Of a DNA stretch of 64,000 nt, positions 1 through 64,000 are shown one piece after another. The stretch is taken from the IMG/VR virus record IMGVR_UViG_3300010883_000001, positions 81,182 through 145,181 of that record; one strand, written 5' to 3'. The translations under genes were made by a program, and so were the position numbers. Numbering within the stretch: the stretch's first letter is position 1; the number at the start of each line of letters is the position of its first letter. The stretch is from a virus. Below the pieces are notes generated by a model that was not told where the DNA came from, did not search any database, and saw only the letters and a list, made by a program, of their open reading frames with translations.

Positions 1-335
1 TATCTGATATGGTTGATGGATTGATTTTAGCTATGGGATCTGAGTATTTTGGGCCGATTAATTTAGGGAACCCAAATGAGATTACTGTTTCCAAGTTAAC
101 AAATATAGTATTAGAAAAATGTAATGCACGAAATGCTATTAATTATTACCCATTACCTCAGGACGATCCATGCATCAGGAGACCCAACATAAATAAAGCT
201 AAGTGGTTATTGGGGTGGGTACCCAAAGTTAGTCTAGATGAAGGTCTAGATAGGACGATACAATACTTTAGAGGTCTTTTACGTGTAGAACCTCAAGAAC
301 CATCATATAATTTAAAAATTGGTTATGAAAAATGA
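1..335 (+). CDS. UDP-glucuronate decarboxylase (UDP-xylose synthase)-like NAD-dependent epimerase/dehydratase, C-terminal part (5' end outside window)
   Basis: GPINLGNPNEITV...PLPQDDP..RRPNINKAKWLLGW.PKVSLDEGLDRTIQYF is the typical UXS-family C-terminus; the frame is open to the window edge. Confidence 0.8.
   Translation, partial: SDMVDGLILAMGSEYFGPINLGNPNEITVSKLTNIVLEKCNARNAINYYPLPQDDPCIRRPNINKAKWLLGWVPKVSLDEGLDRTIQYFRGLLRVEPQEPSYNLKIGYEK
283..311 (+). promoter_or_regulatory. Putative promoter GTGTAG-N17-TATAAT upstream of dnaE
   Basis: Matches a motif repeated at 8 other gene starts with the same 17-nt spacer. Confidence 0.6.
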
Positions 336-3300
336 AAAAAACACCCTCAAGATTCGTAGGTCTTCATGCACATTCTGGATTTTCTACATTTGATGGATTA
401 GGATACCCTCAAGAACATATTGATTATGTAAAATCAAATGGAATGGACTGTTGGGCACTTACTGACCATGGTCACATGAATGGTTTTGCACATGCTTATT
501 TACATGCTGAAAAATTAAAAAAGCTTGGTGAGAATTTTAAATTTATTCCCGGGTGTGAAATGTATGTTCATCCGGATTTAGATGTATGGAGTCTAGACTA
601 CAAGCTAGCCCGGGCGGCAAAGCGAGGTGATCATGAGTCGATCACAAAACTTAGACAGCAAAGGGAGTCCATAGTAACCCCTATTCTTGCAGTAACCGAT
701 CGCGATGATGAGATTATAGATGTTGATATAAATGAAGGAGGTATGACTGTAGAGAATGAGGAGGAGACTAAGTCTGCAAAATTTTATGATCCCGTTAAAC
801 GCCGGCATCATTTAGTTGTACTACCTAGAACTAGTGAGGGTTTAAAACGTTTATTTTCATTGGTCTCCAAAGGTTATCTTGAGGGATTTTATAGATTTCC
901 GCGTGTAGATTATAAGATGTTAAAAGAGGCCGCTAAAGGTGGTCATTTAATGCTTAGTACGGCATGCCTAGGAGGCCCCGTCGCATATGAAGTATTCAGG
1001 CATTTACAAGAAGTTTCATTTAATAATCTTAATGCTTCTCTTTTAGATGATAGATCATTAATGGAGAAGACAATCCTTGGTGTTGGAAATGCATATGGAT
1101 CACTGTGTGACGCAGTAGGGCGTGAGAACGTTATGCTTGAGTTACAGTTCAATAAACTCCCAGCTCAACATTTGGTGAATAGAGCTATACTTGAGTATTC
1201 TAGAAGAAACAATTTATCAGATCAATTAATAGTAACTTGCGACTCGCACTATGCAAATCCAGAACATTGGAAAGAGAGAGAATTATATAAGAAGTTAGGA
1301 TGGTTAAATTATCGTGATTATGATCCTTCTTCGTTACCACAAAGTCGCGACGATTTAGAGTGTGAATTATATCCGAAAAACGAAACACAGGTCTGGGATT
1401 CATATACAAATACATCTTCTGGGTATGATTTTTATAATGATGAAGAGATATGTAGCGCTATTGAGAGAACGCATGATATAGCACACGAAATGATAGGCGA
1501 TATCACAGCCGATAAAAAAATGAAGCTGCCGTCATATATAGTACCTCAAGGCACTGATGAAAACACGGCACTTCTAGAAGCTTGTAAAAAAGGATTAATA
1601 GAGAAGGGCTTACATGCTAACAATGAATATATAGACCGCTTAAAGCTAGAGCTCTCTGTAATACGCAGTAAGGATTTTTCTAGATATTTTTTGACGATGA
1701 AGTCAATTCTTGATATTGCAAGAGAACGCATGTTGATAGGACCGGGTCGAGGATCCGCAGCTGGTAGTCTGGTTGCATATGTACTTGGAATAACAAACGT
1801 TGATCCTATAGAATATGGATTATTGTTTGAAAGATTTTTATCTGTCCATCGTGAGGGCGCACCAGACATTGATACTGACGTAGGCGATAGGGATCTTCTG
1901 ATTGATCTACTCAAGGCAAATTTTGGTGATCAGAATGTTGTTCCTATTTCAAATTATAACACTTTTAAATTGAAATCATTAGTAAAAGATATATCACGTT
2001 TTTATGGTATACCCTTTGACGAAGTAAATAAGGCACTGGCACCGGTTGAGAATGACGTAAAAAAAGTAGTCTTTACAAAGGGTACCGACAAAAACCTTTT
2101 CGTGTTATTGTATGAAGATGCCATTGCACACTCGGCATCATTTCGAAGTTTTATTGAAAAGTATCCTGAGGTAGCTGAACCAATCGAAATTTTATTTAAG
2201 CAAAATAAGTCCTTGGGTCGACATGCTGGCGGAGTAATAATCAGTGAAAATATTCCGGAGCAGATGCCCTTGATACTCGCAAGGGGTGAGCTACAGACCC
2301 CTTGGGTCGAAGGGATGCATTATAAACATCTGGAAGAGTTTGGGTGGATTAAATTTGATCTTCTTGGATTAGAAACCCTACGAATAATCCAACGTTGTAT
2401 AGAGCTAGTTTTGAAGAGGCATGAGGGAAATGAGAACCCGACTTTTGTTGATGTGAAGAAATGGTTTGACCAAAACATGGATCCGAAAGTCATAGATTTT
2501 AATGATGAAGAAGTGTTTCGAAACATATATCATCAAGGAAAATGGGCTGGAATATTTCAGGCTACGCAACGAGGCGCACAGGCATTTTTTAAGAAAGGAA
2601 AGCCTTTGAGTATTATTGATGTTGCTACGCTTACATCAATTTATCGCCCAGGTCCGTTAAGTGCTAATGTGCATAAGATATATTTGGGATCAAAGGACAA
2701 TCCAGAAGATATAGATTATCAACATGATCTTATTAAACAGGTTCTGGAACCGACATATGGTGCGATAATCTTTCAAGAGCAAGTTATGGAGTTATGCAAC
2801 GTTGTAGCCGGTTTCCCTCAGGAAGACTGTGATAAGGTTCGTAGAACAATCATGAAGAGATCTGCGTCTAAGGCAGATGCTATGAAAGCCGAGGCTGAAG
2901 CTTTAAAGAACAGATTTGTTGAGGGTGCTGTCACAAATGGCGTGGCACAGGATGTTGCTAGCGAATTATATGAGAAAATCTTATTTTTCTCCGGATATGG
3001 TTTTAATAAATCTCATGCCGTATCTTACGCAGTTGATTCTTACTATTGCGCATGGTTGATGCACTACTATGAGGAGGAATGGCTGTGTGCTTATCTTGAG
3101 GCTATGTCAAGTACTCCGGATAAGTTGGCAAAAGCATCTAGCGAGATTAAAAAGCTGGGATATAAGACGGTACCTCTAGACATAAATTATGCTGAAAAGA
3201 CCTGGACAATATTAGACGGGAAGAAATTTATGCCATCATTCTTATCATGCAAAGGTATAGGACTAGCCGCAATCGACGAGATTATGAAAAATAGACCGTA

Positions 3301-3931
3301 TAGCTCAGTTGATGATTTACTATGGGATGAATCAGGTAAGTGGCGACATTCAAAGTTTAATAAGCGTGCGTTAGGCTCACTTATTCGTGTTTGTGCATTT
3401 GGGTCCATGGGCTTAGTTGGCGAAAGGAAGGCATTTTCTTCATATAAGCAGATGCACGAAATACTAATAGATAAAAACCAAGATATAAAAAAGTCAACAA
3501 GGAAAGATCCATGGAGAGGTAAAAAAGCAATGACTGAATTGCTGGTTGAATCAGATACTTCAAGCGAATGGACATCTTATGAGCTAGCAAAGAATAGTAT
3601 TGAGCTGTTGGGATCATTTAGTTCGAAATTACTAGTGGATGACGAGTTACAAAAAGAGCTACAAAAAAGAGGCATTCACACAATTGATGAATATCACTCA
3701 AAAGACCTATATTGGTTTATTGTAAAGAAGGCAATCCCAAAGTTGACAAAGAATAAAAAGCCGTATCTACTATTGACAATATCTGGTACTGAAGGATCGG
3801 AAAGTCGGATGTTCTACTGGGGATGGAATGGAAACACAGATATATCAGAGTTTTCAGTTTGTGTGGCAGAAATTGACAGGAGCGATTTTGGATTTTCAAC
3901 TAGATCCGGAAAGATAAAGGTAATTAGATAA
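332..3931 (+). CDS. dnaE: DNA polymerase III alpha subunit (family C)
   Basis: PHP motifs HAHS..STFDG, TDHG, DSHY; GPGRGSAAGSLVAY; LLFERFL; catalytic PDIDTD; RHAGGV; KFDLLGL; YGFNKSHA. Confidence 0.97.
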   Translation: MKKTPSRFVGLHAHSGFSTFDGLGYPQEHIDYVKSNGMDCWALTDHGHMNGFAHAYLHAEKLKKLGENFKFIPGCEMYVHPDLDVWSLDYKLARAAKRGDHESITKLRQQRESIVTPILAVTDRDDEIIDVDINEGGMTVENEEETKSAKFYDPVKRRHHLVVLPRTSEGLKRLFSLVSKGYLEGFYRFPRVDYKMLKEAAKGGHLMLSTACLGGPVAYEVFRHLQEVSFNNLNASLLDDRSLMEKTILGVGNAYGSLCDAVGRENVMLELQFNKLPAQHLVNRAILEYSRRNNLSDQLIVTCDSHYANPEHWKERELYKKLGWLNYRDYDPSSLPQSRDDLECELYPKNETQVWDSYTNTSSGYDFYNDEEICSAIERTHDIAHEMIGDITADKKMKLPSYIVPQGTDENTALLEACKKGLIEKGLHANNEYIDRLKLELSVIRSKDFSRYFLTMKSILDIARERMLIGPGRGSAAGSLVAYVLGITNVDPIEYGLLFERFLSVHREGAPDIDTDVGDRDLLIDLLKANFGDQNVVPISNYNTFKLKSLVKDISRFYGIPFDEVNKALAPVENDVKKVVFTKGTDKNLFVLLYEDAIAHSASFRSFIEKYPEVAEPIEILFKQNKSLGRHAGGVIISENIPEQMPLILARGELQTPWVEGMHYKHLEEFGWIKFDLLGLETLRIIQRCIELVLKRHEGNENPTFVDVKKWFDQNMDPKVIDFNDEEVFRNIYHQGKWAGIFQATQRGAQAFFKKGKPLSIIDVATLTSIYRPGPLSANVHKIYLGSKDNPEDIDYQHDLIKQVLEPTYGAIIFQEQVMELCNVVAGFPQEDCDKVRRTIMKRSASKADAMKAEAEALKNRFVEGAVTNGVAQDVASELYEKILFFSGYGFNKSHAVSYAVDSYYCAWLMHYYEEEWLCAYLEAMSSTPDKLAKASSEIKKLGYKTVPLDINYAEKTWTILDGKKFMPSFLSCKGIGLAAIDEIMKNRPYSSVDDLLWDESGKWRHSKFNKRALGSLIRVCAFGSMGLVGERKAFSSYKQMHEILIDKNQDIKKSTRKDPWRGKKAMTELLVESDTSSEWTSYELAKNSIELLGSFSSKLLVDDELQKELQKRGIHTIDEYHSKDLYWFIVKKAIPKLTKNKKPYLLLTISGTEGSESRMFYWGWNGNTDISEFSVCVAEIDRSDFGFSTRSGKIKVIR

Positions 3932-5019
3932 TGCGGGTCTTAGTAGTCGGAGGAGGTATATTTGGTACCACGATAGCATCAGAACTATCAGAGCATGGAA
4001 ATGATGTAACATTAATTGAAAAAGAAAATACCTTGATGACGGCAGCCAGCAGGGTAAATCATAATCGTGTTCATTTTGGCTATCACTATCCTCGTAGTCC
4101 AGAGACGGCAAGACAATGTCTAGACAGCATTCCCAGTTTTTTAATGCATTATGGTGATTCTGTAGTATCGGATTTCCCTAACTATTATACGATTGCTAAT
4201 GAAGGTAGCTTCGTAACCCCGGAACAGTTTATTGATTTTTGTAAAGAGGTTAAAATTGATTTCTACGAACAATATCCACCTAAGCATCTTCTTAGAAGAG
4301 ACAAGCTAGCAGCTAGCTTTAGGGTAAGAGAGCCTATTTTTAGTACCAGTCGATTAGCACAGCTAGTTAACGATCGATTAGATCGAGCAGGTGTGAACGT
4401 TCTTGTAAGGACACAAATTACTAAGGCTAAGAAAAATCCTGGAGGTGGATACTCTGTAATGATAAATGGTGCTAGGTGTATATTTGATAAGGTTATTAAT
4501 GCAACATACGCCGGCCTGAATACTGTAAATAAGGTGTTTAATGTCCGGCCTCATGAACTACGGTTTGAGGAGACAGTAGTACCAGTATTCAAGTTCAGTC
4601 ACACACCTGTTGGGCTGACTATAATGGATGGTCCCTATTGTACTATAATGCCTCATGGAAATATTTCGGAAGAGTTTTTACTTTGGCATGTTGATGGCGG
4701 AGTTTTATCTCATGCTACTGACATTAAAAATATTCGTAGGGTTGTGTCATCTGATGAAGAGATCGCGGCTCGTATAATTGAGATGTCTGCTGAGTTTATG
4801 CCTTTTATGGAGGGCGTGGAATTTCTTTCATTGATGAAAACAGTAAAGACTGTCTATGAGAATAAGTATGATGCAAGAATGTCTGAGGTTCATACGTACG
4901 ACGACAGTCCGGACTTTATCTCAGTATTATCTGGGAAGATAATGTGTGCACCTCAGATTTCATATCAGGTTCGAGAATTAGTTAGGGGTAAGAAGTATCA
5001 CAGGAGTATTTTGGTATGA
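3931..5019 (+). CDS. FAD-dependent oxidoreductase (DAO/L2HGDH-like)
   Basis: N-terminal VVGGGIFG dinucleotide-binding motif; ASRVNHNRVHFGYHYPRS. Confidence 0.85.
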   Translation: MRVLVVGGGIFGTTIASELSEHGNDVTLIEKENTLMTAASRVNHNRVHFGYHYPRSPETARQCLDSIPSFLMHYGDSVVSDFPNYYTIANEGSFVTPEQFIDFCKEVKIDFYEQYPPKHLLRRDKLAASFRVREPIFSTSRLAQLVNDRLDRAGVNVLVRTQITKAKKNPGGGYSVMINGARCIFDKVINATYAGLNTVNKVFNVRPHELRFEETVVPVFKFSHTPVGLTIMDGPYCTIMPHGNISEEFLLWHVDGGVLSHATDIKNIRRVVSSDEEIAARIIEMSAEFMPFMEGVEFLSLMKTVKTVYENKYDARMSEVHTYDDSPDFISVLSGKIMCAPQISYQVRELVRGKKYHRSILV

Positions 5020-5681
5020 TAAAGAATATACTAATTTTTGGTGCATCTGGTTATGTGGCACGTCATTTTAGCGAAAAATATTTTAATCATTATAATATTA
5101 TTCACTTTGCTAGAGAAGATTTTGATTTTTTGAGACCTGATTTTGAAAAATTGGTTGAAAATTTAATCGAGAAACTTCAACATTTACGGCAACCACGACA
5201 TGGCGGCGTAGATGGGATTGTGTTTTTGCAAGGAATTAACCCCTCATTTGGAGTAAGTGACATAGATGATAATCAGTTTCATGATATGTTAAGTATAAAT
5301 TTATCAGTACCACTTCAGGTTATTAGGCAAATTAAAGACTGGATTAATAAAAGTGCATCAATCACATTTATATCATCCATTGCAAGAAAGAAAGGGAGTT
5401 ATGATCCGAGCTATGCTTCTGCAAAAGCGGGGCTGGTTGGACTTCAGCAGGCTTTGTCAAATCATTTTTCTGATATTCGTTTTAATACGATATCACTCGG
5501 GTTGGTTGGGGGATCCCCTGTTCACGAGGGAATGACAGATGATTTTGCCCTTAAACATCTAGATGCCATGGGAGGAAAATTGGTAAAAGTTGATGATGTT
5601 TGTAAAGCTATAGGTTTTTTGATAGAATGTGATAGTATTTCTCGCGCGATTATTCCAATTGATAGAGGGTTTAAGTTATGA
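5016..5681 (+). CDS. Short-chain dehydrogenase/reductase (SDR)
   Basis: GASGYVA Rossmann motif; ISS...YASAKAG catalytic S/YxxxK. Confidence 0.85.
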   Translation: MIKNILIFGASGYVARHFSEKYFNHYNIIHFAREDFDFLRPDFEKLVENLIEKLQHLRQPRHGGVDGIVFLQGINPSFGVSDIDDNQFHDMLSINLSVPLQVIRQIKDWINKSASITFISSIARKKGSYDPSYASAKAGLVGLQQALSNHFSDIRFNTISLGLVGGSPVHEGMTDDFALKHLDAMGGKLVKVDDVCKAIGFLIECDSISRAIIPIDRGFKL

Positions 5682-6208
5682 GTGATCAAAAGATCATAAT
5701 CTTTGATGGTCCGGACGGGTGTGGAAAGACAAATATCGCAGCTGCGTTGTCAAGACTTCTAGATATTCCCGTTTTTAAGAATGAATTTGAATGGGATCAT
5801 TTTAATCTTGGCTCAAGTAATGATTATTTTATTAAAGCAATAGAATATCAGCACCCCTACGTGTTATCTTTCTTAAAGCAAACCAGACATTCAGCAATAT
5901 TTGATAGGGCTCATCCTTCTGAGTTTGCATACTCCCGCGTATTTGAGAGAACAACAAGTTGGAGGGCTTTAAAGATGTGTGATGATATGAGTGCTGAAAT
6001 GTCTGTAAAAATAATTATTCCCTATCGCACAAATTATGAAAATGTCGATGATGAGTTTGGGGTAAATCCCATAAAGCTAGTAGAGATTGAATCCGAGTAT
6101 AGAGCATTTGCTAAGTGGACCAAGTGTGATGTAATGTGGTTAAATGTTGATGATGAAGATTTAGATAGGGAAATTAAGGAAATCGTTGATTTTTTGGAGA
6201 TGGTATAA
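5678..6208 (+). CDS. P-loop (deoxy)nucleoside monophosphate kinase, thymidylate-kinase-like
   Basis: IIFDGPDGCGKT Walker A; FDRAHPSEFAY (DR motif). Confidence 0.85.
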   Translation: MSDQKIIIFDGPDGCGKTNIAAALSRLLDIPVFKNEFEWDHFNLGSSNDYFIKAIEYQHPYVLSFLKQTRHSAIFDRAHPSEFAYSRVFERTTSWRALKMCDDMSAEMSVKIIIPYRTNYENVDDEFGVNPIKLVEIESEYRAFAKWTKCDVMWLNVDDEDLDREIKEIVDFLEMV

Positions 6209-7239
6209 TGAGGGTACTGTTTAGTTATTGGGGATTTTGTGAGAGCTTTGAAGACTGTAACGAACCGAATACACCTGATGGATCTAGATTCACTAGACCG
6301 ATGTTTGTTAATGCACTTACGATTGCAGGGCACCAGGTAACATCTCTACAAAAAAGAAGAGAGAAAAATGAGTACCCCGGGATTACATATGATCCAGTTG
6401 GTTTACCTGATGGTGATATTTTATTTATTGAGTGGCGCTGGAAGACGTGGAAAAATTTTGGTGATACTAAATTTGAGAATGATTATGACAGGCAAATCGA
6501 ATTATTGCAACACTATCATGGAGAGGTACCCGTCGTAATATGGGACTGTGATATGAAATTGACGTCTGAGGATGAGAATAGGTGGCCTGAGGCTATCATT
6601 GCTGACCCTACAATGGACCCTAAGCAACTTACCAGAAAGAGGGCTAGGTTACCATTTTCATCAGATCTGAAATTTTTAGTTGAGCCGTATGAAGACCCGG
6701 TTAGGTATGGGTATATCGGGAACAATTACGAGCGAGATGAGATGTTTGAAAAATATTATAATTGTCCCGCAAAATCTCTTAGGCCGGAAGGAATTCAAAC
6801 ATCAGTTTTTGGAAACTGGCTTCTGCGATCTCCGGAGAGAATGTCTCCTGAACATGTAACGAAGAAATTTCGTAATATTGCGTTTATTGATAGGGTTGGG
6901 TTTACTGAATCCATGCAGCAGTTGAGAAAATTCATATGTACTACACATATCACAAAGCCAGAGTATGCAAAGAGGGGATTTGTCTCGCCTAGGTATCTTG
7001 AGAATATAGCAACATGTACTCCTTCATTGGTACCTTGTGAGTTTATGATGAATAATATTTTAGGAAATAATTGGATGGCATCAAGCTCAGGCAGTGTTGT
7101 CAAGGCTGTAAGATATTTGAGATGTCTTTTACCAGAAGATCGTGCTGCGGTTGTTGATGAGCAAAGGTATAATTTGAGAAATAACCTGAATGTTGATGTT
7201 AAGCAAACAGTTGAGTTTTTAGAGGGTTTGATAAAATGA
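6208..7239 (+). CDS. Putative GT-B glycosyltransferase (DNA/nucleobase glycosyltransferase-like)
   Basis: SYWGF..TPDG.R, ILFIEWRW, VIWD.D, YIGNNYER, GFVSPRYLE resemble glycosyltransferases found beside TS homologues; gene context agrees. Confidence 0.65.
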   Translation: MRVLFSYWGFCESFEDCNEPNTPDGSRFTRPMFVNALTIAGHQVTSLQKRREKNEYPGITYDPVGLPDGDILFIEWRWKTWKNFGDTKFENDYDRQIELLQHYHGEVPVVIWDCDMKLTSEDENRWPEAIIADPTMDPKQLTRKRARLPFSSDLKFLVEPYEDPVRYGYIGNNYERDEMFEKYYNCPAKSLRPEGIQTSVFGNWLLRSPERMSPEHVTKKFRNIAFIDRVGFTESMQQLRKFICTTHITKPEYAKRGFVSPRYLENIATCTPSLVPCEFMMNNILGNNWMASSSGSVVKAVRYLRCLLPEDRAAVVDEQRYNLRNNLNVDVKQTVEFLEGLIK

Positions 7240-8231
7240 AAAAATCAGTATTAATTACTGGAGGTTGTGGCTTTATAGGGGGCAATCTTGTAAAAGCACT
7301 ATACAATAAGGGATGGGTTGTTGATGTTGTTGATCACAGTGTAGAGATAGATCCGGATATATTTTCCCATGATGGAAAAAATGTGACGAGAATTTGTCCG
7401 GCTGCGTTAATGCCAGCGTTACAAAAAAGGGATAGAGAAGACAAAATATTAGTAATAACGTCTGATTTTACTGACGAAAATATTTTGAAGAAAATTTCTA
7501 ATAAAAAATATGATATAGTTTTTCATATGGCCGCTGAACCCCGAGTGGGGTTTAGTGTTAAAGATCCTGTCTTTACAACTGAAGAGAACTTGTTTAAGAC
7601 AGTTGTGTTGTTTAAGGCCTGTGCTGATGCTGGTACAAAGGTTGTATTTTCCTCCTCATCAGCAGTTTACGGAAATGCTGATCAACTACCCACCAGCGAA
7701 GATTGCAAAAAGAAACCAGCATCCCCATATGCATTGCAGAAGTTACATGCGGAGGATTACGCAAGGTTATTTAGCGACTTGTATGACTTAGATGTTGTAT
7801 GTCTGAGGTATTTTAACGTATTTGGCCCCGGGGCTCTAGGCAGTTCTCCTTACGCAACGGCAGTTGCTGCATGGTGCCAGGCAATATATGATGGAAACAC
7901 ATTACGAAGTGATGGTGACGGAGAGCAAACGCGGGATCTTGTTTATGTGGATGATATTGTAAGAATTAATATTGCCCTAGGGAAAAGTGCTAAAAACTTT
8001 AAAGGCGATTGTTATAATGTTTGTACCGGTAAGTCATATAGCAATAATTACGTATTATCTAGGTTTAGGGAAAAATTTTCTAATTTAGAGATCGTTTCTG
8101 CTCCTGCTCGTATTGGAGACGTTAAACATACTTTAGGTGATACCAGTAAGGCAACAAATGATCTTGGATTTGAGGTTGTACATGATTTCGATGATGCTTT
8201 AAAGGCAACATGGGCATGGTGGGGATTTTAG
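7236..8231 (+). CDS. NAD-dependent nucleotide-sugar epimerase/dehydratase (GalE-like extended SDR)
   Basis: TGGCGFIG, FHMAA, SSSSAVYG, PYALQK, LRYFNVFGP, GDGEQTRDLVYV. Confidence 0.92.
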   Translation: MKKSVLITGGCGFIGGNLVKALYNKGWVVDVVDHSVEIDPDIFSHDGKNVTRICPAALMPALQKRDREDKILVITSDFTDENILKKISNKKYDIVFHMAAEPRVGFSVKDPVFTTEENLFKTVVLFKACADAGTKVVFSSSSAVYGNADQLPTSEDCKKKPASPYALQKLHAEDYARLFSDLYDLDVVCLRYFNVFGPGALGSSPYATAVAAWCQAIYDGNTLRSDGDGEQTRDLVYVDDIVRINIALGKSAKNFKGDCYNVCTGKSYSNNYVLSRFREKFSNLEIVSAPARIGDVKHTLGDTSKATNDLGFEVVHDFDDALKATWAWWGF

Positions 8232-8241
8232 GGGAAAAAAA

Positions 8242-9231
8242 TTGCATATTGTCTCTCATTCGTTTAACGACTGCTATAATCAGTTGGCGAAATATTTGTT
8301 AACAAGCGGGGAATATGATGTATCCCCTAGAGGCCAGAGGGTTAGAGAATCTTTATGCGTAAGTTTTAAGATTGAAAACCCTAGGGATAGACTAATCTAT
8401 AATCCGGCGAGAAAATTTTCTTTCACATATGTTATAGCGGAGATGCTTTGGTATATTTCTGGAAATAATAAAACGTCGTGGATATCTCATTATTCTAAAT
8501 TTTGGAATAAAATATCTGATGATGGTAAGACGGCCAACTCTGCATATGGTGCTAGGATATTTGAGAAAAATGAAAGAATCGCAGGATCCCAATTTATTCA
8601 GTGGGATTTTATAAAGGAGGAGTTAAGAAAAGATCCGGATTCTAGAAGGGCAATAATTCATATCCGCGTTCCGGAGGATTCTATAAAGGCAAAGCTTGAT
8701 GTCCCCTGTACAATATCAATACAATACTTTATAAGATCTGAAAAATTACATTGCATAGTCAATATGAGATCTTCTGACTTAATTTTAGGGATAAGCTACG
8801 ATATTCCTGCGTTCACATTTATGCAGGAGATGATGGCAAATGAATTGGGGGTTGATGTAGGCTCTTATATGCATGTCAGTAATTCATTGCATGTATACGA
8901 GAGACATTTTGATATGCTAGAAAAGATAGCATCAACAGAAAATATTAATAAGTCTTATTCATTAAGTTCAGGAGCTAGAAAACTTAAATTACCACAGGGT
9001 GATCTACCCATATATAGTTTAATGCAGTTTGAGGACGCTATGCGAAAAACCACCCATAATAAAACCGCATTAGATTTATTAGATTCATCGATTTGTTTAT
9101 TCGATGATTATTGGAATGATTGGCTACGAGCGCTAGCAGCGCATAGGGTTCTTAAAAATGGTGATAAACATCTTCACGATAATATATTATATAGGTGTGA
9201 TCGCTTGAGGGGGTGTTATGAGAGATCCTGA
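8242..9231 (+). CDS. Thymidylate synthase homologue, probably dCMP hydroxymethylase/dCMP-modifying enzyme
   Basis: DPDSRRA, PCT (catalytic Cys), NMRSSDLILGISYD with Asp at the ThyA Asn177 position, SLHVYERH; TTG start. Confidence 0.8.
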   Translation: MHIVSHSFNDCYNQLAKYLLTSGEYDVSPRGQRVRESLCVSFKIENPRDRLIYNPARKFSFTYVIAEMLWYISGNNKTSWISHYSKFWNKISDDGKTANSAYGARIFEKNERIAGSQFIQWDFIKEELRKDPDSRRAIIHIRVPEDSIKAKLDVPCTISIQYFIRSEKLHCIVNMRSSDLILGISYDIPAFTFMQEMMANELGVDVGSYMHVSNSLHVYERHFDMLEKIASTENINKSYSLSSGARKLKLPQGDLPIYSLMQFEDAMRKTTHNKTALDLLDSSICLFDDYWNDWLRALAAHRVLKNGDKHLHDNILYRCDRLRGCYERS

Positions 9232-9811
9232 GTTTATAATTTTTACTGGACCAATGTTCGGTTCAAAAACTACTAGAATGCTAGCATGTGTAGACAGGTA
9301 TAGATACCAGCATAAACTTATTGCAGTATTTAAACCAAAGATAGATGATAGATACGAGACTGATAAAATTAAAACACATTCAGGTTTGTCTATACAGGCG
9401 CACTGCGTCGAGTCAGGTTACGAGATTGCTGATATTATAACTAAAATTGAGCTAGCGTCACTTAAGAGAGTTGACGTGATTGCCGTTGATGAAGCTTTTA
9501 TGATTGAAGGATGCTCGTCGACGCTAATTCAATTGTTTAAAACAGGATACACAATCGTAATTGCGTCGATACAATTATCGGCCACCGGCGAGCCATTTAA
9601 TGAAATTAAAGATATTCTGCCATGGGGGACAAGAGTTGAGGTTTGTCCAGCAGTATGTTCTAGGACTGGCGAAGATGCATATTATACATTTAGAAAAGTT
9701 GAATGTTTGGATAGCATTATGATTGGAGGTTCTGATATGTATGAGGCCAGGTGTTGGTCAAGTCATCCTGGACTGAATTCCTTGGAGAAATTAAATGATA
9801 GAGCCATCTAG
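9218..9811 (+). CDS. tdk: Thymidine kinase
   Basis: TGPMFGSKT, KPKIDDRY, IAVDEAF, IGGSDMYEARC. Confidence 0.9.
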   Translation: MRDPEFIIFTGPMFGSKTTRMLACVDRYRYQHKLIAVFKPKIDDRYETDKIKTHSGLSIQAHCVESGYEIADIITKIELASLKRVDVIAVDEAFMIEGCSSTLIQLFKTGYTIVIASIQLSATGEPFNEIKDILPWGTRVEVCPAVCSRTGEDAYYTFRKVECLDSIMIGGSDMYEARCWSSHPGLNSLEKLNDRAI

Positions 9812-10649
9812 CGTTGATTGCGTAATATATCATGCTGACTGTACTGACGGCTTTGGGGCAGCCTACGCAGCATGGAAACTTTTAGGAAACAAGGCAGATT
9901 ATTATGCGTGTAAGCATGGCTCAGTCCCACCAGATGTATCGGGTAAAAGAGTTGTAATTCTAGATTTTTCTTTTAATAATGAGATTACAAAAGCAATGAT
10001 TGACACAGCGGATGGTTTGATAGTCATTGATCATCATAAGTCGGCCATGGTAGAATTGCATGATATTACGGATGCTATATTCAATATGAGTAAATCTGGA
10101 GCCATGCTAGCATGGGAATTTTTTCATCCGGGAAAAGAGCCACCAAAGTTTATTTCGTACATAGAGGATCGTGATCTGTGGAAGTGGGAGTTACCATATT
10201 CAAAAGAGTTCGCTGCAGCTTTTGATATGGTTCCTTTCGAGTTTGAAGAGTTTGAGAAGTTTGAAGATGACTCTGTTTTTGATGATGCTGTAAAACGAGG
10301 AAGTTACATACTGGCGTATTCAAAAACGGTAGTTAAAAAAGTCTCTGAGAAGGCATCACCAAGAAGATTAAACGGAAAGAGCATATTGGTCGTAAATGCT
10401 TCACATTGGATGTCGGAAATAGGCGCCAGGCTTTCTCCCGATTGTGATGTTGCAATGATCTGGTATTATGATCATATTGATAAAATGATAAAGGTTAGCT
10501 TAAGATCTTTTCATGACACCGTTGATGTCTCCGAGGTCGCAAAGAAATTTGGCGGAGGTGGGCATAAAAAGGCTGCTGGTTTTATACTTCCTGGAGATGC
10601 TGTCGTGGATGATATTTTTGACGATGAGGTTAAGAATGAAGAAGTTTAG
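9795..10649 (+). CDS. DHH/DHHA1 family phosphoesterase
   Basis: YHADCTDG, LDFS, IDHH, EDRDLW, SLRS, FGGGGHKKAAGF. Confidence 0.9.
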   Translation: MIEPSSVDCVIYHADCTDGFGAAYAAWKLLGNKADYYACKHGSVPPDVSGKRVVILDFSFNNEITKAMIDTADGLIVIDHHKSAMVELHDITDAIFNMSKSGAMLAWEFFHPGKEPPKFISYIEDRDLWKWELPYSKEFAAAFDMVPFEFEEFEKFEDDSVFDDAVKRGSYILAYSKTVVKKVSEKASPRRLNGKSILVVNASHWMSEIGARLSPDCDVAMIWYYDHIDKMIKVSLRSFHDTVDVSEVAKKFGGGGHKKAAGFILPGDAVVDDIFDDEVKNEEV

Positions 10650-11058
10650 GCCTGGATGGGATGCGATTTGGCTTAAGTTTGCGCATCTAATATCTGAGAG
10701 AAGTTATGATGATCGGTACAAGGTAGGTGCCATTGTAGTTTCGATCGACAATACACAGGTTCTTGCAGTGGGATATAATGGAAATTATTCTGGTGGTCCA
10801 AATGAAGCAGACTCAGCTGAACCAGGCAAATCAGGATTTATTCATGCTGAGATTAATGCATTACTTAAGTGCGACTATAATTATCACAAAGTTAAAAAAC
10901 TATATGTTACACTATCACCGTGCATGATGTGTGCTAAGGCCATTATTAATGCCGGAATCTCAGAGGTGATTTATGATGATGAGTATAGAGATACGGCCGG
11001 AATTCAGCTTATGAAGGATACAGGAATTGTCGTTAGGAGAGTAAACAATTATTCTTGA
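10636..11058 (+). CDS. dCMP deaminase
   Basis: VGAIVV, GYNG, HAEINA, TLSPCMMC; start placed at ATG 10636 overlapping the upstream gene end. Confidence 0.9.
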   Translation: MKKFRPGWDAIWLKFAHLISERSYDDRYKVGAIVVSIDNTQVLAVGYNGNYSGGPNEADSAEPGKSGFIHAEINALLKCDYNYHKVKKLYVTLSPCMMCAKAIINAGISEVIYDDEYRDTAGIQLMKDTGIVVRRVNNYS

Positions 11059-11161
11059 CATACTTCTGAATCAGTTTTTACTATAAAAAAATAATTTCTA
11101 TATTTTCTTTTAGTCCTCCTGTGAAATAAGTATAAATAGCCCAGTATTTTATGGATGTTTT

Positions 11162-13465
11162 ATGAGTAGTATAAAAAACGGTTTATTTAGAGAGTTTGAT
11201 TTAGAGTATATCATCGAGACTAGCCTAAAGTTACGTAGGCTAAGTGATAGCTCAATTATTCTCGAGAACGCGCTAGCCAACAACGATATTAGTGCATTGT
11301 TAATGGAGGAGCTAGAAAGTAAAGACATAGAAAAGCTGAGAAAAACTACTAAGGAAACAAAAAAGGCAGTTGAGCAGATACAGGCTGCCATAGGTGATAA
11401 ATTACCTAGCCTTAAAGATCCACTAGATAGTCTACACGATGCAATAACTGATTCCCTAAAGTTCGTATCAGAGCTTGATTTAGAAAATCCTGAAGGTATG
11501 ATGGCAAATATTGGGAGATTTTTTGGATCTAAGGTTGATATTGCATCTTCATTTCAAGCAGTTTTACAAATACAGACAAAAACAAAACAGATAGCAGATT
11601 CTTTAGAGCAAGCAATTCCTTTAATATTGAAAAATATTGAAGACCTTATTGATGAGACTCAGCAGGATGTTCCTTTAAGTGAGTTAGCTGGAACAGGTGA
11701 TATTCCGGATGCTAATAAAATTAAAGGAGGTGTTCAAAAGGCGTTTAAGGCCGGCGGCGGCGGGTTCTTGGGGAAACTTACCGGGTTTTTGAGAAAAGCA
11801 GCAGGTAAATCAAAGCTCTTAGCCGGTGTAGTTGATCCGGATTTCGATGAGGTCGCTGATGATTTCATGTTACTTTCAATTATACAAATGAAAGAGTTAG
11901 AAACGGCCTTAGGTACAGCTGCAGATGTTGAGATGTTAGATAAGGCTACAACTGAAGATCTTGCCAAGGCAGAGCCTGAAGATTACCAAGCCGTAGCCGC
12001 TGATCAAAGCGGATCCGGCGCAGCACCTGAAAATCCTGATAAGGCTGAGCCTAGACCTGATTTTACGCTTGAAGACTTAATGGCACTATTACAAAAAATG
12101 AACCCGCCAGCAGCCAAGGAGCTGGAGGCGATGCCTGAAGAAGAGCAGGAGGCCGTCGCGGCAGATGACGTAGAGGAGATAGTTGCGGGTGAGGTCAGCC
12201 CGGAGGATGCTGCAGAAGAGGTGTCCGAAGAGGCTGAAGAAGCTGCAGATGCACCAAAGTGGTCAGAGATAGCTAATTCGTTCTTAGATGATCTTAAGTC
12301 TAAAGGATTATCCGACAAAGGCGAAGAGTTTATTAAGAGTTATATGACCGACATTATAAACCAACCTGATTTTGAAGAGGCCGTAGGTGCGTCCCTTAAG
12401 TTGAAAGAGTCATTATTTATAGGCAGTATTTCTTCATTTTTATTTGAAGAAATAGAATATAAAGATTTAGAAAAGGCATCAAAGGACTCAGCTGAATTTT
12501 CATCAGATGAGCAGGCTGCAGCTGTTACTTCACATCTAGCCACCATGATGTCTGATGCCGGCGTAGCAGTTGCCGGCGACCCTGGTGTAGAATTAACTGA
12601 TGATATCATTGCAGGAATTGGCATTGCCGAAGAAGAGATTCCAAAACCAGAAGTAGGCGAAATTTATAATTTCACTACAGGGAAAAACAAAAAGACTTTT
12701 GTAAAGATCAACAGCGAACCAGATGGAGAATGGGTAAGTGCATCTACAGCTGATGGGAAAGGCTCTTTCAAAAAAGCAAAATTTAATGTAAAGATTACGA
12801 GACTTGGCGAAAAGACAACCGCTGAAGAAGCGGGGATTAGTGAAAAAGAAGGAGGGGAAGACATGCCAGAAGATCCAGAAGTTGAAAGCTCACCAGAAGA
12901 AGAGATTAAAGCGGCGCCTCAGGATGTACCTCCGGGCGTAGCAATTGGCACGGCATTAGAAGATTGGGAACAGTCACTATCTAAGAGTAGCCAAGAGACC
13001 ATTAACAGAAAAAATAGGTTTCAAGCATTAAAAGACGTTATTAACTCCAGTTTAGAGGGAGCAGCACAACGTACTGCCAAGCATGTTAAGACGGCTATTA
13101 AAAAGTGGCGTGCTGAACATGAGGAGACGCTAATAACATCAAAGAGATTTGCGAAGAAGAATTTTGATACACTATCAGAATTAATTCCCCAGCTGGTCGC
13201 AGTGATAATGGCAAAAAAGACAGAATCTGCAGGAAATCTAATGACTATAGGAAGCATCCATAGAACAGTTTATAAACATCTGAATAAGAGATTTTATGGA
13301 ACGAGATATTTATTATCGGAGATATTGGTTTCTAACGATGCCAGATCTAGCAGTATCAAATCTAATGATGTTAGTAGTACTCGACCTACCGGTAATTTTG
13401 ATCTTACAAATTCAGATAGTGATGATTCTACCATGGCTAGGTGGAGAGAATTAGCCGGATTATGA
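11162..13465 (+). CDS. Large acidic hypothetical protein, possible virion/internal head protein
   Basis: 767-aa E/D/A-rich ORF ending MARWRELAGL; preceded by TATAAATA at 11131-11138. Confidence 0.5.
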   Translation: MSSIKNGLFREFDLEYIIETSLKLRRLSDSSIILENALANNDISALLMEELESKDIEKLRKTTKETKKAVEQIQAAIGDKLPSLKDPLDSLHDAITDSLKFVSELDLENPEGMMANIGRFFGSKVDIASSFQAVLQIQTKTKQIADSLEQAIPLILKNIEDLIDETQQDVPLSELAGTGDIPDANKIKGGVQKAFKAGGGGFLGKLTGFLRKAAGKSKLLAGVVDPDFDEVADDFMLLSIIQMKELETALGTAADVEMLDKATTEDLAKAEPEDYQAVAADQSGSGAAPENPDKAEPRPDFTLEDLMALLQKMNPPAAKELEAMPEEEQEAVAADDVEEIVAGEVSPEDAAEEVSEEAEEAADAPKWSEIANSFLDDLKSKGLSDKGEEFIKSYMTDIINQPDFEEAVGASLKLKESLFIGSISSFLFEEIEYKDLEKASKDSAEFSSDEQAAAVTSHLATMMSDAGVAVAGDPGVELTDDIIAGIGIAEEEIPKPEVGEIYNFTTGKNKKTFVKINSEPDGEWVSASTADGKGSFKKAKFNVKITRLGEKTTAEEAGISEKEGGEDMPEDPEVESSPEEEIKAAPQDVPPGVAIGTALEDWEQSLSKSSQETINRKNRFQALKDVINSSLEGAAQRTAKHVKTAIKKWRAEHEETLITSKRFAKKNFDTLSELIPQLVAVIMAKKTESAGNLMTIGSIHRTVYKHLNKRFYGTRYLLSEILVSNDARSSSIKSNDVSSTRPTGNFDLTNSDSDDSTMARWRELAGL

Positions 13466-13475
13466 GGTATAATAA

Positions 13476-13817
13476 ATGAAAATCTCAGAGATAGATCTTA
13501 CTAGAAAAAACAAGGTAATTCTGCGTAAAGGATTAAAGATCGTACATTCACCTACCGGGTTGGAATATACTGTACTTGATGTATTTAAAGATTCATCAGG
13601 AAAAGTAAAAATTAAGCTAGCTCCCCCAGAACAACCTAGGGTAGAGCCGATCACATCTACTACGGTGATGCAAGAAGTTGAGCTAGTAAATAATACCCAA
13701 GACGATCAGACAATACACACCACGCCTGAAGATACTGCCGAAGAAGTCATAGATCTGGAGGACGAGGACGTCCTTGTTTTAGATCAAGGAGAATTGAAAG
13801 ATTATGAGGTTAGATAA
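13476..13817 (+). CDS. Hypothetical protein
   Basis: ORF with GAGG RBS, coupled to the next gene. Confidence 0.6.
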   Translation: MKISEIDLTRKNKVILRKGLKIVHSPTGLEYTVLDVFKDSSGKVKIKLAPPEQPRVEPITSTTVMQEVELVNNTQDDQTIHTTPEDTAEEVIDLEDEDVLVLDQGELKDYEVR

Positions 13818-14509
13818 TGTCTGATGTTATAAAAAGAGAAGTTGTCGCAGCGATAAGGGCCGTTATTAATAAAGACGATGACGTAAGTCAAGTCTCTGAG
13901 TCATATGTAGTTCAACCTAGGAAATATGCTTTATCAACAGAGAAGATTGGCGAAAAAACAAAGGGTATGATGATAAAGAGATTTGAGGAAGCTGTTGCAA
14001 ACCTAAACACAGTTTCAGCGAAGCTTGACACAGCTAATAAAGAAGCTGCTGGAGAGTTTCACTCTGATTTTCGCTCATTAAAATTTGATGAGTCATCGTT
14101 ACTATCTAGATCTTTTTTGACAGCTATGACCCTGGAGAACATAAGCGACTTAGATTCTAAAATAACGATGGATTCTCTTCCTTTTTTACGTTTAGATAGG
14201 GATTTTCAATCTTTTGACAATTGGCAAAGAGATTTTATTGCGTGTGGGAAATGTATAACGGATGGGTTTGTTGCATGCGGATTAAACGTTTATTTAAAGA
14301 AATACACAAACATAATCTGCGCCGGCCCAACATTCTCAGTTCCAGTTGGGTTTATGCCTATACTGGTTTTGGCAATTGATCCAATAGTAATATCAAGAAA
14401 TTTTTCTGCAGATAATTCGCAGTTTATTGCATCAATGATGAAAGAGATAGATTGGGATAAGGTCTCTGATAGAATTAAGAAGTCAGAAAAGTTTTTAAAG
14501 ATTTTGTGA
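13817..14509 (+). CDS. Degenerate Fe/Mn superoxide dismutase-fold protein
   Basis: LDRDFQSFDNWQRDF, PILVLAID, MKEIDWDKVSDR follow the SOD C-terminal domain, but DxWEHAY is absent. Confidence 0.55.
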   Translation: MSDVIKREVVAAIRAVINKDDDVSQVSESYVVQPRKYALSTEKIGEKTKGMMIKRFEEAVANLNTVSAKLDTANKEAAGEFHSDFRSLKFDESSLLSRSFLTAMTLENISDLDSKITMDSLPFLRLDRDFQSFDNWQRDFIACGKCITDGFVACGLNVYLKKYTNIICAGPTFSVPVGFMPILVLAIDPIVISRNFSADNSQFIASMMKEIDWDKVSDRIKKSEKFLKIL

Positions 14510-14516
14510 GGAAACA

Positions 14517-15287
14517 ATGATAAACATACAGTTCTTGAATTCTGTTAGGAATTTAATTAGAGAAGGATTATTGGGCAATGGTTCTCGTGATTTATTTCAA
14601 ATTACTAGATTAATATCAGAGATTAAAGAAGGATCTTTGGGAGAACATTATATTTTAGAAGAGGCAAGTAATGACGTCTTAGCCATGCTTAAGGGTGCAT
14701 CTTCAAACAGTAATATGATTATCGTTTTAGAGGGTGAAGAAGAAGATATTTTTGGCGGCGGTGATGACGAAGAAGACGCTGGCGAAGAAGACGCTGACGA
14801 AGAAGACGCTGACGAAGAAGGTGCCGATGAGGAAGGTGCCGATGAGGAAGGTACCGATGAGGAAGAGAAAGAAGAAGAGCCGACCGGTCCCGTAGATACA
14901 ATGTTCGATGCAGCAATATCTGATTTGTATACAGAGTTTGAAGGAAGAGCCATTGATACTGCCTCTGAGGAGAAAGTTGCATATGAAAATAGAGATTATT
15001 CAATTTCTCGTATACTGACAGAAGAGGAGCAATTGTTCGACGTTCGTGTTTTTGCTAGGGAGGTCGCAAATTTAATTAACAATTATGAACATTTATTAGA
15101 CGTGGAGTATTTACTCTATAAAAAAGCTGTAGATTTCATAGAGAAAAAATATGGCCAAATAGTTTCAAATGATTTTATAGATACCCTAAAGAGCGATTAT
15201 AGTTTATCATTCAGCGACGAGCCGGCCGAAGTTGCAACTCCAGATGCGCAGCAAAAATATGCGATAGGAGCCATGGCCGCGGAGTAA
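14517..15287 (+). CDS. Acidic hypothetical protein with DEE(D/G)A repeats
   Basis: 256-aa ORF; VRNLIRE motif near N-terminus. Confidence 0.6.
   Translation: MINIQFLNSVRNLIREGLLGNGSRDLFQITRLISEIKEGSLGEHYILEEASNDVLAMLKGASSNSNMIIVLEGEEEDIFGGGDDEEDAGEEDADEEDADEEGADEEGADEEGTDEEEKEEEPTGPVDTMFDAAISDLYTEFEGRAIDTASEEKVAYENRDYSISRILTEEEQLFDVRVFAREVANLINNYEHLLDVEYLLYKKAVDFIEKKYGQIVSNDFIDTLKSDYSLSFSDEPAEVATPDAQQKYAIGAMAAE
14766..14864 (+). repeat. 15-bp coding tandem repeat, about 6.5 copies (GACGAAGAAGACGCT / GATGAGGAAGGTGCC)
   Basis: Directly visible; encodes DEEDA/DEEGA. Confidence 0.9.
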
Positions 15288-15294
15288 TATCACG

Positions 15295-15564
15295 ATGAGC
15301 CTTTATGATTTCGAGACAAGAAAATCAATTCATATAAACTTAACAAAATCAACACATTCTGAGCTTAGGGTTATGCTGATAAAGCGAGGTCTTTCTATGC
15401 AAGAAGTCTTTGATTCTTTTGCTGGAAAACTATGCTCAGGTGACGATAGGTTATCTTTCATATTGGATGAAATAGAAAGAGAAAAAAGAGAGAAGGTAAT
15501 AAAGAGAGTTTCAAAATCAGATGAAGAGTCAGTTTATAGATTAATAGAGGAGGATAATTCTTAA
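15295..15564 (+). CDS. Small hypothetical protein, possible ribbon-helix-helix DNA-binding protein
   Basis: RKSIHINLTKSTHSELRVMLIKRGLSMQEVF fits a strand-helix-helix pattern. Confidence 0.45.
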   Translation: MSLYDFETRKSIHINLTKSTHSELRVMLIKRGLSMQEVFDSFAGKLCSGDDRLSFILDEIEREKREKVIKRVSKSDEESVYRLIEEDNS

Positions 15565-15836
15565 TGTGGCCTTTTAGTAAATCAGCGAAAAATAAGAAAA
15601 TAAAGATTTTGACAAAAAGAATTGAAGAGCTTGAGCTTGAGCTTGATAGACTTTCAAAGTTATCTGACATTATTTCATTAGCACAGCATTCATTGGGCGA
15701 AGACATGCTTTCAATTATTGCCGTATTGAACGCCGCAGGTGTCCAAGCCGCGAGTGATTATTCAGATCCGGATGATGATGAAGAAGAGGATAAAATTGCA
15801 GTTTCGGCTGATGACGATGATACTTATTTAAACTAG
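15564..15836 (+). CDS. Hypothetical coiled-coil protein with acidic tail
   Basis: ORF coupled to previous gene. Confidence 0.55.
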   Translation: MWPFSKSAKNKKIKILTKRIEELELELDRLSKLSDIISLAQHSLGEDMLSIIAVLNAAGVQAASDYSDPDDDEEEDKIAVSADDDDTYLN

Positions 15837-15864
15837 AGTAGAGTAGAGAATTAATTTTCTATAT

Positions 15865-16080
15865 ATGGAGAATATTATGGTTGAGCAGATGAAAGCTTTC
15901 GCAGATAGACATGTTGAGAGATTTGTATCAAGAAAATTTTTAGCGTGGCTAACTGCAACTGGATTATGTGCATATGGGACCGTTACTAGTGATAATTGGA
16001 CAGCAATAACATTAGCGTATATTGGAACACAGGCGCTGGTTGATATGGCTGTACGTTGGAAGCATGGTCCAAGAGATTAA
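15865..16080 (+). CDS. Putative holin-like small membrane protein
   Basis: 71 aa, SRKFLAWL followed by two hydrophobic segments; precedes a spanin-like pair. Confidence 0.5.
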   Translation: MENIMVEQMKAFADRHVERFVSRKFLAWLTATGLCAYGTVTSDNWTAITLAYIGTQALVDMAVRWKHGPRD

Positions 16081-16082
16081 TA

Positions 16083-16484
16083 ATGTCGTGGTTAGCTATT
16101 AAATTATTTTTTATGAAGTCGTGGGCTATTTTTAAAAAATATTGGCAAATATTTTTTGGAGTTTCGATATCCGTGCTTTTTTATATTTTTACTAGGGATT
16201 CATCAAAGATGGGAACGGTACTCGGGGATGCACATAATTCCCATAAAAAGCAAATGGCTAAAATAGACGAAATAAAGAGTAAAGAGCAAAAAAAAATAGA
16301 TGTCGTCATTGATTTACACAATGAAAATATTGAAAAAATAGAATTAGAGCACTCTAAAAAAGTCGATAAAATATCTGAAGACAAAGAAAAAAGAAAAGAA
16401 GAACTAGGCGAGTTGGGTGATTCAACTGTTACGGATCTAATATCTGATGCTTTAGATATTTCGAATTTAGATGATGAGAAGTAG
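16083..16484 (+). CDS. Putative inner-membrane spanin-like protein
   Basis: N-terminal TM segment then charged coiled coil; start placed at ATG 16083. Confidence 0.4.
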   Translation: MSWLAIKLFFMKSWAIFKKYWQIFFGVSISVLFYIFTRDSSKMGTVLGDAHNSHKKQMAKIDEIKSKEQKKIDVVIDLHNENIEKIELEHSKKVDKISEDKEKRKEELGELGDSTVTDLISDALDISNLDDEK

Positions 16485-16932
16485 GGTGAAGTTTTTATCT
16501 ATTGTTATATCATTTTTAATGATACTGAGTCCTGCATATGCACAGCTAGAGGGTGCAAAAACCGTAACGGCCGGTGATATATGCCCATATTCCGGAACGT
16601 TACTGACGTCAACTGCAGCAGCAAAGTTGATTATAACGTTAGAGACAAATAAAGAGCTTTGCAACGCCCGGGCAGAAAAAGAGCTGGACTTATTACAGGA
16701 AAGATTGACGCTTAAAATAGAAATATTAAGTGTGCGTTTAAATTCTTCAAAAGAACAATATGATAGTATAGTAAAGCTTAAGGACGAACAAATACAAGGT
16801 CTTCATTCACATATTAAAGACATTGAAGGCCATGGCCTGGGAAAAACGTTTTGGTTTTCTATGGGTGTGGTTGGTGGCGTTATTATAGTTTTGGCGTCTG
16901 CATATGCTGTGGGTGAAGTTTCAAACAGATAA
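16471..16932 (+). CDS. Putative spanin-like exported protein
   Basis: Signal peptide (AYA), coiled coil, C-terminal TM; overlaps previous gene. Confidence 0.4.
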   Translation: MMRSRVKFLSIVISFLMILSPAYAQLEGAKTVTAGDICPYSGTLLTSTAAAKLIITLETNKELCNARAEKELDLLQERLTLKIEILSVRLNSSKEQYDSIVKLKDEQIQGLHSHIKDIEGHGLGKTFWFSMGVVGGVIIVLASAYAVGEVSNR

Positions 16933-16946
16933 TTGGTGAGTAGATT

Positions 16947-18098
16947 ATGAAAAAAAGAAAAAAGAGATTATTGGAGATAGCGCCTGAACCAGGATACAAT
17001 AGGCATGGTATATATGATCGCCCTGGTCCGAATGATAATATTGAAGATGAAGATATTTTACAAAATGGACCGATAGAACCGGTGCCACAAATGGCTACAC
17101 AACTATCTGGTGAGAAACCTCCTATTGAAGATCCCGATTTTATTCCTTCAAATCCAGATGAATTATCTAGAGCTGCATCACTAATTGCAAAGAAGGTCCC
17201 AAAAGGAAAGATCAAGAAATTTTATTCTTCACTTATGGATAGTCTGGATAGTGTACTTAATTTGGACGATGTTGGTGAAGAAGAAAAAGATGATCTAAGA
17301 TTTGAAGAATCAAAGAATCCCTATATTGGAAATTTAGTTGATTTATTATTCGAGAATATTGATGATTTACCACACTCATACAGTCCATCGGGTAAAGGTG
17401 ATCCGTCCGGATTAAAAAATATTGCCCGTGAATTTGGGTTATCGGTTTCCGGTGCAAATATTCTTGTTAGAAGAATAGTCGAAAAACTTAAGACCGTGAT
17501 GGGCGTTTCTGACGATGAAATTTCTGATGCTGAAGAATTAGCCGCAAAAATGTTCAGAGATGTTATAGAACAAAAAATAATTCCAAGAGAAGAGAAGACT
17601 CCAGGGGTATTGTCTCATACTTTTGATATTTCTGCTGATGAGTTTGCATTAATAGCAAAGAATCCACTAGATTCAGATATTTTTAATAGTTTCTTTGCTA
17701 TTTCCTATATCGCTCCAGCATATAAAAAGTTGATGAACAAGAGAACAAAAAATGCTAGAGAGCTTTATATTGAATTAGGATATCCAAGGGGCGCATTTAA
17801 TATGATAGTTAGTCAACTCAGGGGCTTAACTGGCTCAGATCCTCGCGCGCTGAGAAGTAAATTTGAGAAAGCTGCTATAGATTCATTTGCTCAAACAAAT
17901 CCAGAATTAAAAGGCATGGAAGAGAAGGAAGAGGCAGCGAGAAATATATATTCAAGATTAATATCTGATATGCCTGAGATAAGAGGAAAATTAATACCAG
18001 CGTCGGGCGAATTTTTATCGATGATAAACATAGTATCACCGGTGAGTCTTGAGGATGGTTTAAGATCTTTAATAGATTCTATAGAGGAGTCGCTATAG
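16947..18098 (+). CDS. Hypothetical protein with possible HTH
   Basis: 383-aa ORF; LKNIAREFGLSVSGANILVRR. Confidence 0.5.
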   Translation: MKKRKKRLLEIAPEPGYNRHGIYDRPGPNDNIEDEDILQNGPIEPVPQMATQLSGEKPPIEDPDFIPSNPDELSRAASLIAKKVPKGKIKKFYSSLMDSLDSVLNLDDVGEEEKDDLRFEESKNPYIGNLVDLLFENIDDLPHSYSPSGKGDPSGLKNIAREFGLSVSGANILVRRIVEKLKTVMGVSDDEISDAEELAAKMFRDVIEQKIIPREEKTPGVLSHTFDISADEFALIAKNPLDSDIFNSFFAISYIAPAYKKLMNKRTKNARELYIELGYPRGAFNMIVSQLRGLTGSDPRALRSKFEKAAIDSFAQTNPELKGMEEKEEAARNIYSRLISDMPEIRGKLIPASGEFLSMINIVSPVSLEDGLRSLIDSIEESL

Positions 18099-18111
18099 GC
18101 AGAGTCGTTTT

Positions 18112-18516
18112 ATGAAGAAAAATCAAAAATTATCATTATTGATGTCGGATTATCTAGATGAACAATTACCCTCGGCAACGAAAAAAGTTTCTGAATATGC
18201 GGAGTATATTGGGAGTCTAGTAACGGAGGCATCTTCCATGCCTATTTCACCAAAGAAGATACTGTGGTCTGTTGATGAAAATACCGGCGAGCTGACTAGG
18301 GTTTTTAAGTTTGGACAACACGAGCAATATATTACATTTGCATCTGATGTGTTAGAATTTGAGGCTGGATTTAAGCATTATGCTGATATTAGCATGAGAT
18401 ATCCAACTATAGAGATACGGTTAATAACACGTGAAAGAGTGACAATAACAGACATGGATATAGAATACTCTAGGGTTGTTTCATCTATTTTTGAAGAAGT
18501 AATGTCTAATGAATGA
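18112..18516 (+). CDS. Pterin-4a-carbinolamine dehydratase-fold protein (degenerate)
   Basis: W...LTRVFKF...F...V......HYADI.......I.L.T.....ITDMDI pattern. Confidence 0.6.
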   Translation: MKKNQKLSLLMSDYLDEQLPSATKKVSEYAEYIGSLVTEASSMPISPKKILWSVDENTGELTRVFKFGQHEQYITFASDVLEFEAGFKHYADISMRYPTIEIRLITRERVTITDMDIEYSRVVSSIFEEVMSNE

Positions 18517-18865
18517 TTTCGAAAAAGAGAGCATCATACTGAGTGATGGTCTTGAAGAAAGAATAAAGGACACGGTTCTTGTTGATGAGATAATATCTAA
18601 TAATTCATCTAGAAAAATTACGTTTGTATCAAAACAAGGCGATATATCTGGCGATATAACCCATTTTATGTATGATGATAAGATAGTTAAGATTGATGGT
18701 GTTTTTCGAAAACAACAGTTTAAGAATATCGTGACAAACATAGAAGAGGCGACGGTATCATTATTTAATAGATCTAGAACATTTAAAGTAGGAAATCCGT
18801 CAATAAGATACTCTGTTGCCGGTGAAGATATTAATATTAGCGTCGTTTTTATAGACGTTTCATAA
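18509..18865 (+). CDS. Hypothetical protein
   Basis: ORF overlapping the previous stop. Confidence 0.55.
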   Translation: MNDFEKESIILSDGLEERIKDTVLVDEIISNNSSRKITFVSKQGDISGDITHFMYDDKIVKIDGVFRKQQFKNIVTNIEEATVSLFNRSRTFKVGNPSIRYSVAGEDINISVVFIDVS

Positions 18866-18875
18866 AGGTTTTAAA

Positions 18876-19043
18876 ATGAAAAAATTTACTTTTGATAAAT
18901 TTATAAAGGCTCTAGAGAGAGATAGGACAAAGAAGGTACAAAAAGATGAAGAGAAAAAAAGGGCTGATGATGAAAACCCAACGCGACGGTTGGTTAACAA
19001 GCAAAAAGAGCATATAAAGAATCGTTTTTTCTGGAGAAGATAA
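18876..19043 (+). CDS. Small basic hypothetical protein (55 aa, not in ORF track)
   Basis: MKKFTFDKFIKALE...NRFFWRR*; fills the gap and has a TAATG overlap with the next gene. Confidence 0.6.
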   Translation: MKKFTFDKFIKALERDRTKKVQKDEEKKRADDENPTRRLVNKQKEHIKNRFFWRR

Positions 19044-19660
19044 TGTCATCGAATAATAGTAATAAGTTTGATGATCTGTATATTCTGACCGAGCAGATAG
19101 TAAAGTCTGTGATGTCTGATATGTCGTTGCTGACTGAAGGTGAAAGAGAACAGCAAAAAGAGACAGAAAAACTATTGAAGGATGATTCTGCAATTGGCGA
19201 AAAAAAAGAAGAAGTAAACGAAGACGAAGACGAAGATAAAGGGTCGGACAAAAAAGTTGTAGTGCCCCGGACAGGATCAACAGAGTCCGGGGAGGAAAAA
19301 GATCCAGCAGCTAATGCAGATATACCTCAACCGTCCGTTTCCGAGTTTACTGATGCAAAACTATCAGATGTAATTGATCAGATTAATATGCTCCGGAGCG
19401 GAAAGTCTCTTAAAGATAAAGAAATACAAGGGCAATTGTCTACATACTATAATAGGCTCAAGGCTGGTGAGCGACAGGTATTTATGATTTTTATGTCTGC
19501 GTTAAGCCAGATATTGTCTGGTGATATTGGGGGTGGTTCCGCACCATCACCAAAGGGTCTGGACATAGAAATCGTTCCAAAGGAAAAGAAAGATAATCGT
19601 GAAGAAGAAAATGATCAGGAGAAAGCCCCTCAGGGGACTGTAATTGTAGGTGGTATATGA
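19043..19660 (+). CDS. Hypothetical protein
   Basis: 205-aa ORF. Confidence 0.6.
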   Translation: MSSNNSNKFDDLYILTEQIVKSVMSDMSLLTEGEREQQKETEKLLKDDSAIGEKKEEVNEDEDEDKGSDKKVVVPRTGSTESGEEKDPAANADIPQPSVSEFTDAKLSDVIDQINMLRSGKSLKDKEIQGQLSTYYNRLKAGERQVFMIFMSALSQILSGDIGGGSAPSPKGLDIEIVPKEKKDNREEENDQEKAPQGTVIVGGI

Positions 19661-19926
19661 AACCTAGGTCTGCATATAAAAGTGCAGGACACCTCATTTC
19701 TGAATTAAAGAATGATGGATATGGCCCCGATCACCTATGTCGGTCTGGTTCGGTTATTAAGTTTGGTTCATCTAGATGTATAAGTGATATAGAATTAAGA
19801 ATTAAGGATGCAACCCATCATAGAAATAGTTGTGGTTCTAGAACGGCTGCTCGCCAGAGCTATAATGGGCTTTTACATGAACTGAGAAGAATGTTGAGGT
19901 TTGCTATTAGGATTAGTGGTATATAA
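19657..19926 (+). CDS. Hypothetical protein
   Basis: ATGA overlap with the previous gene. Confidence 0.55.
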   Translation: MKPRSAYKSAGHLISELKNDGYGPDHLCRSGSVIKFGSSRCISDIELRIKDATHHRNSCGSRTAARQSYNGLLHELRRMLRFAIRISGI

Positions 19927-19927
19927 T

Positions 19928-21172
19928 ATGTCTATTAGAAGATATGTACGTAGGAATATTAGGGATACATTATATCACGATGATATAGTTGAGACCTCAC
20001 TTTATGATGTTTTCGTAGGTCCATTTGAAGATGTATTGCATGCACTCCCGCTGACGATCGCCACGATTACATCTGTCGCTAGGTTAAATTTAACAGTATT
20101 ATTCGCAATAGATCCTGGAAAAATTGCCGCGGCACATGGTGAGTTTGATAAACGTCAGGGAGAAATTAGTAAAAAGTGGGAGCCTATAATGAAAAACAAC
20201 CAAATAGCAGCAGCTCAGGGTGATCTGGGTGCAGTTGCTTTTGCGTTGGCGCCGGCGGCATTTCTAGGCGGCGCAGCAATGAAGGGTCTATATAATAATG
20301 CCGGTAATATAGGCGGCTGGGCGAGAGATGCAGGTCTAGACAAGGGTCTTTTAAGCATGCTTCCAGGATTTTCGGCGGGAAAGTCAAAATACCCTGAAAC
20401 TCCCGGCGGCGCCGCCAATGATAGCAAAAAAAAGGGGACAGTCCGAAACGTTTTAGAGAAATTGGCATCTATATTTTTTATTTATACACCTACTGAATCA
20501 CAATTTAGAGATGATCTTCCGCTAATTGTGGAGAAGATACAGAAGCCGGCCCCATTTGAGCAGGCATTAGCACAGTGGTTAGATGATACCGGTCTTTCTA
20601 ATGAGTTTGAAGAAATGAAAAAAGAGACAGCCGAAATTCAGATCGGCAAAGCCAAAGCCTCCCACAAGATATTTGCTGATAAGCTGATAAAGTTTGCTGG
20701 ACTGTTCCAGGCAACAGATCTTGAACAAATAGTTGCAGCTATTAAAGAAATTTCACCTGAGCAGGCATCTAAGGTAGAATCAATTGATCAGAATTTAAAA
20801 AAGGCTGAGGACGAGCTAGCTAAAAACGAGAAATTTATTCAACAGCTTAAGGATGAGAAAAAGACAAACCCTAAAGAAGAAATAGAGATGTCAGAGGATG
20901 AAATAAGGTCTTCCGCGAAAAAAGTAGCATTTGCTCAAGCAAAGGTTGATCTACAAAAACAACTTGAAGATATGCTGAAGGATAAAAAGTCTATGGATGA
21001 CTTAATAATGCAAGCGACTGATGCAATATTTTCTGACTTTCCTATTAAGAATGAGAAAGCAATGACGGCCCTTAGGAAAGATTCGTTTGCTGCTAGTGTA
21101 GTAAAAGAGCTGCAGATCCTAGTAGATGATATCAAATCTCAAATTCAAAAGTTACAAAGCATGAGTTTCTAA
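19928..21172 (+). CDS. Hypothetical protein, possible virion protein
   Basis: Begins MSIRRYVRRNIRD (tag-like); hydrophobic Ala/Gly segment, then a helical region. Confidence 0.55.
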   Translation: MSIRRYVRRNIRDTLYHDDIVETSLYDVFVGPFEDVLHALPLTIATITSVARLNLTVLFAIDPGKIAAAHGEFDKRQGEISKKWEPIMKNNQIAAAQGDLGAVAFALAPAAFLGGAAMKGLYNNAGNIGGWARDAGLDKGLLSMLPGFSAGKSKYPETPGGAANDSKKKGTVRNVLEKLASIFFIYTPTESQFRDDLPLIVEKIQKPAPFEQALAQWLDDTGLSNEFEEMKKETAEIQIGKAKASHKIFADKLIKFAGLFQATDLEQIVAAIKEISPEQASKVESIDQNLKKAEDELAKNEKFIQQLKDEKKTNPKEEIEMSEDEIRSSAKKVAFAQAKVDLQKQLEDMLKDKKSMDDLIMQATDAIFSDFPIKNEKAMTALRKDSFAASVVKELQILVDDIKSQIQKLQSMSF

Positions 21173-21202
21173 TATTATTTTTCATTATTAAGGAGTTTTA
21201 AT

Positions 21203-21559
21203 ATGAGTCAAGATTCTGGCAAGGGTTGGGTACCGGAAATTTGTTATGAGGAGCTTGAAGGAGGGTTAACCAGCAAAATACCCTTTATCAATGTCCCAGA
21301 AGACAAGGCAATGCCTGGTGTTATTTTTATATTTGAGTCAAGGGAGACCGGTGAGCTTGAACCCGGGTCTGAGGGAGAAGATCTTCCCGTTATTGAACTG
21401 AACCTTCATCAATATGCCGATATGAGTATGCTGAAAGAAAACCTGACAACCCTAGAATATAATCGGGTTAGAGAAGTGCTGGGTTTAGATCCTTTGGTTA
21501 TAGCGGTTGATAAAGGCAGGGAGATAACAAGTAATATTAGGGGTACTATAGGATCCTAG
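21203..21559 (+). CDS. Hypothetical protein
   Basis: AAGGAG RBS; 118 aa. Confidence 0.65.
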   Translation: MSQDSGKGWVPEICYEELEGGLTSKIPFINVPEDKAMPGVIFIFESRETGELEPGSEGEDLPVIELNLHQYADMSMLKENLTTLEYNRVREVLGLDPLVIAVDKGREITSNIRGTIGS

Positions 21560-21591
21560 GTAGCCGCCTTATCGATCCAAGGTTCTGATAA

Positions 21592-22008
21592 TTAGCGCAT
21601 AAACTTAGACAGATCATAACAGCTATTATTAATTATCTCACCTCTTACATTATATGTTTTTGACTTTTTCTCTGTTTTGTGTATGTGCGCATTCTGAGTC
21701 GTTGTGTTGTCTTCAGATATTATTGTGACTACTGGTTGACTTTTTAGCTGAATTGCCGTCGCAATATTTAAGAATACCTCGGCCGGACACTTCGCGGTTT
21801 TTCCACTATCCATCCTATATTCAACTAACACCGGTGTGGTTCCCACCCACGTGATATTTGTGACCGTCACCTTACCTAAACTTTGTACATTCCACCTCTG
21901 GCCTGGTAATATTGTAATGAATGTATTTTTATTAGTTTTTTCTGCTAGAAAGAATATTGCAATTGACGTGATTACTGATCCTATTAATATTCCAAGGAAA
22001 AGATACAT
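21592..22008 (-). CDS. Hypothetical membrane-anchored protein
   Basis: N-terminal TM; GGGAG RBS on the minus strand. Confidence 0.55.
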   Translation of the reverse strand: MYLFLGILIGSVITSIAIFFLAEKTNKNTFITILPGQRWNVQSLGKVTVTNITWVGTTPVLVEYRMDSGKTAKCPAEVFLNIATAIQLKSQPVVTIISEDNTTTQNAHIHKTEKKSKTYNVRGEIINNSCYDLSKFMR

Positions 22009-22063
22009 TATTTGAAACTCCCTGTCATTAATTTAATCATAACAAAACATTGGAGCTAATAAA

Positions 22064-22720
22064 ATGTGCTATATTTTGCCCAAAGACGTAAAAAATACGT
22101 TGAAAAAAATGTCTGGTTTTTATAATGATATGACGACGGTTTTTGATTCATATGGTTTTAAGTTTGATGAAAATGCCGGCCGCCGAAATATTGTAATGTC
22201 ACATGCTCAAGAAAAAATGCTAGCAAGTGAAATTAGGGATTCATTTGACTCGGTGATATCAGATGGGCGAACGGGACAACCTGATATTGTCATAACGGAT
22301 AATGATATCACTCGCGAACTTGAATGTAAGATTACAACCCCAAGAAAGAGCCTATCATTACAGACGGATTACGAGACCCTACAAAGAAAAGGTTCACTAG
22401 ATTACATTTACTTTATTACAGATGAGAGTTTTAAAGAATTTGCCGTACTTTTCTTTGAGGGTTTAACGGCGGATGATTTTCGTCCCCCGAGCCCTGGATC
22501 ACGTGGAAAGTCGAGCATGATAAAGTATAAGGCATTTTCGAAGTGCACACCCCTACACGGATCATACAATGACTTACGCGAGCTAAATATTAAGAAATGT
22601 CAAAATAAATTAGGGAAATTGAAGAGTTCTCAACAATATGAGAAAAAAAAGATTGAAAAATCCCTGAATTTTTGGTTAAATTCCAATAAGCGATTTACTG
22701 TTAACTTAGAGAGGATTTAA
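22064..22720 (+). CDS. PD-(D/E)XK nuclease-like protein
   Basis: E...GQPDIVI...ELECK motif. Confidence 0.55.
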   Translation: MCYILPKDVKNTLKKMSGFYNDMTTVFDSYGFKFDENAGRRNIVMSHAQEKMLASEIRDSFDSVISDGRTGQPDIVITDNDITRELECKITTPRKSLSLQTDYETLQRKGSLDYIYFITDESFKEFAVLFFEGLTADDFRPPSPGSRGKSSMIKYKAFSKCTPLHGSYNDLRELNIKKCQNKLGKLKSSQQYEKKKIEKSLNFWLNSNKRFTVNLERI

Positions 22721-23212
22721 ATGAGTACTAGAGCGTATACCGTAGGATCGGTATTATTCATATTGTCACCGGGTAATAGGGAAGTACTACCCGTACGGGT
22801 TGTAGAGGAAGTATATAGAAAAAACTTATCCGGACAATCAACGTCATATATTGTTCAAACCACGGAGGGGACATCACATTCGCTAGAAGATTTGGAGGGT
22901 ACCATTTTTTCTTCGACGGAGGAAGTTAGGGCAACAATGTATGATTTATTGAGACGAAAGGTAGATGAAGTTGTTGATGTAACTCACCAATTGGCAAAAG
23001 ATACATTCATGAATTCGGATAATGATGTATACGAAGATCAACATGTCCCCGTGGTACCAACTATAGAAGAAGGTCAGGAGATAGTAGGTCAGCGAGATAA
23101 TCTTGTCGTTGAAGAAGTGAAGGGATTGAGTGAGACTGTTTCTCATGTTACGTTGCCTGATGGATCAGTGGCAAAAGTTTCTGTTAACCTACCTGAGGGT
23201 TTTGAGTATTAA
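22721..23212 (+). CDS. Hypothetical protein
   Basis: GAGG RBS; 163 aa. Confidence 0.6.
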   Translation: MSTRAYTVGSVLFILSPGNREVLPVRVVEEVYRKNLSGQSTSYIVQTTEGTSHSLEDLEGTIFSSTEEVRATMYDLLRRKVDEVVDVTHQLAKDTFMNSDNDVYEDQHVPVVPTIEEGQEIVGQRDNLVVEEVKGLSETVSHVTLPDGSVAKVSVNLPEGFEY

Positions 23213-23225
23213 GAAGAAGATTATT

Positions 23226-24032
23226 ATGAAAAAAAAGAGAGTTTTACTTGTTGATGCCTATAATATGCTATATAGATCTAGGTGTGGATGGAAAGATGGT
23301 GAGAACCCTATCGTATATACGTTTTTTAGATGTTTGAGATCTGTTTTAAACCAGTTTTCTCCAGATGTCGCTTATTTTGTTCTAGAAGGTTATCCTGAAA
23401 TGAAGATGAATTTTGATTCATCTTATAAGGCGCAGAGGAAACGTGAGCATGATCCTGAATGGTTTAGACAGAAGCAAATTTGTATTAATGCAGTCTCTGA
23501 TTTAACCCCAGTAATATCAGTTAAGCATGAAAAACGTGAGGCTGATGATGTGATTGCTCATCTGGCGTTAAATGATCACGCAGAAGATGAGTGTATTGTA
23601 ATTTCATCGGATAAAGATTTTATATTGTTAGCACAACGCCATGAAAGTTTAAAGTTATATAATCCTATTAGCAAAAAGATGCAAGAAATTCCAGACTTTG
23701 ATTATTTGACTTATAAATCATTACGAGGAGATCCATCTGATAATATTCCGGGATTTAGGGGTATCGGAGATAAGCGCGCAACAGCAATGTCTGAAGACGC
23801 TGAGTTATTTTCTAGTTTTATGAGTGATATAGAAAAAGAAAAATTATTTGAAAAAAATAAGCAGATGATAGAATTTGTAAAGATTAATTCGTCATCAGAA
23901 TTAGATTTCTTAGGTGCGCCTAACAATCCGTCTCTTTTAAGAGAACTATTTAACGATTTGGGATTCGAGTCATTATCAACTGAGGGTTCATGGGAAAAAT
24001 ATAGCGCACCATTCTACAAGTTGATCTGCTAG
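23226..24032 (+). CDS. 5'-3' exonuclease / flap endonuclease (PolI N-terminal, T4 RNase H family)
   Basis: LLVDAYN, YKAQR, EADDVIA, ISSDKDF, GDPSDNIPGFRGIGDK. Confidence 0.93.
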   Translation: MKKKRVLLVDAYNMLYRSRCGWKDGENPIVYTFFRCLRSVLNQFSPDVAYFVLEGYPEMKMNFDSSYKAQRKREHDPEWFRQKQICINAVSDLTPVISVKHEKREADDVIAHLALNDHAEDECIVISSDKDFILLAQRHESLKLYNPISKKMQEIPDFDYLTYKSLRGDPSDNIPGFRGIGDKRATAMSEDAELFSSFMSDIEKEKLFEKNKQMIEFVKINSSSELDFLGAPNNPSLLRELFNDLGFESLSTEGSWEKYSAPFYKLIC

Positions 24033-24060
24033 TTGGCTAAATTATATATGAGGTATTTAA

Positions 24061-25927
<1,867 letters not shown>

Positions 25928-25982
25928 TGTATTGTCAGAAGATGTTAGCACATAGTGCTATTAACTAGAATAGGAGGGCTTT

Positions 25983-26234
25983 ATGCCTGCCACGATCGAA
26001 GCAACTGAAGAAGAAAGCCATTTGACTAGGGAAACCCTATCGACAATGTCAGATAGGGAGTTGAATGATTCATTGTCAGACATAACCAGAAAAATTAGAA
26101 TGTTTAGAAAAAACGGAAAGGATACGAAGGTATTTGAGGTAGAGTACTGTTACCTAGAAGACGAAAGTCAGCGGCGCGCTACATATGGTCGAAATTTTGT
26201 GTCGAGAAACTTGTATAAGAAGAGAACTCGATAA
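25983..26234 (+). CDS. Hypothetical protein
   Basis: AGGAGG RBS. Confidence 0.65.
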   Translation: MPATIEATEEESHLTRETLSTMSDRELNDSLSDITRKIRMFRKNGKDTKVFEVEYCYLEDESQRRATYGRNFVSRNLYKKRTR

Positions 26235-26260
26235 ACCTAAATTAATTCCCGGAGAGTTTA

Positions 26261-27034
26261 ATGTCTGATATGTTACAACATTTTTTTAAAGAAGTGGGAA
26301 AATCGCCGCTTCTAACCAGAGAAGAAGAAGTTGAATTATCAAAAAGAATAGAAAAGGGTGACGCCAAGGCAAGGGATAGGATGATTAGATCTAATCTTCG
26401 CCTTGCAATTAGCATTGCAAAAAAATATCAAAACAAAGGCTGTTCATTGGAGGATTTAATTCAAGAATCCAGTATTGGTCTTATGAAAGCAGTAGAAAGA
26501 TTTGACTGGAGGAAGGGTTTTAAATTTTCTACTTATGCGTGTTGGTGGATTCGACAATCTGTTAGGCGTCATATTGCCAGTCATTCAAGCTCTATTAAGC
26601 TTCCTACATACGCAAAGAATATGTTATGGAAATCGAGGCAGATGTCGCTTGAGTATGAAAAAGAGTTTGGTGTAAAACCTACAAAAAAAGAGGTTGCTGA
26701 TCTATTAGGGGTATCCGTCTCTACAATTGACTCCATATTTGCGTGTTCCGGCCCTACAGATTCACTTGATAGAAATCTGAGCTATCGTTCTAGGCAAACA
26801 TCAAGAACATTAGCTGAAGTTCTAGTTGACGAAAATGCCTCTGGTGTTGATGATAAACTTGACAGTGCAACGCTTTTATCGTCAATTCGTGATGCTTTAG
26901 ACAGTCTTTCGGATCGCGAACAAAAAATTGTACGAATGAGATTTGGAATATCTGAGGATGATAATAATATTAAAAATTATCCTTTAAAAAAATCAGAGTT
27001 TGATAAAATTAAGTCTGCATCAGGAGTTAGTTGA
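26261..27034 (+). CDS. Sigma70-family (RpoD/SigA-like) sigma factor, region 4.2 missing
   Basis: LLTREEEVEL, SNLRLAISIAKKY, DLIQE..IGLMKAVERFD..KGFKFSTYA.WWIRQ; ends shortly after LSDREQKIVRMRFG. Confidence 0.93.
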   Translation: MSDMLQHFFKEVGKSPLLTREEEVELSKRIEKGDAKARDRMIRSNLRLAISIAKKYQNKGCSLEDLIQESSIGLMKAVERFDWRKGFKFSTYACWWIRQSVRRHIASHSSSIKLPTYAKNMLWKSRQMSLEYEKEFGVKPTKKEVADLLGVSVSTIDSIFACSGPTDSLDRNLSYRSRQTSRTLAEVLVDENASGVDDKLDSATLLSSIRDALDSLSDREQKIVRMRFGISEDDNNIKNYPLKKSEFDKIKSASGVS

Positions 27035-27036
27035 AA

Positions 27037-27357
27037 ATGACAATGCCAAAAGGTTTCAAGAGTGAGCACGGATATGCGACGGTTACATCTGTAGAGGGGG
27101 CCCTAGATTATCGTAGGATTGCGGAAAAGATGACTAGCGAGGGTTACAAAATGAACCACTCCACAGCTAGGAATATCTTTTTGTCTGCAATGAGAAAACT
27201 TGCGTCTCACGTGGTAGATACTTATAGAATAGATAGCTCATCTGAGATAGTTGACAGGACTGCAAAAGATCCAAGGTTTCAAGAAGGTATTTTTGAGATT
27301 ATGGATGAAATTGAAGCTGATAAAAAGACGTCGACACAAGGTGAGTGTGGTATTTAA
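27037..27357 (+). CDS. HTH protein resembling sigma region 4.2
   Basis: LDYRRIAEKM...NHSTARNIFLSAMRKL; AGGAG RBS at 27022-27026. Confidence 0.55.
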   Translation: MTMPKGFKSEHGYATVTSVEGALDYRRIAEKMTSEGYKMNHSTARNIFLSAMRKLASHVVDTYRIDSSSEIVDRTAKDPRFQEGIFEIMDEIEADKKTSTQGECGI

Positions 27358-27382
27358 TCTTTTAATTTTAAGGAGTAGTTAA

Positions 27383-27751
27383 ATGGGAGCTGGTATACCT
27401 TTTGAGTTTTTTTTGGCTCGAAGAAAATATTCTGTTGAAGATGTCGTAAGAATTGCTGGGGCATTTTCTTATGAAGAGCTTGTAACATTTTGTAGGGAGT
27501 CGCAAATCCGTCCCCCTGGTCGGACTGACAAAGTTTTGAGTGCAATAAGCGCCTTCGCTACGTCTGAGAATGCCTTATCCGCAGGAAACACCCCGGTGCC
27601 AAAGGTAAGAAAGTTGAAAGTGAACAATAATCATGAAAAAGTAACTAATGAACCAACCACGGTTGAGCCGGCGGTTACTATCGAGAAAGAGGCTCCACCA
27701 AAGTCGTCAACGCCTCGTGTTCCTCGTCACCGGCGCACAAAGAAATCATAA
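27383..27751 (+). CDS. Hypothetical protein
   Basis: AAGGAG RBS. Confidence 0.6.
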   Translation: MGAGIPFEFFLARRKYSVEDVVRIAGAFSYEELVTFCRESQIRPPGRTDKVLSAISAFATSENALSAGNTPVPKVRKLKVNNNHEKVTNEPTTVEPAVTIEKEAPPKSSTPRVPRHRRTKKS

Positions 27752-27754
27752 CAT

Positions 27755-27928
27755 ATGTTATTTCCACGCTGGCTTTGGGGTACATGTGTATTTCTTAATG
27801 TTCTTTTGACTTCATTCAATTTATACATTGGAAATAGGGGATATGCTGTTATGGCAACATTAACTGCATTTGTTTGTTTATTTAATTTTATTTCCGTGGG
27901 GAAGAGAGAAGAAGAGAATGGCACTTAG
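27755..27928 (+). CDS. Small two-TM membrane protein (57 aa, not in ORF track)
   Basis: MLFPRWLWGTCVFLNVLL...KREEENGT*; fills the gap. Confidence 0.5.
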   Translation: MLFPRWLWGTCVFLNVLLTSFNLYIGNRGYAVMATLTAFVCLFNFISVGKREEENGT

Positions 27929-28586
27929 AGATATTCGTCAATATCCGGATAAGGTTTTAAGAGAGAGATCTGAGGATTTAGATCTGAGTTCTGATTTAGC
28001 ATGTCAGATTAGAGATGACCTGATAGATACATTATCACTTGTTTCCGGGGCCGGCTTAGCCGCGCCCCAGATTGGGTTTTCGTATAATGCGGTGATTATA
28101 AGACCTTCAATTATGAAAATTCATAATCCTGATCCTAGTGAGAAAAATCCGGATTTTTGGTTTCTTGGAAACCCAGTAATAACGGTCTTATCTGATTCTG
28201 AGAAGATTGTATGGAAAGAAGCATGTTTATCCGTACCCGTCGTTTCGGGTCCGGTCGCAAGAGAGTCATATATTAAGATTAATTACGAAAATATAAAGGG
28301 TGAAAAGAAAGAGGTTACGCTTGGGCCACCTATGTCAATGGTTATGCAACATGAGGTGGATCATCTAGAAGGCAAGCTTTATATTGATAGAGTTCAAGGT
28401 GTTTCCAAGTACATGATAAATAAAAAATTAAAGAAAGCATTTCGAAAGGAAAAGAAGAATCACGAGCAACTAGTTGAAACAATGGCCTCAATTTCCAGAC
28501 CTCAATTAACTAAGTTACATAATGAAAAAAGAAAGAGCCTTCGGGAAAAGAGAAAGAATAAAAAGAAGTCGAGAAGTAAGGGATAA
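27918..28586 (+). CDS. def: Peptide deformylase
   Basis: GAGLAAPQIG, EACLS, QHEVDHLEG; basic C-terminal extension. Confidence 0.93.
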   Translation: MALRDIRQYPDKVLRERSEDLDLSSDLACQIRDDLIDTLSLVSGAGLAAPQIGFSYNAVIIRPSIMKIHNPDPSEKNPDFWFLGNPVITVLSDSEKIVWKEACLSVPVVSGPVARESYIKINYENIKGEKKEVTLGPPMSMVMQHEVDHLEGKLYIDRVQGVSKYMINKKLKKAFRKEKKNHEQLVETMASISRPQLTKLHNEKRKSLREKRKNKKKSRSKG

Positions 28587-28588
28587 AA

Positions 28589-29620
28589 ATGTCACATGAT
28601 CCTTACTATAGAGAGTTAGGTTTAAAATCCTCAGCATCAGACTCTGATATTAAAAAAGCTTATCGCAAGCTTGCAATGAAATATCATCCTGATAAGAATG
28701 AAGGCAATAAAGCGGCTGTAGAAAAATTTAAGAAAATTTCTCATGCATATGCAGTCCTAACTGGAAAAGAATCACCTGAAAATGATGCATCAAACTTTAA
28801 TCCATTTGCTCATGGCACTGGATTAGATGATATATTTAAAGAGTTTTTTGGTGGTTTCAGCACCGGTTTTGCAAGAGACTTTTCAGATTTTGAGAGGCCC
28901 CAGACCAGACCACGCCGCGATCTAGATATTCATAGCAACATAAATATTGATTTTCTAGATGCAGTTAGAGGTTATGACAGCGTAATAAGTGTAAATACAA
29001 ATAAAACATGTAACCCATGCCAAGGTACTGGTTCTGATGGCGGTCATTTAGTTTCATGTGAAACGTGTGACGGAACAGGGTCTAGCGTAATACGTAGGGG
29101 TCTTATGGTGATTCGGCAGGCATGTCCGTCCTGCGCTGGTAGTGGTCGTCAACCGGCATCATTATGTAGAATATGCTCTGGCCGTGGTTTTGGTACCGGC
29201 CTAACAGAGGTTCGTGTTACGATTCCTCCAGGAGTAGACTCAGGAAATATTTTAAGAATGGTTGGGCTTGGAAACGAATTCTTAGGATCTGTTGGAGATC
29301 TTTTTCTTCAAATTGGTGTTGGAGATTCATCGGAGTTTTCTAGGGATGGATATAATATTTCTTCAACATATGATTTGAAGTATACTGATTTTATCCTGGG
29401 CGCAAGAGAGAATATAAAAACAATATACGGTAATATCTCAGTAACAATCCCCCCAAATACTAGGCCTGACAGTAAATTAAAAATCTCAGGTAAAGGTATC
29501 ACAAACCCATCTACGGGTGCAAGAGGGGATCATTTTTTAAGGTTAAAAGTATCCGTACCTTCGCACATAACAGATAAGCAACGAAGCGCTATCATGGTGT
29601 TAAGAGGTTTAGGGTTGTAA
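28589..29620 (+). CDS. dnaJ: DnaJ chaperone (type I)
   Basis: J-domain with HPD, G/F region, four CxxCxGxG motifs, C-terminal domain. Confidence 0.95.
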   Translation: MSHDPYYRELGLKSSASDSDIKKAYRKLAMKYHPDKNEGNKAAVEKFKKISHAYAVLTGKESPENDASNFNPFAHGTGLDDIFKEFFGGFSTGFARDFSDFERPQTRPRRDLDIHSNINIDFLDAVRGYDSVISVNTNKTCNPCQGTGSDGGHLVSCETCDGTGSSVIRRGLMVIRQACPSCAGSGRQPASLCRICSGRGFGTGLTEVRVTIPPGVDSGNILRMVGLGNEFLGSVGDLFLQIGVGDSSEFSRDGYNISSTYDLKYTDFILGARENIKTIYGNISVTIPPNTRPDSKLKISGKGITNPSTGARGDHFLRLKVSVPSHITDKQRSAIMVLRGLGL

Positions 29621-29628
29621 TTATATTC

Positions 29629-29657
29629 GTGCAATTTAGTTTTTTCTGTGGTATAAT
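29629..29657 (+). promoter_or_regulatory. Putative promoter GTGCAA-N17-TATAAT (extended TG -10)
   Basis: Repeated motif. Confidence 0.7.
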
Positions 29658-29683
29658 ATTACTATAAACAGGGAGGATTTAAT

Positions 29684-29941
29684 ATGTTCTTGACCACCTT
29701 AATTTTTCTACTAATCTTATTTGGTGGAATTCCTGCATTAAAATATTTTACGGCATCATTTATAATTAGTTTTGCAGTGGGAATAGGTGCTTGTGCTCTC
29801 TTATTTGCAGGATCTACTATCGGTTATTATGTGGGTGGGGTTACTGGCTTGTGGACATCAATATTTCTATCCTCAGGTGTTGTCCTAGGTACCCTGGTTC
29901 TTATTATTGTTTTTAGCTGGACAAAGTGTTCCTGTGAGTAA
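29684..29941 (+). CDS. Hydrophobic membrane protein
   Basis: GGAGG RBS; about three TM segments. Confidence 0.6.
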   Translation: MFLTTLIFLLILFGGIPALKYFTASFIISFAVGIGACALLFAGSTIGYYVGGVTGLWTSIFLSSGVVLGTLVLIIVFSWTKCSCE

Positions 29942-30230
29942 GGATTCAATCGCTACTTTAGTAGAGCTTTTGATGCTAGAGTCAGGTATTGTACCTTTAT
30001 CTGCCGGTGATATATACCCTAAGATAGTTGATGCTAGTTGGTCAATTGATAAAAGATTCAGTTCTATCTCTAAAGAAGAGAAGAGAAAGATGAAAAGAAA
30101 ATTTCGAAAACTTTGGAGAAAAAAAGCAAAATCATCCGGGAGAGATTTTTCAAAACTGTCTCGTACTACAAAAAGACAATTAGTAAGATCTTTATTTTTA
30201 GACATGGCCAAAGAAAGTTTTTTTGATTGA
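29907..30230 (+). CDS. Basic hypothetical protein (start possibly GTG 29934)
   Basis: ORF; KRKMKRKFRKLWRK. Confidence 0.55.
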   Translation: MFLAGQSVPVSKDSIATLVELLMLESGIVPLSAGDIYPKIVDASWSIDKRFSSISKEEKRKMKRKFRKLWRKKAKSSGRDFSKLSRTTKRQLVRSLFLDMAKESFFD

Positions 30231-30298
30231 TTGTTTAAGTGTGGAAAAATAGCGTATATTTATGTATGTTATTTTCTCAATAAACGAGGTCATACTTT

Positions 30299-30598
30299 AT
30301 GAAAGAAATAGAAATACCACTATCTGTCCTTAAGGCCATGTCACGACTCCCAATGTCAAGAGAAGAGATTGATGAGGTTGTTGACATGAAACATACAGAT
30401 CTAATAATTGAATATGGGCTAGATTCTCTTCAGGCTCATATGGCATGTACATGGACTTATACCGAGGCCCAACGCCAGCATTCCCAAGATATGTCTATGT
30501 CACTTGCGGACGCACCAGAAAGAAAACCATATGGTGCGCATACAAAAACATACCCCCTCAAGGAATCGTTAAGAAGATTAATCAAAAAGTACAGGTAA
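30299..30598 (+). CDS. Hypothetical protein
   Basis: Ends KESLRRLIKKYR (tag-like). Confidence 0.55.
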   Translation: MKEIEIPLSVLKAMSRLPMSREEIDEVVDMKHTDLIIEYGLDSLQAHMACTWTYTEAQRQHSQDMSMSLADAPERKPYGAHTKTYPLKESLRRLIKKYR

Positions 30599-30599
30599 G

Positions 30600-30628
30600 C
30601 TGTACATATTATATTTGTTTTATAAAAT
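30600..30628 (+). promoter_or_regulatory. Putative promoter CTGTAC-N17-TAAAAT directly before the tilS ATG
   Basis: Repeated motif; ATG starts 6 nt after the -10 box with no RBS. Confidence 0.55.
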
Positions 30629-30633
30629 TTTCT

Positions 30634-31242
30634 ATGATTAAGCTTCATGTAAAGCTACCGCACAGATTTAATCTAGCGCTTAGTGGTGGCCCTGATTCTA
30701 TGTCTGCACTTGATTTTTTTTGTAGAGGCCACCGCGACTTTAAGTGTATATACTTCAACCATAAAACAAAGCATTCAGTAGAGGCAGTTCAGCACGTTGT
30801 AAAAGAGTGTAAGAATAGGGGTGTTGAATTAATTATAAGTGATATTGATACAACATTAATAGACAAGGCAAAAAGCCTGGAGGCTGAGTGGAGAAAGCAG
30901 AGAATAGCATTTTTTAATTCTTTTAATGAAGATATAATAACCGCACATAATTTAAACGATGTTGTTGAGTGGTGGATGTTTACTTCGCTGCACGGAAACC
31001 CTAGACTAATACCTACTAGAAACAAAAATATATTGAGACCCTTTTTGACAACTTCAAAAGATGATTTTCTTAAGTGGAATAAAAAAAATGATGTTAAGAC
31101 AGTTTTAGATCCGGGGAATACAAATAGAGACTTTATGCGTACAATAATAAGGCATGATATGATGCCACATGTATTAAAAATTAACCCGGGTATCGGAAAG
31201 GTTTTGAGGAAGAAAATCATGAGAATTAAAAATGAAGCTTAG
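30634..31242 (+). CDS. tilS: Short TilS-like PP-loop ATPase (tRNA-Ile lysidine synthetase catalytic domain)
   Basis: LALSGGPDS, FNH, TAHNLND, ILRPFL, DPGN....FMRT.IRH. Confidence 0.8.
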   Translation: MIKLHVKLPHRFNLALSGGPDSMSALDFFCRGHRDFKCIYFNHKTKHSVEAVQHVVKECKNRGVELIISDIDTTLIDKAKSLEAEWRKQRIAFFNSFNEDIITAHNLNDVVEWWMFTSLHGNPRLIPTRNKNILRPFLTTSKDDFLKWNKKNDVKTVLDPGNTNRDFMRTIIRHDMMPHVLKINPGIGKVLRKKIMRIKNEA

Positions 31243-32260
31243 ACAAGCGTTATGTTTTGATGATGTTCTTTTAGAACCTAGGTTTTCAAGTATTTGTTCA
31301 AGATCAGATATATCTTTAGAGTTTAAGCTAAGAAATTTATCTCATACTTTCTCTCTTCCTGTATTTTCTAGCCCAATGGATACAGTTACGGAAGACAAGA
31401 TGGCTTATGGGATGTATAGGGCTGGTGGGCTAGGTATTATCCACAGATATAATACTATAGATGAACAGGTGGTGCATGTGAATTCAGTGTGTGCCTCAAA
31501 GACAGCACACGTTGGCGCGGCCATAGGGGTTTCAGGTGACTTTGAAGAAAGGGCATGTGCTGTATACGATGCCGGTGCCCGCATAATTTGTATAGATGTT
31601 GCTCATGGCCACCATATGCTAGTAAAAGAAGCACTCAGTTGCCTGCGGACTACGTTCGGCAACAACATTCATATAATGGCTGGCAATGTTGCTACTATAG
31701 ATGGGTTTAATGACTTGGCTGATTGGGGCGCTGATAGTATTCGAGTTGGTATAGGCGGAGGATCAATATGTTCAACTAGAATACAAACAGGTCATGGTAT
31801 ACCCACTTTACAAAGCGTGTTTGACTGTGCTAGATCTGATAGGCATGTTTCTATTATTGCTGATGGAGGGATTCGGAGTAGTGGTGATATCGTAAAGTGT
31901 CTGGCCGCCGGCGCCGATGCTGTTATATGTGGTTCACTATTAGGTAGGACGTCCGCTGCCCCGGGTGCACGATTTGTCGACGCTTCGGGAAATGAATATA
32001 AACAATACAGAGGAATGGCCTCTATAGAGGCCCAGATTGACTGGAGGGGTCATTCATCATCGGTTGAAGGGGTAACATCAAACGTTATGATACAAGGCAC
32101 GTTAGATGATGTCTTGGCAGCACTTGAGAGAGGCATAAGATCAGGTTTATCATATAGCGGGTGTACAACGTTAGATAAATTTAGGGCTAGCGCAAGGTTT
32201 ATAAACTCATCGACACTTTCGTCTGCTGAAAACGATACTCATATTTTTACACGTAAATGA
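31232..32260 (+). CDS. IMPDH/GMP reductase family enzyme without CBS domains
   Basis: [49 protein letters not shown]. Confidence 0.9.
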
Positions 32261-32292
32261 TTTACTGACGAATATAGAGACTTAGTATTTTC

Positions 32293-32619
32293 ATGAGTAG
32301 GGATGAGAATACTATGATTGATGATGAGTTTTTGACCAATACAATCGTCGAATTTGCTATATTAAGCTTGTTAGGGTTTCATTTAATAAAGATACCACCA
32401 TCATCCTCATATTTTTCAGATATAAAATATCGTCCTGTTTGGACATTGGCTCAAGACAAAAAAACAAAAACGCCTGTTCGTTTAGAGTTGATATGTCCGG
32501 CAAAACGGGAAACTAGGGTCGCATGGCCTCAAGATTTAAATGAGTTTGGTGTGACTTTAGTAGATATTATTGAATATTTACGATCAATAGGTGCAAAAAA
32601 GTTACCTGCTGTCTTGTGA
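32293..32619 (+). CDS. Hypothetical protein
   Basis: ORF. Confidence 0.5.
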   Translation: MSRDENTMIDDEFLTNTIVEFAILSLLGFHLIKIPPSSSYFSDIKYRPVWTLAQDKKTKTPVRLELICPAKRETRVAWPQDLNEFGVTLVDIIEYLRSIGAKKLPAVL

Positions 32620-32647
32620 TCACATATATATTAATGCCAGCTGAATT

Positions 32648-33175
32648 TTGGTGGGAGACTTTATGGGTAATCGAAAATTTGAATTTGACGTAAGAACATG
32701 GATAAGAGAAGCAGCGCAAGAAAAACAAGATAAAGCTGTTGAAGAGATGTCAAAAGAAATAGAGAAACTAAGTCATGAGTGGGCGGGTGGAGATAACCTA
32801 GAACACTCAATTGATCATACTAAATCATCAACGGGCCTTGAGTCTATAAAACACCCGGAGGTTGATGGTCTAGAAATTTCTGAATCACATTTTGAACTTG
32901 GTGGTGATGAAGGTATTTCTGTATGTGATTTAGGAAATTCAGATTTGGCAGCCCAGTATGAAAGAAAGGCTAGCAGATCGATGATAGCAGTACCATGCCC
33001 GGAGTCATATGCCACAGCTGCTCAGGCCCTTGTTGGATCACCGTATGATGCAGAGGGATTACTCAGGCCCCTCATGGAGGCTACTGGCGCCACGTGCCCA
33101 GCATCGGTTGCGCGTGCATTAGCTGATCTGATTGACGTAGCTCAGGCACTTGGGATTATTGGGAGTCTCAAATAA
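32648..33175 (+). CDS. Hypothetical protein
   Basis: ORF; DVRTWIRE tag-like motif. Confidence 0.55.
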   Translation: MVGDFMGNRKFEFDVRTWIREAAQEKQDKAVEEMSKEIEKLSHEWAGGDNLEHSIDHTKSSTGLESIKHPEVDGLEISESHFELGGDEGISVCDLGNSDLAAQYERKASRSMIAVPCPESYATAAQALVGSPYDAEGLLRPLMEATGATCPASVARALADLIDVAQALGIIGSLK

Positions 33176-33567
33176 TGTCATTTACCAGCCAGACATTGGT
33201 AGAGAAGCCATGGGGTCATGAAAAAATATGGGCAAATTGCTCTAATTATATTGGCAAAATTTTATATATTAAAAAAGGTCATAGGTTATCACTTCAGTTT
33301 CACAAGGAAAAAGAAGAATCTATTATGGTACTTGAGGGAACGATGATATTACATCATAGATTACCCACTAGCAACTTACATGGCCCAGGATCTATGCAGA
33401 GGACTGAAATGAGTGAAGGAGATTGTTTTCACATAAAACCAGGGCTTACACATAGATTTGAGGCGGTAGACTCAGACGTAACGATATTAGAGGTATCAAC
33501 AACACAACTTGACGACGTAGTTCGTCTAGACGATGATTATGGGAGAGATAAACGTGAAAACGCTTAA
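33175..33567 (+). CDS. Cupin-domain protein (mannose-6-phosphate isomerase type II C-terminal-like)
   Basis: KPWGHE, RLSLQFHKEKEE, HRF, EVST..LDDVVRLDD. Confidence 0.85.
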   Translation: MSFTSQTLVEKPWGHEKIWANCSNYIGKILYIKKGHRLSLQFHKEKEESIMVLEGTMILHHRLPTSNLHGPGSMQRTEMSEGDCFHIKPGLTHRFEAVDSDVTILEVSTTQLDDVVRLDDDYGRDKRENA

Positions 33568-34666
33568 AGAAGTTTACGGATACTCAAAGAAAAAAAGACT
33601 TTCAAATAAAAGTTTAAAAAAGATAATTTTAGATGAAACGATTAAGGTCTTGATCGAGCAAGGTGAAACCGCAGAAGAAAAATCAGCAGATGCAGGTGGT
33701 TTTGCTAGCGTTACTACTTCGACCAACATCGCAGACTTAGACGGTAGTGATGCCTATAGGCAACTGGTATCTGGAGATGAAAGCGCTCCGCTAGTACAAG
33801 CCATGATCAACGCTGAACCTTGGGCTTCTGGGGCCGTATCAAAAGCCGGCGGCGTTGAAGCCATTAAAAAATGGGCTGAAGGAGTAGGCGAAGCCGACCT
33901 GTCTGCACGAATTTCTAAAATTGGGTCATCATTACCTGGTTCTGCTCCGGCCAAGGTTGACATGCCTGCTTTGGAAGGCGAAGATGCAGCAAATGTTGCC
34001 GATGCCCTTTCTCCTGGTGGGAAGTATAATATAGACCTCGCAGCCGTGTATGCTGGAGATTCAGAGGATTTTGATGCTTGGTATGACGGCCTCTCTGATG
34101 AAGATAAGGCGTCTTATGACGCAGGCAAAGTTCCAAGTGCCGATAAAAATGAATCTTTTATTAGAGAAGATAAGTACCCTCGCCAAGGCAAATCTCCAAT
34201 GCCGGGAGGGGGTGCGGATGCAGTTGGAAAAGCTCTGGCGTTTCTAACCAAGGGAATGGCAGATGGAAACCCTACAGATGATAACATCAGTGTAACACAG
34301 GGTGGATCTATAGCTAATTCAAAGATGGTTCCAACACAATCCAATATTCTAGCCGGAAAATCTATGCTGTTTGCATTTCTGCAGGGTACAGGAAATACTG
34401 ACCTATCTGATATGGGCGGGGCTTTCGTGACGTCTGCCGGAGAAATATTAGACGGACATCACCGGTGGTCAGGTGCCTATATTGGAACAGGTGGTGGATT
34501 AACCCACAGCAATGTCCATGTCGTTGACGGAGATAAGGATACGCTTATTCCGATGTTAGTATCTGTTGGTAATGCACTCGGTCGTTCACAAAAAGAATCT
34601 CGTACTAGAAATAACAAAGACCAGCTTATCATGGAGCGATGGAAAACGATCGCAGGCATCGTATAA
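33554..34666 (+). CDS. Protein with C-terminal ParB/Sulfiredoxin-like domain
   Basis: PTQS...GEILDGHHRW; ends MERWKTIAGIV; GTG start. Confidence 0.6.
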   Translation: MKTLKEVYGYSKKKRLSNKSLKKIILDETIKVLIEQGETAEEKSADAGGFASVTTSTNIADLDGSDAYRQLVSGDESAPLVQAMINAEPWASGAVSKAGGVEAIKKWAEGVGEADLSARISKIGSSLPGSAPAKVDMPALEGEDAANVADALSPGGKYNIDLAAVYAGDSEDFDAWYDGLSDEDKASYDAGKVPSADKNESFIREDKYPRQGKSPMPGGGADAVGKALAFLTKGMADGNPTDDNISVTQGGSIANSKMVPTQSNILAGKSMLFAFLQGTGNTDLSDMGGAFVTSAGEILDGHHRWSGAYIGTGGGLTHSNVHVVDGDKDTLIPMLVSVGNALGRSQKESRTRNNKDQLIMERWKTIAGIV

Positions 34667-34685
34667 ACTAGTTTAGGAGAGTTAG

Positions 34686-35516
34686 GTGCCTTGGAAAGCT
34701 ATAAAAAGAGATTGTGTTCAAAAAACTACCGGTAAAAAAGGCACCCACGCAGTTGTAAAGAAAAAACGTGGCGGAAAGACGGAGCAGGAGTCATGTCATG
34801 ATAATGAAAAATCTGCAAATTCAGCCATCAGGGCCCGGCATGCGAATGAGTCGCGAGTATACGCATTAACAGAATTAGAGTTAAGAAACCTCATTAGAAA
34901 ATCAATAATTTCGGAAAAGAAATGGGCTGATTTTAACGCACCTAAGGGTGAGACTATTTCATTAAGCGTATCGGATTTTGATGATAATACTCCTAGTGTT
35001 AGAGATTTAGATGATGAAATATTTGATTTAATTCAAAATGCGTATAATGATGTACCGTTAGGTAATGATGAGTTTGGGCATGCAAAAGTTAGAAGTCCTG
35101 AAAGTTTACCGGCGGGATATACAGTTTTGCAGGCTGCTGATTTAGATTCAGATCCAGATCCGGATTATTTTCGTGGATCAAAAATGAAATCAGGTAGGGT
35201 TAAGCTTGGAATAGTTGGTCATGACGGATCCGATATAGCAATTCAAAAATATCTAGATGAGACCGCTGAACAACTTAAGTCTGGTGGGATGGCTGAGATG
35301 TCTGGGGCAATTGCACATGTCATGATAACTCGTCATGGTGTAAGTGCAGTAACAGATCAGGCGACTGTAGAGTCTTTATTAGGAAAAAGAGTAGAGTGGG
35401 TAGGCCTGCATCCGGATGAGAAATATGCTAGTAGATACGGCCCTGCTTATAAGGGATGGTATAATAGGACAATAGGTGGTGGAAAACATATGAAAATTTT
35501 ATTAGGAGCAGTATAG
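34686..35516 (+). CDS. Hypothetical protein
   Basis: AGGAG RBS; ELRNLIRKSIISE tag. Confidence 0.6.
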   Translation: MPWKAIKRDCVQKTTGKKGTHAVVKKKRGGKTEQESCHDNEKSANSAIRARHANESRVYALTELELRNLIRKSIISEKKWADFNAPKGETISLSVSDFDDNTPSVRDLDDEIFDLIQNAYNDVPLGNDEFGHAKVRSPESLPAGYTVLQAADLDSDPDPDYFRGSKMKSGRVKLGIVGHDGSDIAIQKYLDETAEQLKSGGMAEMSGAIAHVMITRHGVSAVTDQATVESLLGKRVEWVGLHPDEKYASRYGPAYKGWYNRTIGGGKHMKILLGAV

Positions 35517-35713
35517 TGTTATTAAGAAAAGGCGACAGGGTTCAGATGATATTTCAGATGAATAAAGTAGGGACAGTTTTGGAGGTAAGATCCAAAGCAA
35601 GCCATCAATGGCTGATGGGTGGCGCGCTAAGTTCTAAATTATTTGTTGATATTAAGCTCGATACCGGTGATGTCGTGACTGTGGCGCATGATGATTTGAT
35701 GAGGGAAGACTAA
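35516..35713 (+). CDS. Small SH3/KOW-like hypothetical protein
   Basis: LRKGDRV...GTVLEV. Confidence 0.5.
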   Translation: MLLRKGDRVQMIFQMNKVGTVLEVRSKASHQWLMGGALSSKLFVDIKLDTGDVVTVAHDDLMRED

Positions 35714-36047
35714 CATCAACTTCATCATCATTAAACTGGCGCATCTGTTCAATTTCTTCAGGTCGATACCCCTTAACTAGGTCGAATACTTCGGGTCTGG
35801 GATCTTGATCATCTTCAATTTCGTCAACCTCTGCACCTTCATCGTCAGCTTCGCCGTAGAATGCTCCATCACCCCATCCGGTATCTTCTCCCCAACCGGC
35901 TGTATGTGATGTTCTTATCGTATCAAGCATTCCAAGCGTGGCACTTCCATTTTTGCCACCCCCACCTTTTAATGCTTCTGGTGGTTGCCAGAGTTCGCTG
36001 ATTGCGCTTCTTATTAACTGGCGTAACGTAGTTTCTGTTAATCTCAT
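35652..36047 (-). CDS. Acidic hypothetical protein
   Basis: Begins MRLTETTLRQLIRSAISE; AGGA RBS. Confidence 0.6.
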   Translation of the reverse strand: MRLTETTLRQLIRSAISELWQPPEALKGGGGKNGSATLGMLDTIRTSHTAGWGEDTGWGDGAFYGEADDEGAEVDEIEDDQDPRPEVFDLVKGYRPEEIEQMRQFNDDEVDVSLPSSNHHAPQSRHHRYRA

Positions 36048-36240
36048 TTTTAATTCCTAGCTTTTAATTATATTCTTATAATTGGAGACAATAAAAAATA
36101 CCTAATATCAATCACCAGTTTAATATGGATTCACTTTAAAGCATATTTGTAAGTATTGTAAGCGTGAGTAGCTTATATGTTGAATAATTAAACAATAGGT
36201 ATTTTGATAATACTTCTAATTCATTATGATAGGAATTTTT

Positions 36241-36402
36241 ATGAAGAAAAATAAGTCAATTGCTGTAAGAAAAGTTGATAGAATAATTGAGGTTCTTAAT
36301 AAAAAAGATGAGCCCTTATATAAGATGACGTTTATGACCGTCGGTGATTTCAGAAAAATAATTAGGGAAGAGATTGAGGGATTATTAAACGTTAAAAAAT
36401 AG
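36241..36402 (+). CDS. Small hypothetical protein (53 aa, not in ORF track)
   Basis: AGGA RBS; MKKNK...FRKIIREEIEGLLNVKK*. Confidence 0.55.
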   Translation: MKKNKSIAVRKVDRIIEVLNKKDEPLYKMTFMTVGDFRKIIREEIEGLLNVKK

Positions 36403-36482
36403 TATGCTCACCGCTCTGTATTACGATTGGGGTTACGCTTGTATATTATATTAAGAGAAAAATTTCTGGTGACTAATCAATT

Positions 36483-36737
36483 ATGGATGATAAAGATGCT
36501 CATGATCTTTTTAAAGATCTGAATTATAAGCTTAAGCTTAATTGGACAAATCATGAGCGCCGATATGGCAAATTTGTCAAGCTAAAGAAGCATGAAATAA
36601 GATATGCTGCCTTCATTAAAGATAAGTACAATGAGGTTGGCTGGGCAGTTAAGGTTATTATGGGCTTAAGCCCGGGTTTAAAACGTGAGGCCTGGCTAAA
36701 TTTTAAAGTACCCGGGTGGTCAAAGAAAGAATCTTAA
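36483..36737 (+). CDS. Hypothetical protein
   Basis: ORF. Confidence 0.5.
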   Translation: MDDKDAHDLFKDLNYKLKLNWTNHERRYGKFVKLKKHEIRYAAFIKDKYNEVGWAVKVIMGLSPGLKREAWLNFKVPGWSKKES

Positions 36738-36740
36738 AAA

Positions 36741-37997
36741 ATGGCAAGAACAAAAAATTTTGGCGCTAGCGCCGTAAGGTTCAATCAGGGAATTTCATTA
36801 TCAGGATCTGTAGGTGCAAACGCCGGCCACTCATTGGTCGTGACAGGATCAGCTGTTATTAGCGGACTATCTTATCCAATGTCTGATGGTACTGCAAATT
36901 ATGTTCTTAAGACTGATGGGAATGGAAGTTTAAGCTGGACTTCAAATTCAGGTGGAGGGTCTGGATCACCTGGTGGATCTAATACTCAATTACAATATAA
37001 CAATAATAGTTCGTTCGGCGGGGTCTCTGGTGTCACTACTGATGGTACTAATGTAACTTTTGGGGATACTGCCTTACTAGTTGGATCAGATATTATTCAT
37101 TCTGGCGATGCAGATACTTTTGTTCGGTTTGAAACCAACAATATCAGTTTGTCAGCCGGTGGTGCCGTGATGACTTATGATGGAACAGACTTAACAGTTC
37201 CGGGTGTCAGCAGCATTTACGTGGACAAAATAAGGCGAGCATCAGATAGCAGCACTACTACAAAAATACTTCTCAATGATGAAGCATTAAAGTTATATGC
37301 TGGCCACTCATCAGATAACATATGCACGATAGATTCTACTGGTCTAACAATAGATAACGGCAGCTTAGAAACAGCAACCATCGATTACACTGACGGCGAT
37401 CTGTCTATGACCATTGCCGATGGGGGCAAGGTTACGTTTGCAGCAGGTTTTGGCGTTGGATCCGATGCGGCTGGTGACATATTGTACCATAACGGTACCA
37501 GCTATATTAGGCTGGCTAAGGGCACCGCAGACCAAGTGCTTACCATGAACGACGCAGCTACTGCACCCGGCTGGGAAGCTGCTAGTGGAGGAGGGGGTTC
37601 AAGTGAATCGACTGTTTCATACACATTAGGATATGCGACATTGAATACAGCTGCAGGAGGTAGCGTATCTGATGCACTTACAATTCCGGCTGGAAAGACT
37701 CTTAAAATAATAACAATTGATATAACGACCGGCTTTACAGATTCATACGGAAGCGGGACTTATGCAACGATATATTTTAAATCTGGTTCAACATCACTAA
37801 GACCCCGGGGTACATATACATCTTACGGATCTGTTAGTGAAGGTAGTAGTTTTTGGGGCGCATCTGATGCTTATGGTTCTACATCATGCCGACTGACGAT
37901 TGGCGGCGGCGGCAGTGAAGATTTTGCACTTTATTGGTCAAATCAGAGTTCAACTCTCACAGCTGGATCTGCAATAATAAAAGCTTGGTATGTATGA
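36741..37997 (+). CDS. Tail fibre/spike-like structural protein
   Basis: G/S/T-rich; DGTANYVLKTDGNGSLSW, PGGSNTQLQYN, GDILY...RLAKG...QVLT fibre-type repeats. Confidence 0.7.
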   Translation: MARTKNFGASAVRFNQGISLSGSVGANAGHSLVVTGSAVISGLSYPMSDGTANYVLKTDGNGSLSWTSNSGGGSGSPGGSNTQLQYNNNSSFGGVSGVTTDGTNVTFGDTALLVGSDIIHSGDADTFVRFETNNISLSAGGAVMTYDGTDLTVPGVSSIYVDKIRRASDSSTTTKILLNDEALKLYAGHSSDNICTIDSTGLTIDNGSLETATIDYTDGDLSMTIADGGKVTFAAGFGVGSDAAGDILYHNGTSYIRLAKGTADQVLTMNDAATAPGWEAASGGGGSSESTVSYTLGYATLNTAAGGSVSDALTIPAGKTLKIITIDITTGFTDSYGSGTYATIYFKSGSTSLRPRGTYTSYGSVSEGSSFWGASDAYGSTSCRLTIGGGGSEDFALYWSNQSSTLTAGSAIIKAWYV

Positions 37998-38043
37998 GCT
38001 AATTATCCACCCCTGAAATATTTATAAAAAACAGGGTTAAAGC

Positions 38044-38769
38044 TTGCAAGAACACGAGAAATTACAAATAATTGAAGATCTTATGCTAGAGTTTCCGGAA
38101 GGCCCGGGACCGAACTCACTACAGTATGACAAAATAATTATAAAAGAAACAACAGCAAGACCTGGCTCTATAAGGTATATACCCAAAGAAAGTAATTACG
38201 GATACGATCCAACAATTATTTTTTCATTGGGTATAAGAGCATATACCGAATGTAGAGATATCATTACCAGGATCGTATGTGGCGACTATTGTGATATTTA
38301 TGACAGGGAAAAAGTCTCTGATAAACAAAAACGCTTTATCCAAAATAGGGCTCCAGATGTATGGTCTAGGTTGTGTAGGGCTATGAGTAAGATACAAAAA
38401 GAAGGAGGAAGAGGAATATATAAAGTTTATAATCAGAGTTCATTTTTCAATCCTCCCCTTGGGTTTGTCTATGCAAAAAATAAGCAGGACGCGATTGATT
38501 GCTGTGACATATTATTTTCAGGATTATGCGATGATAAAAAGAGATTGATAATAGAGTTTTATGGATATGAAGATGTTAATGCTGCGATATCACATAATCG
38601 TGAGATACTACAGAAGATGTCATCAAGCATAGAGACATCACGGGTAAATGTAGATAATCTTAATAGGAGGATTTTAAAGTATGAAACAGCATTACAGAGA
38701 TTGTCAACAATTTTAGACGTTCAATTATCATTAGTAGAAAAGCAATGTGAACAAAAAGATGATGATTGA
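38044..38769 (+). CDS. Hypothetical protein
   Basis: 241-aa ORF with C-terminal coiled coil. Confidence 0.55.
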   Translation: MQEHEKLQIIEDLMLEFPEGPGPNSLQYDKIIIKETTARPGSIRYIPKESNYGYDPTIIFSLGIRAYTECRDIITRIVCGDYCDIYDREKVSDKQKRFIQNRAPDVWSRLCRAMSKIQKEGGRGIYKVYNQSSFFNPPLGFVYAKNKQDAIDCCDILFSGLCDDKKRLIIEFYGYEDVNAAISHNREILQKMSSSIETSRVNVDNLNRRILKYETALQRLSTILDVQLSLVEKQCEQKDDD

Positions 38770-38893
38770 TATTTTTATGATATGATATAAATGATTGATA
38801 TTAGCGATATTTTATCAGTAGCTTTATTGGCAAATATTTCTTCTATAGTCACGTATATTATTGAGAGTAAAATTAGGTGAGGTGCTATAGGAA

Positions 38894-39385
38894 ATGACTA
38901 AGAAAGAAGATGGGACGGTTGTTGGTTTTACGTGTGGATCTTTTGATTTGATGCATGCAGGGCATGTTCTTATGTTCGAAGAGTGTAAAAAATATTGTGA
39001 TAAGCTCGTAGTTGGTGTACAATCAGATCCATCAGCTGACAGGCCTGAGTCAAAGAATACACCCATCCAGACTTTTGTCGAGAGAATTTTGCTAGTAAAG
39101 TCAGTGAGATGGATTGATGACGTTATACTTTATCATACCGAGGAAGATCTTTATAGAATATTAGAGGAATTGAAACCCAGCGTTAGGATAATTGGCGAAG
39201 ACTGGAGGGATAAAGAGTATACAGGTCATAATTTACCTATTGATGTTATTTTTAATTCTAGATCCCATACATACTCAACTAGCGAATTGAGGGAAAGGGT
39301 TTATGATAGAGAAAAAAAGAAAAAAGATAAAGAGAAAAATGTAGGTCTATCTCATGGTACCGGTTTACCTACAGGAAGCGATTAG
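38894..39385 (+). CDS. Cytidylyltransferase (TagD/glycerol-3-phosphate CT-like)
   Basis: CGSFDLMHAGH, VGVQSD, RSH.YSTSELR. Confidence 0.88.
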   Translation: MTKKEDGTVVGFTCGSFDLMHAGHVLMFEECKKYCDKLVVGVQSDPSADRPESKNTPIQTFVERILLVKSVRWIDDVILYHTEEDLYRILEELKPSVRIIGEDWRDKEYTGHNLPIDVIFNSRSHTYSTSELRERVYDREKKKKDKEKNVGLSHGTGLPTGSD

Positions 39386-39389
39386 TTTT

Positions 39390-40115
39390 ATGAAAATAGA
39401 TGATGCCGCCGAAGTGAACCGGCAATACTTATATCACGATAATGATGGATTTGTTGAATATGTCCAACACATGGGTGATGATGCCACAATCGTTAATGCA
39501 GCCAGGGTTTCTTTTGGTAAACAGGTGGCTGAGTTATCTAATAAAGACAAAAAATTGATTAAATACCTTGTAGCGCATAAGCATACGTCTACTTTAGAAC
39601 ATAATGTTTTAACAATGCGGTTTAGGGTACCCTTGTTTGTTGCGCGGCAACATATGAGGCATCGTACTTGGAGTTTTAATGAAATTTCTCGTAGATATAC
39701 AAGCATTGATATGTCAATGTACGAGCCAGACATGTTCAGGGTTCAACATTCTCAGAATAGACAGGCATCCGAAGATGATGGGTTGATTAATCCCTTATGC
39801 GTGTCGACAACAGCATATGATATTGGGATATCCGGCTCAGCGTCAAGTCTAGTAAAGAGACACCACAAATCATCAATGTTACTGTATGAGTCTTTAATGC
39901 AAGCCGGTGTTTGTAGGGAACAGGCCCGCGGAGTTCTACCTCAAAATATGTATACAGAATATTTGGGAACAGTCAATCTAAATAATCTGATCAAATTTAT
40001 ACATTTGCGTATCCATGAGGGTGCACAGTGGGAGATAAGAAGGGTTGCTGAGTCTTGTTACCATATAGCTAGCTCTTTGTGGCCGGATGTTATGAAATGT
40101 GCGGTGAAAAATTAA
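39390..40115 (+). CDS. thyX: Flavin-dependent thymidylate synthase
   Basis: AARVS, H.S.LEH, RQHMRHRTWSFNEISRRY, EQARGVLP, AQWEIR. Confidence 0.95.
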   Translation: MKIDDAAEVNRQYLYHDNDGFVEYVQHMGDDATIVNAARVSFGKQVAELSNKDKKLIKYLVAHKHTSTLEHNVLTMRFRVPLFVARQHMRHRTWSFNEISRRYTSIDMSMYEPDMFRVQHSQNRQASEDDGLINPLCVSTTAYDIGISGSASSLVKRHHKSSMLLYESLMQAGVCREQARGVLPQNMYTEYLGTVNLNNLIKFIHLRIHEGAQWEIRRVAESCYHIASSLWPDVMKCAVKN

Positions 40116-40124
40116 TCTTAATTC

Positions 40125-40153
40125 GTGCAAATTTTATTAAGTTATGGTATAAT
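40125..40153 (+). promoter_or_regulatory. Putative promoter GTGCAA-N17-TATAAT (extended TG -10)
   Basis: Repeated motif. Confidence 0.7.
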
Positions 40154-40177
40154 TGAATTATAATGTAGAGTGAAAAT

Positions 40178-40450
40178 ATGAATGACTTGCAGTTAGGATC
40201 TGAGGTTTGGTTTGTTTCTCTTTCTGAGAAGCAACCTAGGCAAGGTATAGTTCTTTCTATATATGAAAATGATGCGATCACCCCCTCAGCTCAGCTCCAA
40301 TGTATCCACTCGGGTGCATATTATGTAGTCCCAAAGTCTTGGATTGGGGATACTCGAAAATCAGCAAAGTGCCTTCGCATAGATAATGATATTGATTTTC
40401 GAAAACGCGTTAATAAAATAATAACTTCAAAGGGAGAAAAAGATGAATAA
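40178..40450 (+). CDS. Hypothetical protein
   Basis: ORF after the promoter. Confidence 0.55.
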   Translation: MNDLQLGSEVWFVSLSEKQPRQGIVLSIYENDAITPSAQLQCIHSGAYYVVPKSWIGDTRKSAKCLRIDNDIDFRKRVNKIITSKGEKDE

Positions 40451-40682
40451 ATTTAGTAGTATCGATATTCTTGATTTAATCTTTATCAAGAATTATGAGC
40501 AAAATCTTGCAAGAAAGAATGAGGATACAAGACCAGTATTATATTTGAGTCCCCCCAGTGCTCAGTTTGAGACTAAAAATCTCCCAAAAACTCAATCAAT
40601 TAGCACTGTAATAGAGATTGATCTCACAAAAGATGAAGAAGAATCAAATTGTTCAAGGGTGATTATTATTAATAACGTCTGA
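40443..40682 (+). CDS. Hypothetical protein
   Basis: GGAG RBS. Confidence 0.5.
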   Translation: MNKFSSIDILDLIFIKNYEQNLARKNEDTRPVLYLSPPSAQFETKNLPKTQSISTVIEIDLTKDEEESNCSRVIIINNV

Positions 40683-40700
40683 GATCTGAGGGGAAATTAC

Positions 40701-40934
40701 ATGAATCCTATTATAAAGACTGCTATATTTGAGTATGAAAACAGGGATAAAACATGGAGATCTAATATTGGAGCTCCGGTCAAAGCTTTAAAAGTACTTT
40801 CAGGAGTTCTGAGTAAATTAACACCCGAGACTATCATCGCATTAGAGGATGCAGGCTGGCCCAATCGGGATGATGTTCTTAAGATATTTTTAAAGGCGAT
40901 AAGATTTGAATGTAGTAAAAAAGAAGTTAAGTAA
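40701..40934 (+). CDS. Hypothetical protein
   Basis: GAGG RBS. Confidence 0.5.
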   Translation: MNPIIKTAIFEYENRDKTWRSNIGAPVKALKVLSGVLSKLTPETIIALEDAGWPNRDDVLKIFLKAIRFECSKKEVK

Positions 40935-41745
40935 TACCATTGCACTTTTTGACATGGATGGCACGCTAACACCGGCTAGAAAGAAAATTGATGATAGTAT
41001 GATTGGTCCTATGATCGATCTATTAAGTGTCACACGCGTTGGAATCGTGTCTGGTAGTGGTATCGACTATATTACGCAACAGTGTAATGGATTGTTTAAA
41101 GAGTTGCTGGCGCGCCATAGTCTTCGTGAAAATCTAGATATCTTGCCATGTAACGGTACTCAGGTATATAAGCTTGATCCAATGTCACATGAAAATCCTC
41201 TCGTAAAAAAATATGCAGTTGATATGATCCAAAAGGTAGGAGAAGAAAAGTATAAATCTCTTATTTCAAAGATTATATCATTAACACATGAGTGCCAGGC
41301 GAATAATAATATTCCTTGCACTGGTACTTTTATGTCGTACAGAGGTAGCATGCTGAATTGGGCTCCCTCGGGTCGCGATTGTAATTTTGATAAAAGGCAG
41401 GCGTTCATGGATTTTGATAAAGATGCGGGTCTTCGTGTCGATTTAGTTGAGAGGTTGGCATCATTTGTTGAGGATGAGCTACATGCTAATATAGACATGG
41501 CCATTGGTGGTGAGATTTCAATTGATATATTTCCGACCGGATGGGATAAGACCTACGCTCTGCGTCATTATCCGGATTTTATCTATTCTTTTGTCGGAGA
41601 TAGGTGCACTCCACCGGGAAATGATTATCCCATATATTCTAATGTGGAGAACCTGGGATACCCCGTATATAATGTTTCAGACCCTTCAGACACTATAGAT
41701 ATAATTAACAATAGACTTATTCCTTATTTTTCTAAAGGACAATAA
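40906..41745 (+). CDS. HAD-IIB phosphomannomutase-like enzyme (eukaryotic PMM type)
   Basis: LFDMDGTLTPAR, VSGS, YRGSMLN.AP.GR, IGGEISIDIFPTGWDKTYALRH, FVGDR..PGNDYPIY. Confidence 0.8.
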   Translation: MNVVKKKLSNTIALFDMDGTLTPARKKIDDSMIGPMIDLLSVTRVGIVSGSGIDYITQQCNGLFKELLARHSLRENLDILPCNGTQVYKLDPMSHENPLVKKYAVDMIQKVGEEKYKSLISKIISLTHECQANNNIPCTGTFMSYRGSMLNWAPSGRDCNFDKRQAFMDFDKDAGLRVDLVERLASFVEDELHANIDMAIGGEISIDIFPTGWDKTYALRHYPDFIYSFVGDRCTPPGNDYPIYSNVENLGYPVYNVSDPSDTIDIINNRLIPYFSKGQ

Positions 41746-41747
41746 CA

Positions 41748-43013
41748 ATGGGATTAATTCACCTCAGTCACTTACACGAAAATATGTCTTTGACGTTTGG
41801 CGAGATAAAGGCCGTATTTAGCGGTATAACTACAGGAGAAATTCAACCGATTGAAAAGTTTGATGGGCAGAGTATATTCTTTAAGTGGAATGCGCCAGAT
41901 AGTACAGTCCGGGTTGCATACAGCGCATCAGAGATCAGAGCTGGGGGCAAGACAATCGAGGAGTTTTCTCAACGGTGGATTGGCCACCCCGCCGAGAATG
42001 CGTTTGTTGGGGGTGCCGAGGCAATTCAACTAGGGGTTCAGTCACTTGATGACGCTACCTTGCTGACAATCTTTGGGGATAGTGGGAATAGCTTTATTGC
42101 AGCGGAGATAATATATCCAGACAACCCGAATATGATAAATTATAATGGCAATTATATTGCGATGCATAACCTGCAGAAGTTTGATGATGCCGGGAAACCG
42201 GCAGACGCGCAGCTAGCAGGCGGAGAGTTTGGGCAGCTAATATCTGCGATAGAGGAGGCAGAAGAGGCTGCCGATCAGAGTGAGTGGTCAGTAATAGGCC
42301 CCCAAATTACCAACATTCAAGATTTAGTATCAGGTGATACTGTAGCAGAGTATATCTCCCAATTAGACGTTGTTTCTGGGATGAGTGATAATGCAACAAT
42401 TGGTGATTATGTTGAAGAGCAGCTTCGGGCCGGCCCAATTTTTGATTTACCAATTCCCATTACTAAACAAGAGGGTTTAATTAAGCTTATTTTGAAAAAA
42501 GATGGCGCTCCACGGTTAATTGACTTAAAGAAAGGATTACCAAGAGATGTCGCAGCGCAAGTTTCGGCACTAGGCCAGGCTAAAAATAGGAATAAGGTTG
42601 TTGGAAATGCTGTTAGCAAGATCGAGGGAGTGATTAGTGATTTTGCTATAGAAATTTTATCCGGAGTTGAATCAGTAATTGTAGGTTCTCACAGTGAAGA
42701 GATTTCTAGACTAAAGACAATGTTGAATGATGCCGTCACGCAGATCGAGGCTGCGGAGGGATCAGATGATTTAATGCCTATGGTTGAAAAGCAGCTTGAA
42801 AAGTTAGGCGGAATTGATAAGATAACATCTACCGTAGAAGGGATAGTATTTGAGTATCCAGCTGGCAGTAAGCAGTTATACAAATTGACCGGCGCTTTCG
42901 CAATGTTGAATCAGATTGTTGGCCGGGCCCGAAGGTTGCCTGCTCCCACGAAAGAAAGCGAGCAAAACGAGGCTCTCTTGCGTAATTATGTAAGGGCATT
43001 TATAACGGGATGA
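41748..43013 (+). CDS. Ligase-family (KxDG) nucleotidyltransferase, RNA-ligase-like
   Basis: EKFDG (motif I), AAEII, EGIVF, YKLTG. Confidence 0.55.
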   Translation: MGLIHLSHLHENMSLTFGEIKAVFSGITTGEIQPIEKFDGQSIFFKWNAPDSTVRVAYSASEIRAGGKTIEEFSQRWIGHPAENAFVGGAEAIQLGVQSLDDATLLTIFGDSGNSFIAAEIIYPDNPNMINYNGNYIAMHNLQKFDDAGKPADAQLAGGEFGQLISAIEEAEEAADQSEWSVIGPQITNIQDLVSGDTVAEYISQLDVVSGMSDNATIGDYVEEQLRAGPIFDLPIPITKQEGLIKLILKKDGAPRLIDLKKGLPRDVAAQVSALGQAKNRNKVVGNAVSKIEGVISDFAIEILSGVESVIVGSHSEEISRLKTMLNDAVTQIEAAEGSDDLMPMVEKQLEKLGGIDKITSTVEGIVFEYPAGSKQLYKLTGAFAMLNQIVGRARRLPAPTKESEQNEALLRNYVRAFITG

Positions 43014-43020
43014 TGATAGA

Positions 43021-44706
43021 ATGAATCAAGAATTAGTTAGACAACTTGTGCGTGAGTGGTTGAATGAATTATTCGATGAGCCGAAAACAGCAGGTTATTA
43101 TAAGCCTCGTCACGGGGGTTACACTGGCCCAGGATTGAACCAGGCCAGCGATAATCATTCTTATGTAGAAGATGGTTCTTGGAACCCTACTGGCCTATCC
43201 AGCTTAAGCGTTTTCGGTAATGTTTCGAGGGCAAGAGACGGTAAAACCGGCTACAAAGTTCAACCAACAGACTCTGTTGCAGCGGAGCTTAAGCAGTTTT
43301 TTGAAGAGTCAGGTGCAACAAAAGACGAAATCGTCGAGCTTGGCCAAAAAGTAAAGACTAAAATTGACGCTATTTTTACGTCTGCGCTTAAAGCGATTCC
43401 GGATCTTGATCCTGCAAAGTGGGATGGCCCTAAAATTCGTGGAAAAGACGAGATTACGGGTGCAGTAGGCTATAGGTACGATCACCCAGGCTTATCTGCT
43501 CCATTTATGGTTAGCTTACACGGTATCACTAGCGCAAGAGGTAATACAACTGAAAGAACTCAAAACGTCGCAGGTTACTGCATGAACATAGCGTTGACAG
43601 CTCCACCACCACAAGGGCCCGGCCTAAAAGTAAAGGACTTTACTCAAATAGCCAAAAAGGGCTCAACTGTTCCAGATGTCAAATTTAATTTTGAGAACTC
43701 TGAGCCTATCATCGTTGAAGTGAAACAAGACAACGCTTATCTTTTTGATAAAACAATGAGTCGAGACGGTGTAACAAGCAAAAAAGCAGCTAGAGCTGGT
43801 TCAATGATCGACAAAATGGCGGTGGCACTGGCAAAATCTGTTGCAGGGGTTTCAAGTAGTTTTCCTCGCGGATCAATTGCATCATTAGCAGACTACGTTG
43901 ATGCTCTGAGGGCTGATCCGGTGGTGAAGAAGGCCGTGTCAAAAGGCGCGCCCATGCCGGGTTATGCAGGCGATGGCGGAGGCACTGCAGCGAAAGGAAG
44001 TCTTCCAGCAGCATATTTTTCGCTGCCTGACTCAAGTAAGGGTTTCTTAGTGCAAGTGCTTCAGGAACACTGGGTAGAGGGCGGGGACAATTATTTGGCA
44101 GTAGTTTCCGGTAATCAGTCTTATGTGTGGTTTACTGGAAACGGTAAAAACCTTTTAGAAAGCATGGGTGTCAAATCCTTCGGTCCGGAATCGTTCACTA
44201 GCGCAAGATTAAGAAATGGATCAGCGGGAGAAGGAAAGATAAGGGTCATGGTCGATGTTAAGTTTAACCTGACAGATGGCTTTGAGGTGTGTGCCGGCAA
44301 AGGTGCATTCATGAATGAAGCGCTAGTACGAGAATCCAGGGATATTCAGAGACTGCGTAGTGTAATCAGGGAATCTCTTTTGATGGAAGAACTAACTCGC
44401 TCAGACAAGGTTGAGGTTGGTAGAATAATCCGAAAAGAGATTGACAAAGATCGAGCAAAGCAAAAGAAGGTCGCGAGGACCGAGGCAGAAGAAGAGATCA
44501 AGAAGGCTTTAGGAGTCTCATTCTTTGGGAGCAAAGGAAAGATAAATAAGTTTGTTGTGGACGCTATTCATAGTGAAGTTACCAAGCTTATCAACAAAGG
44601 CCAGACCCGTGATGATATTGCCAAGATAACAAAGGACGTTATCAAGAAGCTCTACAAAGAGCTAGCGGTTGCGCAGGCCCCAGTCATAGACAGGATCAAG
44701 GTCTAA
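43021..44706 (+). CDS. Multidomain hypothetical protein with possible PD-(D/E)XK domain
   Basis: PDVKF......IIVEVK; several tag-like helices (LVRQLVRE, LRSVIRE). Confidence 0.5.
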   Translation: MNQELVRQLVREWLNELFDEPKTAGYYKPRHGGYTGPGLNQASDNHSYVEDGSWNPTGLSSLSVFGNVSRARDGKTGYKVQPTDSVAAELKQFFEESGATKDEIVELGQKVKTKIDAIFTSALKAIPDLDPAKWDGPKIRGKDEITGAVGYRYDHPGLSAPFMVSLHGITSARGNTTERTQNVAGYCMNIALTAPPPQGPGLKVKDFTQIAKKGSTVPDVKFNFENSEPIIVEVKQDNAYLFDKTMSRDGVTSKKAARAGSMIDKMAVALAKSVAGVSSSFPRGSIASLADYVDALRADPVVKKAVSKGAPMPGYAGDGGGTAAKGSLPAAYFSLPDSSKGFLVQVLQEHWVEGGDNYLAVVSGNQSYVWFTGNGKNLLESMGVKSFGPESFTSARLRNGSAGEGKIRVMVDVKFNLTDGFEVCAGKGAFMNEALVRESRDIQRLRSVIRESLLMEELTRSDKVEVGRIIRKEIDKDRAKQKKVARTEAEEEIKKALGVSFFGSKGKINKFVVDAIHSEVTKLINKGQTRDDIAKITKDVIKKLYKELAVAQAPVIDRIKV

Positions 44707-44788
44707 TTAGAGACCCCAATTAACAAACATTCATTAGAATACTATTTTTATAATATTGCTATAGCTTTATTTGGAGACAGTACCATCA

Positions 44789-47074
44789 ATGAAAAACGTA
44801 ATTTTATTTCTTGTTACTCTTGCGTTTCTTGTGTCGTGCAAGGATGAGACGCCGGCGGGACAAGGTGCAGATGATCAGGAGCTCCCCCCTCGATTATCAT
44901 CTGACAATCCAGATGCTTCTCTAGAGCCAGATGTTCATATTTTAGACTGGCAACCCTCACTCCCTCCGGAGCCTGAGCTCACGCGTGAAGAACGCTGTGC
45001 ACAGATACCGGTTATCGAGACTCAAGAATATTGCCTGTGTTTTCCACAATGTTGTGATAACCAGAGGTGGTACTGCCCACCAAACCCCCGTCAGACAATA
45101 GACGTAATGCAGGTCGTTGTTGAGATTTGTGATGAGAATAAGGTACCTTGCATATTTGGGATTGACCCGGGTTGTCCGCCACCTGAAATATTATCACGAG
45201 GTGAATGCATCACACAGTGGGAGTGCCCTCCGGGAACAATCGGCGAGTTTATACGCTGGTTTGAATGCCAGCTTGAGGATGGTACGTTGGGTAGACAACA
45301 GATTATTTGTGACAAGGGCAATTTGCAACACATGCCTTGTCATCCATGTGATCCGGAGGTCTGTGACGATGAGGACAATGATTGTGATAACATCATTGAT
45401 GAAGGTAGATTTCCATGTGAGACGCAGTGTGGCGAAGGGTGGGGTTTTTGCATAGAAGGGCAAGTTGTTGATTGTAATGCGGCGAATCCTGGTGAGGAAA
45501 GATGTAATTTCCTAGATGATGACTGTGATGGCACCATTGATGAGGGTCAGAGGAATGCATGTGATGAATGTGGCCCATTATCCATAGACATATGTGATGG
45601 TGCAGATAATGACTGTGATGGTACTGTTGATGAAGAGTTAGTTCGGGAATGTGAAACTGCATGTGAAAGAGGTATCGAGACATGCGAAAATGGTAACTGG
45701 ATATCGTGTACGGCACAACAACCGGTTGATGAAGTGTGTGACGGCGCAGACAATGATTGTGACGGTCGGATTGATGAGCAACTAGATTGCCTATGTACGA
45801 TCCAGGACGTAGGAAATCTAATGCCTTGCTCAGAGCCACCGTTATTGTGTGGTCAGGGATTTAAGACATGCGAGTGTGTAGATCCGGATTGTCATGAGTT
45901 GAGAGTGACAGAGTGTGCAGCGTTATGTACGTATGTACCCCAACCACCTCCATGCGATCCTAGGGTTGGGATTGCTTTGGGGCAAGAAGAGTGTAATAAT
46001 TTTGATGAAGACTGTGATGATCTAATTGATGAGGGTTTGAGACAGGCATGTTATACCGGTGAGCCAGAAACACTACTTACGGGTGTTTGTATTCCGGGTG
46101 AAGTATATTGTGATAGGGGTACCTGGGGAAATGATAGAAATAATGCATTTGATCCAGGATATTGTTCCGGAGAAGTAACGCCTAGCGAAGAGATCTGTGA
46201 TGGAGCCGATAACGATTGTGACGGTGAGATCGATTACGGAGAAGAGATAAGGGATACTGATATTTTATTTATTGTCGACTGGTCTGGATCAATGGATCAG
46301 GAAATAGAGGCAGTTAAGATTGCATTGAATAGATTTGCACAGCATTTTGAGGCTGAGATACCACTTCAGTGGGGGTTGGTGGTTGGGCCAAAAGCATTTC
46401 CACATGCAGTTGGTCATGAAACGTTAGTATTAGTTTCAAATATATCTCCATTTGATCAATTCTTAGCTGCATTTGCGGCTTTGGGAAATGAAGGCATGTC
46501 CACCGGTAATGAGATGTTGCTGGACGCAATTTATTTTGCCGTAAGGAATATCTCTGGTAACGCCAATATAGACATTGCTGCGCTACAGTGGAGACGGAAT
46601 GTCGATTCAATCCCGGAGAAAGAAAATTTTAATATTACCTGGCGCCCAGATGCTGATAGGATCATCATTGTATTTACGGATGAGGCTGAGCAGTCTTATT
46701 TGGATCCTCAAATTACAAAACTTCATGTCGAAGATGCTTTAAGAGCAGGTATAAATCTTAAATTATACACATTTTCAATTCCTCTTATCGGAAATTGGGA
46801 AGAAATTTCTCAGGCCGGAAATGGATCTAGTTTCCCACTGTCAGATAATGCAGTTGTTATGTATAATGATCTAATGTCTATCATCGATGAAGCATGCCTC
46901 CCTAAACCGGCTAATCAACCTCAACCGGCTGCTGCAGATATTGGTGATGGGTCGGCAAGGATGTACATCACAAATTATTATGCTAATTTTTATGTAGGTG
47001 GATATGTACGCACTATTAACGAATATTCAGCCTACGATAAATATTATGATTATCATATAATGGAGTGTCGTTGA
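44789..47074 (+). CDS. Lipoprotein with Cys/Asp-rich metal-binding (MopE-like) repeats and a vWA domain
   Basis: Lipobox LVSC; repeated E.CDG.DNDCDG.IDE; MIDAS IVDWSGSM; FTDE. Confidence 0.8.
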   Translation: MKNVILFLVTLAFLVSCKDETPAGQGADDQELPPRLSSDNPDASLEPDVHILDWQPSLPPEPELTREERCAQIPVIETQEYCLCFPQCCDNQRWYCPPNPRQTIDVMQVVVEICDENKVPCIFGIDPGCPPPEILSRGECITQWECPPGTIGEFIRWFECQLEDGTLGRQQIICDKGNLQHMPCHPCDPEVCDDEDNDCDNIIDEGRFPCETQCGEGWGFCIEGQVVDCNAANPGEERCNFLDDDCDGTIDEGQRNACDECGPLSIDICDGADNDCDGTVDEELVRECETACERGIETCENGNWISCTAQQPVDEVCDGADNDCDGRIDEQLDCLCTIQDVGNLMPCSEPPLLCGQGFKTCECVDPDCHELRVTECAALCTYVPQPPPCDPRVGIALGQEECNNFDEDCDDLIDEGLRQACYTGEPETLLTGVCIPGEVYCDRGTWGNDRNNAFDPGYCSGEVTPSEEICDGADNDCDGEIDYGEEIRDTDILFIVDWSGSMDQEIEAVKIALNRFAQHFEAEIPLQWGLVVGPKAFPHAVGHETLVLVSNISPFDQFLAAFAALGNEGMSTGNEMLLDAIYFAVRNISGNANIDIAALQWRRNVDSIPEKENFNITWRPDADRIIIVFTDEAEQSYLDPQITKLHVEDALRAGINLKLYTFSIPLIGNWEEISQAGNGSSFPLSDNAVVMYNDLMSIIDEACLPKPANQPQPAAADIGDGSARMYITNYYANFYVGGYVRTINEYSAYDKYYDYHIMECR

Positions 47075-47090
47075 GACCAAGGATATATTA

Positions 47091-49397
47091 ATGAATATTA
47101 GATTATGTATGGCAATTTTTTTATTGATTGGATGCGAGGATTCAACGATTTCACAATCCCCGATGAAGAGAGATGCTTCACGATCTGAGGCAGGCCTAGG
47201 CCTATTATTACAAGACGTTAATATACCAGGTGAACAGTTAGATGTTATGATTATACGCCAGTGGGATGCAAGACAACCGGTTATTGATGCTATTGTTGAC
47301 GCTGCTCCCCCGGAGGTTTGCGAGAGACTTGGTCTTAGAGAACCATGTCAAATAGAGGGTTTGTCTGGACCCTGTGCCATAGGTGTTAAGATATGCAATG
47401 TTACAAGCTGGTCAGGATGTAACCCGATCAGCTTTTCCAGAATAGAAATATGTGATGCTATTGACAATGATTGTGACGGCCGGCTAAACGAGGCGCCTCA
47501 TGGGTTAGCTGATGAACAGCTACCGCCGCAACACCCAATATTGTTTCGTAGTTGTTATACTGGTCCTGCTGGTACATCAAAGGAGGGAACATGCGCACCG
47601 GGTATATCAGTCTGTATGGAAATGAGAAGGGATACTGATGCAGGTGTTGAAGTGTATTATGACTATGGCACATGTGAACAGCAAATAATACCATCTGAAG
47701 AAGAGTGTGATTTATTTGATAACGACTGTGATGGCCAGACGGACGAGGGTGTCTTAAATGTCTGTAGCGAATGTGCACCTGATCCTATTGAGGTATGCGA
47801 TGGTCTCGGCATTGATGAGGATTGTGATGGTTTGATCGATGAAAATTTGTTGAACGTCTGTGGTGAATGTGGTGATGATCCCATTGAAGTTTGTGATGGC
47901 GTTGATAATAATTGTGATGGAAATATAGATGAGGAGCTTTTAAATGACTGTGGCGAATGTGGTGACGTGCCTCATGAGTTGTGTGATTTTGTTGACAACG
48001 ATTGTGATGGAAATGTAGACGAAGATTTTGCTAATGAGGTATGTGCATGTGATCACCCAGATTACGTTCCTCAGCCAGAAATATGTAATGGCGCCGACGA
48101 AGACTGTGATGGGTTTATAGACGAAGGGCCGGATGGTGGCCCTTTATCTAGATTATGCTCTACAGATTTAATGACAAATGAAATTATAACATATGACAGG
48201 CGAGAAGATGGTCCACAATATGTTGCTGGCGAATGTCGTCTAGGAATATCCCTCTGTGAATTGGGTCGAAATGCTGCCGGCGAGATGCAGCGTGGATATT
48301 ACGGATGTTTGCAAGAGATACGGCCTGGGGTTGAAAGGTGCAATGAGATTGATGATGACTGTGACGGAAATGTAGACGAAGATTTCATGCAGGGTAGTGT
48401 TGCTGTCATGATGGTCGTTGACGTATCTGGCTCCATGGATCAGGGTGAGCTACAGGCAGCTTTTGATGCTACTAGAAATTCAGTCCAAAGATTATTTAAC
48501 GATGGGGTTGTCGACGTATGTTATATGCTAGCAGTTGTCGGTAATAATGATATGCCTGATCCATACTTGTTTTACCCTGGAGATACGTGCGTTCCTGGTG
48601 TTGAAGATCCGCGAGTAGTCCCGATTGAAGATATGTCTAACGCGGTAAATACTTTGAGATTGAATTTGTTAGCTGGCATTATTAATCAGGGTGGCGCAAC
48701 AGAGAATACTTTGGATGCTATAGGTAGGTTCCTTACAGATGATCTGATCGATTGGGATAATGATGGTATACCAGAAAATATTCTGTGGAGTACTAATCGT
48801 CCTGCAGCTCAGATTCAAGGAATCCAAGATGCATGGGATGTAGACCTCAGCCAGTATACACATCGTATTGTTGTAGTGATAGGCGATGAGCCGGCCCAGG
48901 GAGCTGAATGGGGTAACCATGATGCAGCTCGAGCCATGGCTTGGGCCAATGGTATGGTTTTCATAATAGGTACTCAGCAAAATATTTGGAGCTATCAACC
49001 GCTAATCGATTTCGGTGCTGTTCATTCCGACGGGTTAGATGGATTTGGTGCACAGAATGCCCAGCAGATATCTGATGCCGTTACTGAGGCCATTGAAGAG
49101 GCAGCCTGTATTAACAGAGGCCAGGAAGAACAAGAGCATGAAGAGATACCTGGGGAACAGGCAAAAAATATTAGTTTGCCAAATACGTTTTTAGCTAATA
49201 TCAATCAAGCACATGATAAGATTATGAACGTACTTGTATACTCATGCGAAAACTGTGATTTTTTTAAAGATGATTATTTTATGAAGAACATTTTTCATAA
49301 TAATAAACCTGCTAGTAATACCGCAGAGTTTTATTATACGCATAATCAATGTTTAAATGTCAAGCCTGAACAATCTGTCATTTATACGTTTGATTAA
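47091..49397 (+). CDS. Second lipoprotein with MopE-like repeats and a vWA domain
   Basis: Lipobox LIGC; repeated E.CD..DNDCDG..DE; MIDAS VVDVSGSM; IGDE. Confidence 0.8.
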   Translation: MNIRLCMAIFLLIGCEDSTISQSPMKRDASRSEAGLGLLLQDVNIPGEQLDVMIIRQWDARQPVIDAIVDAAPPEVCERLGLREPCQIEGLSGPCAIGVKICNVTSWSGCNPISFSRIEICDAIDNDCDGRLNEAPHGLADEQLPPQHPILFRSCYTGPAGTSKEGTCAPGISVCMEMRRDTDAGVEVYYDYGTCEQQIIPSEEECDLFDNDCDGQTDEGVLNVCSECAPDPIEVCDGLGIDEDCDGLIDENLLNVCGECGDDPIEVCDGVDNNCDGNIDEELLNDCGECGDVPHELCDFVDNDCDGNVDEDFANEVCACDHPDYVPQPEICNGADEDCDGFIDEGPDGGPLSRLCSTDLMTNEIITYDRREDGPQYVAGECRLGISLCELGRNAAGEMQRGYYGCLQEIRPGVERCNEIDDDCDGNVDEDFMQGSVAVMMVVDVSGSMDQGELQAAFDATRNSVQRLFNDGVVDVCYMLAVVGNNDMPDPYLFYPGDTCVPGVEDPRVVPIEDMSNAVNTLRLNLLAGIINQGGATENTLDAIGRFLTDDLIDWDNDGIPENILWSTNRPAAQIQGIQDAWDVDLSQYTHRIVVVIGDEPAQGAEWGNHDAARAMAWANGMVFIIGTQQNIWSYQPLIDFGAVHSDGLDGFGAQNAQQISDAVTEAIEEAACINRGQEEQEHEEIPGEQAKNISLPNTFLANINQAHDKIMNVLVYSCENCDFFKDDYFMKNIFHNNKPASNTAEFYYTHNQCLNVKPEQSVIYTFD

Positions 49398-49952
49398 TTT
49401 ACTGTGCTTTTTTGTCCATCCTGAAAACTGCTTACCTTCATGATCCGGATCACCATGTACATCATTCAATTTCCAGATAATGACGTGTATTAATTCGTGT
49501 ATTAATGAAGAAGTCCAGATTTGACTAGTCTTAATCTCAACCCAGATTTGACTTTTTGATAATGCTAATCCACTAACATATGGATTTTTTAATTTTTTTC
49601 CGTTTTTATCATATGCGGACGGTACTATTTTTGGTATTATACTAACTTCTATTCGCAAGCCTCTTAACATTTCCCAAACTAATAATTCCGAAGTTTCAAA
49701 TGTATTAGAGTATTCTTCTACAAAAATATGAATTGCTTTTGATAATTTTTGCTTATTGAATATATAGTCATCACATCGTTCAGGGTGCATTATAATACCT
49801 GGTGTGGCAGGTATTATTTTTTCTATCTCTTGATCCTTTGTACAGTCATATTTTTCAACACTATGTTTTTTGCTATATGATGTACATGAAGGTATTACCA
49901 TCATTAAAATGATGCACGGAATTGATATTGTTGTGAATTTTCGATTTATCAT
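49353..49952 (-). CDS. Putative lipoprotein zinc metallopeptidase
   Basis: Hydrophobic leader ending PSC; LIHELIH (HExxH). Confidence 0.55.
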   Translation of the reverse strand: MINRKFTTISIPCIILMMVIPSCTSYSKKHSVEKYDCTKDQEIEKIIPATPGIIMHPERCDDYIFNKQKLSKAIHIFVEEYSNTFETSELLVWEMLRGLRIEVSIIPKIVPSAYDKNGKKLKNPYVSGLALSKSQIWVEIKTSQIWTSSLIHELIHVIIWKLNDVHGDPDHEGKQFSGWTKKHSKLIKRINDRLFRLDI

Positions 49953-49966
49953 TCATTTTTAAATAT

Positions 49967-50575
49967 CTACCCGACGATTATTTCTCTAATGAAATTTCTA
50001 ATTAGCACTTCATTTTGATCTTGCCTTATTAATATATTGAATATATTTTGTCCGTTAGCGCCGGCCGGCATCGCTGTAATAAACCCTTCGAGATCTTTAG
50101 TTTGTAGCATGTGCCTAACTTTTGTACCACTAATGTTGGGCGTACCTTCACCTCTTGTAAGGCTACCGGGGTTTTCTTCTGCAGCAAGTAGACATTTTCC
50201 ACTAGATCTTAGGCTATTACAATACTTTACAAGGCTAGTTTCTGGATAATTTTGTGCTGTATCAACTGGATCTGAATAAACGACATAAACATCAGATGAA
50301 CCTGAATCATTCGCGGCACTTAATGTTTCATATACGTTTCTAACAGGCGATCCCCCATACTGTATTTCAACATTTCCAGGCATAATATTTTCAAGTTCTT
50401 CTTGCCAGACCTTTAACATATCGGTACCAAAAATAGGAAATTCACCGCTTCGCTTTCGATCGGACGTTGAAACAAATAAGATGACTTTCTCGTTTTCATT
50501 GGCAGCTTTTGTCACTAAGGCATGGTGCCCCGCGTGATAAGGTTTTGCCGAAACTGGTACTAGGCCAATTCTCAT
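49967..50575 (-). CDS. HxGH-family nucleotidyltransferase (cytidyltransferase-like)
   Basis: AKPYHAGH, ISGTKVR; C-terminal NEVLIRNFIRE tag. Confidence 0.7.
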   Translation of the reverse strand: MRIGLVPVSAKPYHAGHHALVTKAANENEKVILFVSTSDRKRSGEFPIFGTDMLKVWQEELENIMPGNVEIQYGGSPVRNVYETLSAANDSGSSDVYVVYSDPVDTAQNYPETSLVKYCNSLRSSGKCLLAAEENPGSLTRGEGTPNISGTKVRHMLQTKDLEGFITAMPAGANGQNIFNILIRQDQNEVLIRNFIREIIVG

Positions 50576-50619
50576 ATATCATTCCTTTATATTATTACTA
50601 ATTATACTATGACTATCAT

Positions 50620-51288
50620 CTATGTTTTAGTCTTGATAATTTTAGATAATTCATCCACTAGCTCTTGCGATGTATCAACGATATTAATTAACTCCATATC
50701 ACTTTCTGATATCAGCCCCTCATGTAAAAGTATGCGAAAGTTAATTAGACGTTTCCAGAATTCTTTTTGGAACAGAAATACTTTCTGTTTCGGAATTTTG
50801 TTGGTCTGGATTAGTGTTAGAGTCTCAAATAATTCATCAAGTGTCCCGAATCCCCCGGGAAATACGACGATGGCTACTGATTTTTGTAGGAATGAAACTT
50901 TTCTTGTGAAGAAATAGTTTAGTATTGCGCCCTTACCTTCGGAGACACCATCATTTAATCCATTTTCATGAGGTAAATCTATTCCAATTCCTATAGATTC
51001 AAATCCCGAGTTTTTGGCTTCTTCATTTACGTATTTCATAACCCCGGGACCACCTCCAGTGACAAAGTGAAATGTTTGTTTCCCATGTTCATTCTGATCC
51101 CATTCACAGAGATTTTTGACCATATTTCGTGAGTGCCGCTCAATATAGTCATAACATTCAGAATTGGCGGGAACAGTATCCATCCTGGCCGAACCGAATA
51201 CGACAATTGTTTTTTCTACGTCTTCGAAAATGGCATCCGTAGTTTCAAGATCTTCTTTTATTTTTTCTATTTTTTCCATTTGTAGCAC
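50620..51288 (-). CDS. LOG-family nucleotide phosphoribohydrolase
   Basis: VFGSAR, TGGGPGVM, FFTRK, PGGFGTLDELFE. Confidence 0.9.
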   Translation of the reverse strand: MLQMEKIEKIKEDLETTDAIFEDVEKTIVVFGSARMDTVPANSECYDYIERHSRNMVKNLCEWDQNEHGKQTFHFVTGGGPGVMKYVNEEAKNSGFESIGIGIDLPHENGLNDGVSEGKGAILNYFFTRKVSFLQKSVAIVVFPGGFGTLDELFETLTLIQTNKIPKQKVFLFQKEFWKRLINFRILLHEGLISESDMELINIVDTSQELVDELSKIIKTKT

Positions 51289-51352
51289 CTAGTTTTTCTA
51301 TGTATATTTTTCATATATTATTGGCATTTAATTTATACTAGCATTTCAATGA

Positions 51353-51676
51353 TTACTCTTTTATATTGTGGGCAAACACATTTAGAATTCTATTGTTTAT
51401 GTAGACTTCGTATACATCATACCGCCACCATTCCCCCTTTTCAGATATTCGATCCGGCCGACCAATCATGGACAGGATTAAGCCACTTGAATTTTCTTTT
51501 ATAAGATAACTTTCTCCCGTATAATCATTCCATCCTGGAAATGATGATAGATCAATTTTTTCATATAACTTCATAAACCGATCGGTTGTAATATCACACG
51601 TCGAATAACCTTCACTAGTGAATGTATCATCATCAACATGTATTTTTATAACTTGCCCGGGCGAAAAAAATTTCAT
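51353..51676 (-). CDS. Hypothetical protein
   Basis: ORF. Confidence 0.55.
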   Translation of the reverse strand: MKFFSPGQVIKIHVDDDTFTSEGYSTCDITTDRFMKLYEKIDLSSFPGWNDYTGESYLIKENSSGLILSMIGRPDRISEKGEWWRYDVYEVYINNRILNVFAHNIKE

Positions 51677-51756
51677 AATTTTAAGTATTTGTGATAACCA
51701 TTTGTTGAATTGATGCTATTATAATCATAGACTACTTATAAGTAAGGGGAAAAATT

Positions 51757-51912
51757 ATGAAAACACCTATTGAAATAAACATAGAGAAGATTGATGAGAA
51801 AACTTTTATGATATTAGCATACCAAAATAAGCAACTGTGTATGCCGTCTGGTAAGTATTCTTCATATGAAAATGCGAGACATGCCTTACATTCATGGGGG
51901 TTAATTAATTAA
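51757..51912 (+). CDS. Small hypothetical protein (51 aa, not in ORF track)
   Basis: AAGGGG RBS; MKTPIEIN...SWGLIN*; abuts the next ATG. Confidence 0.5.
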   Translation: MKTPIEINIEKIDEKTFMILAYQNKQLCMPSGKYSSYENARHALHSWGLIN

Positions 51913-52149
51913 ATGTCTTATTTTAATGTAGGTGACGTTGTTAAGATGACGCGGCATGCATTAAAATTTCACAGAAAGCATAAATTAAATAATCCGGGTG
52001 AGTTTCCATGTATTGTTATCAGCAGATTTAGACGAACCACCACACCGGGGAAATGCATGGTAGATCTTTTATGTTCAAAGGACTCTATAATAGATGCATA
52101 TGCTGTTGATGATTTCGAGATTATATCAAAACACCAGGTTGTTAGATAA
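51913..52149 (+). CDS. Hypothetical protein
   Basis: ORF. Confidence 0.5.
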   Translation: MSYFNVGDVVKMTRHALKFHRKHKLNNPGEFPCIVISRFRRTTTPGKCMVDLLCSKDSIIDAYAVDDFEIISKHQVVR

Positions 52150-52180
52150 TTAAATATGATGCCTTATTGGAGACTTATAT

Positions 52181-52504
52181 ATGGTAAAAAAGTATAGTAA
52201 TAAGAATCAGCTTAGACGAGTAATTAGGAAAATAATCCTGGAACATGAGGATGTGTTTAAAGCATTGTCTGACTCCAGTAAGTATAATTTTGTGAGTCAC
52301 TCATTTGAGCCGATTGTAGGCGACAAGATCATTAACAACAATCCAAACTGTAAACATTACAGAAGTGAGGGAGTTGTCCTTTCAATAGATTCGCTTGCCG
52401 ATGATGTAGGAAAAACCGTTGAATACCAATGTACAAATGACGGTGACAACTGGGCATCTGGTGATGTTTTAGTAAAGACTATGGATCAACTGGCACCGGC
52501 CTAA
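52181..52504 (+). CDS. Hypothetical protein
   Basis: GGAG RBS; NQLRRVIRKIILE tag. Confidence 0.6.
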   Translation: MVKKYSNKNQLRRVIRKIILEHEDVFKALSDSSKYNFVSHSFEPIVGDKIINNNPNCKHYRSEGVVLSIDSLADDVGKTVEYQCTNDGDNWASGDVLVKTMDQLAPA

Positions 52505-52509
52505 AAATT

Positions 52510-53322
52510 ATGCAGACAGAAAAACTACCAAAAGTTCGTGGGTACCTAAAGCCGCTTTCATCATTTAAACATTTAAATGAATGGGAGGTAGTAGTAAATA
52601 GACTAATAGACTTACAGGCAAGAGGTATAGATTCACGTGGTGGCGAGATAAGCTGCAAGGTACCTGAGTTTTGCAGCAGTGAGGATGCGTTGGCCTTCGT
52701 GCAGACAGTAGCACAAAATTTTGAGTATCTATTGACTCATGAAGTTGATCGCTGGGATCTTTTTACGAGAAAAAATGCCCTAGATTTTATTGAAGATTTT
52801 GCAAACCATCGATTTTGGGGGATGTCGCAAGAGTATGAAGATTATTTCCCTGATATTTCTTCACTTAAGTTTTCACACTTTTATTCTCGCGGTGATGTTG
52901 AGCCATATGTTCTTCTGGATGAAAGCTATACGATGCAGCTTTATGGAAGCTTGCAGAACCATAAAAAATTATTACATTTTACCAATATGGATGGTTTAGC
53001 GAGGATCCAGAAATCGATTGAAGAGAATACCTCATTTGACGTATCTAGTTTTACCATTGCAAATAGACCTTTTTTTAGGGAAGACTCAAATATTATCGTA
53101 GAGTTTATTGGTAATGTTCGTGCCGGTTTTCGTAGTGACGTAAAGTCTTATGCTGTGGAGGGTGGCAGAAAGGCTTGTAACATGTATAGGCTGCAGTATC
53201 CTGGTCATGATAAAAACAATATTTGTTATGAGCTTGATAGTTGTGATGGATCTATAAAGACGTCTTTGTGGAATGAGTATATAGCAACCCCTATGGAAAT
53301 TATATCATATCATAAAAGATGA
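52510..53322 (+). CDS. Hypothetical protein
   Basis: 270-aa ORF. Confidence 0.6.
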   Translation: MQTEKLPKVRGYLKPLSSFKHLNEWEVVVNRLIDLQARGIDSRGGEISCKVPEFCSSEDALAFVQTVAQNFEYLLTHEVDRWDLFTRKNALDFIEDFANHRFWGMSQEYEDYFPDISSLKFSHFYSRGDVEPYVLLDESYTMQLYGSLQNHKKLLHFTNMDGLARIQKSIEENTSFDVSSFTIANRPFFREDSNIIVEFIGNVRAGFRSDVKSYAVEGGRKACNMYRLQYPGHDKNNICYELDSCDGSIKTSLWNEYIATPMEIISYHKR

Positions 53323-53327
53323 CTCCG

Positions 53328-53356
53328 ATGTACATCAGCATCCTCTAAAGTATATT
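53328..53356 (+). promoter_or_regulatory. Putative promoter ATGTAC-N17-TATATT upstream of pckA
   Basis: Repeated motif. Confidence 0.55.
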
Positions 53357-53384
53357 TCCATTGTATGTATAGGGGTTAATATCT

Positions 53385-54863
53385 ATGGAAATTTTAGAAC
53401 ACCAATCAAGAGATATATTGCTTAAGTGGGCAATAGATTATGAAGAAGCCAGAATTTCTAGTACCGGTGCATTAGTTGTTCAGACCGGTATACATACCGG
53501 CAGATCTGCCGGCGCAAAAAGAATTGTTTTTGATGAGATAACAAAAGATAAAGTCAATTGGAATGATAATAAAAAAATTATGCCAAATGACTTTCATGAG
53601 ATAAAATCTTCAATGTTAACCCGCCTAGATGTCGGTGAGGGTACGGTTTTTAAACAAGAGCTTTTTGCTAATAATGATACAAAGAACCAGCTTAAGTTGA
53701 ACGTTTATACTACGTTAGCATGGCACTCAATATTTTCGAAAAATATGTTTGTAGAAAAATCTGCTCTAGGGTTTCATGATAGCGACGCAGATGAGTGGGA
53801 TCTATATTATTTTCATGATCATCTTTCATCACCGAGTGTCTTAATTTCATTTACGGAAAAAGCAATATTGATATCTGGTACCATGTATGCTGGTGAAATG
53901 AAAAAATCTGTCTTTACTGTCTTAAATTTCTGTTTACCTAATAAAGGCGTTTTACCAATGCATTGCTCTGTCAATGTTAGCAAGGCTGGAGATTCTAGTG
54001 CAATATTTTTTGGTCTTTCCGGAACGGGAAAGACGACCCTAAGTTCTGACGTTAGGCGTGATCTTGTAGGCGATGATGAACATTCATGGTCGGATACTGG
54101 ATTATATAATTTTGAAGGGGGTTGTTACGCAAAAGTTATTAACCTGTCTAAGAGTGATGAACCGCAAATTTGGGATGCCGTAAATTCAGATTTTTCTATA
54201 CTTGAAAATGTTGTTTTTGGTAATGACGATACTCCTAATTTTGATGATGACTCCATTACGCAGAACACGCGTGGATCTTATCCAATATCATCTATAAGTA
54301 ATTTCGTCGAATCGTGTTCTGCCGGCCACCCTACGAACGTTATTATGTTGACATGTGATGCATTTGGTGTACTCCCTCCCGTTTCGAAGCTTTCATATGA
54401 TGATGCAATCTCTCATTTTCTTCTAGGGTATACGGCCAAGGTTGCTGGTACTGAAGTAGGAATAGTTGAGCCAGAAGTTACATTTTCTTATTGTTATGGT
54501 GCTCCCTTTATGCCATTATCTCCAGGTGTATATGGTGATCTATTACGAGATAAATTAGTGGAACATAATCCCAATTGCTGGTTGGTTAATACCGGATGGA
54601 CAGGCGGGCCTTACGGTGTGGGATCTAGGATGCCAATATCACTTACAAGAAGTATAATTGATGCTATTCATGATGGGACGTTGGCTAATTGTTCAACTAC
54701 CCTACATGACTATACGGGTTTACGGATCCCCGTGGGTCACGATTTAATAGAGCAAAATCTATTATTTCCGGAAAAGACGTGGAATGATAAAGAGATGTAT
54801 ATTGCGGAGGCAGCTGGCCTTATGACATTATTTGATCATAAGCGCCACTTTTTGAGAATCTAA
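53385..54863 (+). CDS. pckA: Phosphoenolpyruvate carboxykinase (ATP)
   Basis: TG.HTGRS, YAGEMKKSVF, LPMHCS, FFGLSGTGKTTLS, GDDEH, NFEGGCYAK, NTR..YP, LVNTGWTGG. Confidence 0.96.
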   Translation: MEILEHQSRDILLKWAIDYEEARISSTGALVVQTGIHTGRSAGAKRIVFDEITKDKVNWNDNKKIMPNDFHEIKSSMLTRLDVGEGTVFKQELFANNDTKNQLKLNVYTTLAWHSIFSKNMFVEKSALGFHDSDADEWDLYYFHDHLSSPSVLISFTEKAILISGTMYAGEMKKSVFTVLNFCLPNKGVLPMHCSVNVSKAGDSSAIFFGLSGTGKTTLSSDVRRDLVGDDEHSWSDTGLYNFEGGCYAKVINLSKSDEPQIWDAVNSDFSILENVVFGNDDTPNFDDDSITQNTRGSYPISSISNFVESCSAGHPTNVIMLTCDAFGVLPPVSKLSYDDAISHFLLGYTAKVAGTEVGIVEPEVTFSYCYGAPFMPLSPGVYGDLLRDKLVEHNPNCWLVNTGWTGGPYGVGSRMPISLTRSIIDAIHDGTLANCSTTLHDYTGLRIPVGHDLIEQNLLFPEKTWNDKEMYIAEAAGLMTLFDHKRHFLRI

Positions 54864-54871
54864 ATTTAATA

Positions 54872-54900
54872 TTGTAAAAACAATAGAATGCTCATATACT
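54872..54900 (+). promoter_or_regulatory. Putative promoter TTGTAA-N17-TATACT upstream of tRNA-Lys
   Basis: Repeated motif. Confidence 0.6.
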
Positions 54901-54915
54901 ATAAATTGGTTTCAC

Positions 54916-54988
54916 GGGTTGCTGGCGCAATTGGCAGCGCATCGGACTTTTAATCCGTTGGTTCCGGGTTCGAGTCCCGGGCGACCCA
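54916..54988 (+). tRNA. tRNA-Lys(UUU)
   Basis: Acceptor GGGTTGC/GCGACCC; anticodon loop CTTTTAA; T arm CCGGG-TTCGAGT-CCCGG; CCA not encoded. Confidence 0.93.
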
Positions 54989-55001
54989 CTACTAGGAGCA
55001 G

Positions 55002-55310
55002 TTGTTGTCACTACCAAAACTAGTCAGGGATAAAATACCTGAGATTATCAAAGAGTCAGGCCATGAACCCCAGATGCACCGAGCAATGCCTAAAGAGTTT
55101 AGCAATCTTTTGATTGAAAAGATGAAGGAGGAGTTAGCGGAGTTTGAAGAGAACCCGTGTTTGGATGAGGCGGCTGATATTTATGAGGTTTTTTTGGCCA
55201 TATTGGATAATTGGGGTATGAGTAGGGATTTGCTGGAGATGGTGGCGAAGAGCAAGAGAGACATTCGGGGTGCATTTAAAAAAGGTATTGTCTTGGAGAA
55301 AGTTTTATGA
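55002..55310 (+). CDS. MazG-like / phosphoribosyl-ATP pyrophosphohydrolase-like NTP pyrophosphatase
   Basis: KLVRDKIPEII, KMKEELAEF, DEAADIYEV, KRDIRGAF. Confidence 0.8.
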   Translation: MLSLPKLVRDKIPEIIKESGHEPQMHRAMPKEFSNLLIEKMKEELAEFEENPCLDEAADIYEVFLAILDNWGMSRDLLEMVAKSKRDIRGAFKKGIVLEKVL

Positions 55311-55328
55311 GATATCATTTAGAAGTAA

Positions 55329-55523
55329 TTGCACATGGTAAGCCAGGTTATTATGAAGCTGATTCTTTGTTCTATTTGTTTTGGGGAGTGTTTGTCCACC
55401 GGACTCAACACCTGCTTAAGCATGGGAAGTGGATGGACTAGTGATAGAATTATTCGCGACAGTATGCCTAACGTTTGTCCTGTGGTTAGGATTAAAAGAT
55501 GCAATAAGCGTTATGGAAAATAA
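55329..55523 (+). CDS. Small Cys-rich hypothetical protein
   Basis: Short ORF; start uncertain. Confidence 0.3.
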   Translation: MHMVSQVIMKLILCSICFGECLSTGLNTCLSMGSGWTSDRIIRDSMPNVCPVVRIKRCNKRYGK

Positions 55524-55544
55524 AGATAAAGATAAAGATAAAGA
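55521..55544 (+). repeat. (TAAAGA)x4 tandem repeat
   Basis: Directly visible. Confidence 0.85.
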
Positions 55545-55548
55545 ATAA

Positions 55549-55621
55549 GGCTGTGTGGCGCAATTGCCAGCGCATCGGACTTTTGATCCGTTGGTTCCGA
55601 GTTTAAGTCTCGGGTGCTACA
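55549..55621 (+). pseudogene. Degenerate copy of tRNA-Lys(UUU)
   Basis: Core nearly identical to 54916-54988, but the acceptor stem is unpaired, D-loop GG>GC, A37>G, T-loop TTC>TTT. Confidence 0.8.
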
Positions 55622-55676
55622 CTATTTTACAAAGTCCTATTAAAAATAGGCAAATCTTAAAAGAAAGGAGAATATT

Positions 55677-55889
55677 ATGAAAGAACTATTATTTTTGATT
55701 GTATTGGCATCTTGCGTTGCATTAGGCTTTGCGGGGTGTGATGATGAAACAGACGTACCGGTTGTGGACGCCGGTGGAGAAGTAACAGCATCTGATGCTG
55801 GTGGTAGCGATACCACAGATTCAGAGTCTGAGACCGATAGTGGTGGTACTGATGCAGCAAAAGCTGCTGATGGATCTGAAGTAGAATAA
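55677..55889 (+). CDS. Small acidic lipoprotein
   Basis: AAGGAG RBS; lipobox FAGC; D/S/G-rich tail. Confidence 0.65.
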   Translation: MKELLFLIVLASCVALGFAGCDDETDVPVVDAGGEVTASDAGGSDTTDSESETDSGGTDAAKAADGSEVE

Positions 55890-55893
55890 TACA

Positions 55894-55924
55894 ACTCGGT
55901 TTTCGGATCCTTCTAAAACCGAGT
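55894..55924 (+). other. 10-bp inverted repeat ACTCGGTTTT-N11-AAAACCGAGT just before tRNA-Leu
   Basis: Perfect stem visible. Confidence 0.6.
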
Positions 55925-55926
55925 AT

Positions 55927-56009
55927 GGCTGGGTGGTGGAATTGGTATACACAGCAGACTTAAAATCTGCCGGTTTTAGACCTTACGGGTTCGAGTCCCG
56001 TCCCAGCTA
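55927..56009 (+). tRNA. tRNA-Leu(UAA)
   Basis: GGCTGGG/CCCAGCT acceptor; GCAGA-CTTAAAA-TCTGC; long variable arm; ACGGG-TTCGAGT-CCCGT. Confidence 0.93.
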
Positions 56010-56032
56010 CTACTAAAGAAAGAGAAAAGAAT

Positions 56033-56248
56033 ATGAAGGATAGTCTACTATTAGACGCCGCGATCGCTTACTATGAATCTCAGAAAGCTGAGGCATTGGC
56101 AATACTTCAAGTTTATTTTTTAAACCCTGTTGGGATTGGCGATCACTCGAATCTCTTAGGCGAGATTAAGAAGTGGACGTCTATTCTTACTGAGGCGGAA
56201 GATAATTTGAAAACGTTAAATAAACATTTCCCTAAGGGAAAGAAATAA
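56033..56248 (+). CDS. Hypothetical protein
   Basis: ORF with NPVGIGDH. Confidence 0.6.
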   Translation: MKDSLLLDAAIAYYESQKAEALAILQVYFLNPVGIGDHSNLLGEIKKWTSILTEAEDNLKTLNKHFPKGKK

Positions 56249-56279
56249 TAATCATAGTATATAGTTGGACTGTGTTTGA

Positions 56280-57158
56280 ATGAAAAATAATTTTAAGAGT
56301 ATCATGCAAAATTATAACAATTCTCTTGATAGAGACTTTAGCTTTGTACAGCTTGGTTGTAATGATGGTAAGATGGCAGATCCTATTTTCGAGCTCATAT
56401 ATGAGAATGGGTGGAATAACGGATTATTTGTAGACGCTGACATACATTACCTGCGAGAGGCACAGGCACTTTATAACCATACATGTCCTGGGCGTGATTT
56501 TACTTTTGCGAATGTAGGAATGGTAACTTTTTCTGATAGAGAAATTCAAAATACTAATTTGAGGAAGTTTTTTTCAATAAATCCTGATGTATTAATTCCA
56601 AAGCTTGTCCAGCATGGTGATGATTATTTTTGGGTGTATGGTACGGAACCCATAAAGCTTACCAATAATCCTCTTCTCGAGTTAATGCCCGGATTCAGCG
56701 TTGATGTTATAAATAGTCCCTTGAATTATTTGCAAGGTGTGGGAAGCTTTGACTATGATTTTGTGTTAGATCATTTTCGAAACATTATTTCAAAAGGAAT
56801 AAATGAAGATGGAAGGCCAGATATTTCCGCGTACATTGCCCGAAATCTTTTTACCGAGGATACTCTAGAACACAGAAAGTATATAAAGATGCAGATTGTT
56901 CCCGTTATGACCTTAAATGAGATTCTTTGTTTTAAAGAGTTTGAAAATATAGATTTGCTTCAGACTGACTTAGAGACCTGGGATGTAAAAATTCTTGCAG
57001 ACTTGGATAAATTTTCGCACAAGCCAAAATTTATACATTTTGAGGCTCCAGGTGCCCATGGTGGGGTTGATAAGTCATTGAGAAGTAAGTTTAAAGAGTG
57101 TGGGTATAGTCTCAATAAGATGAATGATACTCGAGATTATCTAGCAGAGTTACTATAG
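56280..57158 (+). CDS. FkbM-family methyltransferase-like protein
   Basis: FVQLGCNDG..ADP; IDLLQTDLETWDVKIL; PKFIHFE. Confidence 0.65.
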   Translation: MKNNFKSIMQNYNNSLDRDFSFVQLGCNDGKMADPIFELIYENGWNNGLFVDADIHYLREAQALYNHTCPGRDFTFANVGMVTFSDREIQNTNLRKFFSINPDVLIPKLVQHGDDYFWVYGTEPIKLTNNPLLELMPGFSVDVINSPLNYLQGVGSFDYDFVLDHFRNIISKGINEDGRPDISAYIARNLFTEDTLEHRKYIKMQIVPVMTLNEILCFKEFENIDLLQTDLETWDVKILADLDKFSHKPKFIHFEAPGAHGGVDKSLRSKFKECGYSLNKMNDTRDYLAELL

Positions 57159-57205
57159 GTTTAAAAACAAACTCAGATGCTCTACTGAGTTTTAAGGAGG
57201 TTAAA

Positions 57206-57643
57206 ATGAGCAAGGTTATTGTTGAAGGAAGCGTTGTGAGTGTTCATTATCGAGGTACGCTCAATGATGGATCACAGTTTGATAGTTCGTATGACAGGGA
57301 TGAGCCAATTGGTTTTACGGTAGGTTCCGGTCATATGATTTCTGGATTTGAAGATAATGTTTTAGGTATGAGCGCAGGAGAAAAAAAGACTATAGTGCTT
57401 AAGCCAGAATCGGCATATGGTGATAGAGATGAAACCAGGATTCAGGAGATTAATAAGTCAAATTTTCCTCCGGATTTTAAGTTTATTGAGGGTGCATTTG
57501 TGCATGGTGAGACCATGAATGGCGAAGAGATTTTGGGTAAGATCACCGGTGAAAAGGAAGATGATATTGTTGTTATTGATTTCAATCATCCATTAGCCGG
57601 CCTTGAGTTGAATTTTGAAATTGAGGTTGTTGGAGTGCAATAA
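57206..57643 (+). CDS. FKBP-type peptidyl-prolyl isomerase (SlyD/FkpB-like)
   Basis: VHYRGTLNDGSQFDSS, GFE, AYG, DFNHPLAG..LNFEIEV. Confidence 0.93.
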   Translation: MSKVIVEGSVVSVHYRGTLNDGSQFDSSYDRDEPIGFTVGSGHMISGFEDNVLGMSAGEKKTIVLKPESAYGDRDETRIQEINKSNFPPDFKFIEGAFVHGETMNGEEILGKITGEKEDDIVVIDFNHPLAGLELNFEIEVVGVQ

Positions 57644-57683
57644 TTTTATGACCTTAGGGTATGTCAATAAACTATCCTAATAT

Positions 57684-57757
<74 letters not shown>

Positions 57758-57762
57758 CAAAT

Positions 57763-57835
57763 GCTGACGTAGCTCAATTGGAAGAGCTCCTGATTTGTAA
57801 TCAGGGGGTTGGGAGTTCGAATCTCCTCGTCAGCT
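57763..57835 (+). tRNA. tRNA-Thr(UGU)
   Basis: GCTGACG/CGTCAGC; CCTGA-TTTGTAA-TCAGG; GGGAG-TTCGAAT-CTCCT. Confidence 0.93.
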
Positions 57836-57860
57836 TATAATCTATATACTAGGAGGGGAA

Positions 57861-58106
57861 ATGGCACGACCAGGAAATTTTTATCTAACATATAAAGAGC
57901 AGGAACAGTTACTAAGAACGCTTAAGTGGGTTAAGGTGGCAACAGTATCCAATTCTTTTCCTATCGAGCTGGATAGTATTATAGAGAAAATAGGGACTTA
58001 TATTTCTTATTTGAATGAAGAAACCTATGATCCTGTAGCTCCGGATATTACTAAAGAAGTACTAGATGAATTAGTCAGTGCTTATGGTGAAGAAAACTCT
58101 GATTAG
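57861..58106 (+). CDS. Hypothetical protein
   Basis: AGGAGG RBS. Confidence 0.6.
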   Translation: MARPGNFYLTYKEQEQLLRTLKWVKVATVSNSFPIELDSIIEKIGTYISYLNEETYDPVAPDITKEVLDELVSAYGEENSD

Positions 58107-58162
58107 TCGTCACAAAACCCTGAGTATCTACTAGTTAAAATTAGGTAATAGAGGGGTTTGTT

Positions 58163-58417
58163 ATGATAAGGTTTATTTTTGCTACTATATTTGTCTTTTT
58201 TTTGACGTCGCCTGTTGTGATTGCACAGGATAACCCCACCGGGACTAAGACTAAATTTTATAATTTTGATGATTTATTAATAAATGGCCAATATAAGAAA
58301 CCTCAGGTTCTTTATACTGACGCCCGTCAAAAGGTGAAGTTTGAGAGACTTCTGAAGTTAAAGAAAGACTTTTTGCCAAAACTAAAGGCCACACATAAGG
58401 ATCACTCTTTAAGATAG
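58163..58417 (+). CDS. Secreted protein resembling myxobacterial gliding protein CglF/GltF
   Basis: Signal peptide, then YNFDDLLINGQYKKPQVLY..AR....FERLLKLKKDFLPKL. Confidence 0.6.
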   Translation: MIRFIFATIFVFFLTSPVVIAQDNPTGTKTKFYNFDDLLINGQYKKPQVLYTDARQKVKFERLLKLKKDFLPKLKATHKDHSLR

Positions 58418-58419
58418 TT

Positions 58420-59376
58420 TTATTGGACCTTTACGGTAACAATATCATCAGGATCTAGATCCATCCCGAATATAATATCACATGCGGCTTCACCACCTGA
58501 GACGTCCAGTTGATAATCTGCATCAGACGCCGCCAGCTCTCCGCTAGATCCAGTGATCATTAATACACCATTCAAGAAAACATCAACTCTTTTTGATCTA
58601 GCAACACCGGAGATGATGCTGACGTTGAAGCTAAGCCCAGTACCGGTACCGGCTGCTAGCCCACCCCCTCCAATAGTGCCAGAAACTTTTTGATAAGATC
58701 TACCAGACAATACCGCACCTAATATTGACGTAAATCCTTGACCGACCATGTCGCTCCACTCTGTCGCATTATTACTGAGTCTAATTCCCTTTGTCTTATC
58801 AGTCCACGTAGAGCTCTGTATATTTCCGTCTATAAAATACAGACCATGTGTTGATGCAGAGATAACCAAGTTATTTGTTTCGTATGCTAGTGTATTTGAG
58901 TATAGTGCACCTGATACAACTAAATCGCCACCAAAGACAGAGGTACCCACTGTTGTAGTTTTTGCCGATCCAGTAGATCCTGAAACCCAAAAGTTATTAT
59001 CACTTCCTGCGCCACTGTTCGCCCCAAAGTAAACACTATCATTACTAGTATCGACAAATAACGCATGTGTGTTATTGTCACTTTCTACTCGTAGGTCTCC
59101 CCCAAAATATCCTGCTCCTGAGACATGAAGTGTTTGGTTTGATAAGAGGACAAACTTATTTTCTGAGCCCATGGGCTTAAAGACTGCGGGTGCTTCCCAC
59201 CAGTTCGATGATACATCATCAAAATTATTCAGTCTTCTAATCGAAGAGCCCATTTCATCAAGTACATGTTGCAGATCTCTTAGGCCTGGTATGGTCGCGA
59301 AAGATGAGCCTGAGCTAACCGGCAATGTTCCTGTGATAAAATGTGTTCTTGCTTGCGTTCTAGAAGGGCGAGACAT
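58420..59376 (-). CDS. Virion structural/fibre-like protein
   Basis: G/S/T-rich beta-type repeats (VSGS, FGGDL) and a VDVFLNGVL C-terminal module. Confidence 0.55.
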   Translation of the reverse strand: MSRPSRTQARTHFITGTLPVSSGSSFATIPGLRDLQHVLDEMGSSIRRLNNFDDVSSNWWEAPAVFKPMGSENKFVLLSNQTLHVSGAGYFGGDLRVESDNNTHALFVDTSNDSVYFGANSGAGSDNNFWVSGSTGSAKTTTVGTSVFGGDLVVSGALYSNTLAYETNNLVISASTHGLYFIDGNIQSSTWTDKTKGIRLSNNATEWSDMVGQGFTSILGAVLSGRSYQKVSGTIGGGGLAAGTGTGLSFNVSIISGVARSKRVDVFLNGVLMITGSSGELAASDADYQLDVSGGEAACDIIFGMDLDPDDIVTVKVQ

Positions 59377-59554
59377 ACTTTACTTCCTTTCTTTTACTAT
59401 CTTTCTTTTGCGCAACAAAAATAAAAAAATAAAGTAATGAAAGGAAATAATCGTAAGACGATAAACGAACTAACGTTTGCTAAATATTGCCTATTATAAG
59501 ATTATTTTTCTGAAATTTGAACATGCTGACTTATAACGTTAGAATATTTCTTAG

Positions 59555-59628
59555 GGGCCTCTAGCTCAATAGGTTAGAGCATCCGGCTCATAACCGGCAG
59601 GTTCGCGGTTCAAGTCCGCGGAGGCCCA
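59555..59628 (+). tRNA. tRNA with CAU anticodon, probably tRNA-Ile2 (lysidine)
   Basis: GGGCCTC/GAGGCCC (paired 1:72, C4-G69, C5-G68); CCGG-CTCATAA-CCGG; lacks the initiator GGG/CCC anticodon stem. Confidence 0.85.
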
Positions 59629-59648
59629 CTATTTTTAGGAGTTAATTA

Positions 59649-59810
59649 ATGGCAAGGTCAAAGAGAGCAGCCCCGGGGCAAACGAGAAAAAAGACATGTC
59701 AAGGAAATGGAAGATATTCTGCATTTCCGCAAAAGGGTAGTGCATGCGCGACCGGTGGTCGGTCGGCTAAGAAATATAGGAAGAGATATAGGGGTCAAGG
59801 AAAGAAATAG
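59649..59810 (+). CDS. Small basic protein ending KKYRKRYRGQGKK (53 aa, not in ORF track)
   Basis: AGGAG RBS; YRGQG terminus as seen in small phage proteins. Confidence 0.7.
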   Translation: MARSKRAAPGQTRKKTCQGNGRYSAFPQKGSACATGGRSAKKYRKRYRGQGKK

Positions 59811-60008
59811 ATGATTCGTCTGTTGTTAATATCAACATTAGTTTTGTGTTGTATTACATGTAATGACGAAAAGTCAGATGAGTTACAATGCAGATCAGAT
59901 ATGAAGTATATGTGTAAGGAGTGGATTGAAGATTGTGACAATTCAAGATGTGATGAAGAAGATTATCAAAAAAACTGTAAACTACATATAATTTTTATAT
60001 GTGAATAA
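59811..60008 (+). CDS. Small Cys-rich putative lipoprotein
   Basis: Hydrophobic leader ending in Cys. Confidence 0.45.
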   Translation: MIRLLLISTLVLCCITCNDEKSDELQCRSDMKYMCKEWIEDCDNSRCDEEDYQKNCKLHIIFICE

Positions 60009-60023
60009 TACACTTTATGAAAT

Positions 60024-60052
60024 GTGTACATTTGTTATATTATGTCTACATT
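60024..60052 (+). promoter_or_regulatory. Putative promoter GTGTAC-N17-TACATT upstream of hsp20
   Basis: Repeated motif. Confidence 0.55.
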
Positions 60053-60127
60053 TTATATAGTTGAGTTGATCGCCATACTGGGGTTGCTGAACCAATATAT
60101 AATCTTGCTTTAATATAAGGAGAAATT

Positions 60128-60556
60128 ATGACAACCACAATTACAAGACAACATTTTCATCCTGGCCTGTTGGGTATGGGTGTTTTTGATAGTTTATTTT
60201 CTGATATCCCAACACATCTTCAAAGATCAACTTCTGGATATCCTGTTGTTGATATTTATACGGGCAATGAAGGAGATACTATCTTAGAGTTTGCTCTAGC
60301 AGGATTTTCTAAAGAAGATCTATCTGTAGATATTCAGTCTGATAAGCGAAGCATTACAGTTACTGCATGTATGGATAATAAATCAGATGACTTGAATGTA
60401 CGTCGCATCGCAAGACGTAGTTTTAAGAAGACGTATGTAAATTATGACAATAATCTAGATTTAACAAAATCAGTTGCAAAATTTGATAATGGTTTGTTAA
60501 GTGTAATTATTCCTGTGCGACCTGAAACAAAGTCTAGACCCATTAAGATTCAGTAA
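60128..60556 (+). CDS. Small heat-shock protein (Hsp20/IbpA family)
   Basis: GYPVVDI, EFALAGFSKEDL, RRIARRSF, AKFDNGLLSV. Confidence 0.9.
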   Translation: MTTTITRQHFHPGLLGMGVFDSLFSDIPTHLQRSTSGYPVVDIYTGNEGDTILEFALAGFSKEDLSVDIQSDKRSITVTACMDNKSDDLNVRRIARRSFKKTYVNYDNNLDLTKSVAKFDNGLLSVIIPVRPETKSRPIKIQ

Positions 60557-60583
60557 GCAATTTTTTATTCCAAACATTGAGAG

Positions 60584-60608
60584 CCGGAGGCTTAGCCTCC
60601 GGACTTTT
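60584..60608 (+). terminator. Rho-independent terminator after hsp20
   Basis: CCGGAGGC-TTA-GCCTCCGG followed by ACTTTT. Confidence 0.75.
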
Positions 60609-60631
60609 ACTATAATCAAACCACATATGTT

Positions 60632-61225
60632 TTGTTATACTTAGATATGCGGTATTTATTAGTCAGTTTATTTTCGCTAGTATTATTAGTGCCTTTTGTT
60701 TTTTCTACGTCTATCGCAAAAAATCCATTTCAAATAGATACGATAAAAAAACATAAGGATGTCCCAAGAGAAATTCCGGGATTTCGCTACTGGTACGGTG
60801 ATGTTAATTACGGCCTAATAGTTTATCTGGGTACGAAAGATCTCGCAGGATTTGAAACTGAACTACATTTAAAGTTCCAGAATAAATTAATTACCAGTAT
60901 TCTTTTAATACTCGGGCCTGCCGGATTAGATGATGAAAATTGTATAGTAGAATACAAGAAAATATTAAAGATTATGAATTCTAAGTACGGTCATTATACC
61001 TTCCAGACAATTGAGAAAGATCCTCTAATCGATGAGTTAATAGCTTTTAGCGTTTGCCAGCCGGTTCGGGTGGGTTTATATCTACCAATTACAACATGGA
61101 AATTAAAGGATCGATCGATCGAAGTAATTCTTGTTGGAGATGATGATGGGTTTGGGATAGAGATCGAGTATCGATATCGCCCTCATATCAATAGATCTTT
61201 AGAAGTTTTAAAGAAGGTACTTTAG
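60632..61225 (+). CDS. Exported hypothetical protein
   Basis: N-terminal signal/TM segment. Confidence 0.55.
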   Translation: MLYLDMRYLLVSLFSLVLLVPFVFSTSIAKNPFQIDTIKKHKDVPREIPGFRYWYGDVNYGLIVYLGTKDLAGFETELHLKFQNKLITSILLILGPAGLDDENCIVEYKKILKIMNSKYGHYTFQTIEKDPLIDELIAFSVCQPVRVGLYLPITTWKLKDRSIEVILVGDDDGFGIEIEYRYRPHINRSLEVLKKVL

Positions 61226-61286
61226 AAACATTTAGATAATTACTGGTATTTTTTATGTATCCAATTTCTTATAGGAGTTTTATTAA

Positions 61287-62294
61287 ATGGGAAGTTTAGT
61301 TGCTGATGTTGTTGTAGGACTTCAGTTTGGTGATGAAGGAAAAGGGAAGGTGAGTCATCATCTTGCTAAGACCGGTGAATATACACATGTGTTAAGATTC
61401 AATGGAGGATGCAATGCCGGTCATACGATCTATCATGAGGGAAAAAAGTTTGTGACGCATCATATTCCATGTGGGGTATTTTTTGGAATAAAATCTATAA
61501 TAGGCCATGGGTGTGTTCTGAACATAAAACAGTTTATGTCCGAGATTGACGAATTAGAGAGAAACGGGATTAACGTAAAGCCGCTGATAGGTATTGCTTC
61601 ACATACTAACGTAATAACAGACTTCCACGTCGCACAAGATTCTAGGGATACAAAGATAGGAACGACCAAGAGAGGAAACGGGCCGGCATATAGAGACAAG
61701 TACGCAAGAAAAGGATTGTTAGCAATTGAAGTACCGGAACTGGCTGAATACATAGTTGATCTATACACTGAGTTTCATGATAATCCTGAATTTGAGGATG
61801 TTAAGGTTCTGTGTGAAGGTGCACAAGGGTTCGGTTTGGATATAGATTGGGGTGACTACCCATATGTTACTTCAAGTCATTGTACAGCTGGTAGCGTGAC
61901 TCTAAACGGTATTACTTGTGGTTCCATTAGGAATGTGTGGGGAGTTGCAAAGGTTTATTCAACATATGTTGGCGCAAAGCAGTTTGAAGGTCAAGATCCA
62001 GATTTTGAGAAGTTGAGAAAAATCGGTGATGAGTTTGGATCTACAACTGGCCGGCCTAGACAAATTGATTGGCTAGACATGGATATGATAAAAATGGCAG
62101 TAAAGATTAATGGCGTGAATAAGCTCGTTTTTAATAAAGTGGATATCCTTGAAGAACTGGGCATATGGAGACTATATTCTGGGCCGTCTGTTGAAGAGTT
62201 TAATGATGCCAAGACCATGCACGAATTCATACTATCAGAATTATCAGATAGAGATATTGAGACTATGTTCTCGTGTAGTCCTTATGAGATTTAG
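61287..62294 (+). CDS. purA: Adenylosuccinate synthetase (short form)
   Basis: GLQFGDEGKGK, GGCNAGHT, IGTT..GNGPAY.DK, EGAQG, YPYVTSS, GSTTGRPR, NKVD. Confidence 0.93.
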   Translation: MGSLVADVVVGLQFGDEGKGKVSHHLAKTGEYTHVLRFNGGCNAGHTIYHEGKKFVTHHIPCGVFFGIKSIIGHGCVLNIKQFMSEIDELERNGINVKPLIGIASHTNVITDFHVAQDSRDTKIGTTKRGNGPAYRDKYARKGLLAIEVPELAEYIVDLYTEFHDNPEFEDVKVLCEGAQGFGLDIDWGDYPYVTSSHCTAGSVTLNGITCGSIRNVWGVAKVYSTYVGAKQFEGQDPDFEKLRKIGDEFGSTTGRPRQIDWLDMDMIKMAVKINGVNKLVFNKVDILEELGIWRLYSGPSVEEFNDAKTMHEFILSELSDRDIETMFSCSPYEI

Positions 62295-62376
62295 CTCGCA
62301 TTTGCATATATTCGTATATATGATGAATAGAATAGAATACAGTTCTCATTGTTGTTTTTGTAACTAAAAAGAGAGA

Positions 62377-63297
62377 GTGATGTTTAGAGTAGTTATTATA
62401 GTCTTTAGTACCTTAATGGCAATTGCAACTATATGTTATGCACAGACGCATACTCTGCATATAGACGGAGGGGTCTATAAGCCCACGGTTACACGCTGGC
62501 TTAACGCCTTAGATAAGCTTTCGATGATGCCATCAACAACCTACATTGTAAAGAAGTCCGGAGGGAAGGATAAGTTACATCAGGCCGGCCACAGAGATCT
62601 GTTAATATGGATACCCAGTACAACGAATCTTTCAAAGGATTTCACGGTTGTATTGTGGTTTCATGGCCACTGGGGATATATTCAACACAGGACATTTCAA
62701 GATCGGATCCTAAAACAGTTTGTACCTCATGCAAAACCCGCGGGTGTGGGTGGTAAAAATTTCGTCATAGTCTTACCAGAGATGCCATGGTCTATTAACA
62801 CACGGACGCCGGCAAAAAGAAACGGGCAATTATGGCTTAAGCCAGGAGATTTTTTAGAATTTATTACTCAAGTTGAAAGTATACTGGTCAAACACTTAAT
62901 TAATAAAACCCTAGAGGGCTCAGAGTCTAGATCTAAAATAAACGCAGGACTTGGTAATATCAACTACAAGGTTATTGGTCATTCAGCCGGAGGTAGTGCA
63001 ATTGCAACCCTGGGACATACAGGAGACTTATGCAAGATAAATCCATCCTTAGTAGTATGGTCGGATTCATCTTACGGGAGGTGGTTAGCCAAGGCATGGA
63101 GTGGGTGCTTAGAGGCACATGACATTCGTACCGAGGTTTTTGTAAAGAAGGGCGGATCACCATGGCGTAGATCTACACATTTCATGGGAGAGTTTCAGGG
63201 TCAACCAAAATTTTTACATCTTCATATAAAAAATAAGGGGTGGTCACATAAGTTGATAGGCAATAATATCGTAGAATTATCAGGTATTTTAGATTAG
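62377..63297 (+). CDS. Secreted alpha/beta hydrolase
   Basis: Signal peptide; WFHG; GHSAGG nucleophile elbow; C-terminal His. Confidence 0.7.
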   Translation: MMFRVVIIVFSTLMAIATICYAQTHTLHIDGGVYKPTVTRWLNALDKLSMMPSTTYIVKKSGGKDKLHQAGHRDLLIWIPSTTNLSKDFTVVLWFHGHWGYIQHRTFQDRILKQFVPHAKPAGVGGKNFVIVLPEMPWSINTRTPAKRNGQLWLKPGDFLEFITQVESILVKHLINKTLEGSESRSKINAGLGNINYKVIGHSAGGSAIATLGHTGDLCKINPSLVVWSDSSYGRWLAKAWSGCLEAHDIRTEVFVKKGGSPWRRSTHFMGEFQGQPKFLHLHIKNKGWSHKLIGNNIVELSGILD

Positions 63298-63465
63298 TAA
63301 TTTTGAGTTCGAGTTTTGTGTTTAAGGGTGGGAAGTGATTGACATATTAGTTTTTTCTGGCAAGGGATTAGTTGTAGCCATAGTTGTTGGTTTATTTATA
63401 GTCACGGTATCATTATCAAACAATGATAATGATAAAGATAGACGGAATTAAAGAAATGATCTCAA

Positions 63466-63735
63466 GTGAAAGTAACTTTAAAAAAACCATGGCTGTCACC
63501 CCGGGGAAAACTTTATCCATCTGGAAGTATTTTTATAAAGAGTGAGCTCCAATCACATCCAAGCTTAGGATTAATTTGGTATAATTTCAGTATACCTAAT
63601 GAATCTTATGGAATCGTCCTTATTCCAAATAGCGTATTCTCCATTATCTCAGAATATGAAAAGGCTTTAAGGGCTGCTAGAAAGAAATCGATCGATAAGC
63701 ATAATGAGGCAACGAAAGATCCATTTATGCGATAG
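63466..63735 (+). CDS. Hypothetical protein
   Basis: ORF. Confidence 0.5.
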   Translation: MKVTLKKPWLSPRGKLYPSGSIFIKSELQSHPSLGLIWYNFSIPNESYGIVLIPNSVFSIISEYEKALRAARKKSIDKHNEATKDPFMR

Positions 63736-63743
63736 TCAACTGC

Positions 63744-63772
63744 CTGTACAACTATTAGTCAGCGAATATTAT
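63744..63772 (+). promoter_or_regulatory. Putative promoter CTGTAC-N17-TATTAT
   Basis: Repeated motif. Confidence 0.5.
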
Positions 63773-63821
63773 TTATAGAATTATTAATATTCTAGTACAT
63801 TCAGAATCAAAAGGAAAATTT

Positions 63822-64000
63822 ATGTTAAAAACAATTCTAATTTGTGCCTTAGGGCTTTTGATCACGACGCCATTGATGGCACAAGAAACGCAAGCAGACA
63901 AGAAGTGGACCAAGAGAGCTGGTATCCGCTTCGGTTATGTTTACGCTAATAATGCGCACAAACCAGATGCTGATGGTAAGGAATCAAAACTCAATAGTCC
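63822..64000 (+). CDS. Secreted protein, partial (runs off window)
   Basis: AAGGA RBS; MLKTILICALGLLITTPLMA signal peptide. Confidence 0.6.
   Translation, partial: MLKTILICALGLLITTPLMAQETQADKKWTKRAGIRFGYVYANNAHKPDADGKESKLNS

Follow-up and report, generated by a model that had tools for sequence, protein, structure and literature searches.

A predicted cytosine hypermodification pathway with sugar supply from UDP-glucuronate in an uncultured marine phage

A run of eleven genes in an uncultured marine phage is best explained as a cytosine hypermodification pathway of the T4/RB69 kind, with each step inferred from sequence, protein fold and genomic neighbourhood. Cytosine in the phage DNA is predicted, very probably, to be replaced by 5-hydroxymethylcytosine (5hmC) carrying a sugar, and this sugar is probably a pentose derived from UDP-glucuronate (UDP-GlcA). 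Pentosyl-5hmC appears the most likely product, with moderate confidence; the sugar may be xylose, L-arabinose or a tailored pentose, as against galactose. Such a modification would shield the phage genome against restriction and against CRISPR nucleases, and the supply of its sugar from UDP-GlcA is predicted to be a new variation on anti-restriction DNA modification of the T4/RB69 type.

Gene run and nucleotide supply

The viral contig IMGVR_UViG_3300010883_000001 is 145 kb long with a completeness of 52% (CheckV), and the window analysed here is its final 64 kb. All eleven genes were found in the ORF list on a single strand, at the coordinates given in a preliminary description of this DNA (Table 1). 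The near-gapless, coupled arrangement described there is real: the first six junctions are overlaps of 4, 1, 4, 4, 1 and 4 nt, followed by a gap of 10 nt and overlaps of 14 and 17 nt. Its family assignments were upheld by Pfam, PHROGs and NCBIfam profiles, and by fold for the glycosyltransferase (GT).

Table 1. Coordinates of the gene run and of ThyX within the window
Feature	Position	Strand	ORF	Matches and remarks
UDP-glucuronate decarboxylase (UDP-xylose synthase, UXS), 3' end	1..335	+	3-335 (5' end open)	full gene L001:18495-19517
DnaE-type (family C) DNA polymerase alpha subunit	332..3931	+	332-3931	PHP, DNA_pol3_alpha, finger, HHH_6
DAO-family FAD oxidoreductase, first half of putative FAD/SDR sugar-tailoring pair	3931..5019	+	3931-5019
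Classical short-chain dehydrogenase/reductase (SDR), FAD partner	5016..5681	+	5016-5681	adh_short, adh_short_C2
Small P-loop nucleotide kinase, thymidylate-kinase (TMK)-like; proposed 5-hydroxymethyl-dCMP kinase	5678..6208	+	5678-6208
GT-B fold glycosyltransferase, unnamed family; proposed DNA (5hmC) glycosyltransferase	6208..7239	+	6208-7239	fold
GalE/WbpP-like UDP-sugar 4-epimerase, extended SDR	7236..8231	+	7236-8231	Pfam Epimerase 162 bits
Thymidylate-synthase (TS) homologue, dCMP hydroxymethylase (5hm-dCMP synthase) signature	8242..9231	+	8242-9231	TTG start
Thymidine kinase	9218..9811	+	9218-9811	Pfam TK 114 bits; phrog_592
DHH/DHHA1 phosphoesterase (NrnA/RecJ-core-like)	9795..10649	+	9795-10649	phrog_4771 E 8e-76; DHH, DHHA1 domains
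dCMP deaminase (probable start)	10636..11058	+	10513-11058	dCMP_cyt_deam_1 68.8 bits
Flavin-dependent thymidylate synthase ThyX	39354..40115	+		PF02511 161 bits, E 1.3e-48; phrog_85 E 2e-58

For the deaminase, Met42 of the longest ORF corresponds to position 10636, which is probably the actual start as judged from the translation and the lengths in relatives. With this start the deaminase and DHH genes overlap by 14 nt, as they do in the relative L010, and the resulting 140-aa form matches phrog_174 (E = 2e-44).

The polymerase matches phrog_405 (E = 1e-227) and, with few exceptions among the related loci, adjoins the modification genes. The preliminary description had the pathway built around this DnaE, a view that was not sustained, the relationship being one of mere adjacency inside a replication and nucleotide-metabolism block. 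Directly upstream, in a conserved position, lies a gene for a MazG-like NTP pyrophosphohydrolase, which could instead be a plain dUTPase. The DHH phosphoesterase, which shows 67-81% identity among the relatives that have it, is proposed to yield mononucleotides from oligonucleotides. ThyX covers dTMP synthesis, so that a second dTMP synthase is unnecessary and the ThyA homologue is free for another role.

We hypothesize that dCMP would be obtained from two sources: breakdown of host nucleic acids, through the DHH phosphoesterase, and hydrolysis of dCTP, through the MazG-like enzyme. The TS homologue would convert dCMP and methylene-tetrahydrofolate to 5-hydroxymethyl-dCMP, the TMK-like kinase would form the diphosphate and host NDP kinase the triphosphate, which DnaE would insert instead of dC, with dTTP supply upheld by the dCMP deaminase, ThyX and thymidine kinase. 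After replication, the GT-B enzyme would move the sugar of a UDP-sugar onto the 5-hydroxymethyl group. For the sugar itself, UXS would convert host UDP-GlcA to UDP-xylose, the 4-epimerase would convert UDP-xylose to UDP-L-arabinose or UDP-Glc to UDP-Gal, and the FAD oxidase and SDR reductase would probably re-tailor a sugar hydroxyl by oxidation followed by reduction.

The candidate dCMP hydroxymethylase

The TS homologue (Pfam Thymidylat_synt, 118 bits) is a 329-aa protein of the long MilA-like form. Among solved structures its nearest relatives, with similarity that spans the whole protein and takes in the C-terminal helical extension, are the CMP hydroxymethylases MilA and BcmA of nucleoside-antibiotic pathways; MilA gave the best score (144 bits), compared to 82 bits for TS and 61 bits for T4 gp42. 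In the alignment (E. coli ThyA numbering), the nucleophile Cys146 is present in the phage protein and in 31/31 clade homologues; the phage protein also has H147T, a retained D169, L143D (motif KLDVPCT), N177D (ISYDIP aligned with LPFNIA), and R126 and S167 (motifs DPDSRRA and MRSSD). The acidic residues at 143 and 177 are shared with MilA and BcmA, and the protein agrees with T4 gp42 at all examined positions but one, C168, which is Ser in the phage protein and Asn in gp42. An acidic residue at position 143 lets water in, leading to a hydroxymethyl product.

L143D/E is a mark of the hydroxymethyl product (PMC13326640), and N177D is a mark of cytosine specificity (PMC13326640; PMC5175136). Position 177 is Asp in T4 gp42 and RB69 gp48. 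The alignment separates the enzyme classes, because the SP-10 dUMP hydroxymethylase retains N177 and RB69 gp48 carries N169. MilA, which favours ribonucleotides, has Lys133 and Ala176, whereas Arg and Ser occupy these positions in the phage protein, as in the deoxynucleotide enzymes; Arg and Ser there mark 2'-deoxy substrates (K133R/A176S data, PMC5175136). The TS homologue thus carries the full dCMP-hydroxymethylase signature and is predicted to be a 5hm-dCMP synthase. Its proposed role as a cytosine hydroxymethylase is supported by these cytosine- and hydroxymethyl-specific residues, and by the presence of ThyX on the contig.

The protein was also considered as a flavin-dependent 5-hydroxy-dCMP synthase of the RB69 gp48/DLP3 gp80 type, in which case the sugar would be ether-linked straight to C5. 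It shares with those two enzymes the gene trio and a MilA-like best structural relative, and pentosylated 5-hydroxycytosine is the sole pentosyl-cytosine known to date. However, D169N is a mark of the 5-hydroxy-dCMP synthases, present in every one tested (PMC13326640), while the window protein and each of the 31 examined clade homologues retain Asp169. Retention of D169 predicts hydroxymethylation and not flavin-dependent hydroxylation, and we regard a 5-hydroxycytosine product as very improbable.

Kinase and glycosyltransferase

The kinase matches the phrog_761 thymidylate kinase weakly (E = 4e-9), RB69 gp45 kinase by BLASTP (E = 4e-5) and YorR (2axp) faintly. It is the sole TMK-like gene on the contig, and was found in 33/34 related IMG/VR loci.

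The product of the GT gene (343 aa) had no family match in Pfam, PHROGs or NCBIfam, and its assignment was therefore confirmed by fold. An AF2 model (pLDDT 93) has the two Rossmann domains of a GT-B fold, establishing as GT-B a protein so named in the preliminary description. The comparison with T4 BGT suggested there gave a VIA-align Z of 20.2, with 21.3 for PimA, 19.5 for T4 AGT and 15.3 for the GT of phage HY126. Foldseek searches of PDB and BFVD returned GT4 enzymes, BGT, AGT and the GTs of phage SP-15, with generic GT4 enzymes tying with the DNA GTs. By sequence, the protein lies outside the known DNA-GT families (BGT GT63, AGT GT72 and the RB69/HY126 arabinosyltransferases): hhalign gave no significant link to T4 BGT (probability 8.9%) or to RB69 gp47 (0.2%), and tblastn over 50,697 phage records returned zero matches. 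Its 197 homologue clusters are all metagenomic or viral.

Neighbourhood conservation, another check suggested in the preliminary description, was examined in 34 related IMG/VR loci, 31 of them untruncated. The kinase, GT and TS homologue occur together in 30 of the 31, with shuffled gene order, and also in Tara contigs, showing that this core is kept across the phage clade. In the window (5678-9231) the three are side by side with a single epimerase inserted. From this gene context, DNA (5hmC) is proposed as the GT acceptor.

It is rather unlikely that the sugar genes are instead auxiliary genes that serve glycans of the host or the virion, leaving the DNA with unglycosylated 5hmC or the TS homologue with a role in nucleotide metabolism only. 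The GT fold is equally near to lipid, LPS and small-molecule GT4 enzymes, homologues of the FAD/SDR pair occur in O-antigen and capsule loci, and other phages have glycan gene sets (for example, locus L057). Nevertheless, the GT family is seen solely beside the kinase and a hydroxymethylase-type TS homologue in spite of the shuffled orders, the GT is without a predicted membrane segment, the ORF content nearby includes no carrier-lipid genes, and the layout parallels validated DNA-glycosylation clusters.

Sugar supply and comparison with known systems

The full UXS gene encodes 340 aa and begins 687 nt upstream of the window. Its Pfam match is Epimerase/GDP_Man_Dehyd, and its score against the NCBIfam bifunctional UDP-4-keto-pentose/UDP-xylose synthase model is 91.7 bits, below the cut-off of 294. 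In a phmmer search of PDB, residues 2-325 matched human UXS1 (4gll/2b69; E = 3.5e-94, 318 bits), with the next-best family at only 125 bits, bearing out UDP-GlcA decarboxylase as the first gene; by this match it is a true UDP-xylose synthase. No UDP-glucose dehydrogenase is present on the contig (52% complete), so UDP-GlcA must be of host origin or be supplied by the missing genome half.

The FAD enzyme (Pfam DAO, 75.4 bits; cut-off 27.9) has a two-domain DAO/GlpD fold in its AF2 model (pLDDT 92.5; VIA-align Z of 32.9 to glycine oxidase and 31.3 to GlpD). In polysaccharide loci of Bacteroidota, homologues with 41-46% identity have the partner SDR as a neighbour, and in a different phage the neighbour is Ugd. 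SDR orthologues (37-59% identity) are invariably beside the FAD gene (L010, L055, L056, L057, L017 and L019). The pair is a glycan-locus cassette, which makes the earlier suggestion of sugar tailoring reasonable, and the gene orders UXS-FAD-SDR-kinase-GT-TS in L055, where the epimerase is absent, and Ugd-SDR-FAD-SDR in L057 tie it to the UDP-GlcA-derived branch. DprE1 and DprE2, a flavin oxidase and an SDR keto-reductase, carry out a two-enzyme sugar epimerisation. Like them, the phage pair joins a flavoenzyme and a small SDR, adjacent inside glycan loci, which suggests that a sugar hydroxyl may be oxidised and then reduced with stereo-inversion. The comparison is one of analogy, with no claim of homology: DprE1 has a VAO/PCMH fold and a lipid-linked ribose substrate, while the phage enzyme has a DAO fold.

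The epimerase scores 146.8 bits against TIGR01179 (galE), under the cut-off of 262, and is therefore not a GalE equivalog; in PDB it best matches 4-epimerases of UDP-GlcNAc and of UDP-hexoses. The catalytic triad S124/Y149/K153 is intact and N179 and the UDP-binding arginines R231 and R292 are conserved, while the gatekeeper Y299 is replaced by Thr in all orthologues with or without UXS. Sugar-nucleotide genes differ among relatives, which have the epimerase alone or with UDP-galactopyranose mutase, UXS or the FAD/SDR pair. Epimerase orthologues (39-53% identity) occur in 26/34 loci and UXS orthologues in 5/34, with no residue difference between epimerases from loci with and without UXS, so the base sugar of the clade may be a hexose. 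Retention of the epimerase in loci lacking UXS, once (L036) beside the mutase, makes a UDP-hexose 4-epimerase possible; the enzyme may be one, with UXS-to-arabinose as one of several routes. Of the earlier proposal of a pentose made by way of UDP-GlcA, the UXS thus stands and the pentose is not secured.

A hexose on 5hmC is less probable than the pentose while deserving some weight. It could be galactose, GalNAc or galactofuranose, formed by the conserved 4-epimerase out of UDP-Glc or UDP-GlcNAc of the host; UXS and the FAD/SDR pair would in that case serve a second, outer sugar, whose transferase would be encoded in the missing half of the genome, or another glycan. The distribution of the two genes favours it, as do the mutase in L036, which requires a UDP-Gal intermediate, the gatekeeper Thr, which gives room for hexoses and N-acetylhexosamines, the 52% completeness of the contig and the base-proximal galactose of RL38J1 (PMC13326640). 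Against it, another phage role for UXS is not obvious, UXS lies inside the L055 operon without an epimerase, and only one GT was detected on the contig.

The preliminary description did not recognise this combination of genes as a known system, but it has closer precedents than was supposed there. Kinase, GT and TS homologue form the validated core of three clusters, in RB69 (gp45-48), DLP3 (gp78-80) and RL38J1 (gp214-216) (PMC13326640), where the trio underlies arabinosyl- and hexosyl-5-hydroxycytosine (Lee et al., NAR 2026, PMC13326640); a literature search found no paper describing a UDP-GlcA route. The phage resembles RB69, DLP3, HY126 and RL38J1 in encoding a TMK-like kinase, a GT-B transferase and a MilA-like TS homologue contiguously, and in a phage-encoded sugar-nucleotide supply with a pentose as the likely sugar; RL38J1, like the relatives L031 and L036 of the phage, has a UDP-galactopyranose mutase. 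It differs from the RB69 type in keeping Asp169, in a GT without detectable sequence similarity to RB69 gp46:47, and in drawing its sugar from UDP-GlcA, whereas RB69 and DLP3 start from ribulose-5-P via arabinose-5-P isomerase, kinase/uridylyltransferase and phosphatase. Its hosts and lineage, those of uncultured marine DnaE phages, are unrelated to the RB69 group.

The T-even set comprises the gp42 dCMP hydroxymethylase, gp1 kinase, gp56 dCTPase, alpha- and beta-glucosyltransferases, cd, td and tk. The pathway predicted here is T4-like in its gp42-type active-site signature, in pre-replicative hm-dCMP synthesis with a kinase, NTP pyrophosphohydrolase, dCMP deaminase and thymidine kinase, and in post-replicative transfer by a GT-B enzyme. 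Unlike T4, it has a long MilA-like TS homologue, a TMK-like kinase in place of gp1, ThyX in place of Td for dTMP, a family C polymerase and a GT of another sequence family, and the phage would make its own UDP-sugar (UXS, epimerase and FAD/SDR), while T4 draws on host UDP-glucose.

Composition of the gene run

The window covers the final 64 kb of a 145,181-bp IMG/VR viral contig with an estimated completeness of ~52% (CheckV). No cultured phage DNA resembling the region was found by megablast against 50,697 phage records, and the window DnaE shares ~30% identity at most with any GenBank phage DnaE. From the start of the window to position 11058, the ORF list contains an unbroken run on a single strand, with overlaps at successive junctions of 4, 1, 4, 4, 1 and 4 nt, a 10-nt gap, and overlaps of 14 and 17 nt. 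The near gapless, coupled run noted in the preliminary description is thus confirmed, with overlaps of 1-17 nt and a single gap. The thymidylate synthase (TS) homologue, which follows this gap, has a TTG start and an AGGGG Shine-Dalgarno sequence. The most probable start of the dCMP deaminase gene is 10636, not 10513; the resulting overlap of 14 nt equals that in the closest relative.

Searches of Pfam, PHROGs and NCBIfam assigned the products of the run to DnaE, a DAO-family flavoenzyme (FAD enzyme), a classical SDR, a small P-loop kinase that is weakly thymidylate kinase (TMK)-like, an extended SDR of the epimerase type, the TS homologue, thymidine kinase (TK), a DHH/DHHA1 phosphoesterase and dCMP deaminase. 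The first gene encodes 340 aa, of which the window contains just the last 110 residues. The whole protein matched human UXS1 (UDP-xylose synthase) with an E-value of 3.5e-94 and 318 bits, compared to 125 bits for the next-best family, and its initial identification as a UDP-glucuronate (UDP-GlcA) decarboxylase (UXS) was therefore right.

Just upstream of the UXS gene are genes for a MazG-like NTP pyrophosphohydrolase and an Fpg/Nei glycosylase. The MazG-like protein returned no PDB match in a sequence search; its nearest phage relatives are Gordonia phage proteins (39% identity) annotated as dUTPase or dCTP pyrophosphatase. It is a candidate dCTPase of the system. The best solved relative of the glycosylase is the mimivirus Nei1 orthologue 3a42 (151 bits). 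Relatives keep its gene at this position, immediately before the modification block, and there a gene for a small HhH-GPD glycosylase precedes it; in a phage with replaced C, the Fpg/Nei enzyme might serve to excise oxidised or unwanted pyrimidines.

Downstream of the deaminase, a 767-aa ORF gave no family match, and relatives have a large ORF at the same position. After it comes a 230-aa protein that matches Sod_Fe_C weakly and is kept in three related contigs (L007, L055 and L056). The GC skew on the coding strand is strongly positive (~+0.15 to +0.25) over almost all 64 kb, dipping only at 50-52 kb and 58-60 kb, where the genes lie on the minus strand.

Coordinates of the features discussed, in window numbering unless a contig is named (L001, genome sequence including the upstream flank; L017 and L019, Bacteroidota contigs; L057, an unrelated marine phage contig; L015, Bacillus phage G; all others, contigs with related loci)
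Feature	Coordinates	Remark
Fpg/Nei-family DNA glycosylase	L001:17120-17905	1.3-2.1 kb before window
Fpg/Nei-family DNA glycosylase, relatives	L007:2938-3738; L010:1740-2522; L055:1836-2639	
MazG-like all-alpha NTP pyrophosphohydrolase	L001:18106-18495	129 aa; directly before UXS gene; phrog_12184
UXS	L001:18495-19517	
Kinase	5678-6208	
Glycosyltransferase (GT)	6208-7239	343 aa
Epimerase	7236-8231	
TS homologue	8242-9231	
767-aa ORF	11162-13465	
230-aa protein	13817-14509	
Flavin-dependent ThyX	39354-40115	
UDP-galactopyranose mutase (GLF)	L031:8361-9455; L036:8890-9999	
FAD/SDR pair, Bacteroidota	L017:8001-10278; L019:3759-5508	Mucilaginibacter, Sphingobacteriia
FAD/SDR pair, L057	L057:7224-10724	another marine phage
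Phage G gp319 region	L015:1293-7029	
Split DnaE	L020:4569-9463; L043:524-5272; L047:1129-5975	
Inserted metabolic genes, relatives	L031:13257-14291; L043:15236-16297; L050:11913-14135; L055:1-1364 and 3258-4289	

TS homologue and glycosyltransferase

The best solved relative of the TS homologue is the CMP hydroxymethylase MilA (144 bits, full length), ahead of true TS (82 bits) and T4 gp42 (61 bits). The protein was aligned with E. coli ThyA, T4 gp42, RB69 gp48, the SP-10 dUMP hydroxymethylase and phage G gp319, with sequences taken from annotated records. In E. coli ThyA numbering, it carries C146, Asp143, Thr147, Asp169, Asp177, Arg126, Arg127 and Ser167, and the informative residues are identical in 31/31 homologues from related loci. 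N177D confers cytosine specificity, L143D/E accompanies a hydroxymethyl product, and D169N is the diagnostic change of the recently discovered flavin-dependent 5-hydroxy-dCMP synthases (Lee et al., NAR 2026, PMC13326640). In MilA, a preference for ribonucleotides goes with Lys133 and Ala176, and one for dCMP with Arg and Ser (Zhao et al., PMC5175136); the phage protein has Arg and Ser at these positions. RB69 gp48 has Asn169 and the SP-10 enzyme keeps Asn177, and the alignment therefore discriminates between the enzyme classes. The residue signature predicts a folate-dependent dCMP hydroxymethylase, rather than a TS, dUMP hydroxymethylase, CMP enzyme or 5-hydroxycytosine (5hoC) synthase. A tblastn search with the protein did match SP-10 and SPO1-like 'dUMP hydroxymethylase', but these enzymes keep N177 where the window protein has D. 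A reading as a 5hoC synthase was rejected on D169. Since the contig also encodes ThyX, a ThyA homologue is not needed for dTMP. Together with the Asp143/Asp169/Asp177 signature, this favours the hydroxymethylating role first proposed for the TS homologue.

In Bacillus phage G, gp319, annotated as thymidylate synthase, also has L143D, D169 and N177D, and lies near an annotated alpha-glucosyltransferase, dCMP deaminase and DnaE. Phage G may also carry glycosylated 5-hydroxymethylcytosine (5hmC).

The GT had no match in Pfam, PHROGs or NCBIfam, nor by tblastn in 50,697 phage genomes, and its homologues form 197 clusters in metagenomes. An AlphaFold model built from 32 homologue clusters (pLDDT 93, pTM 0.89) resembled PimA (Z = 21.3), BshA (20.4), T4 beta-glucosyltransferase (BGT, 20.2), T4 alpha-glucosyltransferase (19.5) and the phage HY126 DNA glycosyltransferase (15.3), and Foldseek agreed with a GT-B assignment. 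As judged by its modelled fold, the protein is a GT-B glycosyltransferase, as originally called. The likeness to T4 BGT holds, but is tied with those to PimA and BshA, and an acceptor specificity for DNA therefore does not follow from the fold. In profile comparisons using hhalign, the GT family had no significant match to T4 BGT or RB69 gp47, and on sequence comparison it is a family separate from both. In the weak, non-significant alignment with BGT, the invariant Y253, R262 and E265 of the family fall opposite BGT Y261, R269 and E272, which we take to be UDP-glucose contacts. With ~200 clusters, none annotated, the family provides candidate new enzymes for DNA glyco-engineering and glycan biochemistry.

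Sugar-nucleotide genes

The epimerase retains the Ser-Tyr-Lys triad and UDP-binding arginines of GalE, with Thr at the position of the gatekeeper Y299, and among solved structures it is closest to UDP-GlcNAc and UDP-hexose 4-epimerases. The presence of UXS speaks for a pentose in this phage, donated by UDP-Xyl, or by UDP-L-Ara after 4-epimerisation. This favours the pentose suggested in the preliminary description, but the epimerase alone would also allow UDP-Gal or UDP-GalNAc. On the contig (~52% complete), a PF03721 search found no UDP-glucose dehydrogenase (Ugd), and UDP-GlcA would therefore come from the host or the unsequenced half of the genome. No second GT was found on the same contig with PF00534, PF00535 and an A1 profile.

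The FAD enzyme, encoded at 3931-5019 beside its SDR partner at 5016-5681, was modelled (pLDDT 92.5) with a DAO/GlpD fold, closest to glycine oxidase (Z = 32.9) and glycerol-3-phosphate dehydrogenase (31.3). It does not match GLF, true examples of which (226-256 bits) stand beside the kinase and GT in two related contigs, L031 and L036, and it was rejected as a GLF. Kinship with NGTO, the phage N-alpha-glycinylthymidine lyase of thymidine hypermodification, was also rejected (Z only 20.6, compared to ~31-33 for generic DAO enzymes).

The FAD/SDR pair is kept in the closest relatives: the gene order in L010 is that of the window, L055 has DnaE-UXS-FAD-SDR-kinase-GT-TS with no epimerase, and L056 has DnaE-FAD-SDR-kinase-GT-TS. 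In L057, the pair directly follows Ugd and an extended SDR, and homologues of both proteins (37-46% identity) adjoin each other in Bacteroidota O-antigen and capsule loci. This distribution points to a mobile two-gene glycan-tailoring cassette tied to the UDP-GlcA branch, in keeping with the sugar tailoring proposed earlier. No described function for a pair of DAO-type FAD enzyme and small SDR was found in the literature. DprE1/DprE2 is a flavin-oxidase/SDR-reductase pair with no homology to the phage proteins; by analogy, the latter might oxidise and then reduce a sugar hydroxyl. The two enzymes are candidates for DNA glyco-engineering and glycan biochemistry. Their nearest cellular homologues, the sole basis for a host assignment, suggest a Bacteroidota host.

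Conserved core, proposed pathway and known systems

Contigs with GT homologues and 34 IMG/VR loci were compared with the window proteins by tblastn and blastp. The neighbourhood proved to be conserved: the kinase is present in 33/34 loci and a hydroxymethylase-type TS homologue in 30 of the 31 untruncated ones, and most also have DnaE, TK and dCMP deaminase. Kinase, GT and TS follow one another in different orders in the various lineages, and this speaks for functional linkage over simple inheritance. The kinase had no tblastn match in phage records and showed faint similarity to RB69 gp45 (E = 4e-5); a PF02223 search found no further TMK on the contig (~52% complete).

The sugar genes around this trio differ. 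Epimerase orthologues occur in 26/34 loci, and UXS orthologues in only 5, plus the window, L010/L011 and L055. The order in L031 is UXS-GLF-kinase-GT-epimerase-TS, L036 has GLF and epimerase with no UXS, and L007, L020 and others have a second epimerase-like SDR. The cassettes thus comprise epimerase only, epimerase with GLF, UXS or a second epimerase, or UXS with FAD/SDR; the core of the clade is therefore constant and its donor pathway variable. The GLF genes imply furanose sugars (Galf or L-Araf) on the DNA of those phages.

From these data we infer the following pathway. The TS homologue would convert dCMP to 5hm-dCMP, the kinase would form 5hm-dCDP and host NDK the triphosphate, which DnaE would incorporate into DNA. 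The MazG-like enzyme would hold dCTP and/or dUTP low, dCMP deaminase, ThyX and TK would supply dTTP, and DHH would release mononucleotides. The 5hmC in the DNA would then be glycosylated by the GT-B enzyme, for which UXS, the epimerase and the FAD/SDR pair would make the UDP-sugar donor. The sugar-decorated 5hmC system of this phage, including the sugar and the DNA acceptor, is a prediction.

The system would work like that of the T-even phages and is organised like that of RB69/DLP3, but differs from both in its base-plus-sugar chemistry and donor route. Experimentally validated clusters in RB69 (gp45-48), DLP3 (gp78-80) and RL38J1 (gp214-216) have exactly the same core of TMK-like kinase, GT-B and MilA-like TS homologue, so that the combination, at first thought undescribed, is familiar in its trio. 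No phage DNA modification fed by UDP-GlcA decarboxylase or UDP-xylose was found in ~8.4 million full texts; the only matches on the topic were the RB69 2018 and Thanatos papers, neither of which uses the UDP-GlcA route. The glycosylated cytosines worked out so far are limited to the glucosyl- and gentiobiosyl-5hmC of T-even phages, joined in 2025-26 by arabinosyl- and hexosyl-5hoC, and the known pentosyl cytosines are on 5hoC, with arabinose from ribulose-5-phosphate. The proposed donor route is therefore judged new, and the predicted novelty is this route and the base-sugar pairing, in a sizeable uncultured marine phage clade.

A more far-reaching reading, which we consider rather improbable as a whole, is that a large marine uncultured clade of DnaE phages (partly jumbo) combines a fixed kinase-GT-hydroxymethylase core with swapped sugar-nucleotide cassettes, so that its members put different sugars on 5hmC. 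In this phage, UXS, the DAO flavoenzyme and SDR would yield a UDP-pentose new to nucleic acids (e.g. a C2/C3 epimer or other redox-tailored xylose or arabinose derivative) via an undescribed flavin/SDR epimerisation also used for Bacteroidota surface polysaccharides.

Glycosylated cytosines are a main phage means of evading restriction enzymes and CRISPR nucleases. If correct, pentosyl-5hmC made via UDP-GlcA would extend the known base-sugar combinations and donor pathways by one each, and the exchange of cassettes across the clade would illustrate how phages diversify their DNA sugars. In practice, the signature is a caution that some methods of library preparation and restriction may fail on DNA from these abundant marine phages.

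Several relatives have an ORF of 310-320 aa inserted in the DnaE gene, which is thereby divided into two ORFs; the inserted ORF may be a homing endonuclease, intein or intron-like insertion. Metabolic genes are also inserted in the block of relatives, encoding GMP reductase/IMPDH-family proteins, a GH5 cellulase-family protein, PEP carboxykinase and glutamine synthetase.

Follow-up and report, generated by a model that had tools for sequence, protein, structure and literature searches.

Why would a virus carry the gene for one small part of a machine related to the one with which myxobacteria glide? This question is raised by a short gene (gltF') in an IMG/VR record of 145,181 bp, the last 64 kb of which form the window, meaning the whole stretch of DNA that was analysed. 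A reading of the letters alone (hereafter the sequence-only reading) had described the product as a secreted 84-residue homologue of CglF/GltF, a small family of the Agl-Glt gliding machinery of Myxococcota and Bdellovibrionota, and had named the lack of a significant profile match as the result that would refute this view. The open reading frame that it described is borne out: a single frame with a Shine-Dalgarno sequence encodes a protein whose amino terminus has the layout of a signal peptide (Table 1).

Table 1. Location of gltF', its parts and other genes of interest in the window; all positions are those of the window.
Feature	Position	Strand	Basis or remark
GroEL	24252-25904	+	phrog_5725
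Two adjacent MopE-type-repeat proteins, 767 and 768 aa	44771-49397	+	PF11617, E 2.6e-16 and 1e-27
ATP-dependent phosphoenolpyruvate carboxykinase, full-length	53385-54863	+	PF01293, E 3e-171; NF006820, 607 bits
FKBP/SlyD-like protein	57206-57643	+	by eye from sequence; sole profile match phrog_26774
Shine-Dalgarno GAGGGG	58151-58156	+	6 nt upstream of ATG; seen directly in sequence
gltF-like ORF (protein P0001)	58163-58417	+	84 aa plus stop; ORF list and translation
Putative Sec-type signal peptide, residues 1-21, without lipobox	58163-58225	+	sequence layout; AF2 helix 2-14; conserved A-Q-[DE] end
Conserved mature core, 56 aa, residues 29-84	58247-58414	+	indel-free in 49 of 49 cellular and viral copies compared
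N-terminal extended motif KTKFYNFDDLLINGQYKKP, residues 29-47	58247-58303	+	conservation; profile alignment; complex-model contacts
C-terminal amphipathic helix, residues 54-79 (…KFERLLKLKKDFLPKLKAT…)	58322-58399	+	AF2 helix; predicted in GltC' crevice
318-aa ORF	58420-59376	-	convergent with gltF', 2 nt from its stop; among the few minus-strand genes of the window
Hsp20	60128-60556	+	phrog_432
Adenylosuccinate-synthetase family protein	61287-62294	+	phrog_1211 (PurZ-type PHROG), E 2.2e-66

The predicted signal peptide is laid out as MIR, a hydrophobic run of 17 residues and a VIA/QD end. The hydrophobic run is variable, yet the A-Q-[DE] end is kept in 45 of 45 aligned relatives. Because the protein has no cysteine, it is not a lipoprotein, and it meets the family criterion of a small secreted envelope protein with a putative cleavable Sec signal peptide and no membrane anchor. 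The residue pattern that had been picked out by eye is exact over residues 36-74 (DD--I-G---KP---Y---R----F--L--L---F-P-L), whereas its first element was off by one, being F-D-D rather than F-x-D-D. A search of 5.8 billion proteins yields 863 that match the phage protein at E<=0.01, with identities of 65-92% for most of the 120 matches listed out of these 863, and the pattern is far beyond chance.

The profile search that could have refuted family membership yields a significant match instead. Specifically, residues 24-75 align with positions 31-82 of the 88 positions of the NCBIfam model NF033764 (gliding_CglF) at E 1.8e-9 and 37.5 bits. A six-frame search gives 36.5 bits to this model, which matches none of 14 control genomes. 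Similarly, when a profile of the phage and marine family is compared by hhalign with a near-canonical CglF profile, built from proteins of sampled Myxococcota genomes that score 77-101 bits, the two align over 75 columns with 96.65% probability and E 4.7e-10. The motif common to both is K-T-x-[YF]-[DN]-F-[ED]-D-x-x-[IV]-x-G-x-[FY]-x-[KR]-P…D-A-R…L-[IL]-[KR]-[IL]-[KR]-x-[ND]-F-[VL]-P…L-K. On the basis of these profile comparisons, the phage protein is established as a CglF/GltF homologue in the wide sense. Matches to Pfam DUF5748, Pfam AFOR_N and Csm2 were dismissed, all of them lying above E 0.03, and neither PHROGs nor Pfam has a family for the phage GltF-like protein.

The equivalog cut-off of NF033764 is 90 bits for the whole protein, and the phage protein remains well below this value. 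Thus, the proposed identity holds at the level of the family, whereas the protein is no equivalog of M. xanthus CglF and is instead the orthologue of a GltF from a paralogous cluster. The M. xanthus protein GltF/CglF (MXAN_4868) has 89 aa, a signal peptide and no transmembrane segment (PMC3169522). It resembles the phage protein in its length (family members have ~85-90 aa), its Sec signal peptide, the absence of a membrane anchor and the common motif. In contrast, the two are only 24% identical in the profile alignment and 28-31% identical in pairwise alignments, and the phage protein is encoded by a virus, alone, and has its relatives in the paralogous cluster.

The close relatives of the phage protein in reference genomes come from MAGs labelled Myxococcales, Bradymonadia, Nannocystaceae, Polyangia and Myxococcota, lineages that are named from MAG titles only. 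As for M. xanthus gltF, the cellular gene lies directly after gltE, here between gltE' and gltJ', in a cluster with the order VWA, OMP_myx_plus barrel, GltC, GltD-like, GltE, GltF' and GltJ. This cluster is present in part or whole at 26 cellular loci, with the same arrangement wherever the flank suffices. Its proteins match the profiles of GltC (E 2.6e-58), GltE (E 1.3e-20) and GltJ (NF033761, E 1.5e-54), the GltD-type gene encodes a TPR protein of 1,100 aa, and the GltJ-like protein has a zinc ribbon, GYF and an AgmX/PglI tail. All of these Glt proteins score under the equivalog cut-offs.

The core of the phage protein aligns without indels to the commonest core of marine Myxococcota with 93% identity, differing at 4 of 56 positions (D41N, A78H, A81H, T82S), and its identity ranges from 57 to 93% across cellular copies. 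It therefore has what defines the GltF' subfamily, namely an indel-free core of 56 aa, KTKFYNFDDLLI[DN]G…KDFLPKLK…LR, with an identity of at least about 60%. Among 151 sampled Myxococcota genomes, 25 match GltF' at E<=1e-15, and nine hold a copy that is at least 63% identical.

Some of these bacteria have two Glt-like loci. A nearer-canonical cluster (L066; G003:C56:136000-155900), found in the same MAG as locus L004, has the order GltC, GltD-like, GltE, CglF, GltG, a TPR protein and a giant TPR protein of >2,200 aa. Its scores (GltC 403.5, GltE 144.7, CglF 87.9 and GltG 424.5 bits) fall just under the NCBIfam equivalog cut-offs and are about twice those of the phage-like cluster on the same models. 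With NF033764, the other locus scores 88.5 bits against 38 bits for the phage-like locus in this genome (G003), and 83.5 against 38 bits in G005; two loci per genome are also present in G066 and G101. Between the two clusters, protein identity is only 25-31% (25-28% for GltC, GltD and GltE within one genome), and the genomes nearest the canonical CglF model are without a close copy of GltF'. The weaker NF033764 score, together with a separate and better CglF cluster in the same genomes, indicates that the phage gene copies the F subunit of a second, paralogous Glt-like machine. From comparative sequence data, its cellular orthologue is thus the GltF of a second Glt-like cluster, one that goes back to an ancient duplication and whose function is uncharacterised.

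Like this marine cluster, Nfs (= G3) and G4/G5 of M. xanthus are duplicated envelope-spanning machines of GltA-H-like parts. Each of the M. xanthus paralogous systems has its own small F subunit and is not interchangeable with the gliding set, and the duplicated clusters (nfs, G4/G5) do not serve gliding (PMC3169522). Because these paralogous clusters are not for motility, the function of the marine cluster cannot be assumed. Unlike nfs, which is without GltI, J and K (PMC3169522), the marine cluster begins with a VWA gene and ends in a GltJ-like gene, and these two genes would argue, by gene content only, against an Nfs-type system. The possibility that the phage protein corresponds to NfsF, the sporulation paralogue, was rejected on the same GltJ-like end and VWA head.

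Two further cellular observations concern the gene itself. A Bradymonadia MAG (L012) carries tandem gltF'-like genes at 9724-9945 and 10001-10255, the second of which is 54% identical in its core to that of the window and has a long branch. In a Microvenator MAG (L032, 1319-1402), the motif KTKFYNFDDILIDG occurs inside an open frame of 532 codons.

In the phage record, the rest of the cluster is absent. The viral gltF' does not lie beside gltE, the position that marks its cellular counterparts, and no other glt homologue occurs in the 145-kb record. A comparison of every ORF from 16 cellular glt loci with every ORF of the phage record yielded no matches beyond gltF, an epimerase and a further, unrelated ORF. 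The gene is nevertheless not confined to this record, since it is found on at least 19 other IMG/VR contigs (16-190 kb, 36-44% GC). Several of these clearly represent related phages that share GroEL, the PurA/Z-like gene, a split sigma factor and other genes with the window at 35-68% identity, as judged only where 10-kb flanks overlap homologous regions. Among these contigs the GltF' core is 66-89% identical and is more conserved than the phage's own core genes. Other glt genes are always absent, and the genome position of gltF' differs between phage subgroups.

Three contigs of 37-42% GC, L024 (NHHP01000006.1), L030 (NZBZ01000014.1) and L031 (PBLX01000048.1), have gltF' without the glt cluster and were binned to Pelagibacter, unclassified and Legionellales MAGs. 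Two of the three carry the PurA/Z-like gene at 61-67% identity. Given this phage gene in two of them and the lack of a glt cluster in any, they are most likely misbinned phages.

In a maximum-likelihood tree, 17 viral rows and four rows from low-GC MAGs form one group with support of 96/89. One of the four, L023, is cellular and belongs to a genome (G001) of 41-42% GC with a complete cluster. Loci L023 and L068 of this Myxococcota MAG (contig CAKZRU010000060.1) comprise a complete second cluster; its GltF' carries, in LLING, the Asn typical of the phage copies and is placed within the phage clade. Two more cellular rows, L022 and the long-branched L029, are also placed inside this clade. The tree is based on 56 columns, and the donor lineage is unresolvable from it. 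Most simply, the gene would have been taken from a marine myxobacterium once, long ago, and then passed down in a phage lineage.

The base composition of phage gltF' (GC 0.32, GC3 0.34) is like that of the phage, whereas cellular copies have GC3 values of 0.46-1.0, and third codon positions at identical residues agree between phage and cellular copies in only ~30% of cases. Nei-Gojobori counts give pS near 0.9-1.1, which is saturated, pN of 0.11-0.16 and pN/pS of 0.10-0.18, with phages about the same as cells. The combination of saturated synonymous sites and low pN/pS means that the capture is old and that the gene has been kept under selection. As far as substitution counts can establish it, phage gltF' was captured long ago, has been retained across a related phage clade and is under strong purifying selection.

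These results leave almost no room for the idea that gltF' is a neutral passenger, brought in as a recent scrap of host DNA, or an artefact of misassembly. In favour of such an origin, the gene is single, short, located at a strand switch and next to tRNA genes. This idea is already contradicted by the data: the composition of the gene is unlike that of donors with 50-71% GC, the protein is conserved while synonymous sites are saturated, and about 20 viral records hold the gene at several genomic positions, never with other glt genes.

The replicon is a tailed phage, specifically a large marine myovirus. The record encodes a large terminase, a major head protein (phrog_138), a tail sheath and a ribonucleotide reductase, as well as a DnaE-type polymerase, GroEL, Hsp20, an adenylosuccinate-synthetase/PurZ-like enzyme, phosphoenolpyruvate carboxykinase (PEPCK) and five tRNAs. 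CheckV rates it as 52% complete, and the full genome may thus be near 280 kb. The phage has 39% GC, and one strand holds nearly all of its genes. gltF' ends a plus-strand run that consists of the FKBP-like gene, tRNA-Arg, tRNA-Thr, an ORF of 81 aa and then gltF' itself, and the 318-aa ORF on the minus strand has zero matches in Pfam, NCBIfam and PHROGs. gltF' is surrounded by genes for tRNAs, chaperones and metabolic enzymes, and the head and tail genes (loci L078-L079) lie more than 90 kb away. With a cellular homologue, phage-adjusted composition, purifying selection and a position outside the virion module, gltF' meets the criteria of a host-derived phage accessory gene of the moron/AMG type. 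By megablast, the 14 kb around gltF' match GenBank phages in tRNA genes only.

Several other genes of the window deserve mention. PEPCK is an unusual metabolic gene for a phage. The adenylosuccinate-synthetase-family protein, which may be PurA or PurZ, is 61-69% identical to its counterparts in related contigs and ~40% identical to PurA-like genes of huge uncultured phages. In the related contigs L043 and L044, Hsp20 is immediately upstream of gltF', and a homologue of the MopE-repeat proteins lies 1-5 kb from gltF' in L043-L045. These repeats are of a Cys/Asp metal-binding kind, and the first MopE-repeat protein also shows a weak VWA match. NCBIfam gives no CglB/CglD-type match to either of the MopE/VWA proteins, nor to the VWA gene that heads the cellular cluster.

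Which bacterium might this phage infect? The sequence-only reading had taken the gene as a pointer to Myxococcota or Bdellovibrionota. The former survives, in that all labelled cellular matches are from Myxococcota, whereas none from Bdellovibrionota were obtained with this query. The literature reports GltF only from Myxococcales and Bdellovibrionales (PMC3169522). Strong selection on the residues that fit GltC' implies a host that has the corresponding cluster, and so a member of the Myxococcota. We therefore advance marine Myxococcota as a hypothesis; the host is not shown and no direct link to it exists. A comparison of 20 kb of the DNA with five Myxococcota genomes gave no spacer-like exact matches, but only tRNA and MopE-repeat similarity. 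MopE-type repeats match 28-184 places in each of the five Myxococcota genomes searched, and the two phage proteins with such repeats would support a host from this phylum. At the DNA level, G001, the genome of low GC content, has more repeat matches than any of the others.

Base composition is less easily reconciled with this hypothesis, since the phage has 39% GC and most carriers of the cluster have 50-71%, the only exception being G001 at 41-42%. The phage could therefore infect a low-GC host outside the myxobacteria, such as a flavobacterium, in which a gene of Myxococcota origin has been repurposed and its product binds some other TPR or TonB-like protein. Its nearest isolates by head protein would be in keeping with such a host, being Flavobacterium phage immuto (47% identity over 63% of the protein) and Microcystis phage Mel-JY01 (35%), as would the related contigs binned with Pelagibacter and Legionellales MAGs. 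We consider this improbable. The odd MAG contigs with phage genes and without a glt cluster are most likely binning errors, and a Myxococcota genome with a GC content near that of the phage does carry the cluster, with its GltF' in the phage clade. Moreover, the core has remained 93% identical despite saturated synonymous sites, so that the residues fitting GltC' are held by selection, and both the MopE-repeat proteins and the reported range of GltF speak against a host of another kind. The G001 lineage is a candidate host or donor.

The fit to GltC' can be judged from structure prediction. In the model of the M. xanthus machine, GltF is a largely disordered bridge whose C-terminal helix lies in a crevice of GltC and whose strand pairs with the TonB-like domain of GltG, with contacts to GltD en route (PMC11761067). 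M. xanthus GltF fractionates with the envelope, sits at focal adhesion clusters and is required for GltD clusters (PMC3169522). For the phage monomer, AF2 predicts helix 54-79 (pLDDT 71-82) as the sole confident element besides the signal peptide, and confidence is low outside the helix (pLDDT 67).

When phage residues 22-84 were modelled together with GltC' of locus L034, a stand-in host protein whose own GltF' has a core 93% identical to that of the phage, the complex scored 0.89, whereas the best of three controls scored 0.00. Of 80 solved complexes, 58 attained that mark, as did 2 of 110 mismatched pairs, counts that are only roughly valid here because our own alignments were used. Three runs share at least 87% of the contacts, and GltC' has a pLDDT of at least 72. 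The contacts with the lowest error are between phage residues 69-78 and GltC' residues 292-351 and 378-385, stretches that include columns invariant in 18 GltC' sequences (among them Y292, L343, R347, Y350, E378 and W381). Phage residues 30-47 also touch GltC' in the model. Neither protein has a solved relative, and thus the model was not drawn from a known solved structure; its pose agrees with the published model of the M. xanthus GltF helix in the GltC crevice (PMC11761067). These predictions support placement of the phage C-terminal helix in the crevice of a host-type GltC', although binding is supported rather than shown.

By its position in the profile alignment, the motif KTKFYNFDDLLINGQYKKP corresponds to the region of M. 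xanthus GltF that is modelled as a strand paired with the GltG TonB-like domain. Judged by column entropy, residues 29-42 (mean 0.19 in phages versus 0.26 in cells) and helix 59-74 are as conserved in phages as in cells, whereas conservation is somewhat relaxed only in the middle of the protein and over its last eight residues. Given the conservation of both strand motif and helix, the phage protein keeps every recognisable interface of the host subunit.

What, then, could a phage gain from this subunit? The sequence-only reading had proposed altered gliding or predatory contact, or a blocked receptor that excludes superinfection, effects that rest on inference alone. We lean toward the view, with appreciable doubt remaining, that gltF' is a host-derived accessory gene of a marine myovirus whose product takes the GltF' slot and sustains the host machine. 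In an infected myxobacterial cell, the phage protein would be exported by Sec and its signal peptide removed, leaving a mature peptide of ~63 aa that would occupy the GltF' slot. GltC', which partners the outer-membrane barrels on the periplasmic side, would receive the C-terminal helix in its TPR crevice, and the N-terminal extended motif would remain available to GltD' and to the TonB-like domain of GltJ'/GltG', in line with the model of M. xanthus GltF. In this manner, the phage would resupply a small, mostly unstructured and possibly short-lived linker after host gene expression fails, and the envelope-spanning machine would be kept working.

Cyanophages with psbA would follow the same logic: D1, the product of this gene, is a single host-derived subunit through which a host machine is presumed to stay active in infected cells. 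Both psbA and gltF' encode one such subunit, are under purifying selection, have a phage-adjusted base composition and are presumed to serve the upkeep of a machine. The parallel is incomplete, in that the machine of GltF' is a periplasmic force-transmitting complex rather than a metabolic or photosynthetic one, and in that there are no data on GltF turnover. The presence of GroEL, Hsp20, the FKBP-like gene and PEPCK fits a phage that props up host physiology, and lends weak support to a sustaining role. This role is our preferred reading of the sequence data, and the direction of the effect is its least certain step; conservation fits both directions.

The same conserved interfaces could, in principle, be turned against the machine. 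A phage adaptor produced in excess would saturate the GltC' side and the GltJ'/GltD' sides separately (a hook effect), uncoupling the two. With the outer-membrane platform no longer connected to the motor, movement on surfaces or the display of adhesins would cease, and a receptor in the outer membrane might be hidden from superinfecting phages. An excess bridge acts in this way only if both interfaces are intact, as is observed; GltC' binding is backed by the complex model, and the adaptor is the only part of the machine in the phage record. Precedent exists in general terms, since phages are known to block type IV pili for superinfection exclusion, as do Tip of D3112 and Aqs1 of DMS3. These proteins are novel inhibitors of type IV pilus ATPases that act in the cytoplasm. 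Like phage GltF', they are small phage accessory proteins directed at a motility organelle, whereas GltF' reproduces a structural subunit almost exactly and would have its place in the periplasm. We judge such jamming unlikely, while keeping it in view, because there is no evidence on expression level and none that any Glt' part is a receptor. Furthermore, only a few conservative changes separate the phage form from those of hosts, and one of these, N41, is also present in the cellular copy L023.

A more far-reaching proposal is that the adaptor, in a copy close to perfect, has been preserved over a long time in a whole clade of uncultured marine giant phages and serves them as a switch on the second Glt-like machine, for example by flooding the periplasm and cutting the outer-membrane adhesin platform from its motor. 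We put this forward as a doubtful but possible scenario. If true, surface movement would be halted and the phage's own receptor hidden. Moreover, gltF' would then represent the first virus-encoded part of a bacterial focal-adhesion-type motor, as well as a sequence marker that ties a phage clade to myxobacterial hosts.

Whether the machine is sustained, as we prefer, or arrested, the viral gene has no described counterpart. A tblastn search with the phage protein matches none of 50,697 GenBank phage records, and in the literature we found no report of a virus that carries a part of an Agl-Glt type machine. A 2026 preprint on myxobacterial viruses lists no glt gene. The protein family is known; the viral copy is new, and no virus is known with a part of the myxobacterial Agl-Glt type.

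This viral copy offers a concrete host hypothesis, marine Myxococcota, for large uncultured phages that have been binned to Pelagibacter and Legionellales. Among the subunits of the machine, it marks GltF' alone as worth copying. The 56-residue core has hardly changed between genomes whose GC contents span 36-71%, which makes this linker, little studied so far, stand out as a control point of the machine. In addition, attention is drawn to a second, widespread Glt-like cluster without a tested function. Some phage copies of the gene contain an extra, degenerate half-copy of the N-terminal motif before the core, for example KKKFYEFNPIYIK or KTKLYNFKALYIK, as seen in L038 (10001-10219), L041 (9567-9740) and L024 (8020-8178).
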